Source: an uncultured Candidatus Saccharibacteria bacterium
Lineage (GTDB): Bacteria; Patescibacteriota; Minisyncoccia; Phycocordibacterales; UBA2100
Length of the DNA stretch: 64,000 nt
Reading direction: 5' to 3'
Assembly (NCBI GenBank): GCA_964462785.1
Contig: CAYWZA010000003.1
Span: 1 to 64,000 of the forward strand
Positions within the stretch are counted from its first letter, which is position 1. Each line of letters begins with the position of its first letter. Positions 1-64,000 of the stretch are shown piece after piece. The notes under the pieces are model-generated. The model ran no database searches, was not told the DNA's origin, and was given only the letters and a program-made list of their open reading frames with translations. A program made the translations under genes and the position numbers.

Positions 1-50
1 ACACTAGGCTGGTAATGTACAAGGTTGGTGTTCAAAAATATGGGGGAGGG

Positions 51-392
51 TCAAAATTCCTCACCGAAATCCTTCAGAAGTTCGAAGTCGAACTCACCAA
101 GATTCTTGTTAAGTCGTACATTCAGTTCTTTCTCTTTCTCAATGTCAGGGATGTTCACGTAGACCACGGGCATCTCAGTGAAGCCGAGGTCTTTGGCGAC
201 CTTCAATCGGAAGTGTCCGCCGATAACAGTGTTCATCCGCTCCTTTGCGGAGTTACAAATGATAGGGTCAACCAATCCGAATCTAGTAATCGATTCTTTA
301 AGCGCATTAGTTTGCGCTTCATTCCACTTGCGTGGGTTGTATGTACTCGGGTTTAGAGAACCAACGGGTACATATGTAACTTTCATGTCCAT
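51..392 (-). CDS. ParB-like nuclease domain protein (ParB/Srx fold, of the kind often fused to DNA methylases)
   Basis: N-terminal motif KVTYVPVGSLNPSTYNPRKW is typical of ParB-like nuclease domains. It sits in the low-GC island next to the R-M genes. Confidence 0.55.
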   Translation of the reverse strand: MDMKVTYVPVGSLNPSTYNPRKWNEAQTNALKESITRFGLVDPIICNSAKERMNTVIGGHFRLKVAKDLGFTEMPVVYVNIPDIEKEKELNVRLNKNLGEFDFELLKDFGEEF

Positions 393-689
393 ATGTTTTT
401 TGTTGAGTTAAATTCATAAATCCGTTAGTTCTCAATTAGTTAAATAAAAAACGGCGCGCTTGTAGCGACATGAGATTTAGAATCGACCTATCTCAAGTCA
501 CTCAATCAGCTTCACCGTTAGTATCTTCTTTCGAAGTATTTTAAGTATGAGTGATTCTTTTTTTATCCGCAAATAGAGTTTTGCAACGATGGTAAATTAC
601 AAAAATGGCGACGAAATTTTTGCAGAATGCTCACCAAGAATCACCTGCAACTATCGTAAATTGGGGCTGTGGATATCTATGAAGGTTAG

Positions 690-1499
690 CTACCCCCTAA
701 CCTGATTAACAGTTTCAGCAATCACATCTAAAATTTCCTCCATTGTATTCTGTCCACCACTGAGAAAATCCCAAAATTCAGAAGCTATTAAAATTTCATC
801 ATGCGCAAAAAACTTTTTGAATTCGATTAGATAATCAAAAAATCTTGTTTTATCAAAACCTGTTGGTGTTGGAGAAGTGGGGTCAAAAGGAAAACCAACT
901 AAAAATCGTACCCTCTTACCGGAATGCTGTAATTTAAGCGCTGCTTTTCCATATAAAATCTTTTGCTTTTCTCCACGGCCCTCTCCTGAGTTTGGACGGA
1001 CAGACTTTAATTCTATCGCAATGATTTCATCATCCTCTTCAATAAAAGTATCGACAGTAAAAGGGAGAGAGTCAATTTCTGCGTCTTGTGGATCAAATGT
1101 AAGCACCAGATCATCTTCTCGAATCAAATCTGGTAAATGCGTCCCTGCCTTTAGGTCGCGAATAATGTTCTCAATGTGCTCTGCCTGAGTTCTTTTTACC
1201 TTAAGTCTATAAGAGTCTGTAAATTTACGCTTATACCCCCCTGATAAAATATGAGATATATTCTCAAAACCACTACCAAGTGAGGTATTTAGTCCGTGAA
1301 GCCAGCTGGCAATTGCAACAAGATACGGTGTCTCGATATTTAGCGAGCCGAGGCGCTCGTTGAAACATTCAAGAAAAGCCGTATGAAATGGGGCGTTACG
1401 AATTTCTGCACCGACTTCGGGAAAATTTTCTATTCTGCGCAAAAGAATATCTTTTACAACTTCGCTTATTCTATTTTTTTGATCTTGAGTTAAAGCCAT
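690..1499 (-). CDS. Putative Type II restriction endonuclease (PD-(D/E)xK fold)
   Basis: Candidate PD...ExK motif (TVD...IAIELK). It lies immediately downstream of, and on the same strand as, the DNA methyltransferase, with a 3-nt gap. Low GC. Confidence 0.5.
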   Translation of the reverse strand: MALTQDQKNRISEVVKDILLRRIENFPEVGAEIRNAPFHTAFLECFNERLGSLNIETPYLVAIASWLHGLNTSLGSGFENISHILSGGYKRKFTDSYRLKVKRTQAEHIENIIRDLKAGTHLPDLIREDDLVLTFDPQDAEIDSLPFTVDTFIEEDDEIIAIELKSVRPNSGEGRGEKQKILYGKAALKLQHSGKRVRFLVGFPFDPTSPTPTGFDKTRFFDYLIEFKKFFAHDEILIASEFWDFLSGGQNTMEEILDVIAETVNQVRG

Positions 1500-1502
1500 A
1501 AA

Positions 1503-3077
1503 TTATTTTGATTTAAAATGAAAAATTATTTCGGAATATGGATTCCTGTCTCGCTCCGTTCGATTCAAAACGGGTCTTTTAAATTGATTGACAATCTTCA
1601 TCCCAGATTTTTCCGCAATTTCTGGATAGAGATTATATTTATCATTTGCTACAAGGAAAATATCATAATCATCTTTTAGATATTTCTTACAGTTATTTAG
1701 CACATCGGCTATTCCTTGAGAATATGACCTGCGTGCCTCCTGTCCTTGTCCTTTGAAAAGAGGGCCAATTTCTAAATCATCTTTTCTTTTAAATCCTAAC
1801 AAATCGTAAGCATAGGCGTGTTGTTCGTGATAATCTATTTGCCCAACATACGGAGGAGAGCAAAATATACCCGAAATTTTTTGTTTTTTCAGAATCTTTG
1901 CAAATTCATGGTTTTGTTTCTCAACTTTTTCAAAAATATCAACAAACCTTGAGTCGCCAGTAATAGCCGAATAGTGAGCTGGTTTTCGCAACCTTTCAAA
2001 TTCTTTAATTCTTGAAACCGTGTCATATGCATAGCGATTAAGCATTGTTTTTATAGAAAACAACGGCTTGCAAATCTTTTTGTGCTTATAGCAATAATAT
2101 GTAGTTAATTGTGGCTCTTTTAGGGTAGCGAGATCACTGTGTGTCGTGGCTCGGCACGATCTAATTGTTCGACTCAAAATCAGAGCCAAAATCTTTTTTG
2201 TTTTTATGTCTTTTTCTTGTTTTATAGTATTAAAAACATGATCAATTTCTTTTCTCACATTATCCATAAACCAAGTATCTAAAAATGAATCGGTTTTATC
2301 CTGTTTCAGCTTTATTGAATATTTCTTTAGTAATTTCTGGTATATAGGTAAAAACTCTTTCTCTTTTTCAGAAGAGAATATTTTCTCATTAAAATTACCT
2401 TGATTTAATTTATATTTGAAATCTGAGCCGGGAAAATGCTTATTATTAAACTTTGCGAGCTCTGCCAACAGCTCTGTTTCAAATTCTTGAATTTTATTAT
2501 CGTGCTCAAAAGTATCTATTGCCGCGAGCATTTTTTTTATCGCTTTTTGCAGATAATCGTGATCATAGTTTGTTGCTTTGCAACTTGCAATCATGCAATT
2601 AAACTCAGACACATCAATACCAACGGAATGAATACCCATTTCTAGTGCTTGAATAATTGTTGTGCCTGAACCCAGAAAAGGATCAAGAACTATATCGCCA
2701 GTTTTAAAATAAACATCCTTTTTAAAATCATCAGTATGTGAATCAATAAAATATTCGACGAGTTGAGGAATGTATTTTCCTTTATAAGGGTGAAGTCGGT
2801 GGACATGCTTCGTGGTATCTTTCTCACGTAAATTATCAAAGGAAAGCGTCCAGTTTAAATCATTCCCCAAGTTCTTTTTCCAGCTGATTTCGCGTTTCCC
2901 GTTATATGATTCGTAATATTTTTTTAGATCACCCAAATCAACCATCGTGGAGCCATTTTCACCATGTTTTTTTACCTTGCCATATTGCACGAGGTAGGAA
3001 ATATTTGTCGGTGAAACCTCCTTTTCAAGGTAATCAGTAGCCCACTTTGATGCTTCGGGTATTGATACTAGTGACAT
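1503..3077 (-). CDS. DNA methyltransferase, N6-adenine/N4-cytosine family
   Basis: Motif I DPFLGSGTT and motif IV SPPY are present in alpha-class order. Low-GC region. Confidence 0.8.
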   Translation of the reverse strand: MSLVSIPEASKWATDYLEKEVSPTNISYLVQYGKVKKHGENGSTMVDLGDLKKYYESYNGKREISWKKNLGNDLNWTLSFDNLREKDTTKHVHRLHPYKGKYIPQLVEYFIDSHTDDFKKDVYFKTGDIVLDPFLGSGTTIIQALEMGIHSVGIDVSEFNCMIASCKATNYDHDYLQKAIKKMLAAIDTFEHDNKIQEFETELLAELAKFNNKHFPGSDFKYKLNQGNFNEKIFSSEKEKEFLPIYQKLLKKYSIKLKQDKTDSFLDTWFMDNVRKEIDHVFNTIKQEKDIKTKKILALILSRTIRSCRATTHSDLATLKEPQLTTYYCYKHKKICKPLFSIKTMLNRYAYDTVSRIKEFERLRKPAHYSAITGDSRFVDIFEKVEKQNHEFAKILKKQKISGIFCSPPYVGQIDYHEQHAYAYDLLGFKRKDDLEIGPLFKGQGQEARRSYSQGIADVLNNCKKYLKDDYDIFLVANDKYNLYPEIAEKSGMKIVNQFKRPVLNRTERDRNPYSEIIFHFKSK

Positions 3078-3095
3078 AAGTTTATTTTATCAGAT

Positions 3096-3731
3096 TTATT
3101 TGACTATTGGCTTCTTAATTACCTCAACTACTTTTCCATTGACTAAAATATTGTCATCTTCGTGAACAAAAATGGGAGAATATTCTTGTGTTGACTCAGA
3201 CATTAGAAGAATTTGTGAGTTCTTGCTGTCCCAAACATATTTTTTTATGTTTGCCATATTATCAATTATAGAAACAATGTAATCGCCGTCACGGGGCACC
3301 ACAGAACCACTGTCAACAATGACAAAATCTCCTTCCTCAATATTTTTTCCATTGATAGAAGCTTTATTCAAAGAATTTCCCTCGGCTCGAAGTGCAAAGA
3401 GATGTTCCTTTTTAGGTAAAAGTTTCTTAGATATCTTTAAGTACCCCTCTATGTTTTCTTCCGCATATATTGTCCGTGGCCCACAATTAGCTGAACCCAT
3501 AATTGGTACAGATATAAACAAATTTGAACTACTTACTTTGCCACTGACCCTACTTATTAAAGCTTTGTTTTTATCGACAACAATAAAACCCTTCCGTTCA
3601 AGTTGAAAAAGATGATGCTTTATTTTTTGGGGGAGCTTCTCGTCAATAAGTGCTCCTATATCCCGTAAGGTCATGCCACCTATATTTTTTGTCTCGATCA
3701 ATCGCAAGAGTTTTTCTTGTATTGGATGCAT
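3096..3731 (-). CDS. lexA: LexA-like repressor (N-terminal wHTH plus S24 peptidase domain)
   Basis: LexA_DNA_bind-like N-terminus (HLFQLERKGFIVV). S24 motifs GNSL (Ser) and ANIKKY (Lys), with the EGDFVIVD block. Confidence 0.7.
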   Translation of the reverse strand: MHPIQEKLLRLIETKNIGGMTLRDIGALIDEKLPQKIKHHLFQLERKGFIVVDKNKALISRVSGKVSSSNLFISVPIMGSANCGPRTIYAEENIEGYLKISKKLLPKKEHLFALRAEGNSLNKASINGKNIEEGDFVIVDSGSVVPRDGDYIVSIIDNMANIKKYVWDSKNSQILLMSESTQEYSPIFVHEDDNILVNGKVVEVIKKPIVK

Positions 3732-3735
3732 AGGT

Positions 3736-3753
3736 ACAGTATACGTGTTCTGT
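3736..3753. promoter_or_regulatory. Candidate SOS-box-like palindrome ACAG-N10-CTGT just upstream of the lexA-like start
   Basis: ACAGTATACGTGTTCTGT lies 5 nt upstream of the start codon, in the divergent region between the lexA-like and GIY-YIG genes. Confidence 0.25.
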
Positions 3754-3879
3754 CAAAAGTAATCAACAAGTTGTCCACAGATATGACAGAGTTGACAGGA
3801 TATATCTGCAGGTGAGAAAATATAGGCACGTCCTCGGTGTCGACGGGCTCTTAATAATAACGGTAGTCAGAACAACTTC

Positions 3880-4170
3880 ATGGCATTCGTACAACAAGCA
3901 CCAAGACTCTTCACGAAGCAAAACATCGAGGCAATAACCCCAAACCAATACGGTGTGTACGGCATATTCAGCCAAAATCGCTGGATTTACGTTGGTAAGG
4001 GTGATATTCGCACAAGACTCCTCTCTCACCTGAATGGTGATAACCCGCTCATTCTTAGAGCTGGTCCCACACATTGGGTAGATGAGGTTTGTGCAGATCC
4101 GCAGATGAGTGTTCGTGAGAAGCAATTAATACTGGAACTACAGCCAGTCTGTAACCAGAAAGTCGGTTAA
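3880..4170 (+). CDS. GIY-YIG nuclease domain protein
   Basis: Motifs YGVYGIF...IYVGKG...R...H match the GIY/YIG/Arg/His signature. Size is typical of stand-alone GIY-YIG proteins. Confidence 0.65.
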   Translation: MAFVQQAPRLFTKQNIEAITPNQYGVYGIFSQNRWIYVGKGDIRTRLLSHLNGDNPLILRAGPTHWVDEVCADPQMSVREKQLILELQPVCNQKVG

Positions 4171-4195
4171 ATTATTAGCACTAAGCAGTTTTCGC

Positions 4196-4402
4196 ATGGC
4201 AAAATATAATCGCAACGCGGGCAAACACTGGACACCACAAGAAGAGCACAAACTTGTCCAAATGGCTCACGGGAATACCCCAACCCGAGTTATCGGACTT
4301 AAACTTGGAAGACCTGCCGGTGGGGTAACTTCAAAGGCTCAAGAATTGAAAGTGAGTCTCAGACCAGTAAATCAGTCGCCCTACAACCGAAGAAAGAAAT
4401 AA
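4196..4402 (+). CDS. Small basic hypothetical protein
   Basis: 68-aa ORF in the low-GC island, followed by an intrinsic terminator. Confidence 0.3.
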   Translation: MAKYNRNAGKHWTPQEEHKLVQMAHGNTPTRVIGLKLGRPAGGVTSKAQELKVSLRPVNQSPYNRRKK

Positions 4403-4523
4403 CTTTCGTGGGTACTTGGAAAAAGCGACCTAGTAGTTAGAGCTTGATCGCCTGAGGTTGTCGGAATTGTCAAAACGGTAAATTGGCTTGGCTGAGATAG
4501 CGATCGAAAGGCGCACCTTCTCG

Positions 4524-4548
4524 AAACACCCCTTGATGGGGTGTTTTT
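4524..4548 (+). terminator. Rho-independent terminator (AAACACCCC-loop-GGGGTGTTT plus T-run)
   Basis: Perfect 9-bp stem followed by TTTTT, at the island boundary. Confidence 0.55.
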
Positions 4549-4745
4549 CGTTCACTAGACACTTTTCAATCCTTTTATAGTGTCTATCGTGTCTATTGAG
4601 ACCGACCCACATGCCTCAAATTCGCAAGTGGAGAAATCCCTCAAAAACCCTTACAATGATTGGTATGTACGGGCACTTAACCCAAATTCACCGCAGATAG
4701 AAACTTCGAGTTCGGACTGGCTGAACATCTTAAGAAAAAATCACT

Positions 4746-4994
4746 ATGAAATATGTCGCACTGCTGCGGGGTATCAACGTTGGCGGCAACAATATCATCA
4801 AGATGACAGCGCTCAAGGCATGTTTTGAAGACATGGGATTTAGTAATGTCCGGACCGTGATCGCGAGCGGCAATGTTCTTTTTGAATCCCGGGGCAGCGC
4901 CGCGACACTAATACCCGGCACAATATTCACCGTCAGATATACAGCAACTGCGAGCGCGAGCAAGCGGATGATGAAAGACATGTTTTTATCTTAA
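4746..4994 (+). pseudogene. Truncated DUF1697 family gene (N-terminal ~47 aa conserved, remainder lost)
   Basis: MKYVALLRGINVGGNNIIKM...SGNVLFES matches the DUF1697 N-terminus. Full-length members are about 180 aa; this ORF is 82 aa and diverges after residue 47. Confidence 0.45.
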
Positions 4995-5008
4995 CACGAT
5001 GTTATGCT

Positions 5009-5548
5009 GTGTTGATGAAGAAAGTCATTGTCGCAACTGCTGTGTTCATCCTTGTTATCGTCGGGCTCTTTGTGTTTAATGCATATACCTATACTGAAAA
5101 TCCTGCAGATGAGGGTCTTTTCACCGATTACAAAACCGGGCGCTATCTGATAAGTGGCACACCAATGCAACTTGGCATGAATGGCGTACGATATTTTGGT
5201 AACGAAGTACTGGCTGATATCGATAACGACGGGGATCAGGATGTTGCATTTTTAATAACGCAGGAGCGCGGTGAGGATGGGGTGCGCTTTTTCCTTGCGG
5301 GGGCACTTAAGGAGGAGGGTGGGTATCGCGGATCGCAAGCAATGATGATCGGTGACAACATCGCCCCACAAACCACCGAATGGCGCGATGGTTTGGTGCT
5401 TATCAATTTTGCGGAGCGCAGAGCCAATGAACCGCTCACCACGCCGCCACACATGGGCAGAAGCATCTACGCAAAGTACTCCCCCACCGCCAACGACTTT
5501 GGCGAGGTGGTGCAAAATTTCGAGGGCGAATCCGCAAACGGACGGTGA
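5009..5548 (+). CDS. Membrane-anchored hypothetical protein
   Basis: N-terminal TM helix followed by a soluble domain. Confidence 0.45.
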   Translation: MLMKKVIVATAVFILVIVGLFVFNAYTYTENPADEGLFTDYKTGRYLISGTPMQLGMNGVRYFGNEVLADIDNDGDQDVAFLITQERGEDGVRFFLAGALKEEGGYRGSQAMMIGDNIAPQTTEWRDGLVLINFAERRANEPLTTPPHMGRSIYAKYSPTANDFGEVVQNFEGESANGR

Positions 5549-5575
5549 ACACATTCAGACTGGTATCATATACAT

Positions 5576-5902
5576 ATGGATCTTACACAAAAACACTGCG
5601 TGCCATGCGAGGGTGGTGTGATGCCGCTTTTCAAACAGGACGCCGAGGAGATGCTGAAGCAGATACCGGAATGGACGCTCTGGCCTGATGCGAAAACAAT
5701 TTCGCGAGAGTTTTCTTTTAAGGATTTTAAGGGCGCATTTGCGTTTGCGACGAAAGTCGCCGAGCTTGCCGAAGCCGAGGGGCACCACCCCGATATGCTC
5801 ATTTCATGGGGCAAGGTCGGCATTGAGCTTTCGACACACGCGATCGGCGGTCTCTCGGAAAATGATTTCATACTTGCAGCGAAAATAGATGCAGTGGTAT
5901 AG
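5576..5902 (+). CDS. phhB: Pterin-4-alpha-carbinolamine dehydratase
   Basis: Conserved EGHHPD motif and PCD/DCoH-like sequence throughout. Confidence 0.85.
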   Translation: MDLTQKHCVPCEGGVMPLFKQDAEEMLKQIPEWTLWPDAKTISREFSFKDFKGAFAFATKVAELAEAEGHHPDMLISWGKVGIELSTHAIGGLSENDFILAAKIDAVV

Positions 5903-5950
5903 CCGCCGGTGCGGGTAAAAAAATTTTCTATCCACATCCCTCTCTAGCGC

Positions 5951-6250
5951 GTGCATGCAGAGCGCTATACTGAATGCATGATGTATAACAATGATTTCGG
6001 GGGCGGAGCAATGATGGGTCAGGAGGCGTTTAATCTGCCGTTCTTTGATCCGACGTGGTTCATTATTTTCCTGCTCTGGACGCTCGTCTGGAAAGGGCTC
6101 GCGCTCTGGCATGCCGCACAGCGCGAGGATAAGCTCTGGTTCATTGCCCTCCTCGTCATCAATACCGCCGGACTGCTTGAAATTATTTATTTGTTCTTCG
6201 TAGCGAAAAAGAAATTCACCGATTTGTTTCCGGTGGGAGAGATTAAATAG
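5951..6250 (+). CDS. Small two-TM membrane protein (hypothetical)
   Basis: Hydrophobic segments (WFIIFLLWTLVWKGLALW and WFIALLVINTAGLL). The start may be an internal Met. Confidence 0.45.
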   Translation: MHAERYTECMMYNNDFGGGAMMGQEAFNLPFFDPTWFIIFLLWTLVWKGLALWHAAQREDKLWFIALLVINTAGLLEIIYLFFVAKKKFTDLFPVGEIK

Positions 6251-6278
6251 GTACTCCAATTGAAAAACCACCCCATGT

Positions 6279-6821
6279 TCATGGGGTGGTTGGTTTTCTG
6301 CGTTCGCTGTTGTTTCTTCGCCGACTTTTTCGCTCATCTGGTACACTGCCAAGTCCGCCAGACAAATTCACCGGTCGAAAGCCGAGCTCGAGAAGTATCT
6401 CGCATGCGCGCTCACTACGCACACCACCAGCACACATAACCAATACTTCCCCTGTCCTATTTTTTTCCTCAGACACCCATTTGAGCTGCGAAGATGCTTT
6501 CACATCAGTCCGAAATTGCTCCTCGTTTTTATAATCAAACGGAATGTATGCTATGACAGTATTGCCTGAAAATCGCAGCCATACGTCCTGCGTCTCCGCA
6601 TCTGAGCGCACATCGAGTATGCACGGTGAGGAATGCCCATTGAGATACGTTCCCAGCGCGTCTGCTTCACTGCTGGGAAACGGTTTCCGTATTTTCAGGA
6701 CATTAGGGATTTTCGGAATATTGGGAACACGAACCGTGGGTGGCATATTGACACCTTTCCGTGCCATCCAAAGCGCGACACCGACAATGACTATTGTCAC
6801 TAGTGCCGAAACAAGCAGCAT
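6279..6821 (-). CDS. Rhodanese-domain protein (sulfurtransferase-like)
   Basis: Active-site loop CAGGVRS, an N-terminal TM helix and a C-terminal basic tail. Confidence 0.65.
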   Translation of the reverse strand: MLLVSALVTIVIVGVALWMARKGVNMPPTVRVPNIPKIPNVLKIRKPFPSSEADALGTYLNGHSSPCILDVRSDAETQDVWLRFSGNTVIAYIPFDYKNEEQFRTDVKASSQLKWVSEEKNRTGEVLVMCAGGVRSERACEILLELGFRPVNLSGGLGSVPDERKSRRRNNSERRKPTTP

Positions 6822-6905
6822 ATTCGCCTCCCTATGTAACGATCTGTTCCCATCCTAGCAGAACCGCGACTAGTGTACACACTGTGACATTGCTACAATC
6901 CTTCC

Positions 6906-9047
6906 ATGCACACAAGCGATCTGCTGGAGAATCTGTTTCGATTGGCGGCGCCGCAAAGATCGGCGCTGCGTCGACTCGGAATCCTAACGGTGCACGATCT
7001 GCTCTACCATTTCCCTGCGCGTTATGATGCCCCCGGAACGACAGGGACGGTGAGTAATTTGCGGCACGGCGAGAAAGTAACACTCTACGGCACACTCTCG
7101 AAAGTCGAAGCGAAGCGCCTCTGGAAAAGCCGCCGCCCCGCTGCTGAAGGTATGTTCGAAGACGGCACAGGGCGCGTGAAAGTACTGTGGTTCAACCAGC
7201 CCTATCTGGCAAAGATGGTTCCGCAGCAGGTGATGGTGAAGCTCACCGGCACCGTCGCAGGAAACGACCGCCCGTATATCACCAATCCTGAGATCGAGCC
7301 GATCGCGAATAGTGCTATTCCTGAAAGGCTGTTTTCGAGAGATGCGCCGACAAACAGCTCTGAGATCTTTCCGGTGTATCCGGAATCGCACGGCATCACA
7401 AGCCGCTGGATGTATCACGCGCTCAAGAAAATTTTTGAGAGCGGTGTGCTCAACGAGCTCGAGGATCCGCTGCCGGATAGTGCCCGCGAACGCTATCATT
7501 TACCTGATCTGAAGACTGCGCTCGTGTGGGTGCATATGCCTAAATCAAAGCGTGACGCTGAGGCGGCGCGTAAACGATTTTCGTTTGAAGAAATTTTCAC
7601 CATCCAGCTTGCCCGTGCGCTCGAGCGCAAAGAGAATGACACACAATCATCGTTTTCGATCACCGTCGATGATGCGCGTATCCGCGCGTTCATAGAAACA
7701 CTCCCCTTCCCGCTCACCACGGCGCAGGAGCGCGCCATCGCCGATATCCTTGCGGATTTTAAAAAGCCGCACCCGATGGCGCGCCTCCTTGAGGGCGATG
7801 TCGGCTCGGGTAAAACGGTAGTCGCTGCGGTAAGTGCGTACGCCGCCGTCACTTCTCGCCCCAAAAACCGCATGAGCGGCACACTGCAAGTCGCCTACAT
7901 GGCACCGACTGAAATCCTCGCTGCGCAGCACTTTCAATCGTTCATCGAATTCTTTAAGGAGCTCCCGATTAATATCGGGCTCATCACGGGGAGCGGCTGC
8001 TATAAATTTCCTTCGAAAGCCAATCGGGACAAGCCGACACCAATATCACGTGCACAGCTTTTGAAGTGGGTCGCGAACGGTGAAATTGCATTTCTGATCG
8101 GCACGCATGCGCTTATACAGAAAAGTGTGAAATTCGCGCACTTAGCGTACGCGATCGTTGATGAACAGCATCGCTTTGGCACCGCCCAGCGCAAAAAACT
8201 CGCACACAAAGGCGATGCGCCTCCGCATTTTCTTTCAATGACCGCAACACCTATTCCGCGCACGCTCGCGCTCACTATGTACGGCGATTTGGATCTCTCC
8301 ATTCTAGATGAGCTACCGAAAAATCGCGCGGGCGTCGAAACGCTCATTGTCCCCAAGGAGAAGCGCACTGGCGCATACGAAGCAATGCGTGCAGAAATCG
8401 CATCGGGCAGGCAGGCATATGTCATCTGCCCGCGCATTGACGAACCTGATCCGGAAAAAGAACTTGCCCTCCTCGTGAAATCGGCAAAGGCGGAGGCGGC
8501 TCGACTCAAAAAAGAAGTGTTTCCTGAATGTGCTGTCGGGCTCCTCCACGGTAAAATGAATCAGAAAGAAAAAGATGCGGCGATGCATGCGTTTGCATCA
8601 GGTGGCACACACATTCTCGTCGCCACATCGGTCGTCGAGGTCGGCGTAAATGTGCCAAACGCCACTATGATGATCATCGAGGGTGCGGAACGATTTGGAC
8701 TTGCACAGCTGCACCAGCTGCGCGGGCGCATATTGCGCAGTTCGCATCAGGCATATTGCTATCTCTTCCCCACTGGTGCTGCGGGAGTCAAAAATGAGCG
8801 GCTCAAGGCAGTCGCAAAAACACGCGATGGCTTTGCCCTTGCAGAAGCAGATTTGCAATTGCGCGGCGCAGGCGATTTATATGGTCGCGCGCAGTGGGGC
8901 ATGTCGGATCTTGGTATGGAAGCGCTCAAAAACCCTCGTCTCATCGAAGCTGCGCGCGAAACAGCGCAGTCCGTTGCCCAAGGTCCCCTGAATGACTCGC
9001 TGAGAGGACGGCTCGCGCACGTGTTAGAACAACTGCACGCTGAATAG
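6906..9047 (+). CDS. recG: ATP-dependent DNA helicase RecG
   Basis: Walker A GDVGSGKT, DEQH box (VDEQHRFG) and helicase motifs QLRGRILR. Confidence 0.9.
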   Translation: MHTSDLLENLFRLAAPQRSALRRLGILTVHDLLYHFPARYDAPGTTGTVSNLRHGEKVTLYGTLSKVEAKRLWKSRRPAAEGMFEDGTGRVKVLWFNQPYLAKMVPQQVMVKLTGTVAGNDRPYITNPEIEPIANSAIPERLFSRDAPTNSSEIFPVYPESHGITSRWMYHALKKIFESGVLNELEDPLPDSARERYHLPDLKTALVWVHMPKSKRDAEAARKRFSFEEIFTIQLARALERKENDTQSSFSITVDDARIRAFIETLPFPLTTAQERAIADILADFKKPHPMARLLEGDVGSGKTVVAAVSAYAAVTSRPKNRMSGTLQVAYMAPTEILAAQHFQSFIEFFKELPINIGLITGSGCYKFPSKANRDKPTPISRAQLLKWVANGEIAFLIGTHALIQKSVKFAHLAYAIVDEQHRFGTAQRKKLAHKGDAPPHFLSMTATPIPRTLALTMYGDLDLSILDELPKNRAGVETLIVPKEKRTGAYEAMRAEIASGRQAYVICPRIDEPDPEKELALLVKSAKAEAARLKKEVFPECAVGLLHGKMNQKEKDAAMHAFASGGTHILVATSVVEVGVNVPNATMMIIEGAERFGLAQLHQLRGRILRSSHQAYCYLFPTGAAGVKNERLKAVAKTRDGFALAEADLQLRGAGDLYGRAQWGMSDLGMEALKNPRLIEAARETAQSVAQGPLNDSLRGRLAHVLEQLHAE

Positions 9048-9076
9048 CGTTAGAGCCTGTCTAAAGTCTCGTGGTA

Positions 9077-9197
9077 CCCATCCCTGAAAAATGCAGGTTT
9101 TTGAGCGAAAAACGAGTCGGAGCACGAAGTGCAGCCCAAGCTGCATTGAGTGCGAGACGAGGTTTTGCAGCCAAAAACATAGCATTTTCAGGATGGG
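9077..9197. repeat. Long imperfect palindrome / nested hairpin element between convergent genes
   Basis: CCCATCCCTGAAAAATGC ... GCATTTTCAGGATGGG with inner hairpins. It contains the motif CGAGTCGGAGC, shared with the 39.1-kb element. Confidence 0.5.
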
Positions 9198-9220
9198 GGA
9201 AGACTTTGACAGGCTTTAGG

Positions 9221-10765
9221 TCATGGAGAACCGAGGATGGTCACGGAGGCGCTGCGGCTGCTCTGGCTTCCAGCGGGACCATATGTAAGTGTGGCGGAAT
9301 AATTTGCACTCGTCGTGTTTGTTGGGTAGGTGTGTGTGAGCGTTTGACGATCGACGGTTGCCGCGCAACCGCTTCCCTGTGCGCGCGATGCAGGTGTTGA
9401 TCCATCGCCCCAGTTGAATGTGAATGCGGTACACGCATCCGCCAGATCAAACGTTGCGCGCACGCGCTGGAATACGCCATCATACCCAGGAGTTAACACC
9501 AAATTGGGATTTACCGCGGAGCTCGTGGGTGATGAAGCAACAACATTTACACTCGCAGCGGGCGCAGTACTGCCGACACTCGCCGACGGCACCGCATAGA
9601 GGCGCACGGTATACGCACCGGCAGTGGTATATCGATGCGTCAGTGTCGAAGTAATGGCGGTACAAGCATTTGCCGGATAGGTGAGCGGCGCACGCTGACC
9701 ATCACCAAAATCAATCGTATACTCACCGCCTGTGCATGCGTTTCGGCTGTTGATGCGTGTCGTAAATACCACATCAAACGGCACGACACCACTTGCGGGA
9801 TGTGCGCTTACCGAGTCGGAGAGCGCGCTGCTGGTATTCGACTCGGTGTACGTAACACCGCCGACAGAACACGTGCGCGGAGTTGCGTTCGACACCACAC
9901 CGCCCGATGCAACGCATGCGGCAAAGCCGCTGGTCGGCTGCGTGGAGGATGGGTTGGATGAGCCGCTCAATACAGTAATGATGCTCGTTGTGTAGCTGGC
10001 ACCCACGCGCAGTGAGACAGTGTATGTTCCTGGATTGGCGTATACGTGAGGCACTACCTGCTCAAGCTCGGCACAGCGCCCCGCGGGGACTATGAGCGAC
10101 AGCGGTGCGGACCCGTCACCAAAATCAAGTGCGTAGGAACCATATTCACACGATCGAATGGTGTTTACTTTCGCAGTGATCATTGCGGTAAGCGGCGCAG
10201 CGCCAGTCGTTTTATTTACCCGCAATGAGCCACCCACAGATCCCGTTGTCGGTGCAGAGCCGCACCCATTCAAAAGTGCCAGTCGTGTCTTGGGGCCGAT
10301 GCGCCCATACCCCGATGACGCATAATCGCCTGCCGAGACAATTCCGCACGCAATTTGGAATTTTTGTACTGCTGCTTCGGTGAGTGGGCCATAGAAACCC
10401 GTACTCTGACCGTTCGGATATATTGAGGCATCGCGCGCAAGGAAAATCTGGAGCTTCGTCACATCAGCACCACTATCGCCTCGCCCGATATCGCGATCCA
10501 GCTGAAGCCCGCCCGTAAGAACGCTGCCTGTGGTCGCAATAACTGTGTTTGGCGCGGGGGTAGTAGTTGTGTAGGTAGGTGTGGATGCGGATGTTGCCGG
10601 AAGCTGATCGAGCTGCACACGCAGCGCAGCGAGTCGCGCGAGCAAAGCATTCACTTGTGCTTGCAGCTCATCGAGGGTTTGCGCATGCGCAAACATCGGG
10701 GTGCTTATTGAAAAAATTGCAGCAATAGCAAACAACACTCCCACCACTCTTACTGAAACCGCCAT
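9221..10765 (-). CDS. Secreted protein with a peptidoglycan-binding domain and PKD-like repeats
   Basis: Signal peptide, PG_binding_1-like segment (DVTKLQIFLARD...GPLTEAAVQKFQ) and repeated DFGDG-containing PKD-like modules. Confidence 0.55.
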   Translation of the reverse strand: MAVSVRVVGVLFAIAAIFSISTPMFAHAQTLDELQAQVNALLARLAALRVQLDQLPATSASTPTYTTTTPAPNTVIATTGSVLTGGLQLDRDIGRGDSGADVTKLQIFLARDASIYPNGQSTGFYGPLTEAAVQKFQIACGIVSAGDYASSGYGRIGPKTRLALLNGCGSAPTTGSVGGSLRVNKTTGAAPLTAMITAKVNTIRSCEYGSYALDFGDGSAPLSLIVPAGRCAELEQVVPHVYANPGTYTVSLRVGASYTTSIITVLSGSSNPSSTQPTSGFAACVASGGVVSNATPRTCSVGGVTYTESNTSSALSDSVSAHPASGVVPFDVVFTTRINSRNACTGGEYTIDFGDGQRAPLTYPANACTAITSTLTHRYTTAGAYTVRLYAVPSASVGSTAPAASVNVVASSPTSSAVNPNLVLTPGYDGVFQRVRATFDLADACTAFTFNWGDGSTPASRAQGSGCAATVDRQTLTHTYPTNTTSANYSATLTYGPAGSQSSRSASVTILGSP

Positions 10766-10817
10766 GCCTCCATTCTCTCACCCGCCCGCCCGCCCCACAA
10801 CCCGAAATCCCCATAAC

Positions 10818-10846
10818 TTGGGTCAATGCATAAGAGGGATTATAGT
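10818..10846 (+). promoter_or_regulatory. Candidate sigma70 promoter for the tRNA gene (TTGGGT-17-TATAGT)
   Basis: -35/-10 hexamers with 17-nt spacing; the -10 ends 9 nt upstream of the tRNA 5' end. Confidence 0.4.
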
Positions 10847-10855
10847 GAGGAATAC

Positions 10856-10928
10856 CCGCCTGTAGCTCAATGGTTAGAGCACGGAGCTTATACCTCCGGG
10901 GTTCCTGGTTCGAGTCCAGGCAGGCGGA
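10856..10928 (+). tRNA. tRNA-Ile with anticodon UAU (reads AUA)
   Basis: Manual fold: 7-bp acceptor stem CCGCCTG/CAGGCGG, D-arm GCTC/GAGC, anticodon stem CGGAG/CTCCG with loop CTTATAC, T-arm CCTGG-TTCGAGT-CCAGG, discriminator A, no encoded CCA. Confidence 0.75.
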
Positions 10929-10978
10929 CAAATTCGAGCAAAGCGAGAATTTTCCGTCAGGAAAAATACTCGTGACGA

Positions 10979-11671
10979 CTAAGCGTCATCGGCCCGAAAG
11001 GAAAAATAATCAGCCAAAAGATCGTCGATCAATGGGTCGCCCCACGAGTAGTCTCTAATGATTGCTTCCGTTAATTTTGCGAGCTCTTGCTTTGCCGCAT
11101 TGAGCCGGTGAACCTGCTCAGGGTCATACTCCAGATCTTCCACTGCACGTGCGGTAATATCGTATCGTACACGAATTGATTCCCACAGTGTTCTGATCGC
11201 GTCCGAACTGACTCTGTGCTCGTACCCGAAAAAAGTGATCTCCTGCGGCGTGATGAGCAGGCGCAGTTTATTTGGCTGCCCCTGCTCATTACAATAAGCA
11301 ACCGTCATTAAGTCACTGGCAGATGGCGGCGAATGAGTCACCCCTGCAATAATCGGGTGGTTATGCACGCAGTCAGGATGTTTCGATAAGCGTGTGTCTG
11401 CTTCGCCATCGAAATGATGCTTGGATTGTCCCCGCTCGCCGGTGGTCAATACCCACCGCTGTACCCGATCTTCGTAGCTGATCAAAAATTCATACGGCAA
11501 TTGTGCCAACCGCTGTAGCTGCGGGGTGAAATCGGTCATGCTCTCGGGTTTGCGTATGGCGAAACTCTGTGGGGACGCGAGAACACGCCCACCTTGCGCG
11601 AGTAGATGATCAGCGATACTACTCATGGGTACATCGAGTGTACGCGGCGCACTCTCCATACGTGCATGCAT
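10979..11671 (-). CDS. Hypothetical protein with a possible JAMM-like HxH...SxxD motif
   Basis: HNHPIIAGVTHSPPSASD resembles a JAMM/MPN motif, but the spacing is atypical. Confidence 0.35.
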   Translation of the reverse strand: MHARMESAPRTLDVPMSSIADHLLAQGGRVLASPQSFAIRKPESMTDFTPQLQRLAQLPYEFLISYEDRVQRWVLTTGERGQSKHHFDGEADTRLSKHPDCVHNHPIIAGVTHSPPSASDLMTVAYCNEQGQPNKLRLLITPQEITFFGYEHRVSSDAIRTLWESIRVRYDITARAVEDLEYDPEQVHRLNAAKQELAKLTEAIIRDYSWGDPLIDDLLADYFSFRADDA

Positions 11672-11686
11672 GCGATCACTATAGCA

Positions 11687-13639
11687 TTAGACTTGGTGTT
11701 CAATATCCTGCTTCTTTTTAGGAACGATGCTGTGGGCGATGAGAAGGTTTTCGAAATCAGCGCGCTCGATAGTTTCGTTTTCAATAAGCGCACGGGCGAT
11801 GGCGTCGAGCGCATCGCGGTGCTTCTTGATAACCGCCTCCGCTTTTTTATATGCACCATCGATAATATCCTGCACTTCTGCATCAATGCGCCCTGCCACG
11901 TCTTCGGAGTGTTCCCTCCCCTCGATACCCGATCCGAAAAGCGGCTTGCCACCGGAGGATTCAAGCGCGATCGGTCCGAATTTCTCCGACATGCCGAAGC
12001 GCGCAACCATATCACGCGCGAGCGCCGTCAGCACCTGCAAATCGTTTGATGCGCCGGTAGTGAGATCATCGAAGATGAGTTTCTCTGCGATGTAGCCACC
12101 GAGCGATACTGCAATGTCGTCAAGAAACTCTTTCTTGGATTGCATGCGGCGGTCTTCAAATGGAAGCTTCAATGTGTACCCAGCAGCGCGACCGCGCGAA
12201 ATAATCGAGACTTTGTGTACCGGGTCGGCGTACGGGAGTACTGACGCCACAATGGCATGCCCCGCTTCGTGATAGGCGGTGATTTCTTTTTCTTTGCTGT
12301 TCAAAATGTGCGAGCGGCGCTCAGGACCAAGCATGACTTTTTCAATGGAGCGAATGAGGTCGTATTGCGTGATCTCGGTGCGATCTTCACGCGCTGCAAG
12401 AATCGCGCCTTCATTCATGACGTTCGCAATGTCTGCACCGGAAAATCCCGGCGTGCGCTCCGCGATAATCAGCAAATTCACATCTGCGTGAAGCGGCTTC
12501 TTGCGCGCGTGGATCTTGAGAATCTCTTCGCGGTCTGATCTGTCAGGAAGGTCGATCATCACGCGCCTGTCGAAGCGCCCGGGGCGCAAAAGAGCAGGAT
12601 CGAGCACGTCGGGGCGATTCGTTGCCGCCATGACGATCACTTTTTCTGATGGCTCGAAACCATCGAGCTCAACGAGAATTTGATTGAGTGTTTGCTCGCG
12701 CTCATCGTTACCACCACCCACTCCCGTGCCACGTACACGCCCTACCGCATCGATTTCGTCGATGAACACAATGGCGGGCGCTTGGCGCTTTGCCGTCTGG
12801 AACAAATCACGCACGCGTGATGCGCCAACACCGACAAACATCTCAACGAATTCCGAACCGGAGATCGAGAAGAACGGCACCCCCGCCTCGCCTGCTACGG
12901 CGCGCGCAAGCAGCGTCTTTCCCGTGCCCGGTGCGCCCATGAGCATCACCCCCTTGGGGATGCGCGCGCCTATCGCAAGAAACTTTGCGGGATTCTTTAA
13001 GAAGTCGACAATTTCTGAGAGCTCCACTTTTGCCTCCTTCGCTCCGGCAATATCGTCAAACGTAATGCGCTCGGGGCCATCATCAAGCGAGAGCCGCGCG
13101 CGACTCTGCCCAAAGGTGAATGCCTGCATGCCGACGCCCTTCACCTGCCGCGAGAAATACCAGATGATACCGAAGAGAAGGAATATGGGGAGCAACAGCG
13201 GTGCGAGCTGGAAGAACCAGAAGCGGAAGCCACCCGGCTCCTCAATCTTGATTTCCACTTTTGCAAATTGTGCCGGTGTTACGCCGTAATTAAAGAGCGT
13301 TTCCGAAAGCGCAGCCTCAGATTCCTTCTTTGAAATTTTCTCACTCTCGTCTTTGTATATCGCGGTGATGTCGTCCCCGCTCACCACAATTGAGGTGATG
13401 GATCCTTCGGAAATGTCAGTAGCGATTTGTGAGAGCGACACCTCTGTAGTCTTCCCGAGAAATTCATCGGCGACGATGCCATAGCTCGCCAGCAAAAAAA
13501 GCATGATGAAAATCACCATGCCTGCCTGCATCCAGAAACTCATCGGTGCGGCCATCTGCGGCTTGTCTTTCTTGCCGCCCTTGCCATTCTCCTTTTTTTC
13601 ATCGTTCTTCATAGCAACACATCCTATCATCTGTATCAA
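11687..13639 (-). CDS. ftsH: ATP-dependent zinc metalloprotease FtsH
   Basis: Two N-terminal TM helices, AAA Walker A GAPGTGKT, second region of homology, HEAGH zinc motif. Confidence 0.9.
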
Positions 13640-13666
13640 GACGGCGCAATCCTAAGATTGCGCCGT

Positions 13667-14665
13667 CTATTCAACGATACTGACTAGAGCTTCTTGCATC
13701 AGTTGTTTTGCAAACACATACCCCCGCTCGCCCGCTTCTCGCACCACCTGTCGATTCGTAGAGAGATATGAAATATCTTCGTGCACTTCCGGCGCGATGA
13801 TGCACCAGCGGATTTTTTTGCGCTCGCGCGGTGCCGGTCGTGTGGATTTTTTGAAAAGACCAATGAAAAATTCTTTCCACGTAGTTGCCTTGCGACGCGT
13901 GAGCATCTGCAGCTCGTATGCCATCACACTATCCATAGCAGCGGCACGATCACGCAATGAGCGCGGCATGCCGCGCAGCCACATGTACAGACGTCCAAAC
14001 CAAGGAAACAAGTGTAATTCGATCCACCCCATGTGTTCCGGAAGTGGTCGGTTGAAGATGATGAGTATATCAGTCGGTCGATATTTTTTTGCGATGTGTC
14101 TGATGGGAAGCGGCATACCAAATGCGCCATCACAGACCTGCCTGCCATCAATATGCACCGTGCCGGAGCATAAATCAGGAATCATCATCGACGCTTGTAC
14201 TGCTTCCACTGGATCAGCGGCTTGTTTAACGTCAATAGCCAGATATTTTCCGGTACTGAATTCAGTCGCATACACGATGAAGTCGGAGCGGTTGTTACGG
14301 AGCGCAGTGTCACTGATCGCCCGCAGCACTGTGGTGACCTGATCGATATGCATCTTAATGCCCCAGTTTTTTCTTACGATGAAATTGTTCAGCGTAAGAC
14401 TGGCGAAAATAGATCGCGCGAGTTTCGGTCTGCCGCTCATCACGCCAAACTGAACCGCAGCCCCACCGGAGACCGCCGCGCGCGCATCTGGCGCGTCGGG
14501 GGCATGTTCTGCTATTGCTTCAGCAACACCAGCCCCGTGCACGCACGCCATACCCCCGCCAAGCATGAGCTCCACAATTTTAAATGGCGGTTTCTCACCT
14601 CTATCGAGAGCGCGCTGTTGCAGAATGTAATTGACGAGCACTTGTTTGTTACCGAGCACTTGCAT
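13667..14665 (-). CDS. Patatin-like phospholipase
   Basis: GGGxxG-like LGGGMACVHG, serine-motif region VSGGA, DGA(F) Asp motif. The ORF extends upstream to 14875, but the conserved domain starts near the internal Met. Confidence 0.5.
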   Translation of the reverse strand: MQVLGNKQVLVNYILQQRALDRGEKPPFKIVELMLGGGMACVHGAGVAEAIAEHAPDAPDARAAVSGGAAVQFGVMSGRPKLARSIFASLTLNNFIVRKNWGIKMHIDQVTTVLRAISDTALRNNRSDFIVYATEFSTGKYLAIDVKQAADPVEAVQASMMIPDLCSGTVHIDGRQVCDGAFGMPLPIRHIAKKYRPTDILIIFNRPLPEHMGWIELHLFPWFGRLYMWLRGMPRSLRDRAAAMDSVMAYELQMLTRRKATTWKEFFIGLFKKSTRPAPRERKKIRWCIIAPEVHEDISYLSTNRQVVREAGERGYVFAKQLMQEALVSIVE

Positions 14666-14759
14666 CGCTCCCTCCTTTCTTTTTGGGTATGAGTTTTTCC
14701 TTATACACTCTCTCAACTGTAGGGGGACAAGTGACTTATTGCACGGTATAGTTATCCAC

Positions 14760-15197
14760 ATGGTGTTGATAAGAAATAAAAAGGCACATCTGGAGTATGC
14801 TTTTCTTGAGAAATTCGAGGCGGGTTTGGAATTGCTGGGGCTTGAGGTGAAATCACTGCGTGCCGGCAGGGGCAATTTGGAGGGTGCGCGCGTCGTTGCG
14901 CGCGGCGGCGAAGCGTATTTGGTGGGAGCAACTATTCCCCCATATCAGGCAGGAAATACGCCAAAAGAGTACGATCCTGAGCGCACGCGGCGGCTATTGC
15001 TCTCAAAGCAAGAGATCGCGCAGGTGGCTTCCGCTGAGGGCGCAGAGGGCTTGACAGTAGTGCCTATTGCGGTGTATAATAAAGGGAGGAATTTAAAGCT
15101 TGAAGTCGCCATCGCGCGCGGCAAAAAGAAGTATGATAAAAGGCAGGATTTGAAGAAGCGCGACGAAGAGCGGCGTTTCAAGCGGAAAGAATTTTGA
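14760..15197 (+). CDS. smpB: SsrA-binding protein SmpB
   Basis: SmpB-like sequence (KKAHLEYAFLEKFEAGLELLGLEVKSLRAG...). True start is an internal ATG of the listed ORF. ssrA lies downstream. Confidence 0.85.
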   Translation: MVLIRNKKAHLEYAFLEKFEAGLELLGLEVKSLRAGRGNLEGARVVARGGEAYLVGATIPPYQAGNTPKEYDPERTRRLLLSKQEIAQVASAEGAEGLTVVPIAVYNKGRNLKLEVAIARGKKKYDKRQDLKKRDEERRFKRKEF

Positions 15198-15203
15198 AAA
15201 TTA

Positions 15204-15426
15204 ATTGTGAGTTGTGATGGGTCAACCATGGAGAAGATGGCTGGAGTTCCTGTTTATTCTCGGTGTTTTTGCGCTTGGATTTGGCGCAGGTATGATCCAC
15301 GGATTTAATCGTGGATACGACGAGGGTTTAATTGACGGAAAAGCTTCTATCAAACGAAACCCTACGTAGACCCCAGCACGAGCGCTGCTTAACCGCAACG
15401 CTCGCGCCCCCATCACAACTCACAAT
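15204..15426. repeat. Mini-cassette bounded by perfect 18-bp terminal inverted repeats (ATTGTGAGTTGTGATGGG / CCCATCACAACTCACAAT)
   Basis: Perfect inverted repeats seen directly. The left arm begins 7 nt after the smpB stop. Confidence 0.6.
15217..15369 (+). CDS. 50-aa hydrophobic small ORF inside the IR cassette (MGQPWRRWLEFLFILGVFALGFGAGMIHGF...)
   Basis: Manual translation: one predicted TM helix, start within the left IR. Below the ORF-track size cutoff. Confidence 0.3.
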   Translation: MGQPWRRWLEFLFILGVFALGFGAGMIHGFNRGYDEGLIDGKASIKRNPT

Positions 15427-15437
15427 CACAGTACAAA

Positions 15438-15460
15438 ATATCAAGGTTAAACCTTGATAT
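15438..15460. promoter_or_regulatory. Perfect 11-bp-arm palindrome ATATCAAGGTT-A-AACCTTGATAT
   Basis: Seen directly; between the IR cassette and ssrA. Could be an operator or a hairpin. Confidence 0.4.
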
Positions 15461-15915
15461 TAACGAGTGCTTGAGTGTGGCACTGAACTTTTATCACAAG
15501 GATGCCCACGCATGGGCAAAAAAACAGACTCACTAAAACAGTATCGGGAGTACCTTAACTCCCACAACGATCAGCTCGAGAGTTTCGAGCAATTGCATAT
15601 CGAGGCACGCGCAACCGCGCATTGCCGAGGGTCGCCTGAGCCAGAGATCGGTAGGGATGAGCTCTACTACCAAGGAGAGCTCGAATTCACCGATGGTCCC
15701 AGTGGTCCACTCACGCGGGCTTTTCGTTGACACTTCGGTGGGGAGAGCCACAACTCCCCGCCACACTTAAGCACTCGTTATGATGACGAAGGTCCGACCT
15801 TCGTCAGAAAAGCACAGCCAGTCCCCGTGAGATATTAAACATTCAGCAGAGTACACAATTCAGTAATTCAGTTACGAAAGCGACTCGGTAGCAGAAACGA
15901 TTTTGGTATCTCACG

Positions 15916-16302
15916 GGGGGTGACTTGGCTTCGACATTGAGTTACGTGTTTTGAAGTGCATGACAGAAGTGAGCGTCTTCTTAAAAAAGCTCAAAACCTA
16001 AGTGCAAATAAAACAGCACGGGGGATTCTTTCACCTATTCAGATGAAAGATCTCGGCTTCGTTTACGCTACGGCCTAAGCGACCGTGTGCCTGTCTGACA
16101 TCCGATGAGATAGAGCGCACGTCATACACTTCGGATCCGACTTTCTTGCGCACCAAAGAAAGTTTAAAGAAAGAGTGCTCGGCATTGTAGGATCTTGTGT
16201 GTTCCCTACCTACAGCGCTTAAACAAAACATGAACGCACTACGTCATGTAGACAGTTCCTAACATTCCTCTTTGGACTCGGGTTCAATTCCCGACACTTC
16301 CA
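15916..16302 (+). ncRNA. ssrA: tmRNA (ssrA)
   Basis: 5' end GGGGGUGACUUGGCUUCGAC parallels E. coli GGGGCUGAUUCUGGAUUCGAC. 3' tRNA-like end GGACUCGGGUUCAAUUCCCGACACUUCCAC-A with a G3-U70 pair. Candidate resume codon GCA at nt 89 (16004) in the context UAAAAAAGCUCAAAACCUAAGU-GCA. Adjacent smpB. Confidence 0.8.
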
Positions 16303-16304
16303 CA

Positions 16305-16352
16305 GGTAAAACAAAAACGCTGCACTCATTAGTGCAGCGTTTTTGTTTTACC
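16305..16352. terminator. 22-bp perfect palindrome (GGTAAAACAAAAACGCTGCACT-catt-AGTGCAGCGTTTTTGTTTTACC) directly 3' of ssrA
   Basis: Seen directly. Likely a bidirectional terminator. The stop codon of the LAGLIDADG gene lies in the loop. Confidence 0.6.
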
Positions 16353-16781
16353 TGGCTTGATTTGAAGAAACCTTTCTGCAAATTTCAAACGTTGCTTGAG
16401 TAAAGTTGGCGAATATTTGCCATTGCGGGGTGTTAGCGCAACATAACGATTGAGCGCGAACGTAGCCCTTCCCTTTTTATATCCGCGCAAGAAAGGTGTG
16501 ATTTGTCGAAGTACATCCAGGGCTTGTCTGCTGTAAATTTGATATGCAAAGGAAGGTGAGTGCTTATCTTTTGATCTGGTCTTTCTGGTGATTTTTCCCA
16601 CTCCAATGACACGACGTGCGTGTTCCAATAAACCATATTCAGTACTACTGATCGTTACAGCGAGATGCCGTTGGGCATTCTTCTGTTTATAAGTAAGAGT
16701 GATTGTGCCCTCACCATCAACCAACCCCGCCAGATATGCGGCGTCTGTTGTGCTCATATTTTTTGCGATTTTCTTACTCAT
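16329..16781 (-). CDS. LAGLIDADG homing endonuclease (single-motif, free-standing)
   Basis: LAGLVDGEG motif near the N-terminus; 150 aa is typical of homodimeric LAGLIDADG enzymes. Confidence 0.85.
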   Translation of the reverse strand: MSKKIAKNMSTTDAAYLAGLVDGEGTITLTYKQKNAQRHLAVTISSTEYGLLEHARRVIGVGKITRKTRSKDKHSPSFAYQIYSRQALDVLRQITPFLRGYKKGRATFALNRYVALTPRNGKYSPTLLKQRLKFAERFLQIKPGKTKTLH

Positions 16782-16800
16782 GACTACTATTATATAGGAG

Positions 16801-17481
16801 ATGGGGCTATCAGCAACCAGTCCACATCCAGAAAGAAAGGCAACTTCGATGCGCGCAAGCGTTTTTTGTTTGCTGAATTCCGTATTTCAGACTGTTTGTT
16901 TGTTGACACGCGCCTCTTTTTCACCGATGGTGAACGTAGAATATTGGAGAGACCCCATGCACCACGAGACTGATGCTGAGTGGCACCGGCTGGAGTGCCT
17001 GTGTGCAGACTCTTTCGCCGAGTTGGTGGCAATCGCGATTAATGAACTGCATAAATTTCCTACTGGGTGCGAGCTGGTATGCGGTCCCATCACGACCGGC
17101 GGGCGCGGTAGCGTCGCTGAAAATATCGCAGTCTTTAACGCGACCATCCAAGCTCTACAAGCGCAAGGCAGACCTATCTTCAGCCAGCTGCCGTACGAAG
17201 AGCGTATATTCTTCTTTCGAAAGCGCTGGCTCGATGCTGATCCTTTACGCAAGGGGCAATATTACATGCCCATCCTTGAAGATTTTTATCATCCGCTTAT
17301 TAAAACGGGTCATATAAAAAAGGGGTGGTTCATCCCTGGGTGGGAATCGTCGCTTGGCGCCACATGGGAGCGCCAACATCTGACAGAAACTGCTGTAGAA
17401 GTCTGCGATCTCTCCAGCGATTGGGTTGACGAGGTCTTGCGTTCTGCGCAGAGCGACGGCACTGGATACACCCCGCAATAA
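16801..17481 (+). CDS. DUF4406 / nucleoside 2-deoxyribosyltransferase-like domain protein (often phage-associated)
   Basis: LVCGPITTGGRGSVAENIAVFNATIQALQAQG resembles the DUF4406 core. The true start is probably an internal Met. Confidence 0.4.
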   Translation: MGLSATSPHPERKATSMRASVFCLLNSVFQTVCLLTRASFSPMVNVEYWRDPMHHETDAEWHRLECLCADSFAELVAIAINELHKFPTGCELVCGPITTGGRGSVAENIAVFNATIQALQAQGRPIFSQLPYEERIFFFRKRWLDADPLRKGQYYMPILEDFYHPLIKTGHIKKGWFIPGWESSLGATWERQHLTETAVEVCDLSSDWVDEVLRSAQSDGTGYTPQ

Positions 17482-17570
17482 CATGCGGGGTCTTTTTTAC
17501 ACCATTGTTACGCCTTGCACCACCATCGCACCGCTGTACAGTAGAAACAGAACAATCATAGGAGCATAGT

Positions 17571-18164
17571 GTGCAAAATGTCTTCGCGCTCGCGGCAGGC
17601 ATCCTGCTTTTTGTCTCACTGATCATATACATAGTAAGTATCGTGTGCGGCAAGACCGTGCCCACTCGAGGCAGCTGGGTCACATGGGCAACGGTCGATA
17701 CCGCTCTCATCATCGGTATGTATGCCGAGGGTACGGTAAATCCGCAAATCCTCGTCGGCGCGATGGGCACCATCATGGTTGCACTTCTGTCGTTCCGCTA
17801 CGGCACGCCCACCTGGACGTGGCTCGAGAAAACATCACTCAAGATTCTCCCCGTTGGATTATTGCTCTGGGGTGTGAGCGGCAATGCACGTTGGAATATC
17901 TCCATCAGTCTCATCCTCATTACTATTGGCTGCCTGCCCACCTATCAATCGATGTGGGAAAAGCCAGAATTGGAAGATCGTGTGGCGTGGACGACGGCAT
18001 TTGTCTCTTCGATTGCAATGGTGCTTGCGCTTCCCCCGATCACTTTCGCATGGGAGATGATAGAGGTGTCTGCGCAGCCGATCACATTCCTGCTGACACA
18101 GATACCCATCATGTATCTGCTGTGGGTGCGCCCAAAAAAGAAAGGAGCGGAACGATGTCCCTGA
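17571..18164 (+). CDS. Multi-pass membrane protein (paralog 1)
   Basis: Five to six hydrophobic helices. Shares blocks with the next ORF (PTYQSMWEKPE / PTWASAWEDPK; YLLWVRP). Confidence 0.5.
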   Translation: MQNVFALAAGILLFVSLIIYIVSIVCGKTVPTRGSWVTWATVDTALIIGMYAEGTVNPQILVGAMGTIMVALLSFRYGTPTWTWLEKTSLKILPVGLLLWGVSGNARWNISISLILITIGCLPTYQSMWEKPELEDRVAWTTAFVSSIAMVLALPPITFAWEMIEVSAQPITFLLTQIPIMYLLWVRPKKKGAERCP

Positions 18165-18736
18165 CATTTTCTGCATTGGCGGCGATATTTTCGATACTTG
18201 CATCAATCGTATACGTGCACGGTATTTTGTATCGAAATAAGCAGCCTGTTAAAGCAAGCTCTATTCTCGGAAAATTATTTACCATCGCGACATTTATCGG
18301 CATGTGGCAGAAAGATGCTGTGAACGGGCAGATACTTGTTTCAGTGCTGAGCATCTTCGTGAGCACTCCGCTCACATTGCTTTACGGACGACCCGGGTGG
18401 GCACCCATCGATATCGTGTGCTTTACGCTCGGCGTATGTGGATTGTTTGTGTGGACGTTCATACAAACACCTGAAGTAGCAATTTTTGTCGGTCTATTCG
18501 TGCTTTTTATCGGCAGTGCCCCTACATGGGCATCGGCATGGGAAGATCCGAAACGAGAAAACAAAATAAGCGTATCACTCGGTATTGTTGCTTCACTGTG
18601 TGCATTCGCATCTGCGACAGACATGTCGTTTGCACATATTGCGCAGCCGATCGCGTTTCTGATCATGCAATGCATCATGGTGTATCTGTTGTGGGTAAGA
18701 CCGTACTATCTGGCAAAAGGAAAAACCCCGCACTGA
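18155..18736 (+). CDS. Multi-pass membrane protein (paralog 2)
   Basis: Starts at an internal ATG (MSLTFSALAA) of the listed 363-aa ORF, whose first half is out of frame with paralog 1. Conserved C-terminal motif YLLWVRP. Confidence 0.5.
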   Translation: MSLTFSALAAIFSILASIVYVHGILYRNKQPVKASSILGKLFTIATFIGMWQKDAVNGQILVSVLSIFVSTPLTLLYGRPGWAPIDIVCFTLGVCGLFVWTFIQTPEVAIFVGLFVLFIGSAPTWASAWEDPKRENKISVSLGIVASLCAFASATDMSFAHIAQPIAFLIMQCIMVYLLWVRPYYLAKGKTPH

Positions 18737-18757
18737 AACAGTGCGGGGTTGTTTACA

Positions 18758-19888
18758 TTATGCGGGCATCAATACTTTTGCAGAATGTTTGTGCGAAAAG
18801 TATGCCATGCGCCGCGTGTGTTCGTTGAGATACCATTCGGTGTCGACGAATTCAGGCGGTGTTGCGAATCCCTTGGGCTTTCCCCTCACCACGATGTGAT
18901 TGGCAACGAGTGAGATACCGATTGACGTCATGATCTGCATCGCGGTGAAGCCGGTTTCCGGATCCTTGTACATATCATAGCGAATCGGCTCACCCTTATC
19001 GCCCGACACAGCAAGCACGACATGATCGGAGTCACGCTGCAGATTAAACTGCAACTCCGGATCATTGCGCAGCCTATCTGCAAGCTTTTCCGGTTGGCTC
19101 GTATAACGCCACCCTTCTTTTTTGAGTCGCGCTACATGACCCACATACCGCAGCGTCTCGTAGTTGTGCTCCTGCACGCCAAGCGCGAGCAATTGTTCCA
19201 CCATGAATCGCGAGTGATGCGAGGTTGGCGTCGATTCGAATTCATCGTCATTAAACGACGCGATAGTGCCCACGGCTGGTATTTCGACCAACTGTCCGTG
19301 GCGAATCTGCGGGCAAAATCCGGTGTATCCGCTCGCCGTACCTTCAGCGCTGTACATGAGTTTATACATAAGCGGATTCCTTGCCGGATCCGGACGCGGG
19401 TACGGATTGCCACCACAGCGCACATACACCTCTTTGCATCCATCGTGTTTCACTTTGTGCATCGTAGCGATGTTTGCACTGCCTGGTGAGAGACCGCATT
19501 CAGGAGCAATTAATGTTTCAGAGCCGCGAGCAAGCGCTGCTTGCTGCGCCACTACTTCACCACAGCCACCCAAATCGCACAGCGGCACTCTCCACTGCAG
19601 CGCATCTTTCGTGAGCTCGATGTTTTGCGCATGCGGTGCGCATGAAATTGCGACCTCAACACCTTCCCAGGTCAGCACACTTGGCTGTGCAAAATAGTGA
19701 ATCTTTTTTGCCAATTTTTCGCCAAGCAGCTCCTTAAAGCGGCGCATGCTTTCGTCCAGCGCGCTCTGTCTTTCCCAGCGCGGATCGATAGCTTTAACCG
19801 AATCCACCCTGCTGAACATCAGCTCGTTAAAGACAGTTGCTATTCCCATACCACCACCTGCGCCATAGACGGCAACACGATAGGTCAT
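18758..19888 (-). CDS. Saccharopine dehydrogenase-family NAD(P)-binding oxidoreductase
   Basis: N-terminal Rossmann motif VAVYGAGGGMG and overall similarity to saccharopine/carboxynorspermidine dehydrogenases. Start at an internal Met. Confidence 0.5.
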   Translation of the reverse strand: MTYRVAVYGAGGGMGIATVFNELMFSRVDSVKAIDPRWERQSALDESMRRFKELLGEKLAKKIHYFAQPSVLTWEGVEVAISCAPHAQNIELTKDALQWRVPLCDLGGCGEVVAQQAALARGSETLIAPECGLSPGSANIATMHKVKHDGCKEVYVRCGGNPYPRPDPARNPLMYKLMYSAEGTASGYTGFCPQIRHGQLVEIPAVGTIASFNDDEFESTPTSHHSRFMVEQLLALGVQEHNYETLRYVGHVARLKKEGWRYTSQPEKLADRLRNDPELQFNLQRDSDHVVLAVSGDKGEPIRYDMYKDPETGFTAMQIMTSIGISLVANHIVVRGKPKGFATPPEFVDTEWYLNEHTRRMAYFSHKHSAKVLMPA

Positions 19889-19962
19889 GTTTTCTACTCC
19901 TTTGAAAACTGTATGCACACTACACCCGTCAAATCGAGGGTGCAACGCGATATAATAAAAAA

Positions 19963-21240
19963 ATGATCAGCCAGAAATACGCCCTCACAGCGCTGCTGCT
20001 ATGTCTCGTGTGCAATACCCCATCCGCAGAGGCGGGCATCCAAGCCGCAACGGCAGACCAATGCGTCGCCATGATTGCAGCCGGCATCAAAAAAGAGGGC
20101 GAATGCATCGCGGGGAAAACCATCATCGATGACGCGACGGAAGCGCTCATTCACGCAAGCGCGGGAGCAAAATCCCCAGCTGCTTTTTTGGAAGATCACG
20201 CGTGCAAAAATACCCACATAGCGTGCCTTGATCCACAATTTTCAGCACTCGTGCAGCAATTTTATCTCGCTGGAGAAGCGGTGGGAAAACAGGAGGGTTG
20301 GCAAATGCCTCGCCTCACCGACGGTTGGCGATCGCCAGAGAGTCAGTTGAAAGCGGTGGTATCTGGGGCAAGCAAGGTGGGTCCCTGCGGCTCGCCACAC
20401 AATTATGGACTGGCTGTGGACTTTAACGATCCTCCGCTGAATAAAGGCCTCTCGCCGGCAATGAAATGGATGCGTGCGAACGCACGAAATTATGGACTTG
20501 AGGTTATTGGAGAATGGGACCCTGCACACTTTCAAATAAAGGGGTGGGCAAATCGTAGCGTGGCTCGAGGTCAGTGCATCACCGGCTGCACCGCTCCAGC
20601 TTCCGGAAAAATACAAAGCTGCACGGGAGGCGGCGGGGGTGGAGGCATTCTTGCAAACACCGGAAATGCACTCAGTAACGCATTCTCACAACTCACTCGC
20701 CCCTTCAGCAGCATGATGCAGCCAGAACCAGTAATTCCTCCCCCGCCTCCCCCAGCTGCGCTGCCGGTTGCAACAAGCACGATGCTGAAAGACGCGTTTA
20801 GAGCTCCAGCAACGCAATTCCCCACCTCCACATCTGCGCAATTCCCCTCCACACAAAATGCAAAACAGCCCGAGCCCAAAACATCTGAAGATATTTTGAC
20901 GCAGATTGCTGTCGGCAATCCAAATACTCCCCCCACCCCTGCGACGACCACTCGCCCGCTTACTGCGGAAGAACAGCAGCGCCTGCATGATCAGCAGGTA
21001 TTGCTGCAAGCCACCACTCCCGCATCCAACGTGGTGCCGACTTACACTCCCGTCATTCCTCCCGCATCCTCATTTGCCGGCTTCTCTCCTTCGGAATTCG
21101 CCGTCAGTGATATCAGCACTCGCGCGTGGTATGACCTCTATATCACCACGCTCACGCGCGTTGCGCTCGCGATCGGCGAGACAATCCGCATCATGAAGGG
21201 AGAACCGTCATCAAATACTATCGAGGGGTACTACGAATAG
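19963..21240 (+). CDS. Secreted VanY/M15-type D,D-carboxypeptidase-like protein with a Pro/Thr-rich linker and conserved C-terminal motif
   Basis: Signal peptide. SxHxxGxAxD motif (SPHNYGLAVDF) and WDPAHF second-His motif. Poly-Gly and PT-rich low-complexity region. Confidence 0.65.
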   Translation: MISQKYALTALLLCLVCNTPSAEAGIQAATADQCVAMIAAGIKKEGECIAGKTIIDDATEALIHASAGAKSPAAFLEDHACKNTHIACLDPQFSALVQQFYLAGEAVGKQEGWQMPRLTDGWRSPESQLKAVVSGASKVGPCGSPHNYGLAVDFNDPPLNKGLSPAMKWMRANARNYGLEVIGEWDPAHFQIKGWANRSVARGQCITGCTAPASGKIQSCTGGGGGGGILANTGNALSNAFSQLTRPFSSMMQPEPVIPPPPPPAALPVATSTMLKDAFRAPATQFPTSTSAQFPSTQNAKQPEPKTSEDILTQIAVGNPNTPPTPATTTRPLTAEEQQRLHDQQVLLQATTPASNVVPTYTPVIPPASSFAGFSPSEFAVSDISTRAWYDLYITTLTRVALAIGETIRIMKGEPSSNTIEGYYE

Positions 21241-21260
21241 AGGTTGTATAATTAAATGTC

Positions 21261-22595
21261 ATGAGGTTTGGTTTGATACTGAGTATTGTTGTAGTTGCGT
21301 TCACTTCTCCCGTTTACGCCGTTGATTGCCCCGCGGGATCAAGCCCTCCCACTGCAGACGATATCAAGCTCGGCATCGGACGAGAAGGTGGCTGTGTTCC
21401 TGATACTGCGCGCTTAGTCGCGCAGGTGAAAGATGCCTCTGGAGCCATTACATATCTTGAAAGTAAAGTTTGCCCAGGAATGCAGGTTGGCTATGACGCC
21501 AGCATTAACCCTGCAATTCTGAAAGAAACGCGAGTGTATTTTACTGCAGACAACCAATCCATGGATCCAAAATTCGTCGTCTGCGCCGCACGATTTGTGC
21601 AGGAGGCAGAAAAATCATTGCAATTCCCCATCTGTGTAAAAGCTGCCCTGCGAAGCATCGCGCATCAACGTGCCTCATGTTTAGACCCTAGCAATGGTGG
21701 AAAAGTTTGTGGCAACCGCGGTGGATGTAGTAGCTTCGGGCACTGTCCGCACGTAAATGGAGCTGCTCTGGACATCAATCCAACCGGTCACAAGCGTGGT
21801 ACACCAGAAGGCGACAGGAGATACAGGATGATGCATGCATTTGCGCGCACAAATGCATCACTGGGCGTTGCATTCACTGCAATGAACATCGATGATTGGC
21901 CTCATATCGGTCCCAACGGTCAATCAAATTGTTCAGACCCGAATTTTAAAGCGCGCGGTATCAGCGACAGCGACCTCACTCCTCCCGCTTCGCCGAGAGG
22001 CGTTCTGGATCGCATCATGCAACCGCTGCGCGACTTCATAAACCCACCGCAATCAATGATGCCCCCATCGCCAAGTTCCTCACTTCCTCCAGTGACCAAC
22101 ACCGGTACGGTACTGGATTCAATTCCTGCGCCAAAACAAAATCCTCCTCCCGCACAATTTCCTACTACCGATTTCCCGCCCACCTCAATCCCACCAAGAC
22201 CAAAAACTCCCGAAGATGTCTTGCGCGATATTGCCGTAGGCCCGCCAAAGACAAGCCCTGCAACGACAACAGCGACTTCAACACGACCGCTTACGGATGA
22301 AGAAAAAATCCGCCTCGCTGCGCAGCAGGTGGGTATTCCCGCGAATTTTCCAACAAACAACACGCCTCAACCGAGCAATACTGCCCCAACCGCCCCGACT
22401 TCTGAATTTGCCGGATTCAACGGATCGCCAGCGGTAATGCCCAATAACTCTTCAGACGAATTTTTACGCCTTTATGTGCAAACGCTCACACGCGTTGCGC
22501 TTGCTATTAATGAAATAATAAGGATTATGAAGGGTGAACCGAGATTAAACGCAAATATGCAGCCAGAGCAGCGCATTGAACTCTGGGTTGAATAA
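21261..22595 (+). CDS. Secreted VanY/M15-type peptidase paralog
   Basis: HCPHVNGAALDI (HxxGxAxD) and DDWPHI. C-terminal LYVQTLTRVALAINEIIRIMKGEP matches the upstream paralog. Confidence 0.65.
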   Translation: MRFGLILSIVVVAFTSPVYAVDCPAGSSPPTADDIKLGIGREGGCVPDTARLVAQVKDASGAITYLESKVCPGMQVGYDASINPAILKETRVYFTADNQSMDPKFVVCAARFVQEAEKSLQFPICVKAALRSIAHQRASCLDPSNGGKVCGNRGGCSSFGHCPHVNGAALDINPTGHKRGTPEGDRRYRMMHAFARTNASLGVAFTAMNIDDWPHIGPNGQSNCSDPNFKARGISDSDLTPPASPRGVLDRIMQPLRDFINPPQSMMPPSPSSSLPPVTNTGTVLDSIPAPKQNPPPAQFPTTDFPPTSIPPRPKTPEDVLRDIAVGPPKTSPATTTATSTRPLTDEEKIRLAAQQVGIPANFPTNNTPQPSNTAPTAPTSEFAGFNGSPAVMPNNSSDEFLRLYVQTLTRVALAINEIIRIMKGEPRLNANMQPEQRIELWVE

Positions 22596-22612
22596 CTTTA
22601 TTTCTCTTACGT

Positions 22613-23674
22613 ATGACCGACCACATATTTACCCGCGTACAACACCTTTCGTTTTTCGGCTTGCTCGCCGTAGTGACAGCCGGATTCCTCTACCTCATTT
22701 CTGATTTTATTTTGCCGATCATCTGGGCGGTCGTGCTCGCGATCATATTTGCACCCCTCTCATACCTCCTCACCCGCTATTTCGGCGGTCGCGCGACACT
22801 CGCTGCTCTTGCGACCATGCTCATAGCGATCGTGCTCGTCTTTTTGCCTGTCGCTCTCATTGGCGCTTTGCTCGCGTCGGAAACCGCTGATCTGTATCGC
22901 AGCGCCCTTTTTGCCGATCCTGCGGTGTATGATCGCGTCATCGCATCCGTTCCGCTCGCGCAGGAAGCGCTCTCGCTCTCCGGCATAGCGCCAAGCGAAG
23001 TGCATATTAAAATTGCGGAGCTGTTGCGCAACACCGGCGGCAACTTGGCAGCAGGAGCGTTCGAGGCAGGCACGAGCACCATTCGCTTCGTCGCGAAAAC
23101 ACTCGTGATGCTCTATCTACTATTCTTCTTTTTGCGCGACGGTGCACGCATCGGAGCAAAAATCATGCGCGCACTCCCTTTGGGCGATGCGAAAGAAATA
23201 TTTTTGTATGAACGCTTTGCGACAACCGTCCGCGCAACAGTAAAAGGCACGCTGGTGGTTTCAATCGCACAGGGTGCAATCGGCTCAATTCTCTTTGCGC
23301 TCGTCGGCATCCCGAGCCCAATTCTGTGGGGTATGGTGATGGCGCTCGCGGCGCTCGTCCCCGGCGTCGGCCCCGCCATCGTGTGGATCCCAGCGGCTAT
23401 CATCCTCTTTGCAATGGGAGAAAGCATACAGGCGCTTATCGTAGTGCTCGGCGGCGTACTCGTGCTCAGCACTATAGATAACTTCCTGCGCCCGATTCTT
23501 GTGGGGCGCGACACCGACATGCCCGATGCACTCATACTGCTCTCTGTCCTCGGTGGGCTCGGTGCATTTGGCATCTCCGGCATTATCCTTGGTCCCACCC
23601 TTGCGGCATTGTTCCTTGCATCGTGGCAGTTATTTGAAGAAGAATACCGCGTTCAGTTAACTGAACGCGGATAG
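22613..23674 (+). CDS. AI-2E family transporter (PerM/UPF0118)
   Basis: Eight hydrophobic helices and the characteristic ...VVSIAQGAIGSILFALVGIP... region. Confidence 0.75.
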   Translation: MTDHIFTRVQHLSFFGLLAVVTAGFLYLISDFILPIIWAVVLAIIFAPLSYLLTRYFGGRATLAALATMLIAIVLVFLPVALIGALLASETADLYRSALFADPAVYDRVIASVPLAQEALSLSGIAPSEVHIKIAELLRNTGGNLAAGAFEAGTSTIRFVAKTLVMLYLLFFFLRDGARIGAKIMRALPLGDAKEIFLYERFATTVRATVKGTLVVSIAQGAIGSILFALVGIPSPILWGMVMALAALVPGVGPAIVWIPAAIILFAMGESIQALIVVLGGVLVLSTIDNFLRPILVGRDTDMPDALILLSVLGGLGAFGISGIILGPTLAALFLASWQLFEEEYRVQLTERG

Positions 23675-23730
23675 CAGTGCGACAAAACGCATGGTACAGT
23701 AAGTAGGCGCTGAAAAGCGCCCTTTATCCT

Positions 23731-24381
23731 ATGGGATTCACTAAATACACGACTTCAAAAGAAAAGGAGCGCTTGCGCATCAATGATGCTATTCGTGCAC
23801 GCGAATTGCGCGTCGTCGGTCCCGAGGGGGAGAATTTTGGCGTGCTGTCATCCGATGAAGCACTCGCCAAGGCGCGGGAAATGGGGCTCGACCTCATCGA
23901 GGTGTCGGCAAACGCCACCCCCCCTGTCGCCCGCATCGCCGATTTGGGCAAGTATAAGTATGAGATGAAGAAAAAGGCCAAGGAAGTCAAGGCAAAAGCC
24001 CATGTCACCGAAACAAAAACGACGCAGGTCAAAATCGGCACCGGCGAGCGCGATATGCACCTTAAGGCATCTCAAGCGGCTGGCTGGCTCCGCGAGGGGC
24101 ATCGGGTCAAAGTGGATCTCTTTCTGTGGGGGCGATACAAGTACATGGAATTCAACTTCCTCAAGGAACGTCTCGAGCGGTTCCTTGCAATTATCCCAGA
24201 ATCATTTAAAATCGCGGACGACATCAAGAAGAGTCTAAAAGGCCTTTCTGTGGTGGTTGAGCGCGATAAATCGGGCAAAAGATGGGTCCCCAGCGCTCCA
24301 AAAGGTCCCTCGCTTGATGCCCCTCCCGAGGAAGAGGAGATGGCGGCAGAGGAAGAAGAGGCGGGAGACGAGGAAAAATAA
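23731..24381 (+). CDS. infC: Translation initiation factor IF-3 with an acidic C-terminal tail
   Basis: INDAIRARELRVVGPEGENFGVLS...LDLIEVSANATPPVARI is IF-3-like. infC-rpmI-rplT gene order. Confidence 0.85.
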   Translation: MGFTKYTTSKEKERLRINDAIRARELRVVGPEGENFGVLSSDEALAKAREMGLDLIEVSANATPPVARIADLGKYKYEMKKKAKEVKAKAHVTETKTTQVKIGTGERDMHLKASQAAGWLREGHRVKVDLFLWGRYKYMEFNFLKERLERFLAIIPESFKIADDIKKSLKGLSVVVERDKSGKRWVPSAPKGPSLDAPPEEEEMAAEEEEAGDEEK

Positions 24382-24390
24382 AAACATTCT

Positions 24391-24588
24391 ATGAAATCAA
24401 ATAAATCATTTTCTAAGCGCCTGCGCGTCACCCGCAACGGTAAAATCATCGCGCGCGTGCCGGGGCAAAATCATTTCAATGCAAAAGAGGGTCGCCGCCG
24501 CCAGATGCGGAGGCGCCGCATGGTCAGCTTTGGACTTAACAACAAATCCCGCCAGCAATTCTTGCAGGATGCAGGAAGCAAAAAATAA
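24391..24588 (+). CDS. rpmI: 50S ribosomal protein L35
   Basis: 65-aa basic protein in the conserved position between infC and rplT. Confidence 0.7.
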   Translation: MKSNKSFSKRLRVTRNGKIIARVPGQNHFNAKEGRRRQMRRRRMVSFGLNNKSRQQFLQDAGSKK

Positions 24589-24591
24589 TTT

Positions 24592-24939
24592 ATGTCACGC
24601 GTTAAAGGAGGAGTACAAGCACTGAAGCGCCGCCGCAACGTCCTTAAGCAGGTAAAGGGCTACCGCTTCTCACGCTCCACAAAAGAGCGCTCGGCACGCG
24701 ATGCTATCTTTAAGGCAGGTACCTACGCATTCCGCGATCGCCGCAAAAAGAAGAGCGGTTTCCGCGCACTGTGGAACATCCGCATCAATGCTGCCGTACG
24801 CGCAGCCGGCTTCCCTTCGTACAGCCGCTTCATCGACGCACTCAAAAAGCGCAACATCGCCCTCGATCGCAAAATTCTCGCGCAACTCGCAAAAGATCAT
24901 CCTGAGACTTTCAACCGCATCGTTGCGTTGGTGAAGTAG
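24592..24939 (+). CDS. rplT: 50S ribosomal protein L20
   Basis: MSRVKGGVQALKRRRNVLKQVKGYRFSRS... is L20-like. Confidence 0.9.
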   Translation: MSRVKGGVQALKRRRNVLKQVKGYRFSRSTKERSARDAIFKAGTYAFRDRRKKKSGFRALWNIRINAAVRAAGFPSYSRFIDALKKRNIALDRKILAQLAKDHPETFNRIVALVK

Positions 24940-24954
24940 TTTAAACCCAAGCAA

Positions 24955-24988
24955 AAAATGCGCTGAGTATCGATGCTCAGCGCATTTT
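24955..24988 (+). terminator. Rho-independent terminator after rplT (13-bp stem AAAATGCGCTGAG/CTCAGCGCATTTT)
   Basis: Perfect hairpin with U-tract, seen directly. Confidence 0.65.
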
Positions 24989-25006
24989 GCAATAACCTCC
25001 CTGACC

Positions 25007-25273
25007 CTAGCACGGAACAGCCTCAACAAGAGAGCGCTGTTTGATACGCACCCGCCAGTGATCACGCCGGTACGTTTGTATCCGGGCAACGATCGTACCA
25101 GCTTCGTCGGTCAACATATCTTGCGACACATCCTTGATGCGAACCCGCTTCCCCTCTCGTGGAGGCCAATCTTTAAGGGCGTCAGCGATGATAGTCCGCA
25201 CTTTCAAGCTAAGCTCCGGTCCCAGTTCACGCATCTTCATGGGATGCTCCTTGCATTTCCCCGAACTCCACAA
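25007..25273 (-). CDS. Hypothetical protein
   Basis: ORF only. Confidence 0.3.
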   Translation of the reverse strand: MWSSGKCKEHPMKMRELGPELSLKVRTIIADALKDWPPREGKRVRIKDVSQDMLTDEAGTIVARIQTYRRDHWRVRIKQRSLVEAVPC

Positions 25274-25356
25274 TGTACTCTACTACCAATCTACTAAAAA
25301 TAGAGCGAAAAAGAAACCGGCGGCACATGGTGGGCCGCCGGTAGTTTTGGTGGGAG

Positions 25357-25719
25357 TTACTCTACATCATTCCCATGACCTCGCTCGTCAGAGATGGTGT
25401 AGAGCCCATCTTCGTCGCAACACACCGTCGCCGCCTGCTCGCGGTAGAACCGTGCGATTGGGCACGCTTCTCGATGTGCTGCGAACGACACCGCGAAACT
25501 CTCATACGGATCCTCATCTGGACTGATTGCCCAGTCTTGGATACGCCCGAGAGCCTGCATGACTGCTGCCGCAATCGCCCCTGGAGACTCGTTGTGAGAA
25601 TTACCCCACTCGATCTCATTGGCGATTCTGCGGAAACACTCCGCTGCCGCGTGCCGCCCCCCGATGCCTTTCAGCATCAGTTCCCCGATTTCCTCGTGGA
25701 TACTCTTTTCTTTCGTCAT
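25357..25719 (-). CDS. Hypothetical protein
   Basis: ORF only. Confidence 0.3.
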   Translation of the reverse strand: MTKEKSIHEEIGELMLKGIGGRHAAAECFRRIANEIEWGNSHNESPGAIAAAVMQALGRIQDWAISPDEDPYESFAVSFAAHREACPIARFYREQAATVCCDEDGLYTISDERGHGNDVE

Positions 25720-26026
25720 GGGTCTTCCTCCTGCCCTCGGGCGCGGGATTGCGCTTCAAGGTCATATGAAGATTCCGATATATTTATCGGGTCTCCTTTG
25801 CGTTCGTAGTTGACCGAGTTCGGAGTTTTTCCCTGACGTGCCGAAAAGTATTATATGCCTATTTGATGTTCTGTCAAGGCACGAGCGCGCATGAGGTTTA
25901 AGCAAACATCGCGCAGCGCGCTTTCACACGTATGAATACGGCGCAGTAATGCAAACTGTTCATGTATGTTAGTCATCTCGTTTGCGAGAACCTGCATGCT
26001 CGCTCGTGCCGGTGCTGCGAAACTTG

Positions 26027-26674
26027 TCAGTGCATGTTGGCGCGGTCTTCGCCAATCCAGCCGGAGTCGTAATTTCTGTATACTGCGAGCGACTTCTGCT
26101 TGTTCTGCTTCGCCATGTCCATCAGACGCTCGATGAGTGCCTTTGGGTCTTTGTCGATAATCACATTATTCATCGGGCGATGACTCTCGCGCATGATGTG
26201 TTTTAAGACCTCATCGGTGTGCCATGAGCCTTCGAGAATACCAATTGGCTTTTTATCTTCATACGCCACAGTGAATTCGTGGATGGTGCCGACGCGCCCA
26301 CACCCGAGCACGACTGCATCCGCAGAGCGCGTGAGCAATAAATCCCGACCGGGAAACCCGAAGCCGGTGTACACCACAATATCCATGTAATCGAGTGGCA
26401 AACGAAACACTTCTACGTGCTCGCGCTCGCTCGCAGCCGGTGAGAAGCCTACTGAAAATCCACCCTCTTCTTTTGCGCCCACTGCTGCATAGAGCGGAAT
26501 GCCAGTGGTTGCACCAGTGATGAGGACGGCGCCTTGGCGCACTATTTGCCGCCCCATCTCTTTGCTCATTTCGTAGGCATCAAGACCGCAGTGCCCCGTC
26601 TCTGCTGCGCCCGAAACACATATTTTTATTTTCTCGTGCCCATGCTGCGCATGCCCAAAGCGGTTCGCGGGCAT
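26027..26674 (-). CDS. TIGR00725/LOG-like Rossmann-fold nucleotide-binding protein
   Basis: KIKICVSGAAETG...VLITGATTGIPLYAAVGA...GRVGTIHE pattern. Start at an internal Met. Confidence 0.55.
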   Translation of the reverse strand: MPANRFGHAQHGHEKIKICVSGAAETGHCGLDAYEMSKEMGRQIVRQGAVLITGATTGIPLYAAVGAKEEGGFSVGFSPAASEREHVEVFRLPLDYMDIVVYTGFGFPGRDLLLTRSADAVVLGCGRVGTIHEFTVAYEDKKPIGILEGSWHTDEVLKHIMRESHRPMNNVIIDKDPKALIERLMDMAKQNKQKSLAVYRNYDSGWIGEDRANMH

Positions 26675-26798
26675 GCGATCATGCGGATGCGATACGTGCA
26701 AAAAATCCCTCGCAAAAGCGGCGTCATGCGAATTCTGAACGACATCCTCTGGCATTACTTACAGTATACCGTGCTTTTGCAAGTGCCTTTCGCACATA

Positions 26799-28184
26799 TC
26801 ACCAGTCAAGCACAAACGCTTCGTTTGCATCCGGCGCAATCGCGTCAACCCCGAGAAAATCACGCAAACGCTGCGTGAGAAACAGCGCAGAACGCGGCTC
26901 CCCCATAGCCACAAACACCCGCTTGAGCGTTGCTGCAGTCTTTTCTATGAATGCAATGAGTCCGTCACGGTCTTTATGTGCCGAATATCCATGTAACTGC
27001 GCGATTCTAGCGCGCACGCGCACCCATTGCCCGTCAATACGCACCTTCGACGCTCCTTCGGCAAGCCGCCGCCCCAATGAACCGACTGACTGATATCCGG
27101 GAAATAAAATGGTGGTGTGCCGCTCGCTTAAAAACACGCGCTCGTGCGAGCGGATCCGCCCGCCTGATGACATGCCCGAACCGGCGATAATAACTTTTGG
27201 ATTTGGTGAATCATAGATGCCGCGAGAATCCGCCGCGCTCGCTGTTATCGTCAGACCATCAAAAGAAAACGGATCGCCTGACTTCAATTTTTTCTGTACT
27301 TCATCATTCAAATAGCTTGGGTACTTCCTATACACCGCCATCAGCTGGATGGCGAGCGGAGCATCCAGAAAAACTGGTATGGACTTAATAGCGCCGCTCC
27401 CGATCAGTGCGCTTATCTCGTACAGAAGAATTTGCGTCCGCTCGAGTGAGAATGCCGGGATGAGAAGGACGCCCGCGTGCTTGCGGGTGTATTCCACCGC
27501 TTCCTTAAGCGTCTCGCGGCGCGTGTCGGTCCCCTCATGATTGCGGTCTCCATAGACACTTTCCATAACGATGTATGTGGCATCTGAGATTTCTTCCGTC
27601 TTTCGCGCTATGGGTGCGTTGTCGTTTCCTAAATCACCTGTGAAAACAATTTTTTTGCCGCCGCGTGACAATTCCACCATTGCAGAGCCGAGTATGTGCC
27701 CCGCATCGCGTAGTCGCACCTGTACCCCATCAGCTAATTGCAAATCCTCGTGATACTCAATGGTCGACCACAATGACAGCGCGTGTTCGATATCTTCCTC
27801 GGTATAGAGCAGCGGTCGTGGATTTCCACGCTTAGCCAGCTCTTCCTTCAACACTTTGAGTGCATCTGCGAGCATGAGCTCAGTGATGTCTTTCGTGGGC
27901 GGTGTCGAATAGATTTTTCCCCTGAAACCCTGCGCTACTAAACGCGGTATGCGCCCAATATGATCGGTGTGCCCGTGCGTGACGATGAGCACATCAATTG
28001 ATGCGGGATTGTATCCGAAATCCGCCCAGTTTGCTTCAGCGCAAAAATCGCCATTTTGAATAAGACCGCAGTCGATGAGTATCTTTTGCGTGCCGGTTTC
28101 TAAAAGAAAATTGGCGCCGGTTACAGTTCCGGCGCCACTTTTAAAGGTGAGGGTTGCTTTTGTGTCGTCAGCGCGCTCTGCCAT
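26799..28184 (-). CDS. MBL-fold beta-CASP ribonuclease (CPSF/RNase J-like, RMMBL C-terminus)
   Basis: HGHTDH motif, beta-CASP region and C-terminal HGYSAHKDRDGL (RMMBL). Confidence 0.7.
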   Translation of the reverse strand: MAERADDTKATLTFKSGAGTVTGANFLLETGTQKILIDCGLIQNGDFCAEANWADFGYNPASIDVLIVTHGHTDHIGRIPRLVAQGFRGKIYSTPPTKDITELMLADALKVLKEELAKRGNPRPLLYTEEDIEHALSLWSTIEYHEDLQLADGVQVRLRDAGHILGSAMVELSRGGKKIVFTGDLGNDNAPIARKTEEISDATYIVMESVYGDRNHEGTDTRRETLKEAVEYTRKHAGVLLIPAFSLERTQILLYEISALIGSGAIKSIPVFLDAPLAIQLMAVYRKYPSYLNDEVQKKLKSGDPFSFDGLTITASAADSRGIYDSPNPKVIIAGSGMSSGGRIRSHERVFLSERHTTILFPGYQSVGSLGRRLAEGASKVRIDGQWVRVRARIAQLHGYSAHKDRDGLIAFIEKTAATLKRVFVAMGEPRSALFLTQRLRDFLGVDAIAPDANEAFVLDW

Positions 28185-28633
28185 ACCCCATATTGTACCT
28201 TATAGAACACTGCCCAGGCAGTGATTGCTCCCATAAGACCCATCGCCTCATCGAGTATGGTGTCTCCTATGTACCCTACGGGTACAGGGAATTGCAGAAA
28301 GGCAAGTAGAAATACCTCGAGCACTTCCCAGTGTGGAGCAACAATGGCAATGGCAACAAGAGTTACCAGAAACGTCCATAGCTGAAGAATTCGTGGACTA
28401 AACCTGATAGGCTCCATGTCCCGAAAACGAATCGTCAGAGACGACCCGTTTGGTAAAAGCCCCGCAAGTGAGGCGAGCCACAATCCAAAGAAAGCCGTCC
28501 CGACACCTCCAAAATAATGCATGGGTATATCAAACCACCATATTTCGTAGAATCGGTTCACATGCCCATATGTATGGGCTGCGATTGTGGTCCCTAAGAT
28601 TATCACCGCATACAAAAATAACCTTGTTGTCAT
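28121..28633 (-). CDS. Multi-pass membrane protein (hypothetical)
   Basis: Hydrophobic helices. The 3' end overlaps the MBL gene start by about 64 nt. Confidence 0.4.
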   Translation of the reverse strand: MTTRLFLYAVIILGTTIAAHTYGHVNRFYEIWWFDIPMHYFGGVGTAFFGLWLASLAGLLPNGSSLTIRFRDMEPIRFSPRILQLWTFLVTLVAIAIVAPHWEVLEVFLLAFLQFPVPVGYIGDTILDEAMGLMGAITAWAVFYKVQYGVWQSALTTQKQPSPLKVAPEL

Positions 28634-28925
28634 GTGTGCATCCTACCTTATTTTTCTCCTGCGCGCAGGTTACATCAAAAGCGGCTTAAACACAAAGGAC
28701 CCCGCACTCATATGCCTTTTTTAAAGCAGCTGAGTGCGGGGCCCTTCCGGCGCGAGCATGCAAAGCCTGGGAATTGGTCCAGGTGGGTGCCCAGGGTGCA
28801 CGCCAAGGCGTGCATCTTCCGTGATGGCTCCCTTAGTTTGCCAAGCAGGTTTAATGCCCGTGCCTACCGTAAATGATAGCACCTGCGTGTAGAGCGCAAG
28901 TGTGCATAAATAAGAAAATAATGAA

Positions 28926-28959
28926 CCCGACGAGAACGTGTTGTCTCATCGGGTTTTTT
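28926..28959. terminator. Bidirectional intrinsic terminator hairpin (CCCGACGAGA...TCTCATCGGG followed by TTTTTT)
   Basis: Stem of 9/10 bp with T-tracts on both strands, adjacent to the stop of the 28966-29172 gene. Confidence 0.5.
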
Positions 28960-28965
28960 GCTTCT

Positions 28966-29172
28966 CTATTCAGACAGGGTTTTTCGATTACGAAACAAAA
29001 ACGCTGTGCCGGACAGTATTGCACACACATAGCCAAAGCGCACCGCTATCACGCTATCCGCACTAAACATTCCGGCGACGAGTGCTCCGATCGCCAGCCC
29101 GAGTGCCATGACGGCAGCAAGTGCCACAGTGAGCTTCAGTGCTTTCCAAAATTGCGCTGCGATGTGTTCCAC
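28966..29172 (-). CDS. Small membrane protein (hypothetical)
   Basis: 68-aa ORF with two hydrophobic helices. Confidence 0.35.
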   Translation of the reverse strand: MEHIAAQFWKALKLTVALAAVMALGLAIGALVAGMFSADSVIAVRFGYVCAILSGTAFLFRNRKTLSE

Positions 29173-29211
29173 GATACACCTCTCTGGTTCTCTGCTGAAA
29201 ACACTATATCG

Positions 29212-29814
29212 CTACTCAAGTATGCCGTCGAGGTTTACGTCGTAGAGAATTGCCTCGGGAATCAGTCGATAATTGACTATGTCCTCGGCGGTGAGCCATA
29301 AAGCAATTTCGCGCTCTGCGTCCCCCACATTATCCGAACAGTGGATGAGGTTGCGCACCGCGCGGTCGTCCACGGCGGCAATCGCGTACGAATCGAGTGT
29401 GAGATCGCCACGAATGGTTCCCACGTCCGACGTGGAAGGTTCTGTCTCCCCCACCAACTTCTTTACCACCGCGACAGCCTGATTGCCCTGAAACGCCATC
29501 ATGACCGTGGGGCCTGCCATCATAAATTTCACCAGGGCGCGGATAATGTCCTTGCCGTATTCAAGCGGCTCCTTGTCCGCTTCAAGACCGGCTGCTTTTC
29601 TATCTTCAATAATCTTGGTTCCTTTCTTTAAAAACCACGCATCATCTTTGTTGTAGTGTTCCCAGAGCTTTTTCTCATTAAGCATGCCGAATTTCATGCT
29701 GATAAGCTTGAGCCCCGTGCGTTCAAAACGCTTTAAGATTTCACCGACAAGCGAACGCTGCACGCCATCGGGCTTCACGATCACAAATGTTCGTTCAGAT
29801 TTAAAATGAGCCAT
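29212..29814 (-). CDS. ndk: Nucleoside diphosphate kinase (with an insertion)
   Basis: ERTFVIVKPDGVQR and NLIHCSD (NxxHxSD) motifs. Confidence 0.85.
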   Translation of the reverse strand: MAHFKSERTFVIVKPDGVQRSLVGEILKRFERTGLKLISMKFGMLNEKKLWEHYNKDDAWFLKKGTKIIEDRKAAGLEADKEPLEYGKDIIRALVKFMMAGPTVMMAFQGNQAVAVVKKLVGETEPSTSDVGTIRGDLTLDSYAIAAVDDRAVRNLIHCSDNVGDAEREIALWLTAEDIVNYRLIPEAILYDVNLDGILE

Positions 29815-32605
29815 AACTGTTTGCTAAATTATCGGGTGGTAATGCGTTTGTACTATACCGCGCTTTTATCTCCGCCTCAACCTCTTCTCGCGGGCGACCA
29901 TACTGCTCGTACGAGCGTTGTTTGAGGTACTCAATGCGCGTATAGTCTGCGGTGTCTGGTTTGAGCGTCTGCATATTGAATGGCTTCACCGGTTTACCGT
30001 GGACCAAGAGCGACATGTAGGCATTGAAATTATCGAGGTGCATGATGTCGCTCGCGTTGAATTCCGGCATAAACATCTTCTCCAAAAACTCGGCGTCTTT
30101 TTCACCCACACGGAATACGCAGCGCGTACCCACGTTGCCAAACACCGAGTCGCGGATATCGTCGGTGAGCTGATCGATAAATTGATGCGCAATAGTAAGC
30201 ACCAATTTATATTTACGCGCCTCAGAAAGAATGGTGGAAATCGAAGGCGTGGTGAAATTTTGGAATTCATCTATGTAGAGATAGAAGGGATTCATTTCTT
30301 CGCGCCCCACCATATCAACGCGTGAAAATGCCGCATTCAATATCTTGCCGACGAAAATAAGTCCGAGGAGCGATGTGTTCATCTCGCCGAGTTTGCCTTT
30401 CGCAAGATTGATGAGCAAAATCTTCTTCTCATCCATTACCTTTCTGAAATCGAATGCCGAATGTTCCTGCGCAATAATAGGGCGCATAATTTCGTTGGCG
30501 AGAAAGATGTCGAATTTGTTGGTGACATACTGCGCGAAGTTCTCAAGCGACTGCTCGCCCTGCGTCTTGGTCGCAATATCGCGCCAAAACTGCACTAACA
30601 GAGGATTCTGACACTTCGAGAGCTTCAGATCCCGGAACTGCGGGTTTGCAAATATGCGTGTGATGTCCACCATGGTGTTCCCTGACGCAGGATCCTCCAT
30701 GACCAAGAGCGTGGAGTTTCTGAAATACTGCTCAAATGCCGGTCCAACAGCCCCCTCCACATGCCCGTATAACTTTTGGAATATGCCAAACAGCTCATCT
30801 ACGAGAAATGTTTTTTGTTCGGGGAAACGCGTATCGTATTCGAGCATGTTGAGCCCCATGGGGCGCGGATAGTAGCCCGGATCAAAGTAGATAAGATCCT
30901 TTTCCCGCTCGGGCGGTACGGCGGCAAGCACGTCTTGAATGTCAGATCCGTGCGGATCGATGTAGCACACCCCTTTCCCGCTGAGAATATCCTGAATGAT
31001 CATGTTCTTCATGAGCGTGGTCTTACCGGTGCCGGTCTGCCCCACTACATACATGTGACGAAGACGATCTTCTTCTGAAAAGAAGATTTTCTTTTCAGCC
31101 GCGCCAAATCGATTGCTGCCGAGGACGATGCCGTCTTCCGGCATATCCGTCGGCGGCGGTGATTGTTTGGAGCGCGATTGCTTGAGCTCGCGCGATGTGC
31201 GCACGCCTTCGGCAGTAAGATGATAAATGGAGGTGAGCTCGGCAAAATTGAGCGGGAGCGCGCGGGAAGCCTCGGGCAAGCGCATGACGAAATTGTGCAA
31301 TTCGCCCTTCGTCGCCCACCATGATGCTTCCTGAAAGACGATGCTGTTCCCCTGCGGGTCTTCAAACTGATTGAATGTGGAAGCGAGATTGGCGATGATA
31401 TCGCGCGCGCGTTCCTCGTGCCCCGCAGATGCGATGAGGCGGATGTTAACCGGCACAATGCGCGTCTTGAGCTTCTTTTGCACGCGCTCGGTCGCCTCTT
31501 GCTCGGGATTGTGCTCTTCTTTTTTCTTCTCACTCGTGAAGAGTGCTTTTGCAAAGTCATCAGCCACCTCGCCGATGCGACTTTCCGGCACCTTCACCGC
31601 TTTCTTGAACTTCTTTCCTTTGTGCAGCTCCTTGAGAATTTTTTTGTAATGCTTGCTGTACCGCTCCCCTTCGTTGCCAACGATGATCTGAATTGCAGCG
31701 CCTTCGCCATACTTTTTGAGTTTGCCGAATGCCGAAAGCAACACGTTCATCGGATCGTGTTTGAAATCCTCGTAGGTGCGTATGGGGAGCGACGGGTGCT
31801 CAGGTAATGTGGCATACGCAACGGCATGATACCCTTCGTTATTAAAAATATTGTAGTCACCGCGTGTTTCGGTTATTTTTGCATTCGGAAATATGGAGAG
31901 CACGTGCCTCTCAAACAAGTCGCGCTTCTTTGTCGGTACTGCCATGTAGAAAATAGCATCCTCAGTCCCCTGCGGCACGGCAATTTCCAGAGAAAACACA
32001 TTCTGCCTGCTATCGCTATTGCCGCTCGCAATTGCCAAAAGCCCCGCATAGAGCTGCTCCATCGAAGCGAGCAGGTGCTCAAGCCCTTGCTGATCTTCTT
32101 CGCGCTTGAAAGCGCCTTGCGGGTGTACTTCATAGAGCGTCATGTTGAGCGCACGCCATGTCTGACTCGATTCGAGATTGCGTGACACTATATTTCCTCC
32201 GACAGGAAGCCCCTCGGCAATATAGCGCACTAGCGCGCGATGCAGATCATCTTCGATGTGTGGGTTTTCCATTTTTGCGGCAACGGTAAGCGCATTTCTG
32301 ATGCCGCGCTCGGCAACTATCCGCAATAGTGCATCAATCTGCGTATCGTGCTCCTCGGGCTCAAGCCGCAAGGCTTCGCGCATAGCATCATGCTCAGGCA
32401 TCGCCACCGTCTCGTGAAGCACCGTCGTGGGAGACATATCCGCATAGCGCACAATCTCGCGTTTCGCGATACGCTCTTGCTCGAAGTTATTTTCAGGCAG
32501 CGATAGCTCCTTTTCTTTTTCCTCAATCCGCTCGCGCAAATACGCAATTTCCTCCTGCGGTGTGCGGAATTTCTGCGCTTCCGGCGCTCGTGTCCTCGGT
32601 TCCAT
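29801..32605 (-). CDS. VirD4/TraG-like (T4SS DNA-binding / DUF87-type) P-loop ATPase, 934 aa
   Basis: Walker A VGQTGTGKTT, IDPHG, Walker B YIDEFQNF and TIAHQ motifs in the C-terminal half. Long N-terminal extension. Confidence 0.55.
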   Translation of the reverse strand: MEPRTRAPEAQKFRTPQEEIAYLRERIEEKEKELSLPENNFEQERIAKREIVRYADMSPTTVLHETVAMPEHDAMREALRLEPEEHDTQIDALLRIVAERGIRNALTVAAKMENPHIEDDLHRALVRYIAEGLPVGGNIVSRNLESSQTWRALNMTLYEVHPQGAFKREEDQQGLEHLLASMEQLYAGLLAIASGNSDSRQNVFSLEIAVPQGTEDAIFYMAVPTKKRDLFERHVLSIFPNAKITETRGDYNIFNNEGYHAVAYATLPEHPSLPIRTYEDFKHDPMNVLLSAFGKLKKYGEGAAIQIIVGNEGERYSKHYKKILKELHKGKKFKKAVKVPESRIGEVADDFAKALFTSEKKKEEHNPEQEATERVQKKLKTRIVPVNIRLIASAGHEERARDIIANLASTFNQFEDPQGNSIVFQEASWWATKGELHNFVMRLPEASRALPLNFAELTSIYHLTAEGVRTSRELKQSRSKQSPPPTDMPEDGIVLGSNRFGAAEKKIFFSEEDRLRHMYVVGQTGTGKTTLMKNMIIQDILSGKGVCYIDPHGSDIQDVLAAVPPEREKDLIYFDPGYYPRPMGLNMLEYDTRFPEQKTFLVDELFGIFQKLYGHVEGAVGPAFEQYFRNSTLLVMEDPASGNTMVDITRIFANPQFRDLKLSKCQNPLLVQFWRDIATKTQGEQSLENFAQYVTNKFDIFLANEIMRPIIAQEHSAFDFRKVMDEKKILLINLAKGKLGEMNTSLLGLIFVGKILNAAFSRVDMVGREEMNPFYLYIDEFQNFTTPSISTILSEARKYKLVLTIAHQFIDQLTDDIRDSVFGNVGTRCVFRVGEKDAEFLEKMFMPEFNASDIMHLDNFNAYMSLLVHGKPVKPFNMQTLKPDTADYTRIEYLKQRSYEQYGRPREEVEAEIKARYSTNALPPDNLANSYGSF

Positions 32606-32631
32606 GTGATAAGTATAGCGCGAGAATGTGC

Positions 32632-33396
32632 CTATGCGGTCAGTATCTCCGCCCCATTCTTGCCGACAATAACCGTGTGTTCGACATGTACAGATTTTGA
32701 GCCGTCTTTGGTGCGATAAGTGTAACCGTCTTTGTCGAGATATATTTTGTTTCCGCCGAGCATAAACATCGGCTCGATGGCGATGACCATCCCCTCGACA
32801 AGCTCCTCCCCCGTTCCCGCCGGACCAAAATTGGCAATGAACGGCTCCTCATGCACCGCACGTCCAACGCTGTGCCCTCCCAACTCGCGTGGCGCGCCGT
32901 AGCCATACTTTTTCTGCACAGCTTCAATGGCGGCACCGATGTCGCCCACGTGATTCCCCGCTCGCGCAGCACGTATCCCCGCATCAAGCGCTTCATACGC
33001 GACTGCAATCAATTTCTTTTCCTCGACACTTCCCGATCCCGCGATCACACACAGCGCGGCATCGGTGATGAACCCCTGATAGGTAAAACCGCAATCAACA
33101 GACACGACATCTCCTTCCGCAAGGGTGACAGGTTCTTCGTTTGGTATGCCATGCACGATAGCGTCGTTGACTGAAACGCAGAGCGCTGCGGGGTATGGTC
33201 GGCGTGCACCTGCCGGTTTGTAATTGAGAAATGACGGGGTGCCCCCCATCTCTTCGATGAGCCGACGCGCCTCGTCTTCGAGTTCTTGTGTGGAAATGCC
33301 CGGCACCACCATTGCGGCAATCTGTTTTAAAATAGCAGCGTGCTTTTTACCACCCTCGCGGAGTGTTGCGCGCTCACCGTCGTTCTGCACTATCAT
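32632..33396 (-). CDS. map: Methionine aminopeptidase type I
   Basis: Conserved metal-ligand blocks (DAIVHGIP, VSVDCG, HSVG, IEPM). Confidence 0.9.
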   Translation of the reverse strand: MIVQNDGERATLREGGKKHAAILKQIAAMVVPGISTQELEDEARRLIEEMGGTPSFLNYKPAGARRPYPAALCVSVNDAIVHGIPNEEPVTLAEGDVVSVDCGFTYQGFITDAALCVIAGSGSVEEKKLIAVAYEALDAGIRAARAGNHVGDIGAAIEAVQKKYGYGAPRELGGHSVGRAVHEEPFIANFGPAGTGEELVEGMVIAIEPMFMLGGNKIYLDKDGYTYRTKDGSKSVHVEHTVIVGKNGAEILTA

Positions 33397-34013
33397 GAAG
33401 ACAAACCTAACACGGCTAGTATGTTTTTGTGAATCTCTGCGATTGAGGGGTTGCCGTCTACGACGTGAATGGTGCGCCCGCGACGACGCAATTCCTCAAG
33501 CGCCGGCAGTGTTTCAGATTTGTACCACTCGAAGCGTTTTTGGATTTGTTTTTCTGCATCATCATTCCGATGCCGCAGCGCCATGCGCTTGCGCGCCTCG
33601 TCTTCGGTGATGTCGAGCATGATGATGTGATAATCAAGCCGATCGTAAAAAGCGAGGGCATCATCAAGCACCATTGATTGCTCAATTCGGCGTGCTACCC
33701 CATCGAAAATGAGATGCTCACGGCCGGTAAATTCGCCGAGAAAGAATGAGGTGATGATATGTGAGGGGATGAAAGCGGGTAGCAGTGCCCCTGAGTTTAT
33801 GATGTTCCCCACGCGTTTATTTGCCTCGCCCGTCCCCGCCGCGAACCCGCGGAGCCGATCGCCCATTTCGAGCTTCAACACATTCTCATCGCTGTTGCGC
33901 ACCAAAAAATCATCGAGTGCCGCCGCCTGTGCGCCCTTGCCCGAACCCTGTATACCGAAAAAAACGACCGTGATTGGTCGTACCAGCTTCTCATCGAGAG
34001 TTTGTATCATCAC
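33393..34013 (-). CDS. adk: Adenylate kinase-family nucleoside monophosphate kinase
   Basis: P-loop GIQGSGKGAQA, RHRNDD and LID-like region, C-terminal VDGNPSIAEIH. Confidence 0.7.
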   Translation of the reverse strand: MMIQTLDEKLVRPITVVFFGIQGSGKGAQAAALDDFLVRNSDENVLKLEMGDRLRGFAAGTGEANKRVGNIINSGALLPAFIPSHIITSFFLGEFTGREHLIFDGVARRIEQSMVLDDALAFYDRLDYHIIMLDITEDEARKRMALRHRNDDAEKQIQKRFEWYKSETLPALEELRRRGRTIHVVDGNPSIAEIHKNILAVLGLSS

Positions 34014-34627
34014 TCTTGAAGATACCCCTCTTTTCTTAAAATTTCAATCACCTTATCAACCGTCTGCTCAAGCCTCCCCTCCTCGTTTACCACGCGATAA
34101 TCATACAGCGGCGCATCATCGGCAATTTCCCGCCGCGCAACAGTAAGGCGTTTCTCAAGTTCATCATGAGACATACCGGCATTACGCGCGCGAATACGGG
34201 CTTCAAGCGCCTCAAATGCCGGGGGAAGAATAAATATCGCCAGCGTATCGAAATGTGCTTTCAAAAAACGTACGCCTTCGATATTGAGATCACCCATAGC
34301 GATGTCGCCTCGTGCTATGCGCGTAGCTAAATCGGGCATATAGGTGCCGTATCGCGCCCTTGTCGTCGGGTGCACGCGAAATTCAGGAATGGTGCCATTC
34401 GCGACGTGAGTATCAAACTCACTGTCTGACATAAAATGGTAATCAACGCCGTTACGCTCTTGCGGACGTGGTGGGCGCGTTGTTGCGGTAACTATTTCAG
34501 AACACTGCGGGTACTTCGCAATAATGCTGCTGATAATGCTATTCTTGCCAACCCCGCTGGGACCAGCAATGACCACCACCTTACCTTTTGCATCAGAGGG
34601 CATATCCTTCCTCGCGCAGTTTTTCAA
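34010..34627 (-). CDS. gmk: Guanylate kinase
   Basis: GPSGVGKNS P-loop and TTRPPRPQERNGVDYHF motif. Confidence 0.85.
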   Translation of the reverse strand: MKNCARKDMPSDAKGKVVVIAGPSGVGKNSIISSIIAKYPQCSEIVTATTRPPRPQERNGVDYHFMSDSEFDTHVANGTIPEFRVHPTTRARYGTYMPDLATRIARGDIAMGDLNIEGVRFLKAHFDTLAIFILPPAFEALEARIRARNAGMSHDELEKRLTVARREIADDAPLYDYRVVNEEGRLEQTVDKVIEILRKEGYLQE

Positions 34628-35180
34628 TAATTTTTAGGATGGTGTCCGCAAATTCACCGTCATCATTAAACACCACGTAGTCGTAATGATGTTCCGCTTC
34701 GAGCATTTCTTGCGCGGCATTCAGCAATCGCGATATCACTTCGTCCTTCGCAATCGAGGGATCTCGCCTGATGATGCGATCGTACAGTGTGTTCATCGAT
34801 TTTGGTTTGATGAACACGGTAATGGCATCATATTTTTCCTTGAAGAACCGCGCGCCGGCAAGATCGGTGTTTACGATCACCGTCTTTCCCGATTGCAACC
34901 GCTTTTCAAGATCGGGAATATATGTGCCGTAGTGCGCGTCTCGATTCTTCACATACGTGTGCTCCGCGATGTTTCCCGACTGTACTTCCTCAAAAAATTT
35001 CTCTTTCGTCATGAAGTAGTAGTCCTCGCCTTCGCGCTCACCCGACCTCGGCGCACGCGTGGTCGCTGACACAGCGCGCGTGAAATTCGGGTATGCGAGC
35101 ATCAACTCCTCGGTGAATGTAGTTTCCCCCGATCCCGATGGTCCTGCGATGACGACGACTTGGCGTTTCTTCTGCATCAT
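34593..35180 (-). CDS. Guanylate kinase paralog
   Basis: GPSGSGETT P-loop and TTRAPRSGEREGEDYYF motif; tandem to gmk. Confidence 0.75.
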   Translation of the reverse strand: MMQKKRQVVVIAGPSGSGETTFTEELMLAYPNFTRAVSATTRAPRSGEREGEDYYFMTKEKFFEEVQSGNIAEHTYVKNRDAHYGTYIPDLEKRLQSGKTVIVNTDLAGARFFKEKYDAITVFIKPKSMNTLYDRIIRRDPSIAKDEVISRLLNAAQEMLEAEHHYDYVVFNDDGEFADTILKIIEKLREEGYAL

Positions 35181-35199
35181 ATACTAGCCATGATACCAG

Positions 35200-35733
35200 C
35201 TATTTCAGGAGCTCCTCAATTTTTTGCTTTACAGCATCTGCCGGCATAGGGCCATGCTGATGGAATACCACATCGCCCCAGCTGTTGATGAAAAGGGTTT
35301 CGGGCATAGCATACCCGCTCATTTGTTTATACAGCGCATCGTCAGGGTCGAGTAAGAATATGATCTTATTTGCGCCGCGCAGCTTATCAGAGAAAGCGCG
35401 GGCATCGGCATAGGGCTCTGCCCGATTGACCGCTACGATGTGCACATCGTCTCCAAATGTATCTTTCATTTCGGCGAGGCGCTCCAGCTCTGCCGCACAG
35501 TACGGGCACCACGATGCCCATATATACACGAGCAAAACCTTCCGCTTAAATTCGGAGAGTCGCACATCGTTGCCTCCATAATCTTTAAGCGTAATGCCGT
35601 ATTCCTCTTTGAAGGAGCTCTCACCCTGTGGCGTGCGCCAAAAGCCGAAATAGAAATGGAGTATCGCTCCGAGGGCGATCAGACATATCACTCCGCCAAT
35701 GACTATTCTTTTTTCATAAAATATACGCTGCAT
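35200..35733 (-). CDS. TlpA/ResA-like thiol-disulfide oxidoreductase (membrane-anchored thioredoxin fold)
   Basis: N-terminal TM helix and WASWCPYC CxxC motif. Confidence 0.75.
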   Translation of the reverse strand: MQRIFYEKRIVIGGVICLIALGAILHFYFGFWRTPQGESSFKEEYGITLKDYGGNDVRLSEFKRKVLLVYIWASWCPYCAAELERLAEMKDTFGDDVHIVAVNRAEPYADARAFSDKLRGANKIIFLLDPDDALYKQMSGYAMPETLFINSWGDVVFHQHGPMPADAVKQKIEELLK

Positions 35734-35807
35734 AAGTAGTTGGAGTCCCTATTATCTAGGAAAAATAGGTCTTATCAAGGATTCTGGCAACAGCGCTCCG
35801 CCAGCAC

Positions 35808-37583
35808 TTACCCAGTCCAGTTAAATAACAAGATCGAAAAATCCGCCAAATTCACCTTGCCATCTCCACTGAAATCAGCTCCGAGATCGTTCGTGCCCCA
35901 TGAGGACAACATAATTGAGAAGTCAACGAGGTTAACCTTTTGATCACCATTGATGTCGGTTTTGAGAGATGACGCGCTGCGTGCCGCAGATTCCCCAACA
36001 CCGATGAATGTCGGTCCGCTCAATTCGCTTTGCAATTGACTGCTGATAACTGTTCGTGCACGTATGTCGTATGTACCACGTGAGAAATCCTTCCCGTTCA
36101 CGGCAATGACCCAGCTGCCATCCGGCACCTGTGCCCCTCGCCCCTTTGAGGCGGTGGCGGTGAATTTCTTCGCTTCCGCCAAACTACTGCCCTGTCGTCG
36201 TATGAACACCTCGACAGTACTCCCCGGAACACTCTCCCCGACGATATCGAATGATTCTCCGACAGCAAGTGCTGTCTTGCTTGGCGCAAACGTCGGGGCG
36301 AGCACCACATTCGAAATGCTGTTACTCGTACCCGCAGCAATGGCAAGAGTTGAAGAAAACGACGCTGATCGTCGTTTACGCACATCGTCGGCATAGAGCA
36401 TAAATGTATACGTGCCACGCTCTATACTCGGCAATATTGCCTTAAAATTTCCGTCTATGCCTGCCTGTGTGGTCATTTGTATCTTGCCATCTCTCAAAAT
36501 GGTGACGGTGCTGAGTGGCGAGGACCACCCTGACACATTGACGGTAGATAGGTGGAGCAACGAACTCCCGCCCCGAAAGGTGCCAGCGCCACCCGGTCCG
36601 GCACTCGGAAGTGTTACCGAAGAATCAAATTCGGGTGTGGGATTTAACGTAAAAGTAATTGCGTAGTCAGTAGTATTTTTTGTCTGATCAACGGTAATGC
36701 ATCGCACGTAGTAGTTGTAGGTCGTGTTGTTTTGATGGTTGTCGATTGTCTTATGGTGAATGGTTGATGACGAATTGCCAACCGTAAAGGTATTCGTCAT
36801 CGAATCGTAGTCGACGCCGGTTGTCGTCGCGTAACGACACGTGGCTGTATTATCTGTATCGAGAGCAATTTCAATTGAGGGGTGATTGGCTTCGACAGCG
36901 CCGGACGGGCGCCCGTTGGAGCGTACCGGCGCAGTCGATACGATTGTTCCTGTTACGGTCACCTGGCTAATGATTGCAATCATGGCGGTTGCGGTATCTA
37001 TGGTGGCATCCAATTGATCTTTAGTCGCAAGCGCAATGCGATATGAACCAGTCGAAGCGGTGTTCGTAATGTTTTGATCCCCCGCGACTCCCGCTGTCGC
37101 AATAGTCCCCAGCTGTATTTCTACGACACTGCCCGCCCCAATGCCCGTAGTTGCATTGAGCGTGATGGTGATGGATCCGCTGCTGCCTGTCACCACAGCG
37201 ACCCCGTCGTTTGCTGCGCTAGCGCTCGCGGCGAGTGAGCGATCAGAGGATGAGACAGCGAGATCGACATCGGTGTAGTCAAACGCGGATGGAATGGTGA
37301 GCGCACCTGCCGCGGGAGTGATGAGTATTTTCCCCGAAGCGGGAATGGCATTGGTGGCGGTAAATTGAATGGTGTGCATCGTACTGGTTGCTGGAGCTGA
37401 ATTGCCGATCGTATCGCTCACCATGGTGAGTGATGCGGCATGCGTGTATGGAGCCCATGCCAAAAAGCACGCCAGAGAAAAAAGCACGCAACACAATCGT
37501 GCGGTCATCATCATTACTATTATAAGCCTATTATTGATACGGGCTCCGCGCACCTTACCCACGTCGCCGTAAATCAACCGCAA
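35808..37583 (-). CDS. Secreted Ser/Thr/Ala-rich surface protein with a C-terminal dockerin-like domain
   Basis: Signal peptide; the likely start is an internal Met near 37514. C-terminal duplicated DxNxDxxVNxxD repeats (DINGDQKVNLVDFSIML...DFSGDGKVNLADFSILL). Confidence 0.6.
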   Translation of the reverse strand: MRLIYGDVGKVRGARINNRLIIVMMMTARLCCVLFSLACFLAWAPYTHAASLTMVSDTIGNSAPATSTMHTIQFTATNAIPASGKILITPAAGALTIPSAFDYTDVDLAVSSSDRSLAASASAANDGVAVVTGSSGSITITLNATTGIGAGSVVEIQLGTIATAGVAGDQNITNTASTGSYRIALATKDQLDATIDTATAMIAIISQVTVTGTIVSTAPVRSNGRPSGAVEANHPSIEIALDTDNTATCRYATTTGVDYDSMTNTFTVGNSSSTIHHKTIDNHQNNTTYNYYVRCITVDQTKNTTDYAITFTLNPTPEFDSSVTLPSAGPGGAGTFRGGSSLLHLSTVNVSGWSSPLSTVTILRDGKIQMTTQAGIDGNFKAILPSIERGTYTFMLYADDVRKRRSASFSSTLAIAAGTSNSISNVVLAPTFAPSKTALAVGESFDIVGESVPGSTVEVFIRRQGSSLAEAKKFTATASKGRGAQVPDGSWVIAVNGKDFSRGTYDIRARTVISSQLQSELSGPTFIGVGESAARSASSLKTDINGDQKVNLVDFSIMLSSWGTNDLGADFSGDGKVNLADFSILLFNWTG

Positions 37584-38010
37584 ATGTCGCGGCGCTCACA
37601 CTCGCGAATGGAGCGTAACCCCTACGCCAGTCGAGGTAGAAATTTGCCCCCACAAGTGCCGCGAGCACCACGCTCATGGCAAAGCTCGCGAGCGCCAACA
37701 TCTCCGCATTCCTATCTCCACCGGTCATACGTTCCTCAAATGCGCGGACAGCGTCCTCCCTGGCACGAAGTTCTTCTTCTTTTGCTAACAGCTCTACTGC
37801 GGCTGTGTTGTAAGGGTTTGGATCAACCGATGCCGCTACCCCCACCACCGCACTCGCCACCATCGTGTGCGCGGTGCGCGCCAGCGTTTGTGGAGAAACA
37901 CTGGTCACTGCATATCCGAATAGCAATACAGACGCGATAATGCCCACTGCCTGAAAACTATGGCGCCGCGAGACATGTGCTTGTGTGTAGGATCTATGCA
38001 TCGTAATCAA
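37555..38010 (-). CDS. Membrane protein with a coiled-coil segment (hypothetical)
   Basis: Two to three hydrophobic helices. Confidence 0.4.
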   Translation of the reverse strand: MITMHRSYTQAHVSRRHSFQAVGIIASVLLFGYAVTSVSPQTLARTAHTMVASAVVGVAASVDPNPYNTAAVELLAKEEELRAREDAVRAFEERMTGGDRNAEMLALASFAMSVVLAALVGANFYLDWRRGYAPFASVSAATFAVDLRRRG

Positions 38011-38018
38011 TGCGAATA

Positions 38019-39095
38019 CTAAGCAAACAAAAGGAACAGAACGACGAGCAGCGCAACGCAGCAGATAAAGACTGAGAGTGCCACAAATACCAAGCGTGAC
38101 GATGAGCGCTGATATTTCTTTGCGTAGTATTCAGCTCCCCTATCTCCTGGAGTGACCCCCATGTCGGCAAGCTTCTTGCGGATATACAACTTGACTGACA
38201 TGTAGAGCGCGAGCACAACAAGGAGCAATGAACCGAGGGTAATTGCGATCAATTTGAGCGGCAGCACCCAAAACGACGTGCTTGCCGAAATGGTTTTACG
38301 AACTTGATCACCATAGACCAAGCTTGCAATGGCCTGATACCTTCCGAAAGCAAGATCTTCTGATTCCCAGGTGGCAGTATAGGTTCTTTCAGCGGCAGGA
38401 AATACCGCTCCTGCAGTTGCATTTACTTCGATCGAAGCGACCTGCTTCCCAAACATGTCGGTAATTTCAATAAGTCCGTGTGGTCGTAGGAGCACATTCC
38501 CGAGATTTTCAGTTCGCATATTGAATGTGACTGGCGGTGCGCCATACACAAGTCGTTCGGTGGAAAGCTCGCGCAAGCGCATCTCCTCCACTGCATCACC
38601 CGAAATTCTCAAACTTATGATATTACCCACACGAAATCCGACTCCCGCACCACTTTGTGTGAGTTTTGGCGGATCGCTGGCGAGCAGTATGCTGCCGAAA
38701 TGGGATCCTGGAGTCGCATCCGCGGGCACGCGCACAGTGAAAGGAACGGTGGTCTCTTCCCCCGGTTTGAGATTCAATGACCGCTTATTGAATGATATCC
38801 ATGTGCTCATCTCGTAGGGCGTCTTCTCGCCTTCTTCAGAAAATATTGGTCGTCCACCATCGTCAGCGCCCTTAATATCCTGCGCGACCAGATACAATAG
38901 CTTCTCAGTGTCTGCGATATTCCTCACCTGAATCGAGTAGTGGTACGTGCCGCCTGCATCGACTTGATCTTCAATAATCGCCGGTCGTATATCGACACCC
39001 TCACCCTGCTGTGCAAACACAAGCGATGCACTCAAGATCAGAGCAGACAAAAAAATAAAACCCAGTGCACATATCCTGTAAAGGCTTGTGGTCAT
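38019..39095 (-). CDS. Cell-surface protein, signal peptide + beta-sandwich + C-terminal TM anchor (DUF916/DUF3324-like), paralog A
   Basis: Signal peptide; VPFTVRVPADATPGSHFGSILL block shared with paralogs B-D; C-terminal TM followed by a basic tail. Confidence 0.5.
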   Translation of the reverse strand: MTTSLYRICALGFIFLSALILSASLVFAQQGEGVDIRPAIIEDQVDAGGTYHYSIQVRNIADTEKLLYLVAQDIKGADDGGRPIFSEEGEKTPYEMSTWISFNKRSLNLKPGEETTVPFTVRVPADATPGSHFGSILLASDPPKLTQSGAGVGFRVGNIISLRISGDAVEEMRLRELSTERLVYGAPPVTFNMRTENLGNVLLRPHGLIEITDMFGKQVASIEVNATAGAVFPAAERTYTATWESEDLAFGRYQAIASLVYGDQVRKTISASTSFWVLPLKLIAITLGSLLLVVLALYMSVKLYIRKKLADMGVTPGDRGAEYYAKKYQRSSSRLVFVALSVFICCVALLVVLFLLFA

Positions 39096-39131
39096 ATAAA
39101 AACGATAATCTAATAGGTATTTGCACTATAC

Positions 39132-39330
39132 CATACGTATACACCCCCGCACTCTTGCGGGGGTGCAGAGCTTGTTTCGAAACCTGGGTTCCCAAACCGA
39201 GCGGCGTGTGTTCGTCGCCGAGAACCCGAGTCGGAGCCCTCAATGTGCTGGCGGCACATTGAGGGCGAGACTCGTGGTTCACAGGCAGAACACACGCCGC
39301 GTAGGTAGGGAGGGGTTTCGAAACATGCTC
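39132..39330. repeat. Nested perfect-palindrome element (10-, 16/17-, 12- and 13-bp stems)
   Basis: CACCCCCGCA/TGCGGGGGTG; GAGCTTGTTTCGAAACC/GGTTTCGAAACATGCTC; CGGCGTGTGTTC/GAACACACGCCG; GCCCTCAATGTGC/GCACATTGAGGGC. Contains CGAGTCGGAGC. Confidence 0.6.
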
Positions 39331-39356
39331 TGAACCTGTTTCATGCTAAGACCGCT

Positions 39357-40547
39357 TTAGAAGACCGGCGTTGCAACGTAGGTGAGTGTTGCGGTGTAAT
39401 CATCGCCCGCTTCCTGGAAGGCGGTGGTCTGGATTGCATACGCAACTGTTGTCGAACCGATATTGGCAGTGGTGCCGTTTGCCGGTCCCGTGTGGCTGAA
39501 GACTGCGCGAGTTGATGTTGAGAAGTTACCGGCATACCGAGTATCGGAAGTTCCAAATTCATTGGCGTTGATATCGTCATCGCTGGTGAGACCCCAATGA
39601 CCGTAGGTATTCACGCTACCGAAAGTACCTGTTGGTGCCGTCCACGCTGACGGCGTTGTTGTGCCGTTGCCATCAGCGAACACATCAATGGTGTCGCCGT
39701 TCGATGACGTAAGTGTCTGGTCTGCCTTTACGGTCACGGTAAAGCCGTTGGATGCGTTGGTTGTGACGTTAAGGCGCTGACCCACGACTTTCGGCACACC
39801 TGAGGTAAGTGACCCGAATGGTAAGGTCTGCGCGGAGCCTGATGTATCAACCGATGTAGTCGTACCGTTGATACCCACACCTGACGGCAAACCAGCAATC
39901 GCAAAACTGAATGTCGTATCAACAGATGCCGTTACGACAACGTCATCGATGATTGCGACCTGGACATCGATTGTGTCTTTGTCGGTGCCCTGACCCTGGT
40001 CTCTCGATGAGATGTGAATGTCATAGGAGCCAGCAACACTCGGGTTGGTGATTGGGCCGCTGGTAGACGCGATGAAGAATGATACCCCCGCCGTCGAGGT
40101 TGCAATGAAGTTGTTAGCACACAGCGAAAGTGTGAGGAGTTCTGTGGTCGTGGAGACAAGAACTTTATTTGTCGCCGCGCCGCCGAGTGTACAGTTTGAA
40201 ACGACGGTGATGCTCGATGTCGCGCTAAAATCTTCTGCACCTAATTGACCGATTTCGAAACTGTTGCCGGATGGATCGAAATCGAATGCGATGGTGCCCG
40301 TAGCAGTACCACCCGCATTGGTGCTGATTCGACTGGGAACACTGAAGGTGAATGTGTGACCGGAAACCACGGACAAATCAGAATCAGTGAGCGTGTCGCT
40401 AGCATCATAGAAGGATGCCGCCTGGCTGCGATTGAGCATACTTGGTGCACCGGTCGCCCAGAAGAGAATTGAGAGCATGAGAATTGCTGCGAGCTTGCTT
40501 GAGCGTAGCGCGCGGAGCGATACTGTTAGTGCACCAAGTGGATTCAT
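39357..40547 (-). CDS. Secreted WxL-like surface protein 1
   Basis: Signal peptide, Ser/Thr-rich, internal YGHWGLTSDD (W-x-L-like) and C-terminal YTATLTYVATPVF resembling the WxL-domain terminus. Confidence 0.4.
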   Translation of the reverse strand: MNPLGALTVSLRALRSSKLAAILMLSILFWATGAPSMLNRSQAASFYDASDTLTDSDLSVVSGHTFTFSVPSRISTNAGGTATGTIAFDFDPSGNSFEIGQLGAEDFSATSSITVVSNCTLGGAATNKVLVSTTTELLTLSLCANNFIATSTAGVSFFIASTSGPITNPSVAGSYDIHISSRDQGQGTDKDTIDVQVAIIDDVVVTASVDTTFSFAIAGLPSGVGINGTTTSVDTSGSAQTLPFGSLTSGVPKVVGQRLNVTTNASNGFTVTVKADQTLTSSNGDTIDVFADGNGTTTPSAWTAPTGTFGSVNTYGHWGLTSDDDINANEFGTSDTRYAGNFSTSTRAVFSHTGPANGTTANIGSTTVAYAIQTTAFQEAGDDYTATLTYVATPVF

Positions 40548-40729
40548 ACGGTTGGTTAAATGTTTATGTAAATAAATTTATTACTATCGCTGCACATGCC
40601 ACAAGTTTCGACCCTTGCAACAGGTTTCGCAGCTACTATTTCCTATAGCAGAAATTATATAGGACATATTAGGCAACGAACTTCACCTGTTGTGGATAAC
40701 TGACTTCATGTCTCAGAGATTTCCTTATT

Positions 40730-42046
40730 TCACTGCTGATTTTGAGCATTTAGTTTTGCAACATCTTCGTCCGTAATCGGTCTTTCTTCTTGAATTTTCA
40801 CCTCCTTGATTTCAAAGTGCCGCTCGGGCGTAAGCACGCTGCCGAGAAACCACTGTATGCCATATAGAGCTGCACCTACGACTCCGAGAAATAGAAAGAA
40901 TGCGTAATATTTCTTTACAAACATGCCGCCGGTCATCTGCCGCTCGGTCGTAGATGCTCCACTGCCCACCGATGGTTGCTGTTTGGCAACACTGCGTAAG
41001 TCCACTACCCCCTCGCGCAGTGGCTGCATAAACACTGACGCGTACCCTGCCGACATCTTGCTGTGTTCGCCTATGCCTGCGTATTGCCGTTCGAGGACAA
41101 GCGCACGCCTGATGTAGCGCCTGATAAACCACACGATCAGGAGTACGAAGAACGCAATGCTCCCAATCGTGACCGCAACCGGCACGACAGGAACAATCCA
41201 GAAATAGGTTTTAGACGATATATTTTGCCTGCCATTTTCTCCGAACGTCAGTGTCACTTCTGCGCTATAGCGCCCGATATCGAAAATATCCTGCTCACCC
41301 TCCCAAGAAAATTGAAATTTTCTCGTACTCTCGGGAAGCACATTTCCAAAATTGCTCTGTTGATTGATGAGCACCTTGCCGCGCTCCTTTCCCCACATAT
41401 TAAAGAGCGTGATATATCCTTGCGGTTGCAAGTGCGCGTTGCCGGTATTTTCAAAACGCAAAATAAAATCAGCCTGCGGCTCTTGATAGAGTGTCTGCGT
41501 CGTCCTGAATTCCCGAATCCGCGCGCTTTCATACACATCCCCTTTCACCCGCACAAATAAGAGCGATGTGACGAAACTTGAAATGCGCATCGCCGCTCCG
41601 GCCTCGACTGTCTCCGGCGGCTTGGTGCCGACAAGAATCGCTGCATAGTGCCCGCCCGGCGACGCATCAGCTGGAATATGCACCGTGAGAGGAATTTCCC
41701 CGCTCCTCCCCTTCGGAATCGTTATGGGATCTTTTGGAATCTCGATCCATCCGGCGAGTGTGTGCGCACGCGCATCGGCATCATCCGCTGTAAGCGGAAT
41801 GAAAGTGCCCTGCCCCGCCTCGCCTTCTGCTTTGAAGTTAACTACCTCTGCATAATAGGTAACATCGTACGTATTGCTGTTCACCACCTTGAGAGAACTG
41901 TTCCACGTCTCACCTGGAATAATGGAGAGTTGAAAAAGCGGCGGTGTGACAGTCACCGACAGGGTGTCCGGTGCAGCATGTGCTGAGAGAGGCACAGTGG
42001 CAGCGACACCGGCGAGAAAAGCGGCAACTTTGAGAAAAATGCTCAT
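40730..42046 (-). CDS. DUF916/DUF3324-like cell-surface protein, paralog B
   Basis: Signal peptide, IPLTVHIPADASPGGHYAAILVGTKPP block, C-terminal TM segment. Confidence 0.5.
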   Translation of the reverse strand: MSIFLKVAAFLAGVAATVPLSAHAAPDTLSVTVTPPLFQLSIIPGETWNSSLKVVNSNTYDVTYYAEVVNFKAEGEAGQGTFIPLTADDADARAHTLAGWIEIPKDPITIPKGRSGEIPLTVHIPADASPGGHYAAILVGTKPPETVEAGAAMRISSFVTSLLFVRVKGDVYESARIREFRTTQTLYQEPQADFILRFENTGNAHLQPQGYITLFNMWGKERGKVLINQQSNFGNVLPESTRKFQFSWEGEQDIFDIGRYSAEVTLTFGENGRQNISSKTYFWIVPVVPVAVTIGSIAFFVLLIVWFIRRYIRRALVLERQYAGIGEHSKMSAGYASVFMQPLREGVVDLRSVAKQQPSVGSGASTTERQMTGGMFVKKYYAFFLFLGVVGAALYGIQWFLGSVLTPERHFEIKEVKIQEERPITDEDVAKLNAQNQQ

Positions 42047-42050
42047 GGTC

Positions 42051-43538
42051 CTATCTCCGCTTGAGGTTAATTACATGACTGTCAGTGTGCTCGGGGTTGG
42101 CGCGCTGCTGGTGCAGTTTCTTGAGATCAATCGTGCCGCGACGATCGACAATGGGAGACTCCGTGTTGCGCGGAGTATTAACCCGTGGAGCGGCATCGCT
42201 TTCAAACGCATCGCGCAGGCTGCGTGTAGCCGGCTTTGGTGCGGTGGCGGGCGGTGGCACAGGGGCAGCGACACTCTGCACTGCCGGTGGCGCCGCCCGC
42301 CGCGAAAATGAGACGCGCGGTATCATATCGCCGATGAATGTGAACGGGGTTGCAGCAAGCGACGCAAATGCCGCCAATCGTGAAGTGATGCCCGGCGTAT
42401 GCGCATCCACAATCGCGCTGATCTCATGCGGTTGGTGTTTCAGAAACCCTGCGAGTGCAAGCTTGCCCAAATGCCGATCCTCAAACCACTTGTGGAAGTA
42501 GAGCGCGAAGAAAATAATCGCGATCATGCTCACAATAAACAGCGTCAAGAGCTGCTTCCACGGCACTATCCAAAAATAAATCGTGTCTTGCACCGACGCA
42601 CCTTGCCCACGCCCGTAATCGACAGTCAGAAATGCTTTGTACCTGCCAAATCCATCAACCGCGCTCCACACGGAAGCAAGCTGTGCCACTTGATCCGGCG
42701 CATAGGATTTGCCCTCGCCGTTGATGCCCACCGCCGCGACCTCCTCCCCCTTTCTATTATAGATACGGATCTCGCCGCGCGGCGAAAGCTCTTGATTCCC
42801 GATATTTTCAAGCTGGTAATTAAAGAGCACATCGTCGCCCGAAAAATAAAAACTGTCAGTAAAGAATTTGTTGAGCTGCATTACCTCTTTCACATTCGCT
42901 TTAACCTCCACATTCACCATCAGGAATGCGAGCGGCGGACCTGACTCAGCTGCCGAGCGCGAGCTGCCATCCCCAAAGCTGATGCGCGCATGATATGAGC
43001 CGGCAATCGCATTCATATTGACGCGAATGACAAACGGAATAACCTTCTCCTCTCCAGGACCAAGCTCGACAACACCGCGCGATAGCTCGATCCAATTGGC
43101 GAGCGACGCCGCGCGATCACTGGAATCTGTTGCATTCACAAACTCCTGCTTGCCATCTTCGGCGCTCACATTATTGACCGATGGATAGAGCGTCAGTTTG
43201 CGATTACTGGTATTGACCAGCGTGATTGATTCTTTAAGAATGTCGCGCGCCTGTGCCGTTTCATCGATCACGACTGGCTCGATCGAGAGTTCGGCAGATT
43301 GCTGCTCAGCGGCATGCAGGGCAAGCGGTATGCAAAAAATTACAATGAGGTACAGAAGCGCAAATGCAGGTGCGCGCGAGCCTAATGACTTTTGGTCACT
43401 TCGGACTGTATCACCACTGCGCTGGAAAAACACGTGTGCATGCGCGCTGCGCGATGCTCGCTTACACCTCATTTGCGCTTCTGTGTACGCAGCTCGAATG
43501 CTCAGAGTCGAAAATTTTTCGTTCAGCCAATGTCGCAT
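42051..43538 (-). CDS. DUF916/DUF3324-like cell-surface protein, paralog C
   Basis: Start probably at an internal Met near 43472. VIPFVIRVNMNAIAGSYHARISFGDG block and C-terminal TM. Confidence 0.5.
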   Translation of the reverse strand: MRHWLNEKFSTLSIRAAYTEAQMRCKRASRSAHAHVFFQRSGDTVRSDQKSLGSRAPAFALLYLIVIFCIPLALHAAEQQSAELSIEPVVIDETAQARDILKESITLVNTSNRKLTLYPSVNNVSAEDGKQEFVNATDSSDRAASLANWIELSRGVVELGPGEEKVIPFVIRVNMNAIAGSYHARISFGDGSSRSAAESGPPLAFLMVNVEVKANVKEVMQLNKFFTDSFYFSGDDVLFNYQLENIGNQELSPRGEIRIYNRKGEEVAAVGINGEGKSYAPDQVAQLASVWSAVDGFGRYKAFLTVDYGRGQGASVQDTIYFWIVPWKQLLTLFIVSMIAIIFFALYFHKWFEDRHLGKLALAGFLKHQPHEISAIVDAHTPGITSRLAAFASLAATPFTFIGDMIPRVSFSRRAAPPAVQSVAAPVPPPATAPKPATRSLRDAFESDAAPRVNTPRNTESPIVDRRGTIDLKKLHQQRANPEHTDSHVINLKRR

Positions 43539-43558
43539 AAATAAAGTATACCGTTGAA

Positions 43559-44878
43559 TTAAAAGACGGGTGTCACGATATACACGATATTCGTGCTATA
43601 TGAACCGGAGCCCTGCTCATTGTGTGCTTCGACCTTGTAAACAATGTCTGTGGTCTTTTCGGTTGCAGGCCCGCTGTTAAATGCAACTTCTTTGGGGCTT
43701 CCGGTGAACTGTGCATACGTGTCATTTGCGGCAAATCGCGTCGATCCGTTTTCCAGCACGTCCTCACCGGCGTGGTATCCATAGCATCCGTAAGCTCCTC
43801 CCGAACACCCAGTCCCCCACGCAAGCGGACTCTCGTTGGTGCCTGTTACGGGGCTGATTTCAGATGAATCAGCAAGAAGCCCTTGCCGTTGAAATGCATA
43901 TATTTTGTAGCCGGAAACCGAGTTGGCGGAAACGGTGAGCCGGTGAGCCGCCTCAGTCGGCGTACCTATCGCAAGCGTCCCAAATGGGACCGATGTCGAT
44001 GTCGTTTCCACATCGGTCGTCACCCCTTCGGTTGCAGTCGATGCGGCGAGCCCATCTATAGAGAATGAGAGTGCCGCTCCTTCCACCACCAGACTTGGAT
44101 ACGATTCGCCGGTATTGAGCGGCACCGTGCTGCTACTCACGACATCAAAGAGACGGAAGAAATACACGGTGTTAGCGACAGCGCCCGACTGCTTGAGTGT
44201 GAATTCATATTCGGTGATTGCGCTCGCTGTGTGCGTAAAGGTGCTGGTGGTCGTGCCGATTTCATTGTGCGTGCCGCAGCCGTTTCCAATCTGCAACGCA
44301 CACGCATCCGCATCGGAAAGTACTTTCGTGGTGATGGTCACGTTATCAACACCCGCACCGTTTGCATAGCACCAGCCCGAACTGCCAGTGCACTCCCAAT
44401 CGGCGGCAAGTGTGCGCACGTACTCTGAGAAATCAGAGGATGTCGCATACTGCAGACGGAATTTTATGTTGCCGGATCCCACTCCCGCCGTTTCAGCAAC
44501 TGACACGCGCAGCTTGATCGTGTTGAGGTTCGCGATATTAGTTGGTGCAGTGTTTTCAGCCGCAAGCGCAGTACTCGGCGTCACACTATTCTCATCGTCA
44601 TACCAGCGCCAATTTTGCGTCTTCGGCGTGAATGATTCGAAAAACATCTCGCCACCGTTCAAGGTGAAATTGGCGCTGCTCGCCGCTTCATTTGAGATCT
44701 CTCCCCCGCCACTTACATGCGTAAAGTTTGTCGAAGTCGACGTGCCGCCGACGTCATTCGTATTCGGATCTTTCGCGGTAAAATTCGTACTCGTAAAATC
44801 AGCCGCAAACGCAAACGGCGCGAAAATAACACTGACGAGTGTTACCATCACGACGCTGCTTGGTACGACTTTCTGCAT
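43559..44878 (-). CDS. Secreted WxL-like surface protein 2
   Basis: Signal peptide; SPLAWGTGCSGG and C-terminal YSTNIVYIVTPVF, same terminus as protein 1. Confidence 0.4.
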   Translation of the reverse strand: MQKVVPSSVVMVTLVSVIFAPFAFAADFTSTNFTAKDPNTNDVGGTSTSTNFTHVSGGGEISNEAASSANFTLNGGEMFFESFTPKTQNWRWYDDENSVTPSTALAAENTAPTNIANLNTIKLRVSVAETAGVGSGNIKFRLQYATSSDFSEYVRTLAADWECTGSSGWCYANGAGVDNVTITTKVLSDADACALQIGNGCGTHNEIGTTTSTFTHTASAITEYEFTLKQSGAVANTVYFFRLFDVVSSSTVPLNTGESYPSLVVEGAALSFSIDGLAASTATEGVTTDVETTSTSVPFGTLAIGTPTEAAHRLTVSANSVSGYKIYAFQRQGLLADSSEISPVTGTNESPLAWGTGCSGGAYGCYGYHAGEDVLENGSTRFAANDTYAQFTGSPKEVAFNSGPATEKTTDIVYKVEAHNEQGSGSYSTNIVYIVTPVF

Positions 44879-44880
44879 GG

Positions 44881-45345
44881 TTATTGAACTTCGGTTGTAA
44901 TTGGCGCCACCTCGATCAGTTTATTTTGAGCCGGATCATAGAGGTACGCTTTGCGCGCCTGCGTATAAATGAGCACTTTATATCCGACTTTTGCATTCGC
45001 GAAAAATGCTTGATCTTTCAATTTTTCAGGATCGGATACAGTCGCCACGGTCGGCTCCTCGCCTTCTGGGAGCGCAATAAGCCTGCCGACTTTTTCAATG
45101 AGATCTTTTGCCTCAATCGTCGTCTCGACTTCCGGCGTTGCGCTCTTGGTGTCAGTGGAAATTTCTGCTCCGTCTGGTTTGAAAAAGAAAACATACATTG
45201 CCCCGGCGAGTACGGCGAGAGCCACGAGCCCGATCACTGCCGGCGGCACTCGCCTCGGCGCAGGCGGTCGCAGCGCTGGGCTGGGACTCTCTGCCGCCAC
45301 CTTTGCCGGTCGCTTCAAACTCACTATCAGTGATTCGTCGTTCAT
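44881..45345 (-). CDS. Membrane-anchored hypothetical protein
   Basis: N-terminal Pro/Ala-rich region and one TM helix; tight spacing within the operon. Confidence 0.4.
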   Translation of the reverse strand: MNDESLIVSLKRPAKVAAESPSPALRPPAPRRVPPAVIGLVALAVLAGAMYVFFFKPDGAEISTDTKSATPEVETTIEAKDLIEKVGRLIALPEGEEPTVATVSDPEKLKDQAFFANAKVGYKVLIYTQARKAYLYDPAQNKLIEVAPITTEVQ

Positions 45346-45351
45346 ATATTT

Positions 45352-48300
45352 TTATAATTCTGCACTACTAATAGCAGCCGCATCCCCCGTTTCAACCGCG
45401 GTTTCTGATGCCGGTTGTTCGCTTGGTGTTTCTGCTGCCGGTGTCGATTCGACAACCGAATCTTCCGACGCAGGCTCGGGATTTGCAGTTGTCTCCCCGG
45501 CCGGTGATTCTTGCGGCGCAGCCGGCTCACTGCTGCTTTCACCTTCCGCATCCACCGCTGTAACAGACATCATCGATTCATCAGCAGGGGGCATATCGGG
45601 CAGACCGTCTCCGACTACAACGACGCGCGTCACTTCAGCCACATGCCCATCAGAATCGACCGCGCGATACATAATCAAATATTCTGTGGATGAGCTGGTG
45701 TCGAGCATGACATGATCAACTTCCTCGCTATCGACAAACGTATAGATGCCGAGGTTTTGGTCTTTGTCGTCTGTCACGGTTGCGCCCAAGTCTATATACG
45801 TGTCCCCAATACCGATCTGCGCAGGATTGTTTCCGTTGAGCGTAATGACAGGGACTTCAATCGACGTCTTGGGAGCCGACGAATCTATTGTCGCCGTGAG
45901 ATCCTCTGCGCCACACTTCCCGGCAAATGTTTGCAGTATTCCCGAGACAACTTTTGCACAATACGGATCGCCGTTCATATCGTCATACATCGTGATGCCG
46001 GTCGGCTTCTCCGGAGAGCCGACTTCAAGACCGTTCGCCGTAAGCGCACCCGCGAAGAGTGCGTTGCCCAGCGCATCGACAGACACCAAAAGCGCCGCAT
46101 CCGAGCTTGATGCGTTTTCAAAGGTGAGCGTGAGATCATTTTCATTCACTCGTTCAATCAGTAGTCTTCCACCCTCCACGATCCGCATGCGAATATCTTT
46201 CTCGACCGGCTCGATGGCATTTACGACCAGCGTGTCTGCAATCACGCGCGGCGAAATAATTTCAAGTCCTGCCGCAAGACGATCAGTGAATACTTCGGAG
46301 AGCGTAGTTGCGACAGTGATCTCCTTTTTTTCTTGCAGCATGCCAGCAAGAATAATACGCCCGTAATCAAGATCCGACGTAATCACATCCATGTTGATTC
46401 CCGAGTCGCGCAGTGCTACTTTGAGAAGTGCCCCAGTGGAATATGATGTATTCACCATCACCAAGACGCTGCATTTCCCACTGTCGTCGCAGATAGCATC
46501 CTCAAGCGCGTGCCCGACAGTGACACCCGCCTTGGTAGCGCGCATGGCGACGCCCGGCTCGGATGAGACCGTGAGCAGATCCCCTGCTTTAATTTCACCG
46601 TTTTCTTTATTTGCCTTCACGGGCACGCGCCCGGCGAGCGCGATGGCGCGGGGATGCTTTGCTTTGCTGAATATGTCATACCCCATCGTCTCGTACGGCA
46701 CACTTGAAACTACACCGACCGCACTACTACCTTGCGTAGCCTTTTCAAGAACCGACGATTTCTGCAATCCGAGTTTCGAATCATATTCATAAGATGCTGT
46801 ACTGATAGCGACCACATCGCCGTGTTCGACATCATCTTTAGTCTCATACCACTCCGCCAAGTCAGCACCGCTCGATGTGTAGTTCATGGTGACAACGACA
46901 CCCTGTCCACCTTTCCCTCCTTGGGCTGCGGTGGTTGACTCTTCAACAATGCCACCACCCCCCCCTGAGCCATAGGCGAGACCCGCCTCGCCTTGCACTG
47001 ACTGAAGAGCGGCTGTGACGTGCCCGCCAGCCCCTCCCCCTCCCCAATAACTTGCGCCCCCGTTACCGCCAGTTCCCTCACCACCACTCAAGGCATTTGC
47101 TGCGCCGCCATTGCCACCCGCGAGACGGAGCTGCCCGACTGCCGTGGATGTCGCACCACCCGACCCACCCGCCAATCCTTCTGTGGCATTCGTATCGACT
47201 GAACTGTCTCCAAGCCCTCCCTGCCCTGCAAGCGCGACGACAAGCGAACCGAATGATGAATTGTTCCCCGCTGCGCCGGTGCCCGCAACACTCGTGGTGG
47301 CACCACCGTTGCCGACAGTAACCGTTTCAGTTGACCCCATGCTTTCTGCAGGAAGAATCGAAATTGAAGTACCTCCTGAACCCCCGCCTCCAGCGGCATC
47401 TTCACACGTCGTCGTATCTGAACAATCCGCTGCCCCACCCGCGCCACCTCCTGCAGTGACGATTATTTGTGTGAACGACAAGCCCGGATAATCTGCCTTG
47501 GTCCATGTGTCATTTAAAGTGAAGACCTCAACCGTGACTGCATCGACGCCTGTGTCCGAGCCACATACAACGGTGCCATTCGCATCGGTTTCAAGTGCCT
47601 TGGTGCAGTTCGTCAGCCCCGTGAGCTGCATCCGATTCGCTGCGATCCCGCCTGAAAATGTCGACGTCGAGTTTGTTCCTACGACATTCAAGAATCCCTG
47701 CAAGGTGGATGTGCCCGTCGTGCCGCCCTGAATCGTCGTCGTTGCGGTGCGACCGACTGTAATGTAATCGAGCCCGGAGATCGCGGTTGAGGACGCGTTC
47801 GTGATTGCAAGCAGCGCGGGAAGTGAGAGTGTCACCGCTCCCGTCGCGCCTGATGCAGAAATCTGATTCGTCGTACCAGTGATGGAGGTGACCCCACTGT
47901 TGGTTACGGCACCATCTGCATACGTGAGCCCGCCGGAGAAGGTGGTGGTCGCTGTCCATGTTGGTATGCCATTTAATAGTGCGAGTACCTGCCCTGCAGT
48001 GCCCGCCGTTGTCGTCGCAAGTGCGCTCGTGCCGTTACCATAGAGAATCGTGCCCGCGACAACACTCGCCCAGCCGGTGCCGCCATTACTCACACCAAGA
48101 ATACCTGCCACATCATTCGCCAGATCAACGAGCGTTGCCGTCACCACCCCGGCAACTGCTTTCAATATTCCTCCGGCAGTTCCGAAAGTGAATCCGTTTG
48201 AAACGACGAGATTCGAAGTGGAAGCATTGCCAGTAACCGCGAGTGTCGTTGATGTGGCATTGGTAATTGTAGATGTTGAAAACGAGGCACCGGATGCGGA

Positions 48301-48897
48301 GACCGCGCCGGTAAGCGCCATGCTTCCGCCGGAGAGCACAGGAATATTATTGCCCGTCGGTGTTTGTGACGGGGTGAACCCGCCCACAGTGCCCGCGTTG
48401 ATTGCGTACGCGGAAGAGAGGATGCGCTGACGCGGAGAAAGTGTCTCGTATGTTTCGACTCCATCCCCCGTCGCGCATGTCGCGCCCACCTTATCAGCAA
48501 CTTGCACGTTTAAATACACTTCATCGCTGTCTTGAAAATTGTAATCGAGCGTATCACCGCCAACGCTCGTGTCGCCGATGCCGACAGTAAACACTCCATT
48601 GATAACTGATACCGTCGAAGTTGATGGTCCTGAGGATGGCCACAGCTTCACATCACCCCCTCCCACCACCGCATCATCGTAAAGCGAGAAGGTGAAGCAA
48701 TAATCGGTCCCCGCACCACCGAGCAGCGTGCCGCTTTCATCCATGAGCCGCCCTTGATAGTTGAGAATTTTTGGCACACCGGTTGCGGCAAACGCCGGCG
48801 CAACAAAAATCACCATGAACACCACACCAAGGATGAATGCGATCATGCGCGAAGCATGAGCATGGGTGCGGCTACGTCGATACGCGCGTGCATTCAT
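45352..48897 (-). CDS. Giant secreted protein (~1180 aa) with tail-fibre-like repeats, a collagen/Gly-rich tract, a peptidase S74 intramolecular-chaperone domain, Ig-like regions and an acidic tail
   Basis: Signal peptide from the internal Met MNARAY... Gly-rich GGAGG repeats. S74 motif block ADLAEWYETKDDVEHGDVVAIS...AIALAGRVPVKANKENGEIKAGDLLTVSSEPGVAMRATKAG. The ATGA overlap couples its start to the upstream HTH gene stop. Confidence 0.6.
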   Translation of the reverse strand: MNARAYRRSRTHAHASRMIAFILGVVFMVIFVAPAFAATGVPKILNYQGRLMDESGTLLGGAGTDYCFTFSLYDDAVVGGGDVKLWPSSGPSTSTVSVINGVFTVGIGDTSVGGDTLDYNFQDSDEVYLNVQVADKVGATCATGDGVETYETLSPRQRILSSAYAINAGTVGGFTPSQTPTGNNIPVLSGGSMALTGAVSASGASFSTSTITNATSTTLAVTGNASTSNLVVSNGFTFGTAGGILKAVAGVVTATLVDLANDVAGILGVSNGGTGWASVVAGTILYGNGTSALATTTAGTAGQVLALLNGIPTWTATTTFSGGLTYADGAVTNSGVTSITGTTNQISASGATGAVTLSLPALLAITNASSTAISGLDYITVGRTATTTIQGGTTGTSTLQGFLNVVGTNSTSTFSGGIAANRMQLTGLTNCTKALETDANGTVVCGSDTGVDAVTVEVFTLNDTWTKADYPGLSFTQIIVTAGGGAGGAADCSDTTTCEDAAGGGGSGGTSISILPAESMGSTETVTVGNGGATTSVAGTGAAGNNSSFGSLVVALAGQGGLGDSSVDTNATEGLAGGSGGATSTAVGQLRLAGGNGGAANALSGGEGTGGNGGASYWGGGGAGGHVTAALQSVQGEAGLAYGSGGGGGIVEESTTAAQGGKGGQGVVVTMNYTSSGADLAEWYETKDDVEHGDVVAISTASYEYDSKLGLQKSSVLEKATQGSSAVGVVSSVPYETMGYDIFSKAKHPRAIALAGRVPVKANKENGEIKAGDLLTVSSEPGVAMRATKAGVTVGHALEDAICDDSGKCSVLVMVNTSYSTGALLKVALRDSGINMDVITSDLDYGRIILAGMLQEKKEITVATTLSEVFTDRLAAGLEIISPRVIADTLVVNAIEPVEKDIRMRIVEGGRLLIERVNENDLTLTFENASSSDAALLVSVDALGNALFAGALTANGLEVGSPEKPTGITMYDDMNGDPYCAKVVSGILQTFAGKCGAEDLTATIDSSAPKTSIEVPVITLNGNNPAQIGIGDTYIDLGATVTDDKDQNLGIYTFVDSEEVDHVMLDTSSSTEYLIMYRAVDSDGHVAEVTRVVVVGDGLPDMPPADESMMSVTAVDAEGESSSEPAAPQESPAGETTANPEPASEDSVVESTPAAETPSEQPASETAVETGDAAAISSAEL

Positions 48898-49295
48898 ACG
48901 GCTTGTGATCGCAATTCCCATTTTTCGAGATTGTTGCGCTCTATTTTGTGATCCACACTGACCGCAAATATATATCCGAGCATGAGGAGAAATATCGCAA
49001 ACACGCCCACCGCAAACCACACCACAGCCGTATATACCGACGTCATTCCTTCGGCGGAAAACAGCCATGCCGTAAACGATGCTGACTCTTCCTTGGATCC
49101 ATCCTGCCTTTTCTTGTTCTTATCTATATATTCACGAATAGCGCTTTCGGTCGTCACCCACACTACATTTGAAAACACCTGCTTGCCCGACAGCTTCCCC
49201 GCCCTGATAAGCTGCCCAATATAATCAGCGCTGTATCCGGATATCTCGGATGCCTCCTTAAGCGATATATAGTCATTTTCCTTTGTCATAGCCAT
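48894..49295 (-). CDS. Membrane-tethered HTH DNA-binding protein (MerR/excisionase-type HTH plus C-terminal TM)
   Basis: N-terminal SLKEASEISGYSADYIGQLIRAGKL HTH and C-terminal hydrophobic helix VVWFAVGVFAIFLLMLGYIFAV. Confidence 0.5.
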   Translation of the reverse strand: MAMTKENDYISLKEASEISGYSADYIGQLIRAGKLSGKQVFSNVVWVTTESAIREYIDKNKKRQDGSKEESASFTAWLFSAEGMTSVYTAVVWFAVGVFAIFLLMLGYIFAVSVDHKIERNNLEKWELRSQAV

Positions 49296-49303
49296 TTCTC
49301 GAC

Positions 49304-49336
49304 CCCCGAGATTGCCAATATAGGCAATCTCGGGGC
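49304..49336. promoter_or_regulatory. 13-bp perfect palindrome CCCCGAGATTGCC-aatata-GGCAATCTCGGGG immediately 5' of the HTH gene (candidate operator)
   Basis: Seen directly in the divergent intergenic region. Coordinates are approximate (+/-1). Confidence 0.45.
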
Positions 49337-49377
49337 ACGAGATTATTGACTTTCATTATAAGTCTGCTTTACAGAAG

Positions 49378-50241
49378 GTGCGCCAGACCCTGTGGACAAC
49401 TAAAGTGTGTTATGCTCTAGCAATGGCATGGCGTGATTATATCTTCAATATGAAGTATCTGGTCGGGGTTGCTCTTTTTTCAGTCATTCTCCTGCTTGGT
49501 GGTATATATTGGTACTTTTTCTTCGGGAAACCCCATTTTGACGAACTCACGCTGCGGGCTTTCGAGCAAGCACGCCTGATCGAGACATACCGACATGCAG
49601 TGGAGACGGATATAGACATCGCGGGGCGGCATCTGCACATAGCGGGGGTGTATGCGCTTGATCACAAAAAAGGGCACTTTTCCTCCATATCAACAACCAC
49701 GCTCACCATCCCCGATATGCCTGCGGGGAATCGTGAACATTCGTTTACCCTTGAAAACATCGCCGTCGAGCATGACGTGTTCACCCGTATCCAAACCAGC
49801 AGCTCGCACTTCAAAAAAACCATCCCCCATGGAAAGGAGTGGTTGCATTTTACGCCCGGGAATATTCCTGAAGAATTTCAAAACATTGCAGTGCATGGAC
49901 CCATTCTTGATAACCTTGGCTTATTTAGAGACGGTGAGCATCTGCTACTTCCTGCCGGCGCACCACGCGCTGACACACGTGATGGCAAAGCGCTGCAGCA
50001 ATACACATTCACACTGCAAAGCGGTGCTGCGAATAAAGTATCCGGCGCACTTGCGGCGGTGATCGAGCACATCGGCGCGGGCACCGTCAACGCATGGATT
50101 GATCCTGAAAGCGCCCAGCTCTACGCGCTCGCCTTCCACAATGCCACGTACCAATCAAAAACCATCATCATCGCCACCAGCACAGCAATAACAATCGAGC
50201 CTCCCGTTGATTTTGCTATTTCGCAACCTTTTCAACAGTGA
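49378..50241 (+). CDS. Membrane-anchored hypothetical protein
   Basis: N-terminal TM helix (YLVGVALFSVILLLGGIYWYFFF); transcribed divergently from the HTH gene. Confidence 0.4.
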   Translation: MRQTLWTTKVCYALAMAWRDYIFNMKYLVGVALFSVILLLGGIYWYFFFGKPHFDELTLRAFEQARLIETYRHAVETDIDIAGRHLHIAGVYALDHKKGHFSSISTTTLTIPDMPAGNREHSFTLENIAVEHDVFTRIQTSSSHFKKTIPHGKEWLHFTPGNIPEEFQNIAVHGPILDNLGLFRDGEHLLLPAGAPRADTRDGKALQQYTFTLQSGAANKVSGALAAVIEHIGAGTVNAWIDPESAQLYALAFHNATYQSKTIIIATSTAITIEPPVDFAISQPFQQ

Positions 50242-50279
50242 CGTCCTGACGCAGCGCACCCCAATGCTACACTGAATAC

Positions 50280-51008
50280 ATGCGCAGACTGCTGCGGAAA
50301 CACGCCCGAAGAATCACCCCTGGGCACGGCATCATCATTGCTGTGTTTCTCATATCGAGTGTGCTGGTACTTGATCAATCGGGTACTCCTTCCCTCTCAT
50401 TTATTTCTGATCGTCCCTCATTTTCCATCGGTGAAGTCGGAAATGTTGCTGTGCACATTGAAACCCCTACCCCGATAAATGCGACCGGCATGATCATCAC
50501 CTATTCTTCGGAGCTCGTGCGTATCGTCGATATTGAAACGAAAGGGTCATTCATCGATTTGTGGACGCAAGAGCCTATTGTGCGCGCAGATGGTGAGATA
50601 CACCTGAGCGGCGGCACGCTCATCGCGGGCGGACTCACGGGCACAAGCACCGTGCTTGATATTGAAATTGAGGCGAAGCAGGCTGGCACTGCAGTATTTG
50701 CGTTTAAAAACTCGGAAATTATCGCAAGCGACGGCAGCGGCACGGCGCTCAAGCACACTGCAGATCCATTGAGCATCCAGATTGTTGAAAAAAGCGCTGC
50801 ACCTCAGAAGGGCGGAGGGGGAAGCAGCGCAACAGCAACACCCACCACTCCGATATTTGATCTTAACGCCGACGGCAGAGTCACCCTCGTCGACGTCTCG
50901 ATCCTTCTGGTGCATATGTTTGCTGCATACGATCGAGCATACGATTTTGATACCGATGGCTCCATCGGTCTCTCCGATCTCTCCGCTCTGTTGGCGCGTG
51001 TTCAATAG
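50280..51008 (+). CDS. Membrane-anchored protein with a cohesin-like domain and a C-terminal dockerin-like repeat pair (adaptor)
   Basis: N-terminal TM. Cohesin-like block (...GTAVFAFKNSEIIASDGSGTAL...). C-terminal FDLNADGRVTLVDVSILL...DFDTDGSIGLSDLSALL. Confidence 0.5.
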   Translation: MRRLLRKHARRITPGHGIIIAVFLISSVLVLDQSGTPSLSFISDRPSFSIGEVGNVAVHIETPTPINATGMIITYSSELVRIVDIETKGSFIDLWTQEPIVRADGEIHLSGGTLIAGGLTGTSTVLDIEIEAKQAGTAVFAFKNSEIIASDGSGTALKHTADPLSIQIVEKSAAPQKGGGGSSATATPTTPIFDLNADGRVTLVDVSILLVHMFAAYDRAYDFDTDGSIGLSDLSALLARVQ

Positions 51009-51145
51009 ATTGTGCGTGACATCCCACCATCTTAAGTGTGTCTTGAAAATCGATGCAATGCGCGAAGCGGACGAGCACCGAGCCGAGCCGTATTGAATAT
51101 ACGGTGAGGGAGGCGCGGAGTCCGCGACAAAGCAGTGCGCGATTT

Positions 51146-52132
51146 TCAAGACACACTATCCATACGATAGCGGTGCAGCATATAGGCGGCGCCAAATCCT
51201 GCGATGAAGAGCAGCACAAGAAACGGGATAAGTGCTGAGGCGACTCCTGCAATGGACGCAAGCGCGGCGGCTGCTCCTTCGGCACGAATATCAAATTTGA
51301 TGCGTTTGGACGGCTCACTTTCCACGCCACTTGCGTCAACTGCCTGCGCCCAGAGGCGGTAGACGCCCGTCTCAAGATCCATATCAGAGACAAACGTGAA
51401 CGATCCGTCTGCCGCGCTCGTCACGCGTGTCAACACTTTCGGCTCATCGCCCCGTGCGAGCCAGATGTGGATGGCTGCGTCGGGAATCGCTGTCCCACGG
51501 ACTATCACGCGTTCTCCAAGCGGGACCGTCCCAAATGGATACTCCACGAGTGCCGGGGCTGGCGGAAGTGCCGGCTGATCAATTGACGCCCCCAGGACCT
51601 GCCCCTCTTCCACTATCTCTTCTTCAGGTAGTGCTGCAATGACTTGTTTCGGCTCTATGCCATAGATACCTGAGCGCATTGCGGTGATGATATTCGACCC
51701 CTTGCCGTCTGCAGAGAGCAGCGCACCGGAGGTGAGGCGTGCGGTGCTCAACGTGGTTCGTAATGCACGGAACGTGATCGTCGCCAAGAGTCCGTCAGTA
51801 CCGGCATACTTGCTATTCGTCCAACCGGAGAATCGGATCGTGCCTTCTTCATTTGAAAATTTAGGCGGCGTAGGCCAGAGCGAGAGAATCGAGCCGTATG
51901 TCGATACGTCTTCGACAACGAGCTCGTTAGGATCGAATAGGATCTCGGCTTCGGCTGCATTGATCGCAGTATCGCCCGTATCGGCGAGCACCTGCACATC
52001 AAAAAAATCGCCCACCGCGTACGTCCCGCGCTCGGGTGACACGTAAAGAACCGCATCTGCCGCAGCTACAAACGGGAGCGACACACATAACGCGCTGAGA
52101 AAAAATGAGACGCGAACGACGGACCGGTTCAT
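51146..52132 (-). CDS. Cohesin-like domain protein with a C-terminal TM anchor
   Basis: Signal peptide, a cohesin-like region (...ILFDPNELVV...GLLATITFRAL...) and a C-terminal TM helix. Confidence 0.5.
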   Translation of the reverse strand: MNRSVVRVSFFLSALCVSLPFVAAADAVLYVSPERGTYAVGDFFDVQVLADTGDTAINAAEAEILFDPNELVVEDVSTYGSILSLWPTPPKFSNEEGTIRFSGWTNSKYAGTDGLLATITFRALRTTLSTARLTSGALLSADGKGSNIITAMRSGIYGIEPKQVIAALPEEEIVEEGQVLGASIDQPALPPAPALVEYPFGTVPLGERVIVRGTAIPDAAIHIWLARGDEPKVLTRVTSAADGSFTFVSDMDLETGVYRLWAQAVDASGVESEPSKRIKFDIRAEGAAAALASIAGVASALIPFLVLLFIAGFGAAYMLHRYRMDSVS

Positions 52133-53073
52133 GGTGTGGGCGGGTTCTCAACATGTGCAGCGCGCCTATGAAGACCCATACCAATAATGACCAAAAATAC
52201 CAGTAGCACAGCAACGAATGGCGCAAAATCCCAGAGTGTCCATTGACGCGGCGGCGCAGAGCCTTCTTTGTATATCCCCAACCGCTCATTCCCCGCCTTA
52301 TCTATCGCGCGAATGCGAATGTCGGAGAGTGTCTGATCGCGCAGCGCATACGGGCTCGTGATGGTTTTCCATGCGCCGTTTTCACGTATTTCAAAGTGAT
52401 CAATGCCACTTTGCTTATCCTGAGTTGCAAATACCGCATAGTAGCGACCGCTGAAAATGCCGCGCGTCGATTGCACTTCGATTTCAAACGCATCGGGTGA
52501 TGTCTCATCAGACTGCACCTCCGCTATCCAAGGATTCTCCGGCACCGTCGGCTGCGCGGTGGTCATGATGGTGGCACTTCCCGTCTTGATGGCAGCCTGC
52601 GTGCCCAAGCCGTCGTTTACGTATGCGCGTGACGCGTCGGTAATCACAATAGGGGCACTGTGAGCGTCGTCAATGACCATGAAAATGATTCTGCCGAGCG
52701 TGTTGCTGAGTGCAGGATCCCCGTGAATACGTCCGCAGTAGCCTCCCGGCACTCCGCCCGCAAAGGAAACAATTCCTTTTTCTATATCGATCTTCGGCTC
52801 CTCCGCCCACAGGGTGAGGATTGAATTGCCGCGGCTGAAATCCACTGCCTTGAGTACGTCGACGGGATACTGCACCGATACTTGCATCGCATTCAAACAC
52901 TCTTCTTCGTTATCAATACGCACACTCATGATGAAGGTATCCCCCACCCCATAGAGCGCCTCGGATGGATCAAGATACAGATACGCGGCGTGCGCAGAAA
53001 ACGGCGCGAACAATAACACGCATAGGAAAAAACTTCTGGCAAACCACTGCATGTTATTAGTATACATTGTCAT
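52129..53073 (-). CDS. Cohesin-like domain protein with a C-terminal TM anchor (paralog)
   Basis: Signal peptide, a cohesin-like region (...VSVQYPVDVLKAV...GRIIFMVI...) and a C-terminal TM helix. Confidence 0.5.
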   Translation of the reverse strand: MTMYTNNMQWFARSFFLCVLLFAPFSAHAAYLYLDPSEALYGVGDTFIMSVRIDNEEECLNAMQVSVQYPVDVLKAVDFSRGNSILTLWAEEPKIDIEKGIVSFAGGVPGGYCGRIHGDPALSNTLGRIIFMVIDDAHSAPIVITDASRAYVNDGLGTQAAIKTGSATIMTTAQPTVPENPWIAEVQSDETSPDAFEIEVQSTRGIFSGRYYAVFATQDKQSGIDHFEIRENGAWKTITSPYALRDQTLSDIRIRAIDKAGNERLGIYKEGSAPPRQWTLWDFAPFVAVLLVFLVIIGMGLHRRAAHVENPPTP

Positions 53074-53078
53074 ACGCT

Positions 53079-54206
53079 CTAGCCGGTCCAGTTAAAGAGG
53101 AGTATGGAGAAGTCTGCCAAATTCACTGTCCCATCAAGATTAAAGTCATGTTTGATATCCTTACCCCCCCAACTCAAAAGAAAGATCGAGAAGTCCACGA
53201 GATTGACGCGCTTGTCGCCATTCACATCGGCAGAGGAAGCACCTCCGGAGGCAACTCCGTCCCCGATAGTAAAGCTGACCGAGCGTCCGAATCCGCTCTT
53301 CACCGTATCACTCAACTCGAAGAGGGCTTTTGCGGAGTGCGCGCCCGCTGAAAGTGTGGATGTATCGAGACGAAGCGCCCATTTTCCCGAACCGTCCGCT
53401 TGTGCGTTGAGTATCGCCTCAGCTTGCGGGTTTATCTGCGCTTCTATACCTGCGTTTGGCACTGCATATCCCGACACGGTGAGATCATCACCAGGAGCAA
53501 CGGTACGACTGCTCACCGCGGTGGTGGGTGGAAGAAAAATATTTGCGACGGTGGTAACAGCGCTTTGTACAACCTCGAATACCACCGAGTTGATTGTCGA
53601 ATCCGCCCCCGCCGGATCTTTGGCCCACACGCCAAACGTCGCCGTCCCCGGCGTAATATCAGTCGTACTGAAAATAAAATCTGCCTGCGCATCCGCCTTT
53701 GCAGTCCCTTTGAGTTTTCCATCGAGCAGAATGTTGACGGTGCTGTTAGGATACGCCTTGCCGCGCAAAACTACCTTCGTCGCTATCTCAGAGAGGATGG
53801 AGCCGAGCGGCGCACCGGGCACAAACGGTGTGCTCCCCACCGCGGGTGCCCCACCACCACCTGGCGGCACCGGAGTGAGCGGCGTGCACATCACATCGCA
53901 CAGATCCCCTGCTTCATTGTCGCCATCGTCGCATTGCTCGCCAAATCGCACTTGCAACGTGCTGTCGCCGCAGTACGGACCCCAGCTGATACAATCTGCA
54001 GCGCAGATGCGACCTGTTGTCGACGAAGCATACGAGCCGACGTTGTTGCCTGTCCCTAAATCACATATCTCTGTGCCCGTCACCAAACCGTCACCGCATA
54101 CCGCAACGGTCACGAATGGTCGCATCGCAATTGCCTCGACGCGACCGGTGCTATTCCCAATGGCGATCAGTGAAAGCGCTATGAGAATGGACGCGATAAT
54201 CTGCAT
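53079..54206 (-). CDS. Secreted Cys-rich-repeat protein with a C-terminal dockerin-like domain
   Basis: Signal peptide, CGDGxVTGTEICD / CGDSTLQVRFGEQCDDGD Cys-rich repeats, a Pro/Gly linker, and C-terminal DVNGDKRVNLVDFSIFL...DFNLDGTVNLADFSILL. Confidence 0.55.
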   Translation of the reverse strand: MQIIASILIALSLIAIGNSTGRVEAIAMRPFVTVAVCGDGLVTGTEICDLGTGNNVGSYASSTTGRICAADCISWGPYCGDSTLQVRFGEQCDDGDNEAGDLCDVMCTPLTPVPPGGGGAPAVGSTPFVPGAPLGSILSEIATKVVLRGKAYPNSTVNILLDGKLKGTAKADAQADFIFSTTDITPGTATFGVWAKDPAGADSTINSVVFEVVQSAVTTVANIFLPPTTAVSSRTVAPGDDLTVSGYAVPNAGIEAQINPQAEAILNAQADGSGKWALRLDTSTLSAGAHSAKALFELSDTVKSGFGRSVSFTIGDGVASGGASSADVNGDKRVNLVDFSIFLLSWGGKDIKHDFNLDGTVNLADFSILLFNWTG

Positions 54207-54228
54207 GAAGGTATGTACATGAGTGGCG

Positions 54229-55239
54229 TTATAGAAGCTGCGTCGTCTTTGGGTAAACTCGCATGCGAGCGCGCCTACGCCTGCGCACGACCACAGCGCC
54301 GCCCATAGTGCCGACGAGCGCGACCGGCATACCCAGATAGCTCAGTGCTTTCAATTTGTCTTGGAGCGACAGACCGGAGAATCCATACCCCTCGTAGCCG
54401 GCAACAGTGCCCAGAGGATTGATACTCACGGTGATTTGGTTCTGCTGGGCGATCTCATCGCCTCTGTAGATGGTGTATTTCGCTGCGTATCGCCCCGGAG
54501 GGAGGCGGGTCGGCAATTCGGCTATCACTTCTTTTGTGCCGAAGGGCGAAATCCGCTCGATATCATTTGTATTTTCGATGGACTCAAGGAGTGTCTCCAT
54601 TTCGCTGTCATACATATCAAAGGTCACCTTGCTGGGACCATATTCCGTGTTGCCGGTGTTCTCAATTGTCATGAGGAACTTGATTTTCCCGGGGAAGAAG
54701 AGGCCCCAACGCGTACGCCCCTCTTCCAAGTCAAGCACGCCTATTTTGCGCACGCTGAAATCATAGATTTTGTCGACAACGGTCACATCCACATCGATCT
54801 GTGCGCCGAGTGCGATCGATACGCCGCCTGATGGTTGCGGCGAATTGGGTGATGTGCGGACACGAATCGCACCTTTGTATTGCTTATATTCGGCGTCATC
54901 GGGCACGCGCACGGTGACCACCATAGAGATCTGCGACGCACCCTTAGGGATGATAAATTCGCGCCCGCGATCAATAGAGAACCAGCTTTCGATGCCGGGG
55001 ATGTTCATCGTAACCTCCACCTTGAGATCCTCATTCGGATCGGAGCGCACCAAGCCGATGCGCTGCTCGTATACAGTACCGCGCGTGAGACGATCATTGA
55101 AAACATATGGCGGCGTGATGCCGAAACCAGCGTCCGCGACGGGCGCGAATGTGAAAAAAGCCGCTGCAGTGGCAATACCAAATAAAAAATGCCCGTACAA
55201 AATCCTCGTTCTCTCTGTGTTGTTAAGTAAAAATTGCAT
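54229..55239 (-). CDS. DUF916/DUF3324-like cell-surface protein, paralog D
   Basis: Signal peptide, two beta-sandwich-like regions, C-terminal TM plus an Arg-rich tail. Confidence 0.45.
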   Translation of the reverse strand: MQFLLNNTERTRILYGHFLFGIATAAAFFTFAPVADAGFGITPPYVFNDRLTRGTVYEQRIGLVRSDPNEDLKVEVTMNIPGIESWFSIDRGREFIIPKGASQISMVVTVRVPDDAEYKQYKGAIRVRTSPNSPQPSGGVSIALGAQIDVDVTVVDKIYDFSVRKIGVLDLEEGRTRWGLFFPGKIKFLMTIENTGNTEYGPSKVTFDMYDSEMETLLESIENTNDIERISPFGTKEVIAELPTRLPPGRYAAKYTIYRGDEIAQQNQITVSINPLGTVAGYEGYGFSGLSLQDKLKALSYLGMPVALVGTMGGAVVVRRRRRARMRVYPKTTQLL

Positions 55240-55304
55240 ATGCCATGCGGGTAGATTGTATTGTGTCTACTACCCTTTCCATTACGATTCCCACACTCAT
55301 CAGA

Positions 55305-57248
55305 TTACCAGAATGATGAGTTGCTTTTCTTTCCCGTAATGGTGTTTTGTCCGGTGTAGCTGCCGGCAAGCGTGATGGCACTCGGGATGTTGATACCCCA
55401 ATAGTTGTATTTCGTCTGCGGAGAGCTGGTGGAGGTTGTTTTCGGCACGCGAATTTCAAACGATAGTGGCGAGGTGGAGGCGGTAATGGAATATGCCTCG
55501 GCATGGGAGTATGCGACTGATGTGGTAGCAACCTTCTGATTGGAGATCGGGATTTCGCGTGTGGAATCAATACCCCCTGCATCGCACGAATCCGCTACGG
55601 TCCAGTCCGTACACATGGTGTCGCCGTAAATATCTTCATCGAGGCCGACGTTACCCTGCGCGATCAGATCAGACGTGGTGGAAACGGCGAGCTGCTGCCC
55701 CGGCTCCAAGCTGCCGTAGAGAACCGAAGTGCTGGAGACATTGAACGCAAGGAAACTTTCGACGTCTCTGCTGTCGTCGGTGGTATCTGCCGTGAGTGTA
55801 CTCGAAGCGGCGTTGTCATCCTGAATACGCACCGATGCTTCCCATCGCTCGGATGTCCATGGAGTGGAGGCGTCTGTCGGATCGGCAATATACCAGAGCG
55901 GGAATGTACACTCCCAATCCACTGTGGGATCGGAGGCGCCACTGCATGCGCCGGAGCCCGTAGTCGTCGCAGCACAGGTCATGCCCGAGGGAAAACCGGT
56001 AAATAGTGTCGAAGTAGCTGCGTAGCAGTTGTTGGCATTGTATTCAGATGCCGTATCGCATCCGGTTTGCCCAACACCACTGCGATACACGGCGGTCACT
56101 GCAAAGGTCGTCTCGGCGCCGCCTGAGGAATTGAGGCAGCTGTTGTTGTCGGTCGCGGTGAAATGGACACGATACGGGCCCGAGGTGGAGACGGCTTGCC
56201 AGAGCGTGAGGCTGCCACCGGGGACGGGGTTGCTGCTGCTGTAGCTGTCGATAAGGGTGATCGTTGATCCATCAACAGCCGGAGCGACGTTATTGACGGA
56301 GAAGGTTGAATTGGAGCCGTAAATGGTCGATGTCGCCACTAGCCCGTGGCTGTCTATCATATACACGTATGCATTGTAGGATTTATCCTGAAGCGGAGTG
56401 GTGAGTGTGGTCGTTGTCGCTGCGTTTGAGGCAGCGAACGTGGACGTCGCCCATGAGCCACCCGCGCCGCAATAGGTTCCGTTGAAGTCGTTTGATTTAC
56501 AGACGAATAACTGCACCGTATCTGGCGTGCCTGTCGCGTCATTATCATACGCTGTGGATGTCCATGTGACCGTGCCACCCGGATCCTCCGGTCCGTCGTT
56601 AACGACGGCGGAAAATACCGGCGGGTGGTTCATCACGAATGGCGAGAATCTGCCATACGTCGATCTCCCCTGCTTCATTGCTCCGTTGCATCGCGCAAGC
56701 GACGCGTTTGCGTCGCACACATACGCGTACCATGCGTTGCCCTCTTGATCGAATGGAAAATATTCAATAGTGGATGTCGATGCTGTGGCATCTGAAGCGC
56801 TCGTAGTTGTTGCCGAGCGTGCCCAGCGATTTGATACACCACCGCCACACTCAGGTGGTGCATTTGAAGTCGCGGTCGGGGTGCTGCTTGCTTTGCAAAT
56901 CAATAAGAAATAATCGTCGTTGTTGGAATCAGTCGCACGTGCAGTCCATGAGATCGTGGCCCCTGCGTTCGTGGGAGTTGAGGTGGATGACTCTGCGGTT
57001 TCCTCTGCGTCGAGCGTCCATTGCGGCGGTGTGTTGAGCACGGTGACAGAGGTCGATACGTCGTCCGCGCGTGCTTCCGGCACACGCACTTCGAACATCA
57101 CGAAAAATATGAGCGCGGCAAGCGCAGTGGTGCCGAGCACGGTGGCAACGGCAATTTTTCCTGAATTGAAATGTGCATCGGAAAAATCTTCTGTGTCAAA
57201 AAATGAGAGCCGTGCGCGCATAGCAAAAAAGACTTCCCTCAATCTCAT
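55305..57248 (-). CDS. Large Thr/Ser-rich surface protein with repeated Ig/cadherin-like modules (adhesin-like)
   Basis: N-terminal TM/signal anchor. Repeated module starts NTPPQWT / NHPPVFS / NNVAPAV. Confidence 0.5.
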   Translation of the reverse strand: MRLREVFFAMRARLSFFDTEDFSDAHFNSGKIAVATVLGTTALAALIFFVMFEVRVPEARADDVSTSVTVLNTPPQWTLDAEETAESSTSTPTNAGATISWTARATDSNNDDYFLLICKASSTPTATSNAPPECGGGVSNRWARSATTTSASDATASTSTIEYFPFDQEGNAWYAYVCDANASLARCNGAMKQGRSTYGRFSPFVMNHPPVFSAVVNDGPEDPGGTVTWTSTAYDNDATGTPDTVQLFVCKSNDFNGTYCGAGGSWATSTFAASNAATTTTLTTPLQDKSYNAYVYMIDSHGLVATSTIYGSNSTFSVNNVAPAVDGSTITLIDSYSSSNPVPGGSLTLWQAVSTSGPYRVHFTATDNNSCLNSSGGAETTFAVTAVYRSGVGQTGCDTASEYNANNCYAATSTLFTGFPSGMTCAATTTGSGACSGASDPTVDWECTFPLWYIADPTDASTPWTSERWEASVRIQDDNAASSTLTADTTDDSRDVESFLAFNVSSTSVLYGSLEPGQQLAVSTTSDLIAQGNVGLDEDIYGDTMCTDWTVADSCDAGGIDSTREIPISNQKVATTSVAYSHAEAYSITASTSPLSFEIRVPKTTSTSSPQTKYNYWGINIPSAITLAGSYTGQNTITGKKSNSSFW

Positions 57249-57319
57249 ACAGTAAATAGTACCATTGAGCCGATTTTTCAGTTTTCAACACGTGTTGATA
57301 AGTGCTTCGCTCGGGTGTC

Positions 57320-57652
57320 CGCACACCTCTATCGGGGTACGAGTCTCGCCCCAGCGGGGCTCGCTCTGAAGTCTCGGCGCGCGGCCGCCTCTTTCAGGGC
57401 GGACCGTGCCCGCGCACCTGCGAACCCCCCGATAGAGGTGTGCGAACCCCCTCGCTCCGTTCGCCGGAAAGCGAGGGGCGCCCGCATGTATTTTTGAGGA
57501 TTGCGAAAGCGGGCTAGAGATACAAGGTGACGGAGCAGAAAAACTCAACCGTCCAAGCCGGAGGGCGCGTTTTGCGTTTTTCGTCGCGGAGGTGCCTATG
57601 TATCTCAGTACGCGAAGCATTCTCCTCAAAAATGCATGCGGGCGAACCGAGC
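57320..57652. ncRNA. Candidate structured RNA: two domains closed by long-range helices of 17-18 bp and 19 bp (one G-U), plus an outer 12-bp helix
   Basis: GCACACCTCTATCGGGG(57320-57336) pairs with CCCCGATAGAGGTGTGC(57426-57442). CCGCATGTATTTTTGAGGA(57481-57499) pairs with TCCTCAAAAATGCATGCGG(57622-57640). CGCTCCGTTCGC(57452-57463) pairs with GCGAACCGAGCG(57641-57652). Family unassigned. Confidence 0.4.
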
Positions 57653-57656
57653 GACA

Positions 57657-58865
57657 CTATTTGTATCTAATGGCGTCTAGGGGGTTGATTTTAGCGGCGC
57701 GGCGCGCAGGAAAGAGACCGGTGAGAAAGCCAACCCCCGCAGAGAATACTGCAATGAAAGTGATGAATGATAGCGGATATCTGAACAGGCTCACTGCTTC
57801 ACCACCGAAATTGCCTGCGGCAACGGCAAGCAATCCGTTGAGTATCACCCCGATGCCAACCCCGATACCGATACCGACAACACCTCCGAGGAATCCCACA
57901 ATAAGTGCTTCGGAAACGAACAGGATGACGATATCGCGTGACGACGCGCCGATGGTACGCATGACGCCGATTTCCGCAGTACGTTCAAGAAGTGTCACCG
58001 TCATTGTGTTGAACATGCCGATTGCAGAGACGGTAAGCGCGATCCCACCAAAGACCGCGAGCACCGCTTGAATGCCTTGGAAAATTTTGTTTGCTTGCTC
58101 GACTGTTTTTGAAAGCGCGGTCACGACGAATCCCTGTGCGATGATGCTATCTTGCACCGGTACTAATGAGTCGCTATCGAGGACGCGCACCTGCACGCGC
58201 TCATAAAATGGAATCTGGAAGTATGTCGAAAATTCATCGAGCGGAATGATGGATACGAGCGACGCCTCGTCGCTGGTCACCGCTTTAATTTTATATTCTT
58301 TATTGATCGGCACTTCAGTGACATCTTCGCTCCCCTCTTGCTTTACGAACACCCGAAACGTGATGCGTTTACCAATTGCATCTTCGGGATTTTCCAATCC
58401 AAAGAGTTTGAGCATCGCGATGGAGATAATTGCGGTGTCGCGATCTTCGAATGCAGTGTCAATCGAGAATAATTCCCCCGCCGATGCCTTGCCTCCAGTG
58501 TAGAGAAAGTAGGAAGGCTTCATGCCCTGCAGCGTGGTGTTGCCGGTGAGTCCTTCAAACGTCACTAAGGCGGGAAAACTTGCCATAGGCGAGATATCTT
58601 TCACCAACTCATTTGCAGCTATGGCGTCCACGGTCGCCTGGTCAAGCTTCACCGTAAGCGACGGCGGGTTTGCCACATTCAAGCTGAGGAGTGTCTCACC
58701 AAAGACGATGCGCTCAAGGATGATCCCTTGCAAACCAAAGCCCAAACCCACCAACGTGACCACCGCGCCCGTGCCGACGCCCATGCCCAAAATCGTGAGC
58801 CAAGTACGCGACGGGTTTGTCTTAAACATGCGCGTCGAGAGCATCAAAATATCCTTCATTTGCAT
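57657..58865 (-). CDS. ABC transporter permease, FtsX/MacB-like
   Basis: N-terminal TM, large extracytoplasmic domain and three C-terminal TM helices with the FtsX-like pattern. Confidence 0.75.
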   Translation of the reverse strand: MQMKDILMLSTRMFKTNPSRTWLTILGMGVGTGAVVTLVGLGFGLQGIILERIVFGETLLSLNVANPPSLTVKLDQATVDAIAANELVKDISPMASFPALVTFEGLTGNTTLQGMKPSYFLYTGGKASAGELFSIDTAFEDRDTAIISIAMLKLFGLENPEDAIGKRITFRVFVKQEGSEDVTEVPINKEYKIKAVTSDEASLVSIIPLDEFSTYFQIPFYERVQVRVLDSDSLVPVQDSIIAQGFVVTALSKTVEQANKIFQGIQAVLAVFGGIALTVSAIGMFNTMTVTLLERTAEIGVMRTIGASSRDIVILFVSEALIVGFLGGVVGIGIGVGIGVILNGLLAVAAGNFGGEAVSLFRYPLSFITFIAVFSAGVGFLTGLFPARRAAKINPLDAIRYK

Positions 58866-58871
58866 ACTGTT

Positions 58872-60218
58872 TTACGAATGAGCGCCCAAGAGTTCGTTAG
58901 GCTTAATGACATATCCTCCCTGCGCAATTAATTTCTCAAGATATCGGGAAATGAGGTACGCCTTATCGGTATCGAACGCCATGCCGCCCAAATGGAGCGG
59001 GAGTGAGAGCCGCCTTTCAAAATCGTCCCCCGTGATGATGCCGCCGACGCGCTCAGCAACGCTCTCCTGCAAGACCTTAAGCTGATCCGCGGATGCATGT
59101 AATTCAATTTCCCCTTTGATATACGTTAAAACGCTTTCAATAAATTTCTGTTGATGCAGAAACATATCGTCGTGGTGCATTTCCTCGCGAAACTTTGCGA
59201 CATCGCGCGAGTAATTCACCAACGTAAAAAGATTTTTTGCGATGCGACTCACCTCTTCCGCATGCATACCCACTCCCCCGTTCACGATAGGTTTCAACAA
59301 ATATTCTGCAAACATCTCCTCATCCATAGTGCCTTTGATAACTTCAAGCACTGCTTTTTCGAGCCGCTCGATTTGCGTGAAGCCAATACTCTGCGTCGCA
59401 AAGTTCACCAAACTTTTCACTTTGAGTTCAATCGGCTCGGCATAGGGATAGAGACGTGCGAGCTGTTCAATCTCAGTAACGATGGTCTCGCCGGGCTTTA
59501 CGCGTTTGATCTGCGGCTTTTCCGGATTCACCACAATGCGACGCAACACCCCATCGCGCATATAAAAGACGCGGTGTGCATACGGCAAATATTTGGCATC
59601 GTGCGTGACGAGAATCACCGTCTTTCTATCTTTCTCGTTAATCTCCTCGAAACTGTCCATAACGTGCTCGGCGGAGATACTGTCGAGGTTTCCCACCGGC
59701 TCATCAGCAAGCAAAATCTCGGGGTCGTTCACCAACGCGCGCGCCACGGCGACGCGCTGCTGCTGCCCACCGGACATGAGGATGGGAAGCTTCTTTTCGA
59801 GCATGTCATTGATGCCAAAACGCCGCAGCAATACCCGCGCGCGATCATTACGCTCCGCAACGGTTTTGTTCAAAAACACCATGGGGAGCGCCACGTTGTC
59901 GAGCACGGTGATTGAGGAAATGAGGTTGAACTGCTGGTACACGATGCCGATAGTGGTTTGCTGGTAGGCGTTCATTTCTGCGGGCGTATAGCGATAAATA
60001 TCTTCGCCGCGCACCAGCATGCGCCCATCCGCAGGCGGCACACCACCAAGAATCGTATAGAGCAGTGTCGATTTCCCACAGCCTGAGGGACCGAACAGAA
60101 TAATGTATTCGCGCGGATAAATTTCTACATTGATATTCTTGAGTGCATTGAATTCATTCGCCAAACCCTTGTTGTAGGTGATGAACATTTTATCCGTCTG
60201 CACTGATGTCTTCGACAT
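58872..60218 (-). CDS. ABC transporter ATP-binding protein (MacB-type) with a ~220-aa C-terminal extension
   Basis: Walker A GPSGCGKSTLL, signature LSGGQQQRVAVARAL, Walker B LLADEP. Start at an internal Met. Confidence 0.8.
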   Translation of the reverse strand: MSKTSVQTDKMFITYNKGLANEFNALKNINVEIYPREYIILFGPSGCGKSTLLYTILGGVPPADGRMLVRGEDIYRYTPAEMNAYQQTTIGIVYQQFNLISSITVLDNVALPMVFLNKTVAERNDRARVLLRRFGINDMLEKKLPILMSGGQQQRVAVARALVNDPEILLADEPVGNLDSISAEHVMDSFEEINEKDRKTVILVTHDAKYLPYAHRVFYMRDGVLRRIVVNPEKPQIKRVKPGETIVTEIEQLARLYPYAEPIELKVKSLVNFATQSIGFTQIERLEKAVLEVIKGTMDEEMFAEYLLKPIVNGGVGMHAEEVSRIAKNLFTLVNYSRDVAKFREEMHHDDMFLHQQKFIESVLTYIKGEIELHASADQLKVLQESVAERVGGIITGDDFERRLSLPLHLGGMAFDTDKAYLISRYLEKLIAQGGYVIKPNELLGAHS

Positions 60219-60252
60219 ACATACAGTGTAGCAAACCAAATGCTCTGCATGA

Positions 60253-61194
60253 TTATGTTATTCGTATGCCGCTCGTACTCGGCACCACAGTCACTTCTTC
60301 GGTGAGTGTAATTCCATCTGTGGCTTCCACCGCCCTCTTAGAGAGCCGCGCGAGCTCGCACACGTGCGCCGCTGTTGCACCGCCGGTATTCAAAAAATAA
60401 TTTGCATGGTGCATGCTTGATTGCGCTCCGCCGACATGCATCCCGCGCACATTGGCACGATCCAAAAGCCATCCTGCCGGCACGCGACCCTCACGACTCG
60501 TCTGCCCTTCACGCTCATACACCGCACGTATCTGATCGGGCACAACTGGATTCACAAAAAATGATCCGGCGCTTTGTATGTCTTGTATATGCTTGCGCTC
60601 GCGCGCAGCGATGGTTTCCGCAGCGATGCGTTCTATCTCAGGAGCAGAGCCGTGCGTAAGACGCAATGTCACTTGTGTAATGACCCATTCGGGATGCGCC
60701 TTGAATATACTTTCCCGATACCCGAATGCGCATGCCGCTGTATTGAACATGCGCTCAGTGTTCGCAGCCCCATCATAGACGCGCACCGACTCCACAATAT
60801 CTTTCATTTCGATGCCAAATGCGCCAGCATTGCCGCGCACTGCGCCGCCGATTGATCCGGGTATGCCCGCGAATTTCTCGAGCCCAGATAGACCAGCGGC
60901 CGCAGACGCTTCTACGACTCGCATAAGCGGGGCGCCTGCAGCGCTCGTGATTGTTTCGCCCTGCGTGCTGACGCGATCGTCCTTCATGAGAACAACCAGT
61001 CCGTTAAAACCCTCATCGGGAAACAGCGTATTGCTTCCGCCTCCGAGCACAAAACTCTCAATGCCGCGTTCGTGCGCGAACCGCAGCGCGGCAATGAGTT
61101 CATCTTCGTTGCTCACCTCGGCAAGCCACTGTGCTGCACCGCCGATATTGAACGTCGTGAGTGGAGCCAGCGCTACGTGTTCTCGTATCTGCAT
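60253..61194 (-). CDS. murB: UDP-N-acetylenolpyruvoylglucosamine reductase
   Basis: FAD-binding N-terminus (TTFNIGGAAQWLAEV) and MurB C-terminal domain. Confidence 0.85.
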   Translation of the reverse strand: MQIREHVALAPLTTFNIGGAAQWLAEVSNEDELIAALRFAHERGIESFVLGGGSNTLFPDEGFNGLVVLMKDDRVSTQGETITSAAGAPLMRVVEASAAAGLSGLEKFAGIPGSIGGAVRGNAGAFGIEMKDIVESVRVYDGAANTERMFNTAACAFGYRESIFKAHPEWVITQVTLRLTHGSAPEIERIAAETIAARERKHIQDIQSAGSFFVNPVVPDQIRAVYEREGQTSREGRVPAGWLLDRANVRGMHVGGAQSSMHHANYFLNTGGATAAHVCELARLSKRAVEATDGITLTEEVTVVPSTSGIRIT

Positions 61195-61201
61195 GAGTAT
61201 G

Positions 61202-62500
61202 TTATTCGTACTCTTCTATATGAGCACCGAGCTCTTTGAGCCGCTCATGTAAATTCTCATAGCCGCGATTGATGAGATACGTATTACGCAAATGCGATTC
61301 GCCCTTTGCGGCGAGCATGCCAATGAGGAGCATCGAGGCGGGGCGTAGCGCGGGCGGCGAATCGATATGCGCGGGGCGTAGCGGCGTCGGCCCGCGCACT
61401 GAGACGCGATGCGGGTCATAGAGTGTTATGTTTGCTCCCAGTTTGTTCATCTCCGTAAAATACAGCGCACGATTTTCATACACCCAATCGTGAATGAGTG
61501 TTTTGCCATCAGCCTGCGTCGCGACTGGCACAAAGAGCGGTAGATTATCAATATTGAGTCCCGGATACGGCATGGGGGCAATTTTTTCGTCTACCGCAAC
61601 GAGCGCTGATGGCTTCACGGTGATATCGACGAGCTGCACGCGACCATTGTTGCCAGTACTCCGTTCAGTACGGGAAAAGGCGAGCCCCATTTTAGCGAGT
61701 CGCACAAGCTCGAGATCGAGAAAATCTATCGGCGCGCGGCGAATCGTTATTTCTGCGCCGGCGGTCGCCGCAAGCGAAAGGAAAAACATCGCCTCAATAG
61801 GATCTTCGCTAGGCTCTCCTTCTGCGCGCATATCTATATGATCAACGCCGCGCACAATGAGTGTGGACGTACCAATACCCTCAATGCGTACACCGAGTTT
61901 TTCTAAAAACACACACAGATCCTGCACCATGTAATTCGCCGAAGCGAAACGAATGGTCGTGACGCCGGGAATAAGCGCCGCTGCCATGAGTGCATTTTCA
62001 ACACCGGTGTCACTCGCCTCATACATCACGATATCTGCGGGATGTTTTTTCTTTGCCTCAACATACCAGCCTTCTTTCGTGCCGCGCATCTCAATACCAA
62101 GCGCTTTGAGTGCATCGATGTGCGCTGTGAGTGAACGATTGCCCAATACGCATCCTCCGGGAACCGGTACCACAAAACTTTCTTCCCAATGCGAAAGCGC
62201 CCCCACGAGCATGGCAATAGAGCGTGTGCGTCCCGCGGCCTTTTTATCGATGCGATCAAGCCGCAATCGCTCCGGCGGCGTGATGGTGAGTGTATTATGC
62301 CTCCCCCACTTCACCGATACGCCAATGCTGCGCAGTACTTCGATAAGGCGATTCACTTCTTCGATGCGCGGCATGCGCATGAGTGTGGTCGTACCACGAT
62401 TCAAGAGCGATGCGCACAGGAGCGCCACCGCAGCATTTTTAGAAGTATTCACGGCAATCGAGCCGCTCAATTTTCTGCCGCCGTGTACTTTGTAGTTCAT
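61202..62500 (-). CDS. murA: UDP-N-acetylglucosamine 1-carboxyvinyltransferase
   Basis: MurA-like throughout. The start is set at the internal MNYKVHGGRKLSG, because the listed ORF extends over the adjacent tRNA-Leu gene. Confidence 0.85.
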   Translation of the reverse strand: MNYKVHGGRKLSGSIAVNTSKNAAVALLCASLLNRGTTTLMRMPRIEEVNRLIEVLRSIGVSVKWGRHNTLTITPPERLRLDRIDKKAAGRTRSIAMLVGALSHWEESFVVPVPGGCVLGNRSLTAHIDALKALGIEMRGTKEGWYVEAKKKHPADIVMYEASDTGVENALMAAALIPGVTTIRFASANYMVQDLCVFLEKLGVRIEGIGTSTLIVRGVDHIDMRAEGEPSEDPIEAMFFLSLAATAGAEITIRRAPIDFLDLELVRLAKMGLAFSRTERSTGNNGRVQLVDITVKPSALVAVDEKIAPMPYPGLNIDNLPLFVPVATQADGKTLIHDWVYENRALYFTEMNKLGANITLYDPHRVSVRGPTPLRPAHIDSPPALRPASMLLIGMLAAKGESHLRNTYLINRGYENLHERLKELGAHIEEYE

Positions 62501-62518
62501 GGTTTGTGCATTTTTGTG

Positions 62519-62602
62519 TGGGCACGAGAAGACTCGAACTTCCAAGAGGTTGCCCTCACTAGCTCCTGAAGCTAGCGCGTCTACCAATTCCGCCACGTGC
62601 CC
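62519..62602 (-). tRNA. tRNA-Leu (anticodon CAG)
   Basis: Manual fold of the reverse complement: acceptor GGGCACG/CGTGCCC, anticodon stem CTAGC/GCTAG with loop TTCAGGA, long variable arm, T-loop TTCGAGT. Confidence 0.8.
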
Positions 62603-62631
62603 TTACTTCTGCATTGTATATGCTGGCAACG

Positions 62632-62659
62632 AAAAAGAGGAGGGCTTGTGACCCTCCTC
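62632..62659 (-). terminator. Rho-independent terminator downstream of the cold-shock gene (GAGGAGGG/CCCTCCTC stem plus T5 on the minus strand)
   Basis: Seen directly. Confidence 0.6.
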
Positions 62660-62680
62660 CAGTAATGTCCGCTTGTGGAC

Positions 62681-62950
62681 CTAAGCGAGGACGACTTTCG
62701 TCGCCTTGAGTCCCGGCTTACCCGTCTTCGGGTTGACATCCTCTTCGAACGCCACCTGGACTTTCTGCCCCACCTTTAGAGGCTCGACGCCGAGGGTCGG
62801 TCCGTGTGCGAACACGTCCTTCCCGCCAACGTCGATAAAGCCCCAACTGTACGAGCCCTTCTCGCTCGTACCGCTGTTCCACTTCTTGACTGTCCCCGGC
62901 GCCATCTTGGGTGCAGTTTCGGTCGTAGCGGTTTTATTACGTCCAAACAT
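62681..62950 (-). CDS. Cold-shock domain protein (CspA family) with a short N-terminal extension
   Basis: GTVKKWNSGTSEKGYSWGFIDVGGKDVFAH matches the CSD RNP motifs. The true start may be Met-16. Confidence 0.8.
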   Translation of the reverse strand: MFGRNKTATTETAPKMAPGTVKKWNSGTSEKGSYSWGFIDVGGKDVFAHGPTLGVEPLKVGQKVQVAFEEDVNPKTGKPGLKATKVVLA

Positions 62951-62998
62951 TCTTTTCTTCCTTTTTCAATTACCGTCAATCTATTCGACGGCATCAAT

Positions 62999-63027
62999 AT
63001 TATATCACATTCAAACTTTTGTGCAAA
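62999..63027 (-). promoter_or_regulatory. Sigma70 promoter for csp: -35 TTTGCA, 17-nt spacer with TG, -10 TATAAT
   Basis: Read on the minus strand as GATTTGCACAAAAGTTTGAATGTGATATAAT. Implies a long 5' UTR, typical of csp genes. Confidence 0.6.
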
Positions 63028-63083
63028 TCGCTCTGTGGGTCTTTGTTTTGTGCCTGTGAAATAAGAGTTGGTACCGCCCTGCG

Positions 63084-63157
63084 TGCGCGTGATAGGACTC
63101 GAACCTATGACCTCGTCATTATCAGTGACGTGCTCTAACCAGCTGAGCTACACGCGC
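63084..63157 (-). tRNA. tRNA-Ile (anticodon GAU)
   Basis: Manual fold of the reverse complement: acceptor GCGCGTG/CACGCGC, D-arm GCTC-AGCTGGTTA-GAGC, anticodon stem CGTCA/TGACG with loop CTGATAA, T-arm ATAGG-TTCGAGT-CCTAT. Confidence 0.8.
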
Positions 63158-63220
63158 ACGCAAAGTACTACAAAGACTCTTATTCTCCCCCGAGCGACAG
63201 GTTTATATGCTGCGCATATT

Positions 63221-63258
63221 CAGTGACGTGCTCTAACCAGCTGAGCTACACACGCAGC
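63221..63258 (-). pseudogene. Duplicated 5' half of tRNA-Ile(GAU) (acceptor through the start of the anticodon loop), 32 nt identical
   Basis: GTGTAGCTCAGCTGGTTAGAGCACGTCACTGA is repeated about 65 nt upstream (in tRNA orientation) of the intact gene. Confidence 0.6.
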
Positions 63259-63334
63259 TTCTGCAATATAGCAAAAACTCTTGCATTTGTGTAGTTTTTG
63301 TCCTCCCTACACTTTTTGCCTTATGCGGTAAAAA

Positions 63335-63955
63335 GTGTGCGGGCGTGTACCTGACGCAGAGCTGCTGTACACTATAGACGTGGCTTTGTACGAAAAAATT
63401 CCCGCATGGGCATATGCAACCGGCATTGCAGGTGTGTTTGTGGTGCTGGTGGGAAGTATGTACGCAATGGGTCATGTACCGATATGCAAATGCGGATACA
63501 TAAAACTGTGGCATGGGATTGTGGTGAGCTCGGAGAATTCGCAGCATATCTCCGATTGGTATTCTTTCTCGCACATCATCCATGGATTTATTTTTTACTG
63601 GATCGCATGGCTTCTCTTTCCAAAATCTCCAGTGCTCTTTCGCCTGTTACTCGCACTGTCCGTCGAAGTGGCGTGGGAATTGTTTGAAAACACTGATTTC
63701 ATCATCAATCGCTACCGTGAAGCAACCATCTCGCTCGATTACTACGGTGACAGCATCATCAATTCAGTGATGGACACCGCATTTGCGCTGCTGGGTTTTC
63801 TGATGGCGTGGCGGCTGCCGATCGTAATCACGATAGCGCTCATGCTCGCGATGGAAATATGTGTCGGCTGGTATATCCACGACAACCTGCTGCTCAACAT
63901 CATTATGCTCATCCATCCGTTTCAATTTATCCTAGATTGGCAAGCGAGCACCTGA
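63335..63955 (+). CDS. UPF0314/DUF2585-like multi-pass membrane protein
   Basis: Four to five TM helices with conserved-looking blocks KCGYIKLWHGIVVSSENSQHISDWYSFSHIIHGFIFYW. Confidence 0.45.
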   Translation: MCGRVPDAELLYTIDVALYEKIPAWAYATGIAGVFVVLVGSMYAMGHVPICKCGYIKLWHGIVVSSENSQHISDWYSFSHIIHGFIFYWIAWLLFPKSPVLFRLLLALSVEVAWELFENTDFIINRYREATISLDYYGDSIINSVMDTAFALLGFLMAWRLPIVITIALMLAMEICVGWYIHDNLLLNIIMLIHPFQFILDWQAST

Positions 63956-64000
63956 ATTCAACTTCGAAGTGCAACACTCCATGCTTGTAATGGCGTCTTA

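Follow-up and report, generated by a model that had tools for sequence, protein, structure and literature searches.

The window, which is the whole 64-kb stretch of DNA that was analysed, contains a 408-nt gap (57249–57656) that separates two genes of the minus strand and holds four inverted repeats. On one side of the gap lies the gene for an FtsX/MacB-type ABC permease (57657–58865, minus strand), whose C-terminal R-Y-K-stop is conserved in relatives and whose TAG stop codon occupies 57657–57659. On the other side lies the gene for a 647-aa protein (55305–57248, minus strand). Both genes are part of a cluster (52129–60239) that is conserved in at least 80 Paceibacteria species and encodes an ABC ATPase, the MacB/FtsX-type permease, and proteins of 647, 336, 375, 314, and 328 aa. 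The 375-aa protein gives weak matches to DUF4215, Big_6, and dockerin, a counterpart of the 328-aa protein in one relative (L084) matches Pfam Cohesin, and some relatives carry an fn3/PhoD-like protein upstream. A hydrophobic stretch at the N-terminus of the 647-aa protein suggests a membrane helix; Pfam and PDB sequence searches returned no relative of this protein and gave no support to the adhesin label that an earlier reading of the locus, made from the letters alone (the sequence-only reading), had attached to it. Elsewhere in the window, positions 1–4000 have a GC content of 0.37 compared to about 0.53 for the rest, and encode a TdeIII-type restriction endonuclease, an N6/N4 DNA methylase, and an S24 (LexA-like) peptidase; this region looks like an acquired restriction-modification island.

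The inverted repeats of the gap form one composite palindromic unit of 348 nt (57307–57654), to which no strand is assigned. The repeats and the minimum free energy (MFE) folds describe it as a four-way junction, made up of a closing helix P1 and three hairpins (A, B, and C), with hardly any unpaired bases at the junction. The unit begins 2 nt downstream of the permease stop codon, and an extra AGTG/CACT pairing seen in the fold widens it to 57301–57658. Helix P1 pairs 57307–57314 (TCGCTCGG) with 57647–57654 (CCGAGCGA), 8 nt with 100% complementarity, and is present in the MFE structures. Hairpin A (57313–57451, 139 nt) has arms of 25 nt at 57313–57337 and 57427–57451, which are 92% complementary and 89 nt apart, and encloses sub-hairpins at about 57340–63, 57375–412, and 57413–22. 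Hairpin B (57448–57478, 31 nt) connects A with C through a 9-bp stem, CCCCTCGCT/AGCGAGGGG, in which 57448–57456 and 57470–57478 are 100% complementary over 9 nt. Hairpin C (57479–57644) is a rod of 166 nt with arms of 22 nt (57479–57500 and 57623–57644; 95% complementary, 122 nt apart), and it is the module that is kept in the second copy of the element described below. Its apex (57534–57590, plus strand) consists of an A-tract, a short GC hairpin, and a T-tract (GAAAAAC...CGTCCAAGCCGGAGGGCG CGTTTTGCGTTTTTC). A terminus that is conserved in the family lies at 57304–57324 on the plus strand (GCTTCGCTC-GGGTGTCCGCAC), and this 21-mer is found again with two differences at 567–587 of the second locus (L182). 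The terminus contains GCTTCGCTCRGGTGTCCGCAC, and the core of C reads GACGAAAAACGCAAAACGCGCCC. A direct hexamer, TCGCTC, stands on both sides of hairpin A (57307–12 and 57452–57) and may be mere junction-helix sequence.

Folding of the 408-nt intergenic region gave an MFE of –216.9 kcal/mol on the plus strand (z = –12.2) and of –200.4 kcal/mol on the minus strand (z = –7.8), and on both strands none of the shuffled sequences was as good. Hairpin A alone folds with –92.0 kcal/mol (z = –8.9) on the plus strand and –90.1 kcal/mol (z = –6.8) on the minus strand, and hairpin B alone reaches z values of –3.5 and –3.9. The GC content has its maximum, 0.68, in 57300–57499, compared to about 0.53 for the whole window. 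These results, with the four inverted repeats, confirmed that the structured, GC-rich, non-coding stretch proposed by the sequence-only reading is real and far above chance. Its borders, which had been set at 57320–57652, needed correction to the limits given above. One wobble had been reported in one helix and a single mismatch in another; helix C indeed carries one T.G wobble on the plus strand (57489/57634), which becomes an A.C mismatch on the minus strand, whereas helix A contains two mismatches (57316 and 57319) instead of one.

Within the 64-kb window, each of the long arms was found only as its own pair, and blastn, nhmmer, and a covariance model of module C detected no second copy of the element there. 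In the Logan assembly of the same organism (SRR12113430), two sequences end inside the element, one at 57361 (L001) and the other at 57611 (L181), leaving 57362–57610 unlinked. These breaks could reflect a repeat, strain variation, or a drop in coverage at the GC-rich hairpins.

The promoter of the 647-aa gene sits between the element and the ATG. An extended –10 (TGGTACTAT, 57256–57264, minus strand) lies 7 nt upstream of the ATG at 57248, and a box resembling TTATCCACA lies about 31 nt further upstream. The local form of this conserved box, TTATCAACA (57293–57301, minus strand), is 5 nt outside the unit and within a perfect palindrome, TCAACACGTGTTGA. The exact TTATCCACA is found in the spacers of 23 of 78 relatives, including nearly all of the close ones, in which it precedes the ATG by 42–53 nt; the relatives' extended –10, TG[GCT]TAC[GCT]AT, follows about 30 nt downstream of the box and 6–14 nt before the ATG. 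As the –10 is so close to the start codon, the mRNA would be leaderless or carry a very short leader. The sequence-only reading had assigned the element to the 5′ region of the 647-aa gene. In terms of transcripts this does not hold, as the element lies upstream of the promoter of that gene and directly 3′ of the permease stop. By its sequence, the box appears to be DnaA-box-like. It is embedded in a palindrome both in the window and in the locus of the closest relative of the 647-aa protein (L082; TTATCAACAC/GTGTTGAAAA), and it is not a general promoter motif in the window, where 22 near-matches compared to 11.6 expected were counted, few of them upstream of genes. A replication origin or terminus at the element was considered and rejected, as the skew does not switch and the genes to both sides have the same orientation.

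Searches for known RNA families were negative. Rfam 15 gave no match to the window element either at the gathering score or at E ≤ 10, except for a meaningless HCV_X3 (E = 7.4); the sequence-only reading had seen no conserved motifs of RNase P, SRP, 6S, or the c-di-GMP riboswitch. When both copies were compared with the 4227 models, the window element at gathering and permissive thresholds and the second copy at the permissive threshold only, no family matched, RNase P, SRP, 6S, tmRNA, riboswitches, ROOL, GOLLD, and HEARO included, and the best E values were 0.15 or worse and belonged to unrelated families. Pfam found no match in four ORFs inside the element. An ORF of 114 aa that runs across the element (57285–57629, minus strand), also without a Pfam match, had one match among 1.8 billion representative proteins, a 180-aa protein (P0242) with 59% identity, and a protein search with the alignment of the ORF returned P0242 only. 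The frame of the element ORFs is not conserved past the DNA that is common to both copies, and P0242 and the window ORF are spurious ORFs over copies of the element. Two other coding candidates were discarded: a small protein starting from GGAGG-ATG at 57587–57599, whose frame is not kept in L182, and a 2157-aa tandem-repeat protein (P0241) that had appeared as a relative of the ORF through a spurious summed match. A metagenome scan with the junction 17-mer TGTG(N)GGACACCCGAGCG gave 90 matches, all of them chance 17–20-mers with no cluster genes nearby. Viral contigs scanned with both arms and two core patterns yielded nothing or chance 15-mers only, blastn against plasmids and phages found nothing relevant, and neither did a literature search combining CPR with MITEs, inverted repeats, or structured RNA.

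Comparison with syntenic relatives indicates how the element came to lie in this gap. Among species-representative genomes, all relatives of the permease are Patescibacteria of the Paceibacteria/Parcubacteria group and are at most 79% identical, and the order of the genes for the ABC ATPase, the permease, and the 647-, 336-, and 375-aa proteins is kept in about 80 Paceibacteria species. The window protein itself was found only in one NCBI contig and in Logan run SRR12113430, and the next relative of the 647-aa protein is 62% identical. The spacer from the permease stop to the ATG has a median length of 96 nt in 78 syntenic loci compared to 408 nt here. It measures 50–161 nt in the 16 closest relatives, 62–78 nt in three further relatives from Logan, and about 130 nt in a JGI relative whose permease is 82% identical. 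Without 57307–57654, the spacer of the window would be 60 nt long, within the limits seen in the 16 closest relatives. Searches with blastn, nhmmer, and the module-C covariance model, run on about 1 Mb of DNA from about 80 relatives, did not find the element. By this comparison, the element is a lineage-specific insertion.

The short stretch between the permease stop and the promoter box often holds a small hairpin in relatives. In L082, which has the closest 647-aa relative (62%), the promoter and the adjoining proximal terminus of the unit (GTGTG-GGACACCCGAGCG) are shared with the window, CCGCTCGGGTGTCCACAC being found at the place orthologous to the terminus at 57304–57324. The rest of the 242 nt available upstream in L082 is unrelated and unstructured (z = 0.0). 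In L179, which has the closest permease relative (90%), a different three-way hairpin of 128 nt follows right after the stop (1394–1521, z = –5.9) and has about 50 nt in common with L082 and nothing with the window. Four distant relatives (L035, L061, L052, and L064) have structured spacers of 203–509 nt, with z of about –7 to –10 on the better strand. Because these spacers differ so much, the spacer between the permease and 647-aa genes is, judging from the sequences, a spot where hairpin DNA comes and goes. In four other loci (L028, L029, L040, and L043; about 9090–9360), the strongest folding outlier is found in the spacer that directly follows the 647-aa homolog, before the next gene, so a habit of long hairpins at 3′ ends is not confined to this genome; the sliding-window MFE scan of relatives is too coarse for comparing hairpin frequency between genomes.

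A second copy of the element was found at an unrelated locus. The ORF of P0242 lies on an NCBI contig of 1647 nt (locus L182, GCA_040384045.1), in which the copy (566–1051, 486 nt) fills the space between two convergent stop codons. One of the flanking genes encodes a membrane protein of 156 aa and the other a C-terminal membrane fragment; for neither does the window contain a homolog. Window positions 57470–57651, which include rod C, are 85.8% identical with L182 642–823 over 183 nt, and the L182 copy folds into a closed junction of the same type (z = –11.7). When the window is read on its minus strand and L182 on its plus strand, the modules follow in the same order: the closing helix, hairpin X, C, B, and an A-type hairpin. 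Hairpin X is extra in L182, the counterpart of hairpin B lies at 816–848, and the interior of the A-type hairpin is unrelated between the copies. The termini are conserved in both (GCTTCGCTC-RGGTGTCCGCAC): the left terminus of L182, GCTTCGCTCAGGTGTCCGCAC, matches window 57304–24 (GCTTCGCTCGGGTGTCCGCAC), and the right ends are alike as well (CCGAAGCGGC in L182 and CCGAGCGAC in the window). At both loci, the unit starts 2–4 nt after a TAG stop codon.

The two copies differ in a manner that preserves pairing. Rod C contains five compensatory pairs (CG/UA, AU/GC, AU/GC, GC/CG, and GC/AU), the whole structure contains seven compared to 0–1 in slid controls, and all 70 of the 70 consensus pairs are kept in both copies. 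Several further changes in C pass via G.U, and the one-sided ones do so via G.U on the plus strand of the window. In view of these compensatory changes, pairing has been maintained and does not follow by chance from the GC content. In the apex of C there are three differences in 59 columns compared to 21 in 114 elsewhere in the rod, or about 95% versus about 82% identity. The family is known from these two members only, in different assemblies, and nhmmer and covariance model R1 found no further member in the window or in about 1 Mb of sequence from the loci of relatives. The sequence-only reading had named a lack of conservation or covariation in relatives as evidence against its RNA candidate, and this is largely what was seen, the orthologous spacers of about 80 relatives having no such element. 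A copy with compensatory pairs exists at L182.

In sequence, the apex of C resembles a bidirectional intrinsic terminator. A terminator-like site lies at 57550–57567 on the plus strand of the window, with an equivalent at 744–727 on the minus strand of L182; however, sites fitting the terminator consensus are no more frequent than in shuffled sequence, and the consensus is fitted on one strand only. A consensus scan of the minus strand, on which the permease is transcribed, found no site, and on this strand the large helices are not followed by a U-run and only a weak hairpin forms at the apex. The plus strand folds about 16–20 kcal/mol better than the minus strand, and the alignment folds differ in the same way between strands (–89 versus –69 kcal/mol); the G.U counts, 11 versus 6, are not decisive. 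Relative to the two neighbouring genes of the window, this more stable strand is antisense, and no promoter-like site was found for it there. The evidence on the strand therefore conflicts, with thermodynamics pointing to the plus strand of the window and gene context to the minus strand, as both units start 2–4 nt after a TAG on that strand.

Long hairpins are also present in other intergenic regions of the window. One lies at 9048–9220 between the convergent genes for RecG and a PKD protein (z about –10). Another, at 39096–39356, has nested arms of 23 and 24 nt (z about –14) and is located after a stop codon and before a TGGTATAGT –10. These two share GTCTCGC.CTCAATG...GCTCCGACTCG, with a Smith-Waterman score of 29 compared to a shuffle maximum of 23. 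Three long inverted repeats (15150–15915, z about –13) lie upstream of the tmRNA gene (15916–16305), and an 18-nt perfect repeat lies between convergent genes at 51035–51157. A perfect 24-bp hairpin with a 4-nt loop (16303–16354) starts at the 3′ end of the tmRNA gene and is probably its terminator; it draws spurious weak matches to microRNA families in Rfam. Kinship of the element with the other long hairpins was considered and is not significant, a common 13-mer, ACGAGTCTCGCCC, being within chance. It seems that palindromes of unusual length are tolerated, or put to use, at terminator positions in this genome.

Our preferred reading, which we hold with about even confidence, is that the element is a new low-copy dispersed palindromic unit of the MITE, REP/BIME, ERIC, or Correia kind, situated at a terminator position. 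This reading is based on its conserved inverted termini, its non-coding nature, its presence at two unrelated loci and absence from orthologous sites, its mosaic modules, and its long near-perfect arms that fold on both strands. It is also favoured by the terminator-like apex shared by the two copies, by the small hairpins of relatives at the same spot, and by the long hairpins at other terminator positions of the window. Terminal inverted repeats as in a MITE are present (TCGCTCGG/CCGAGCGA with further imperfect complementarity), and both termini are found in L182; with 348 and 486 nt, both copies are small (under about 600 bp) and non-coding. The sequence-only reading had set a degenerate MITE against its candidate RNA, and with its terminal inverted repeats, lack of coding capacity, and second copy at an unrelated locus, the element largely answers to that description. 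No convincing target-site duplication was found for the whole unit, which is flanked in neither copy by a direct repeat, the flanks being inverted instead (AGT...ACT and TAGC...GCTA), and no transposase or recombinase gene adjoins either copy. As with REP/BIME, both copies are extragenic at gene 3′ ends, and the modules of 139 and 166 nt differ from the high-copy REP/BIME units of 20–40 nt. Points against this reading are a family of two known members, no second copy within the 64-kb window, and the missing U-run on the strand transcribed with the permease. A transposase would, moreover, be expected to conserve the ends, whereas conservation in C is higher at its centre than at the base of the stem; the termini of the whole unit are, however, also conserved.

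Under this palindromic-element reading, the whole unit would have arrived by transposition or recombination and taken the place of the short terminator-like hairpin of relatives, between the permease stop and a self-contained leaderless promoter. It would then be transcribed as the 3′ end of the ABC-operon mRNA, and its rod-like hairpins may, in the manner of REP/BIME and Correia elements, end or insulate the ABC transcript and shield its 3′ end. The hairpins could also serve as a substrate of RNase III.

The wobble and the mismatch had been taken earlier as arguing for structure at the level of RNA and not for a DNA palindrome. The compensatory pairs in C lend weight to that argument, but near-perfect Watson-Crick arms of 22–25 bp that fold on both strands are a feature more of DNA palindromes than of RNA helices shaped by evolution. 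Selection on a single-stranded molecule would explain the compensatory changes and the more stable fold of one strand just as well, and two members cannot separate selection on RNA from constraint on foldback DNA. The main rival is a functional structured RNA of an undescribed class, acting in cis at a 3′ end as a terminator, processing, or stability module or standing alone as an RNA of about 350–490 nt, with its fold selected and the whole duplicated or moved; we entertain it tentatively. Such an RNA would account for five compensatory pairs in C obtained from just two sequences with all pairs kept, one-sided changes that use G.U on the plus strand, the more stable fold of that strand, the higher identity of the C apex, a four-way architecture retained at two unrelated loci, and the location of both units within 2–4 nt of a TAG stop. 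It fits poorly with the absence of the element from about 80 syntenic relatives and with the sister lineage, in which one terminus only is kept, L082 being unstructured and L179 having another hairpin. It is also at odds with the near-perfect helices folding on both strands, the unconserved interior of module A, a favoured strand that is antisense to both neighbours without a promoter-like site, and a family of two members with nothing in Rfam. The more specific proposal of an undescribed large Paceibacteria RNA, a cloverleaf of 350–490 nt with the C apex as its functional core that is located at transcript 3′ ends or free and spreads between loci, is rather doubtful. Strand asymmetry that tolerates G.T, as for a single-strand substrate, together with conserved termini, an otherwise palindromic design, and dispersal at two loci, would also suit folded single-stranded or cruciform DNA, namely a recombinase or transposase site (such as IS200/IS605 ends, integron attC, or CTX-type attP) or a protein-binding cruciform. 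We consider this unlikely, as no recombinase, integrase, or TnpA/TnpB-like gene is next to either copy, the units are far longer than known attC or IS200 end hairpins, and there is no array or cassette context.

Growth in place is less probable still. In that case, purely local mutation by inverted duplication or template switching would have lengthened an ancestral terminator hairpin that was never mobile, a course suggested by the small hairpin at the same spot in relatives, by the structured expanded spacers that L035, L061, L052, and L064 carry independently, by the different hairpin at the same spot in the sister lineage (L179), and by unrelated long hairpins in several other intergenic regions of the window. 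For modules C and B and the termini, this course is contradicted by the copy at an unrelated locus, which is 86% identical and agrees in termini and module order; for the interior of module A it is conceivable. We give very little credence to a riboswitch-like 5′-UTR leader that regulates the 647-aa gene, even though the element is strongly structured and lies upstream of that gene on the same side. With the conserved promoter (box and TGGTACTAT) between the element and the start codon, the element is outside the 647-aa mRNA, barring read-through from the ABC operon; moreover, orthologous genes in about 80 relatives have no element, at L182, where the copy is enclosed by two convergent 3′ ends, there is no gene downstream that it could regulate, and no riboswitch family matches.

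The small genomes of Patescibacteria/CPR are thought to contain little mobile DNA, and to our knowledge almost nothing is known about non-coding elements, promoters, and terminators in CPR. A dispersed palindromic unit at terminator positions, if confirmed, would be among the first cases of REP/MITE-like DNA in this group and would also mark how CPR operons are insulated. If the RNA reading held instead, the element would represent a new class of large structured RNA with covariation support. In either case, a conserved promoter design, consisting of the DnaA-box-like TTATCCACA, an extended –10, and a leaderless start, appears to front a widely conserved surface-protein cluster.

REP/BIME (REPIN) sequences of Enterobacteria and Pseudomonas are, like the element, extragenic palindromes at gene 3′ ends and between convergent genes, and are composite mosaics of hairpin modules. 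They are transcribed as hairpins at mRNA 3′ ends, where they stabilise the upstream mRNA or terminate transcription. However, REP units are 20–40 nt long, present in hundreds of copies, and mobilised by RAYT, whereas the modules of the element are 140–170 nt long and known in two copies across all the data searched, with no RAYT-like gene seen. The Correia elements of Neisseria, the enterobacterial ERIC/IRU, and the pneumococcal BOX/RUP share with it a non-coding length of 100–300 nt, terminal inverted repeats, and long hairpins, and the modular boxA-B-C of BOX is comparable to its A-B-C order. Repeats of the Correia/ERIC/BOX type are intergenic and co-transcribed and can carry terminators, promoters, or RNase III sites. 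A genome carries tens to hundreds of copies of such a family, with defined target duplications (TA for Correia), while the element is low-copy so far and without a clear target duplication, and it forms a closed four-way junction in contrast to their single hairpin. Large RNAs such as ROOL, GOLLD, OLE, and raiA are, like the element, several hundred nucleotides long, multi-stemmed, and intergenic, show compensatory changes, and come from uncultured or little-studied lineages; they have many members, conserved unpaired nucleotides, and irregular helices, compared to two members and long near-perfect palindromes here. Finally, the element is similar to bidirectional Rho-independent terminators in its position, after stop codons and between convergent genes in L182, and in the A-tract, GC hairpin, and T-tract of its apex. 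Unlike plain terminators, it carries this terminator-like core at the tip of a rod of about 80 bp within a 350-nt junction.
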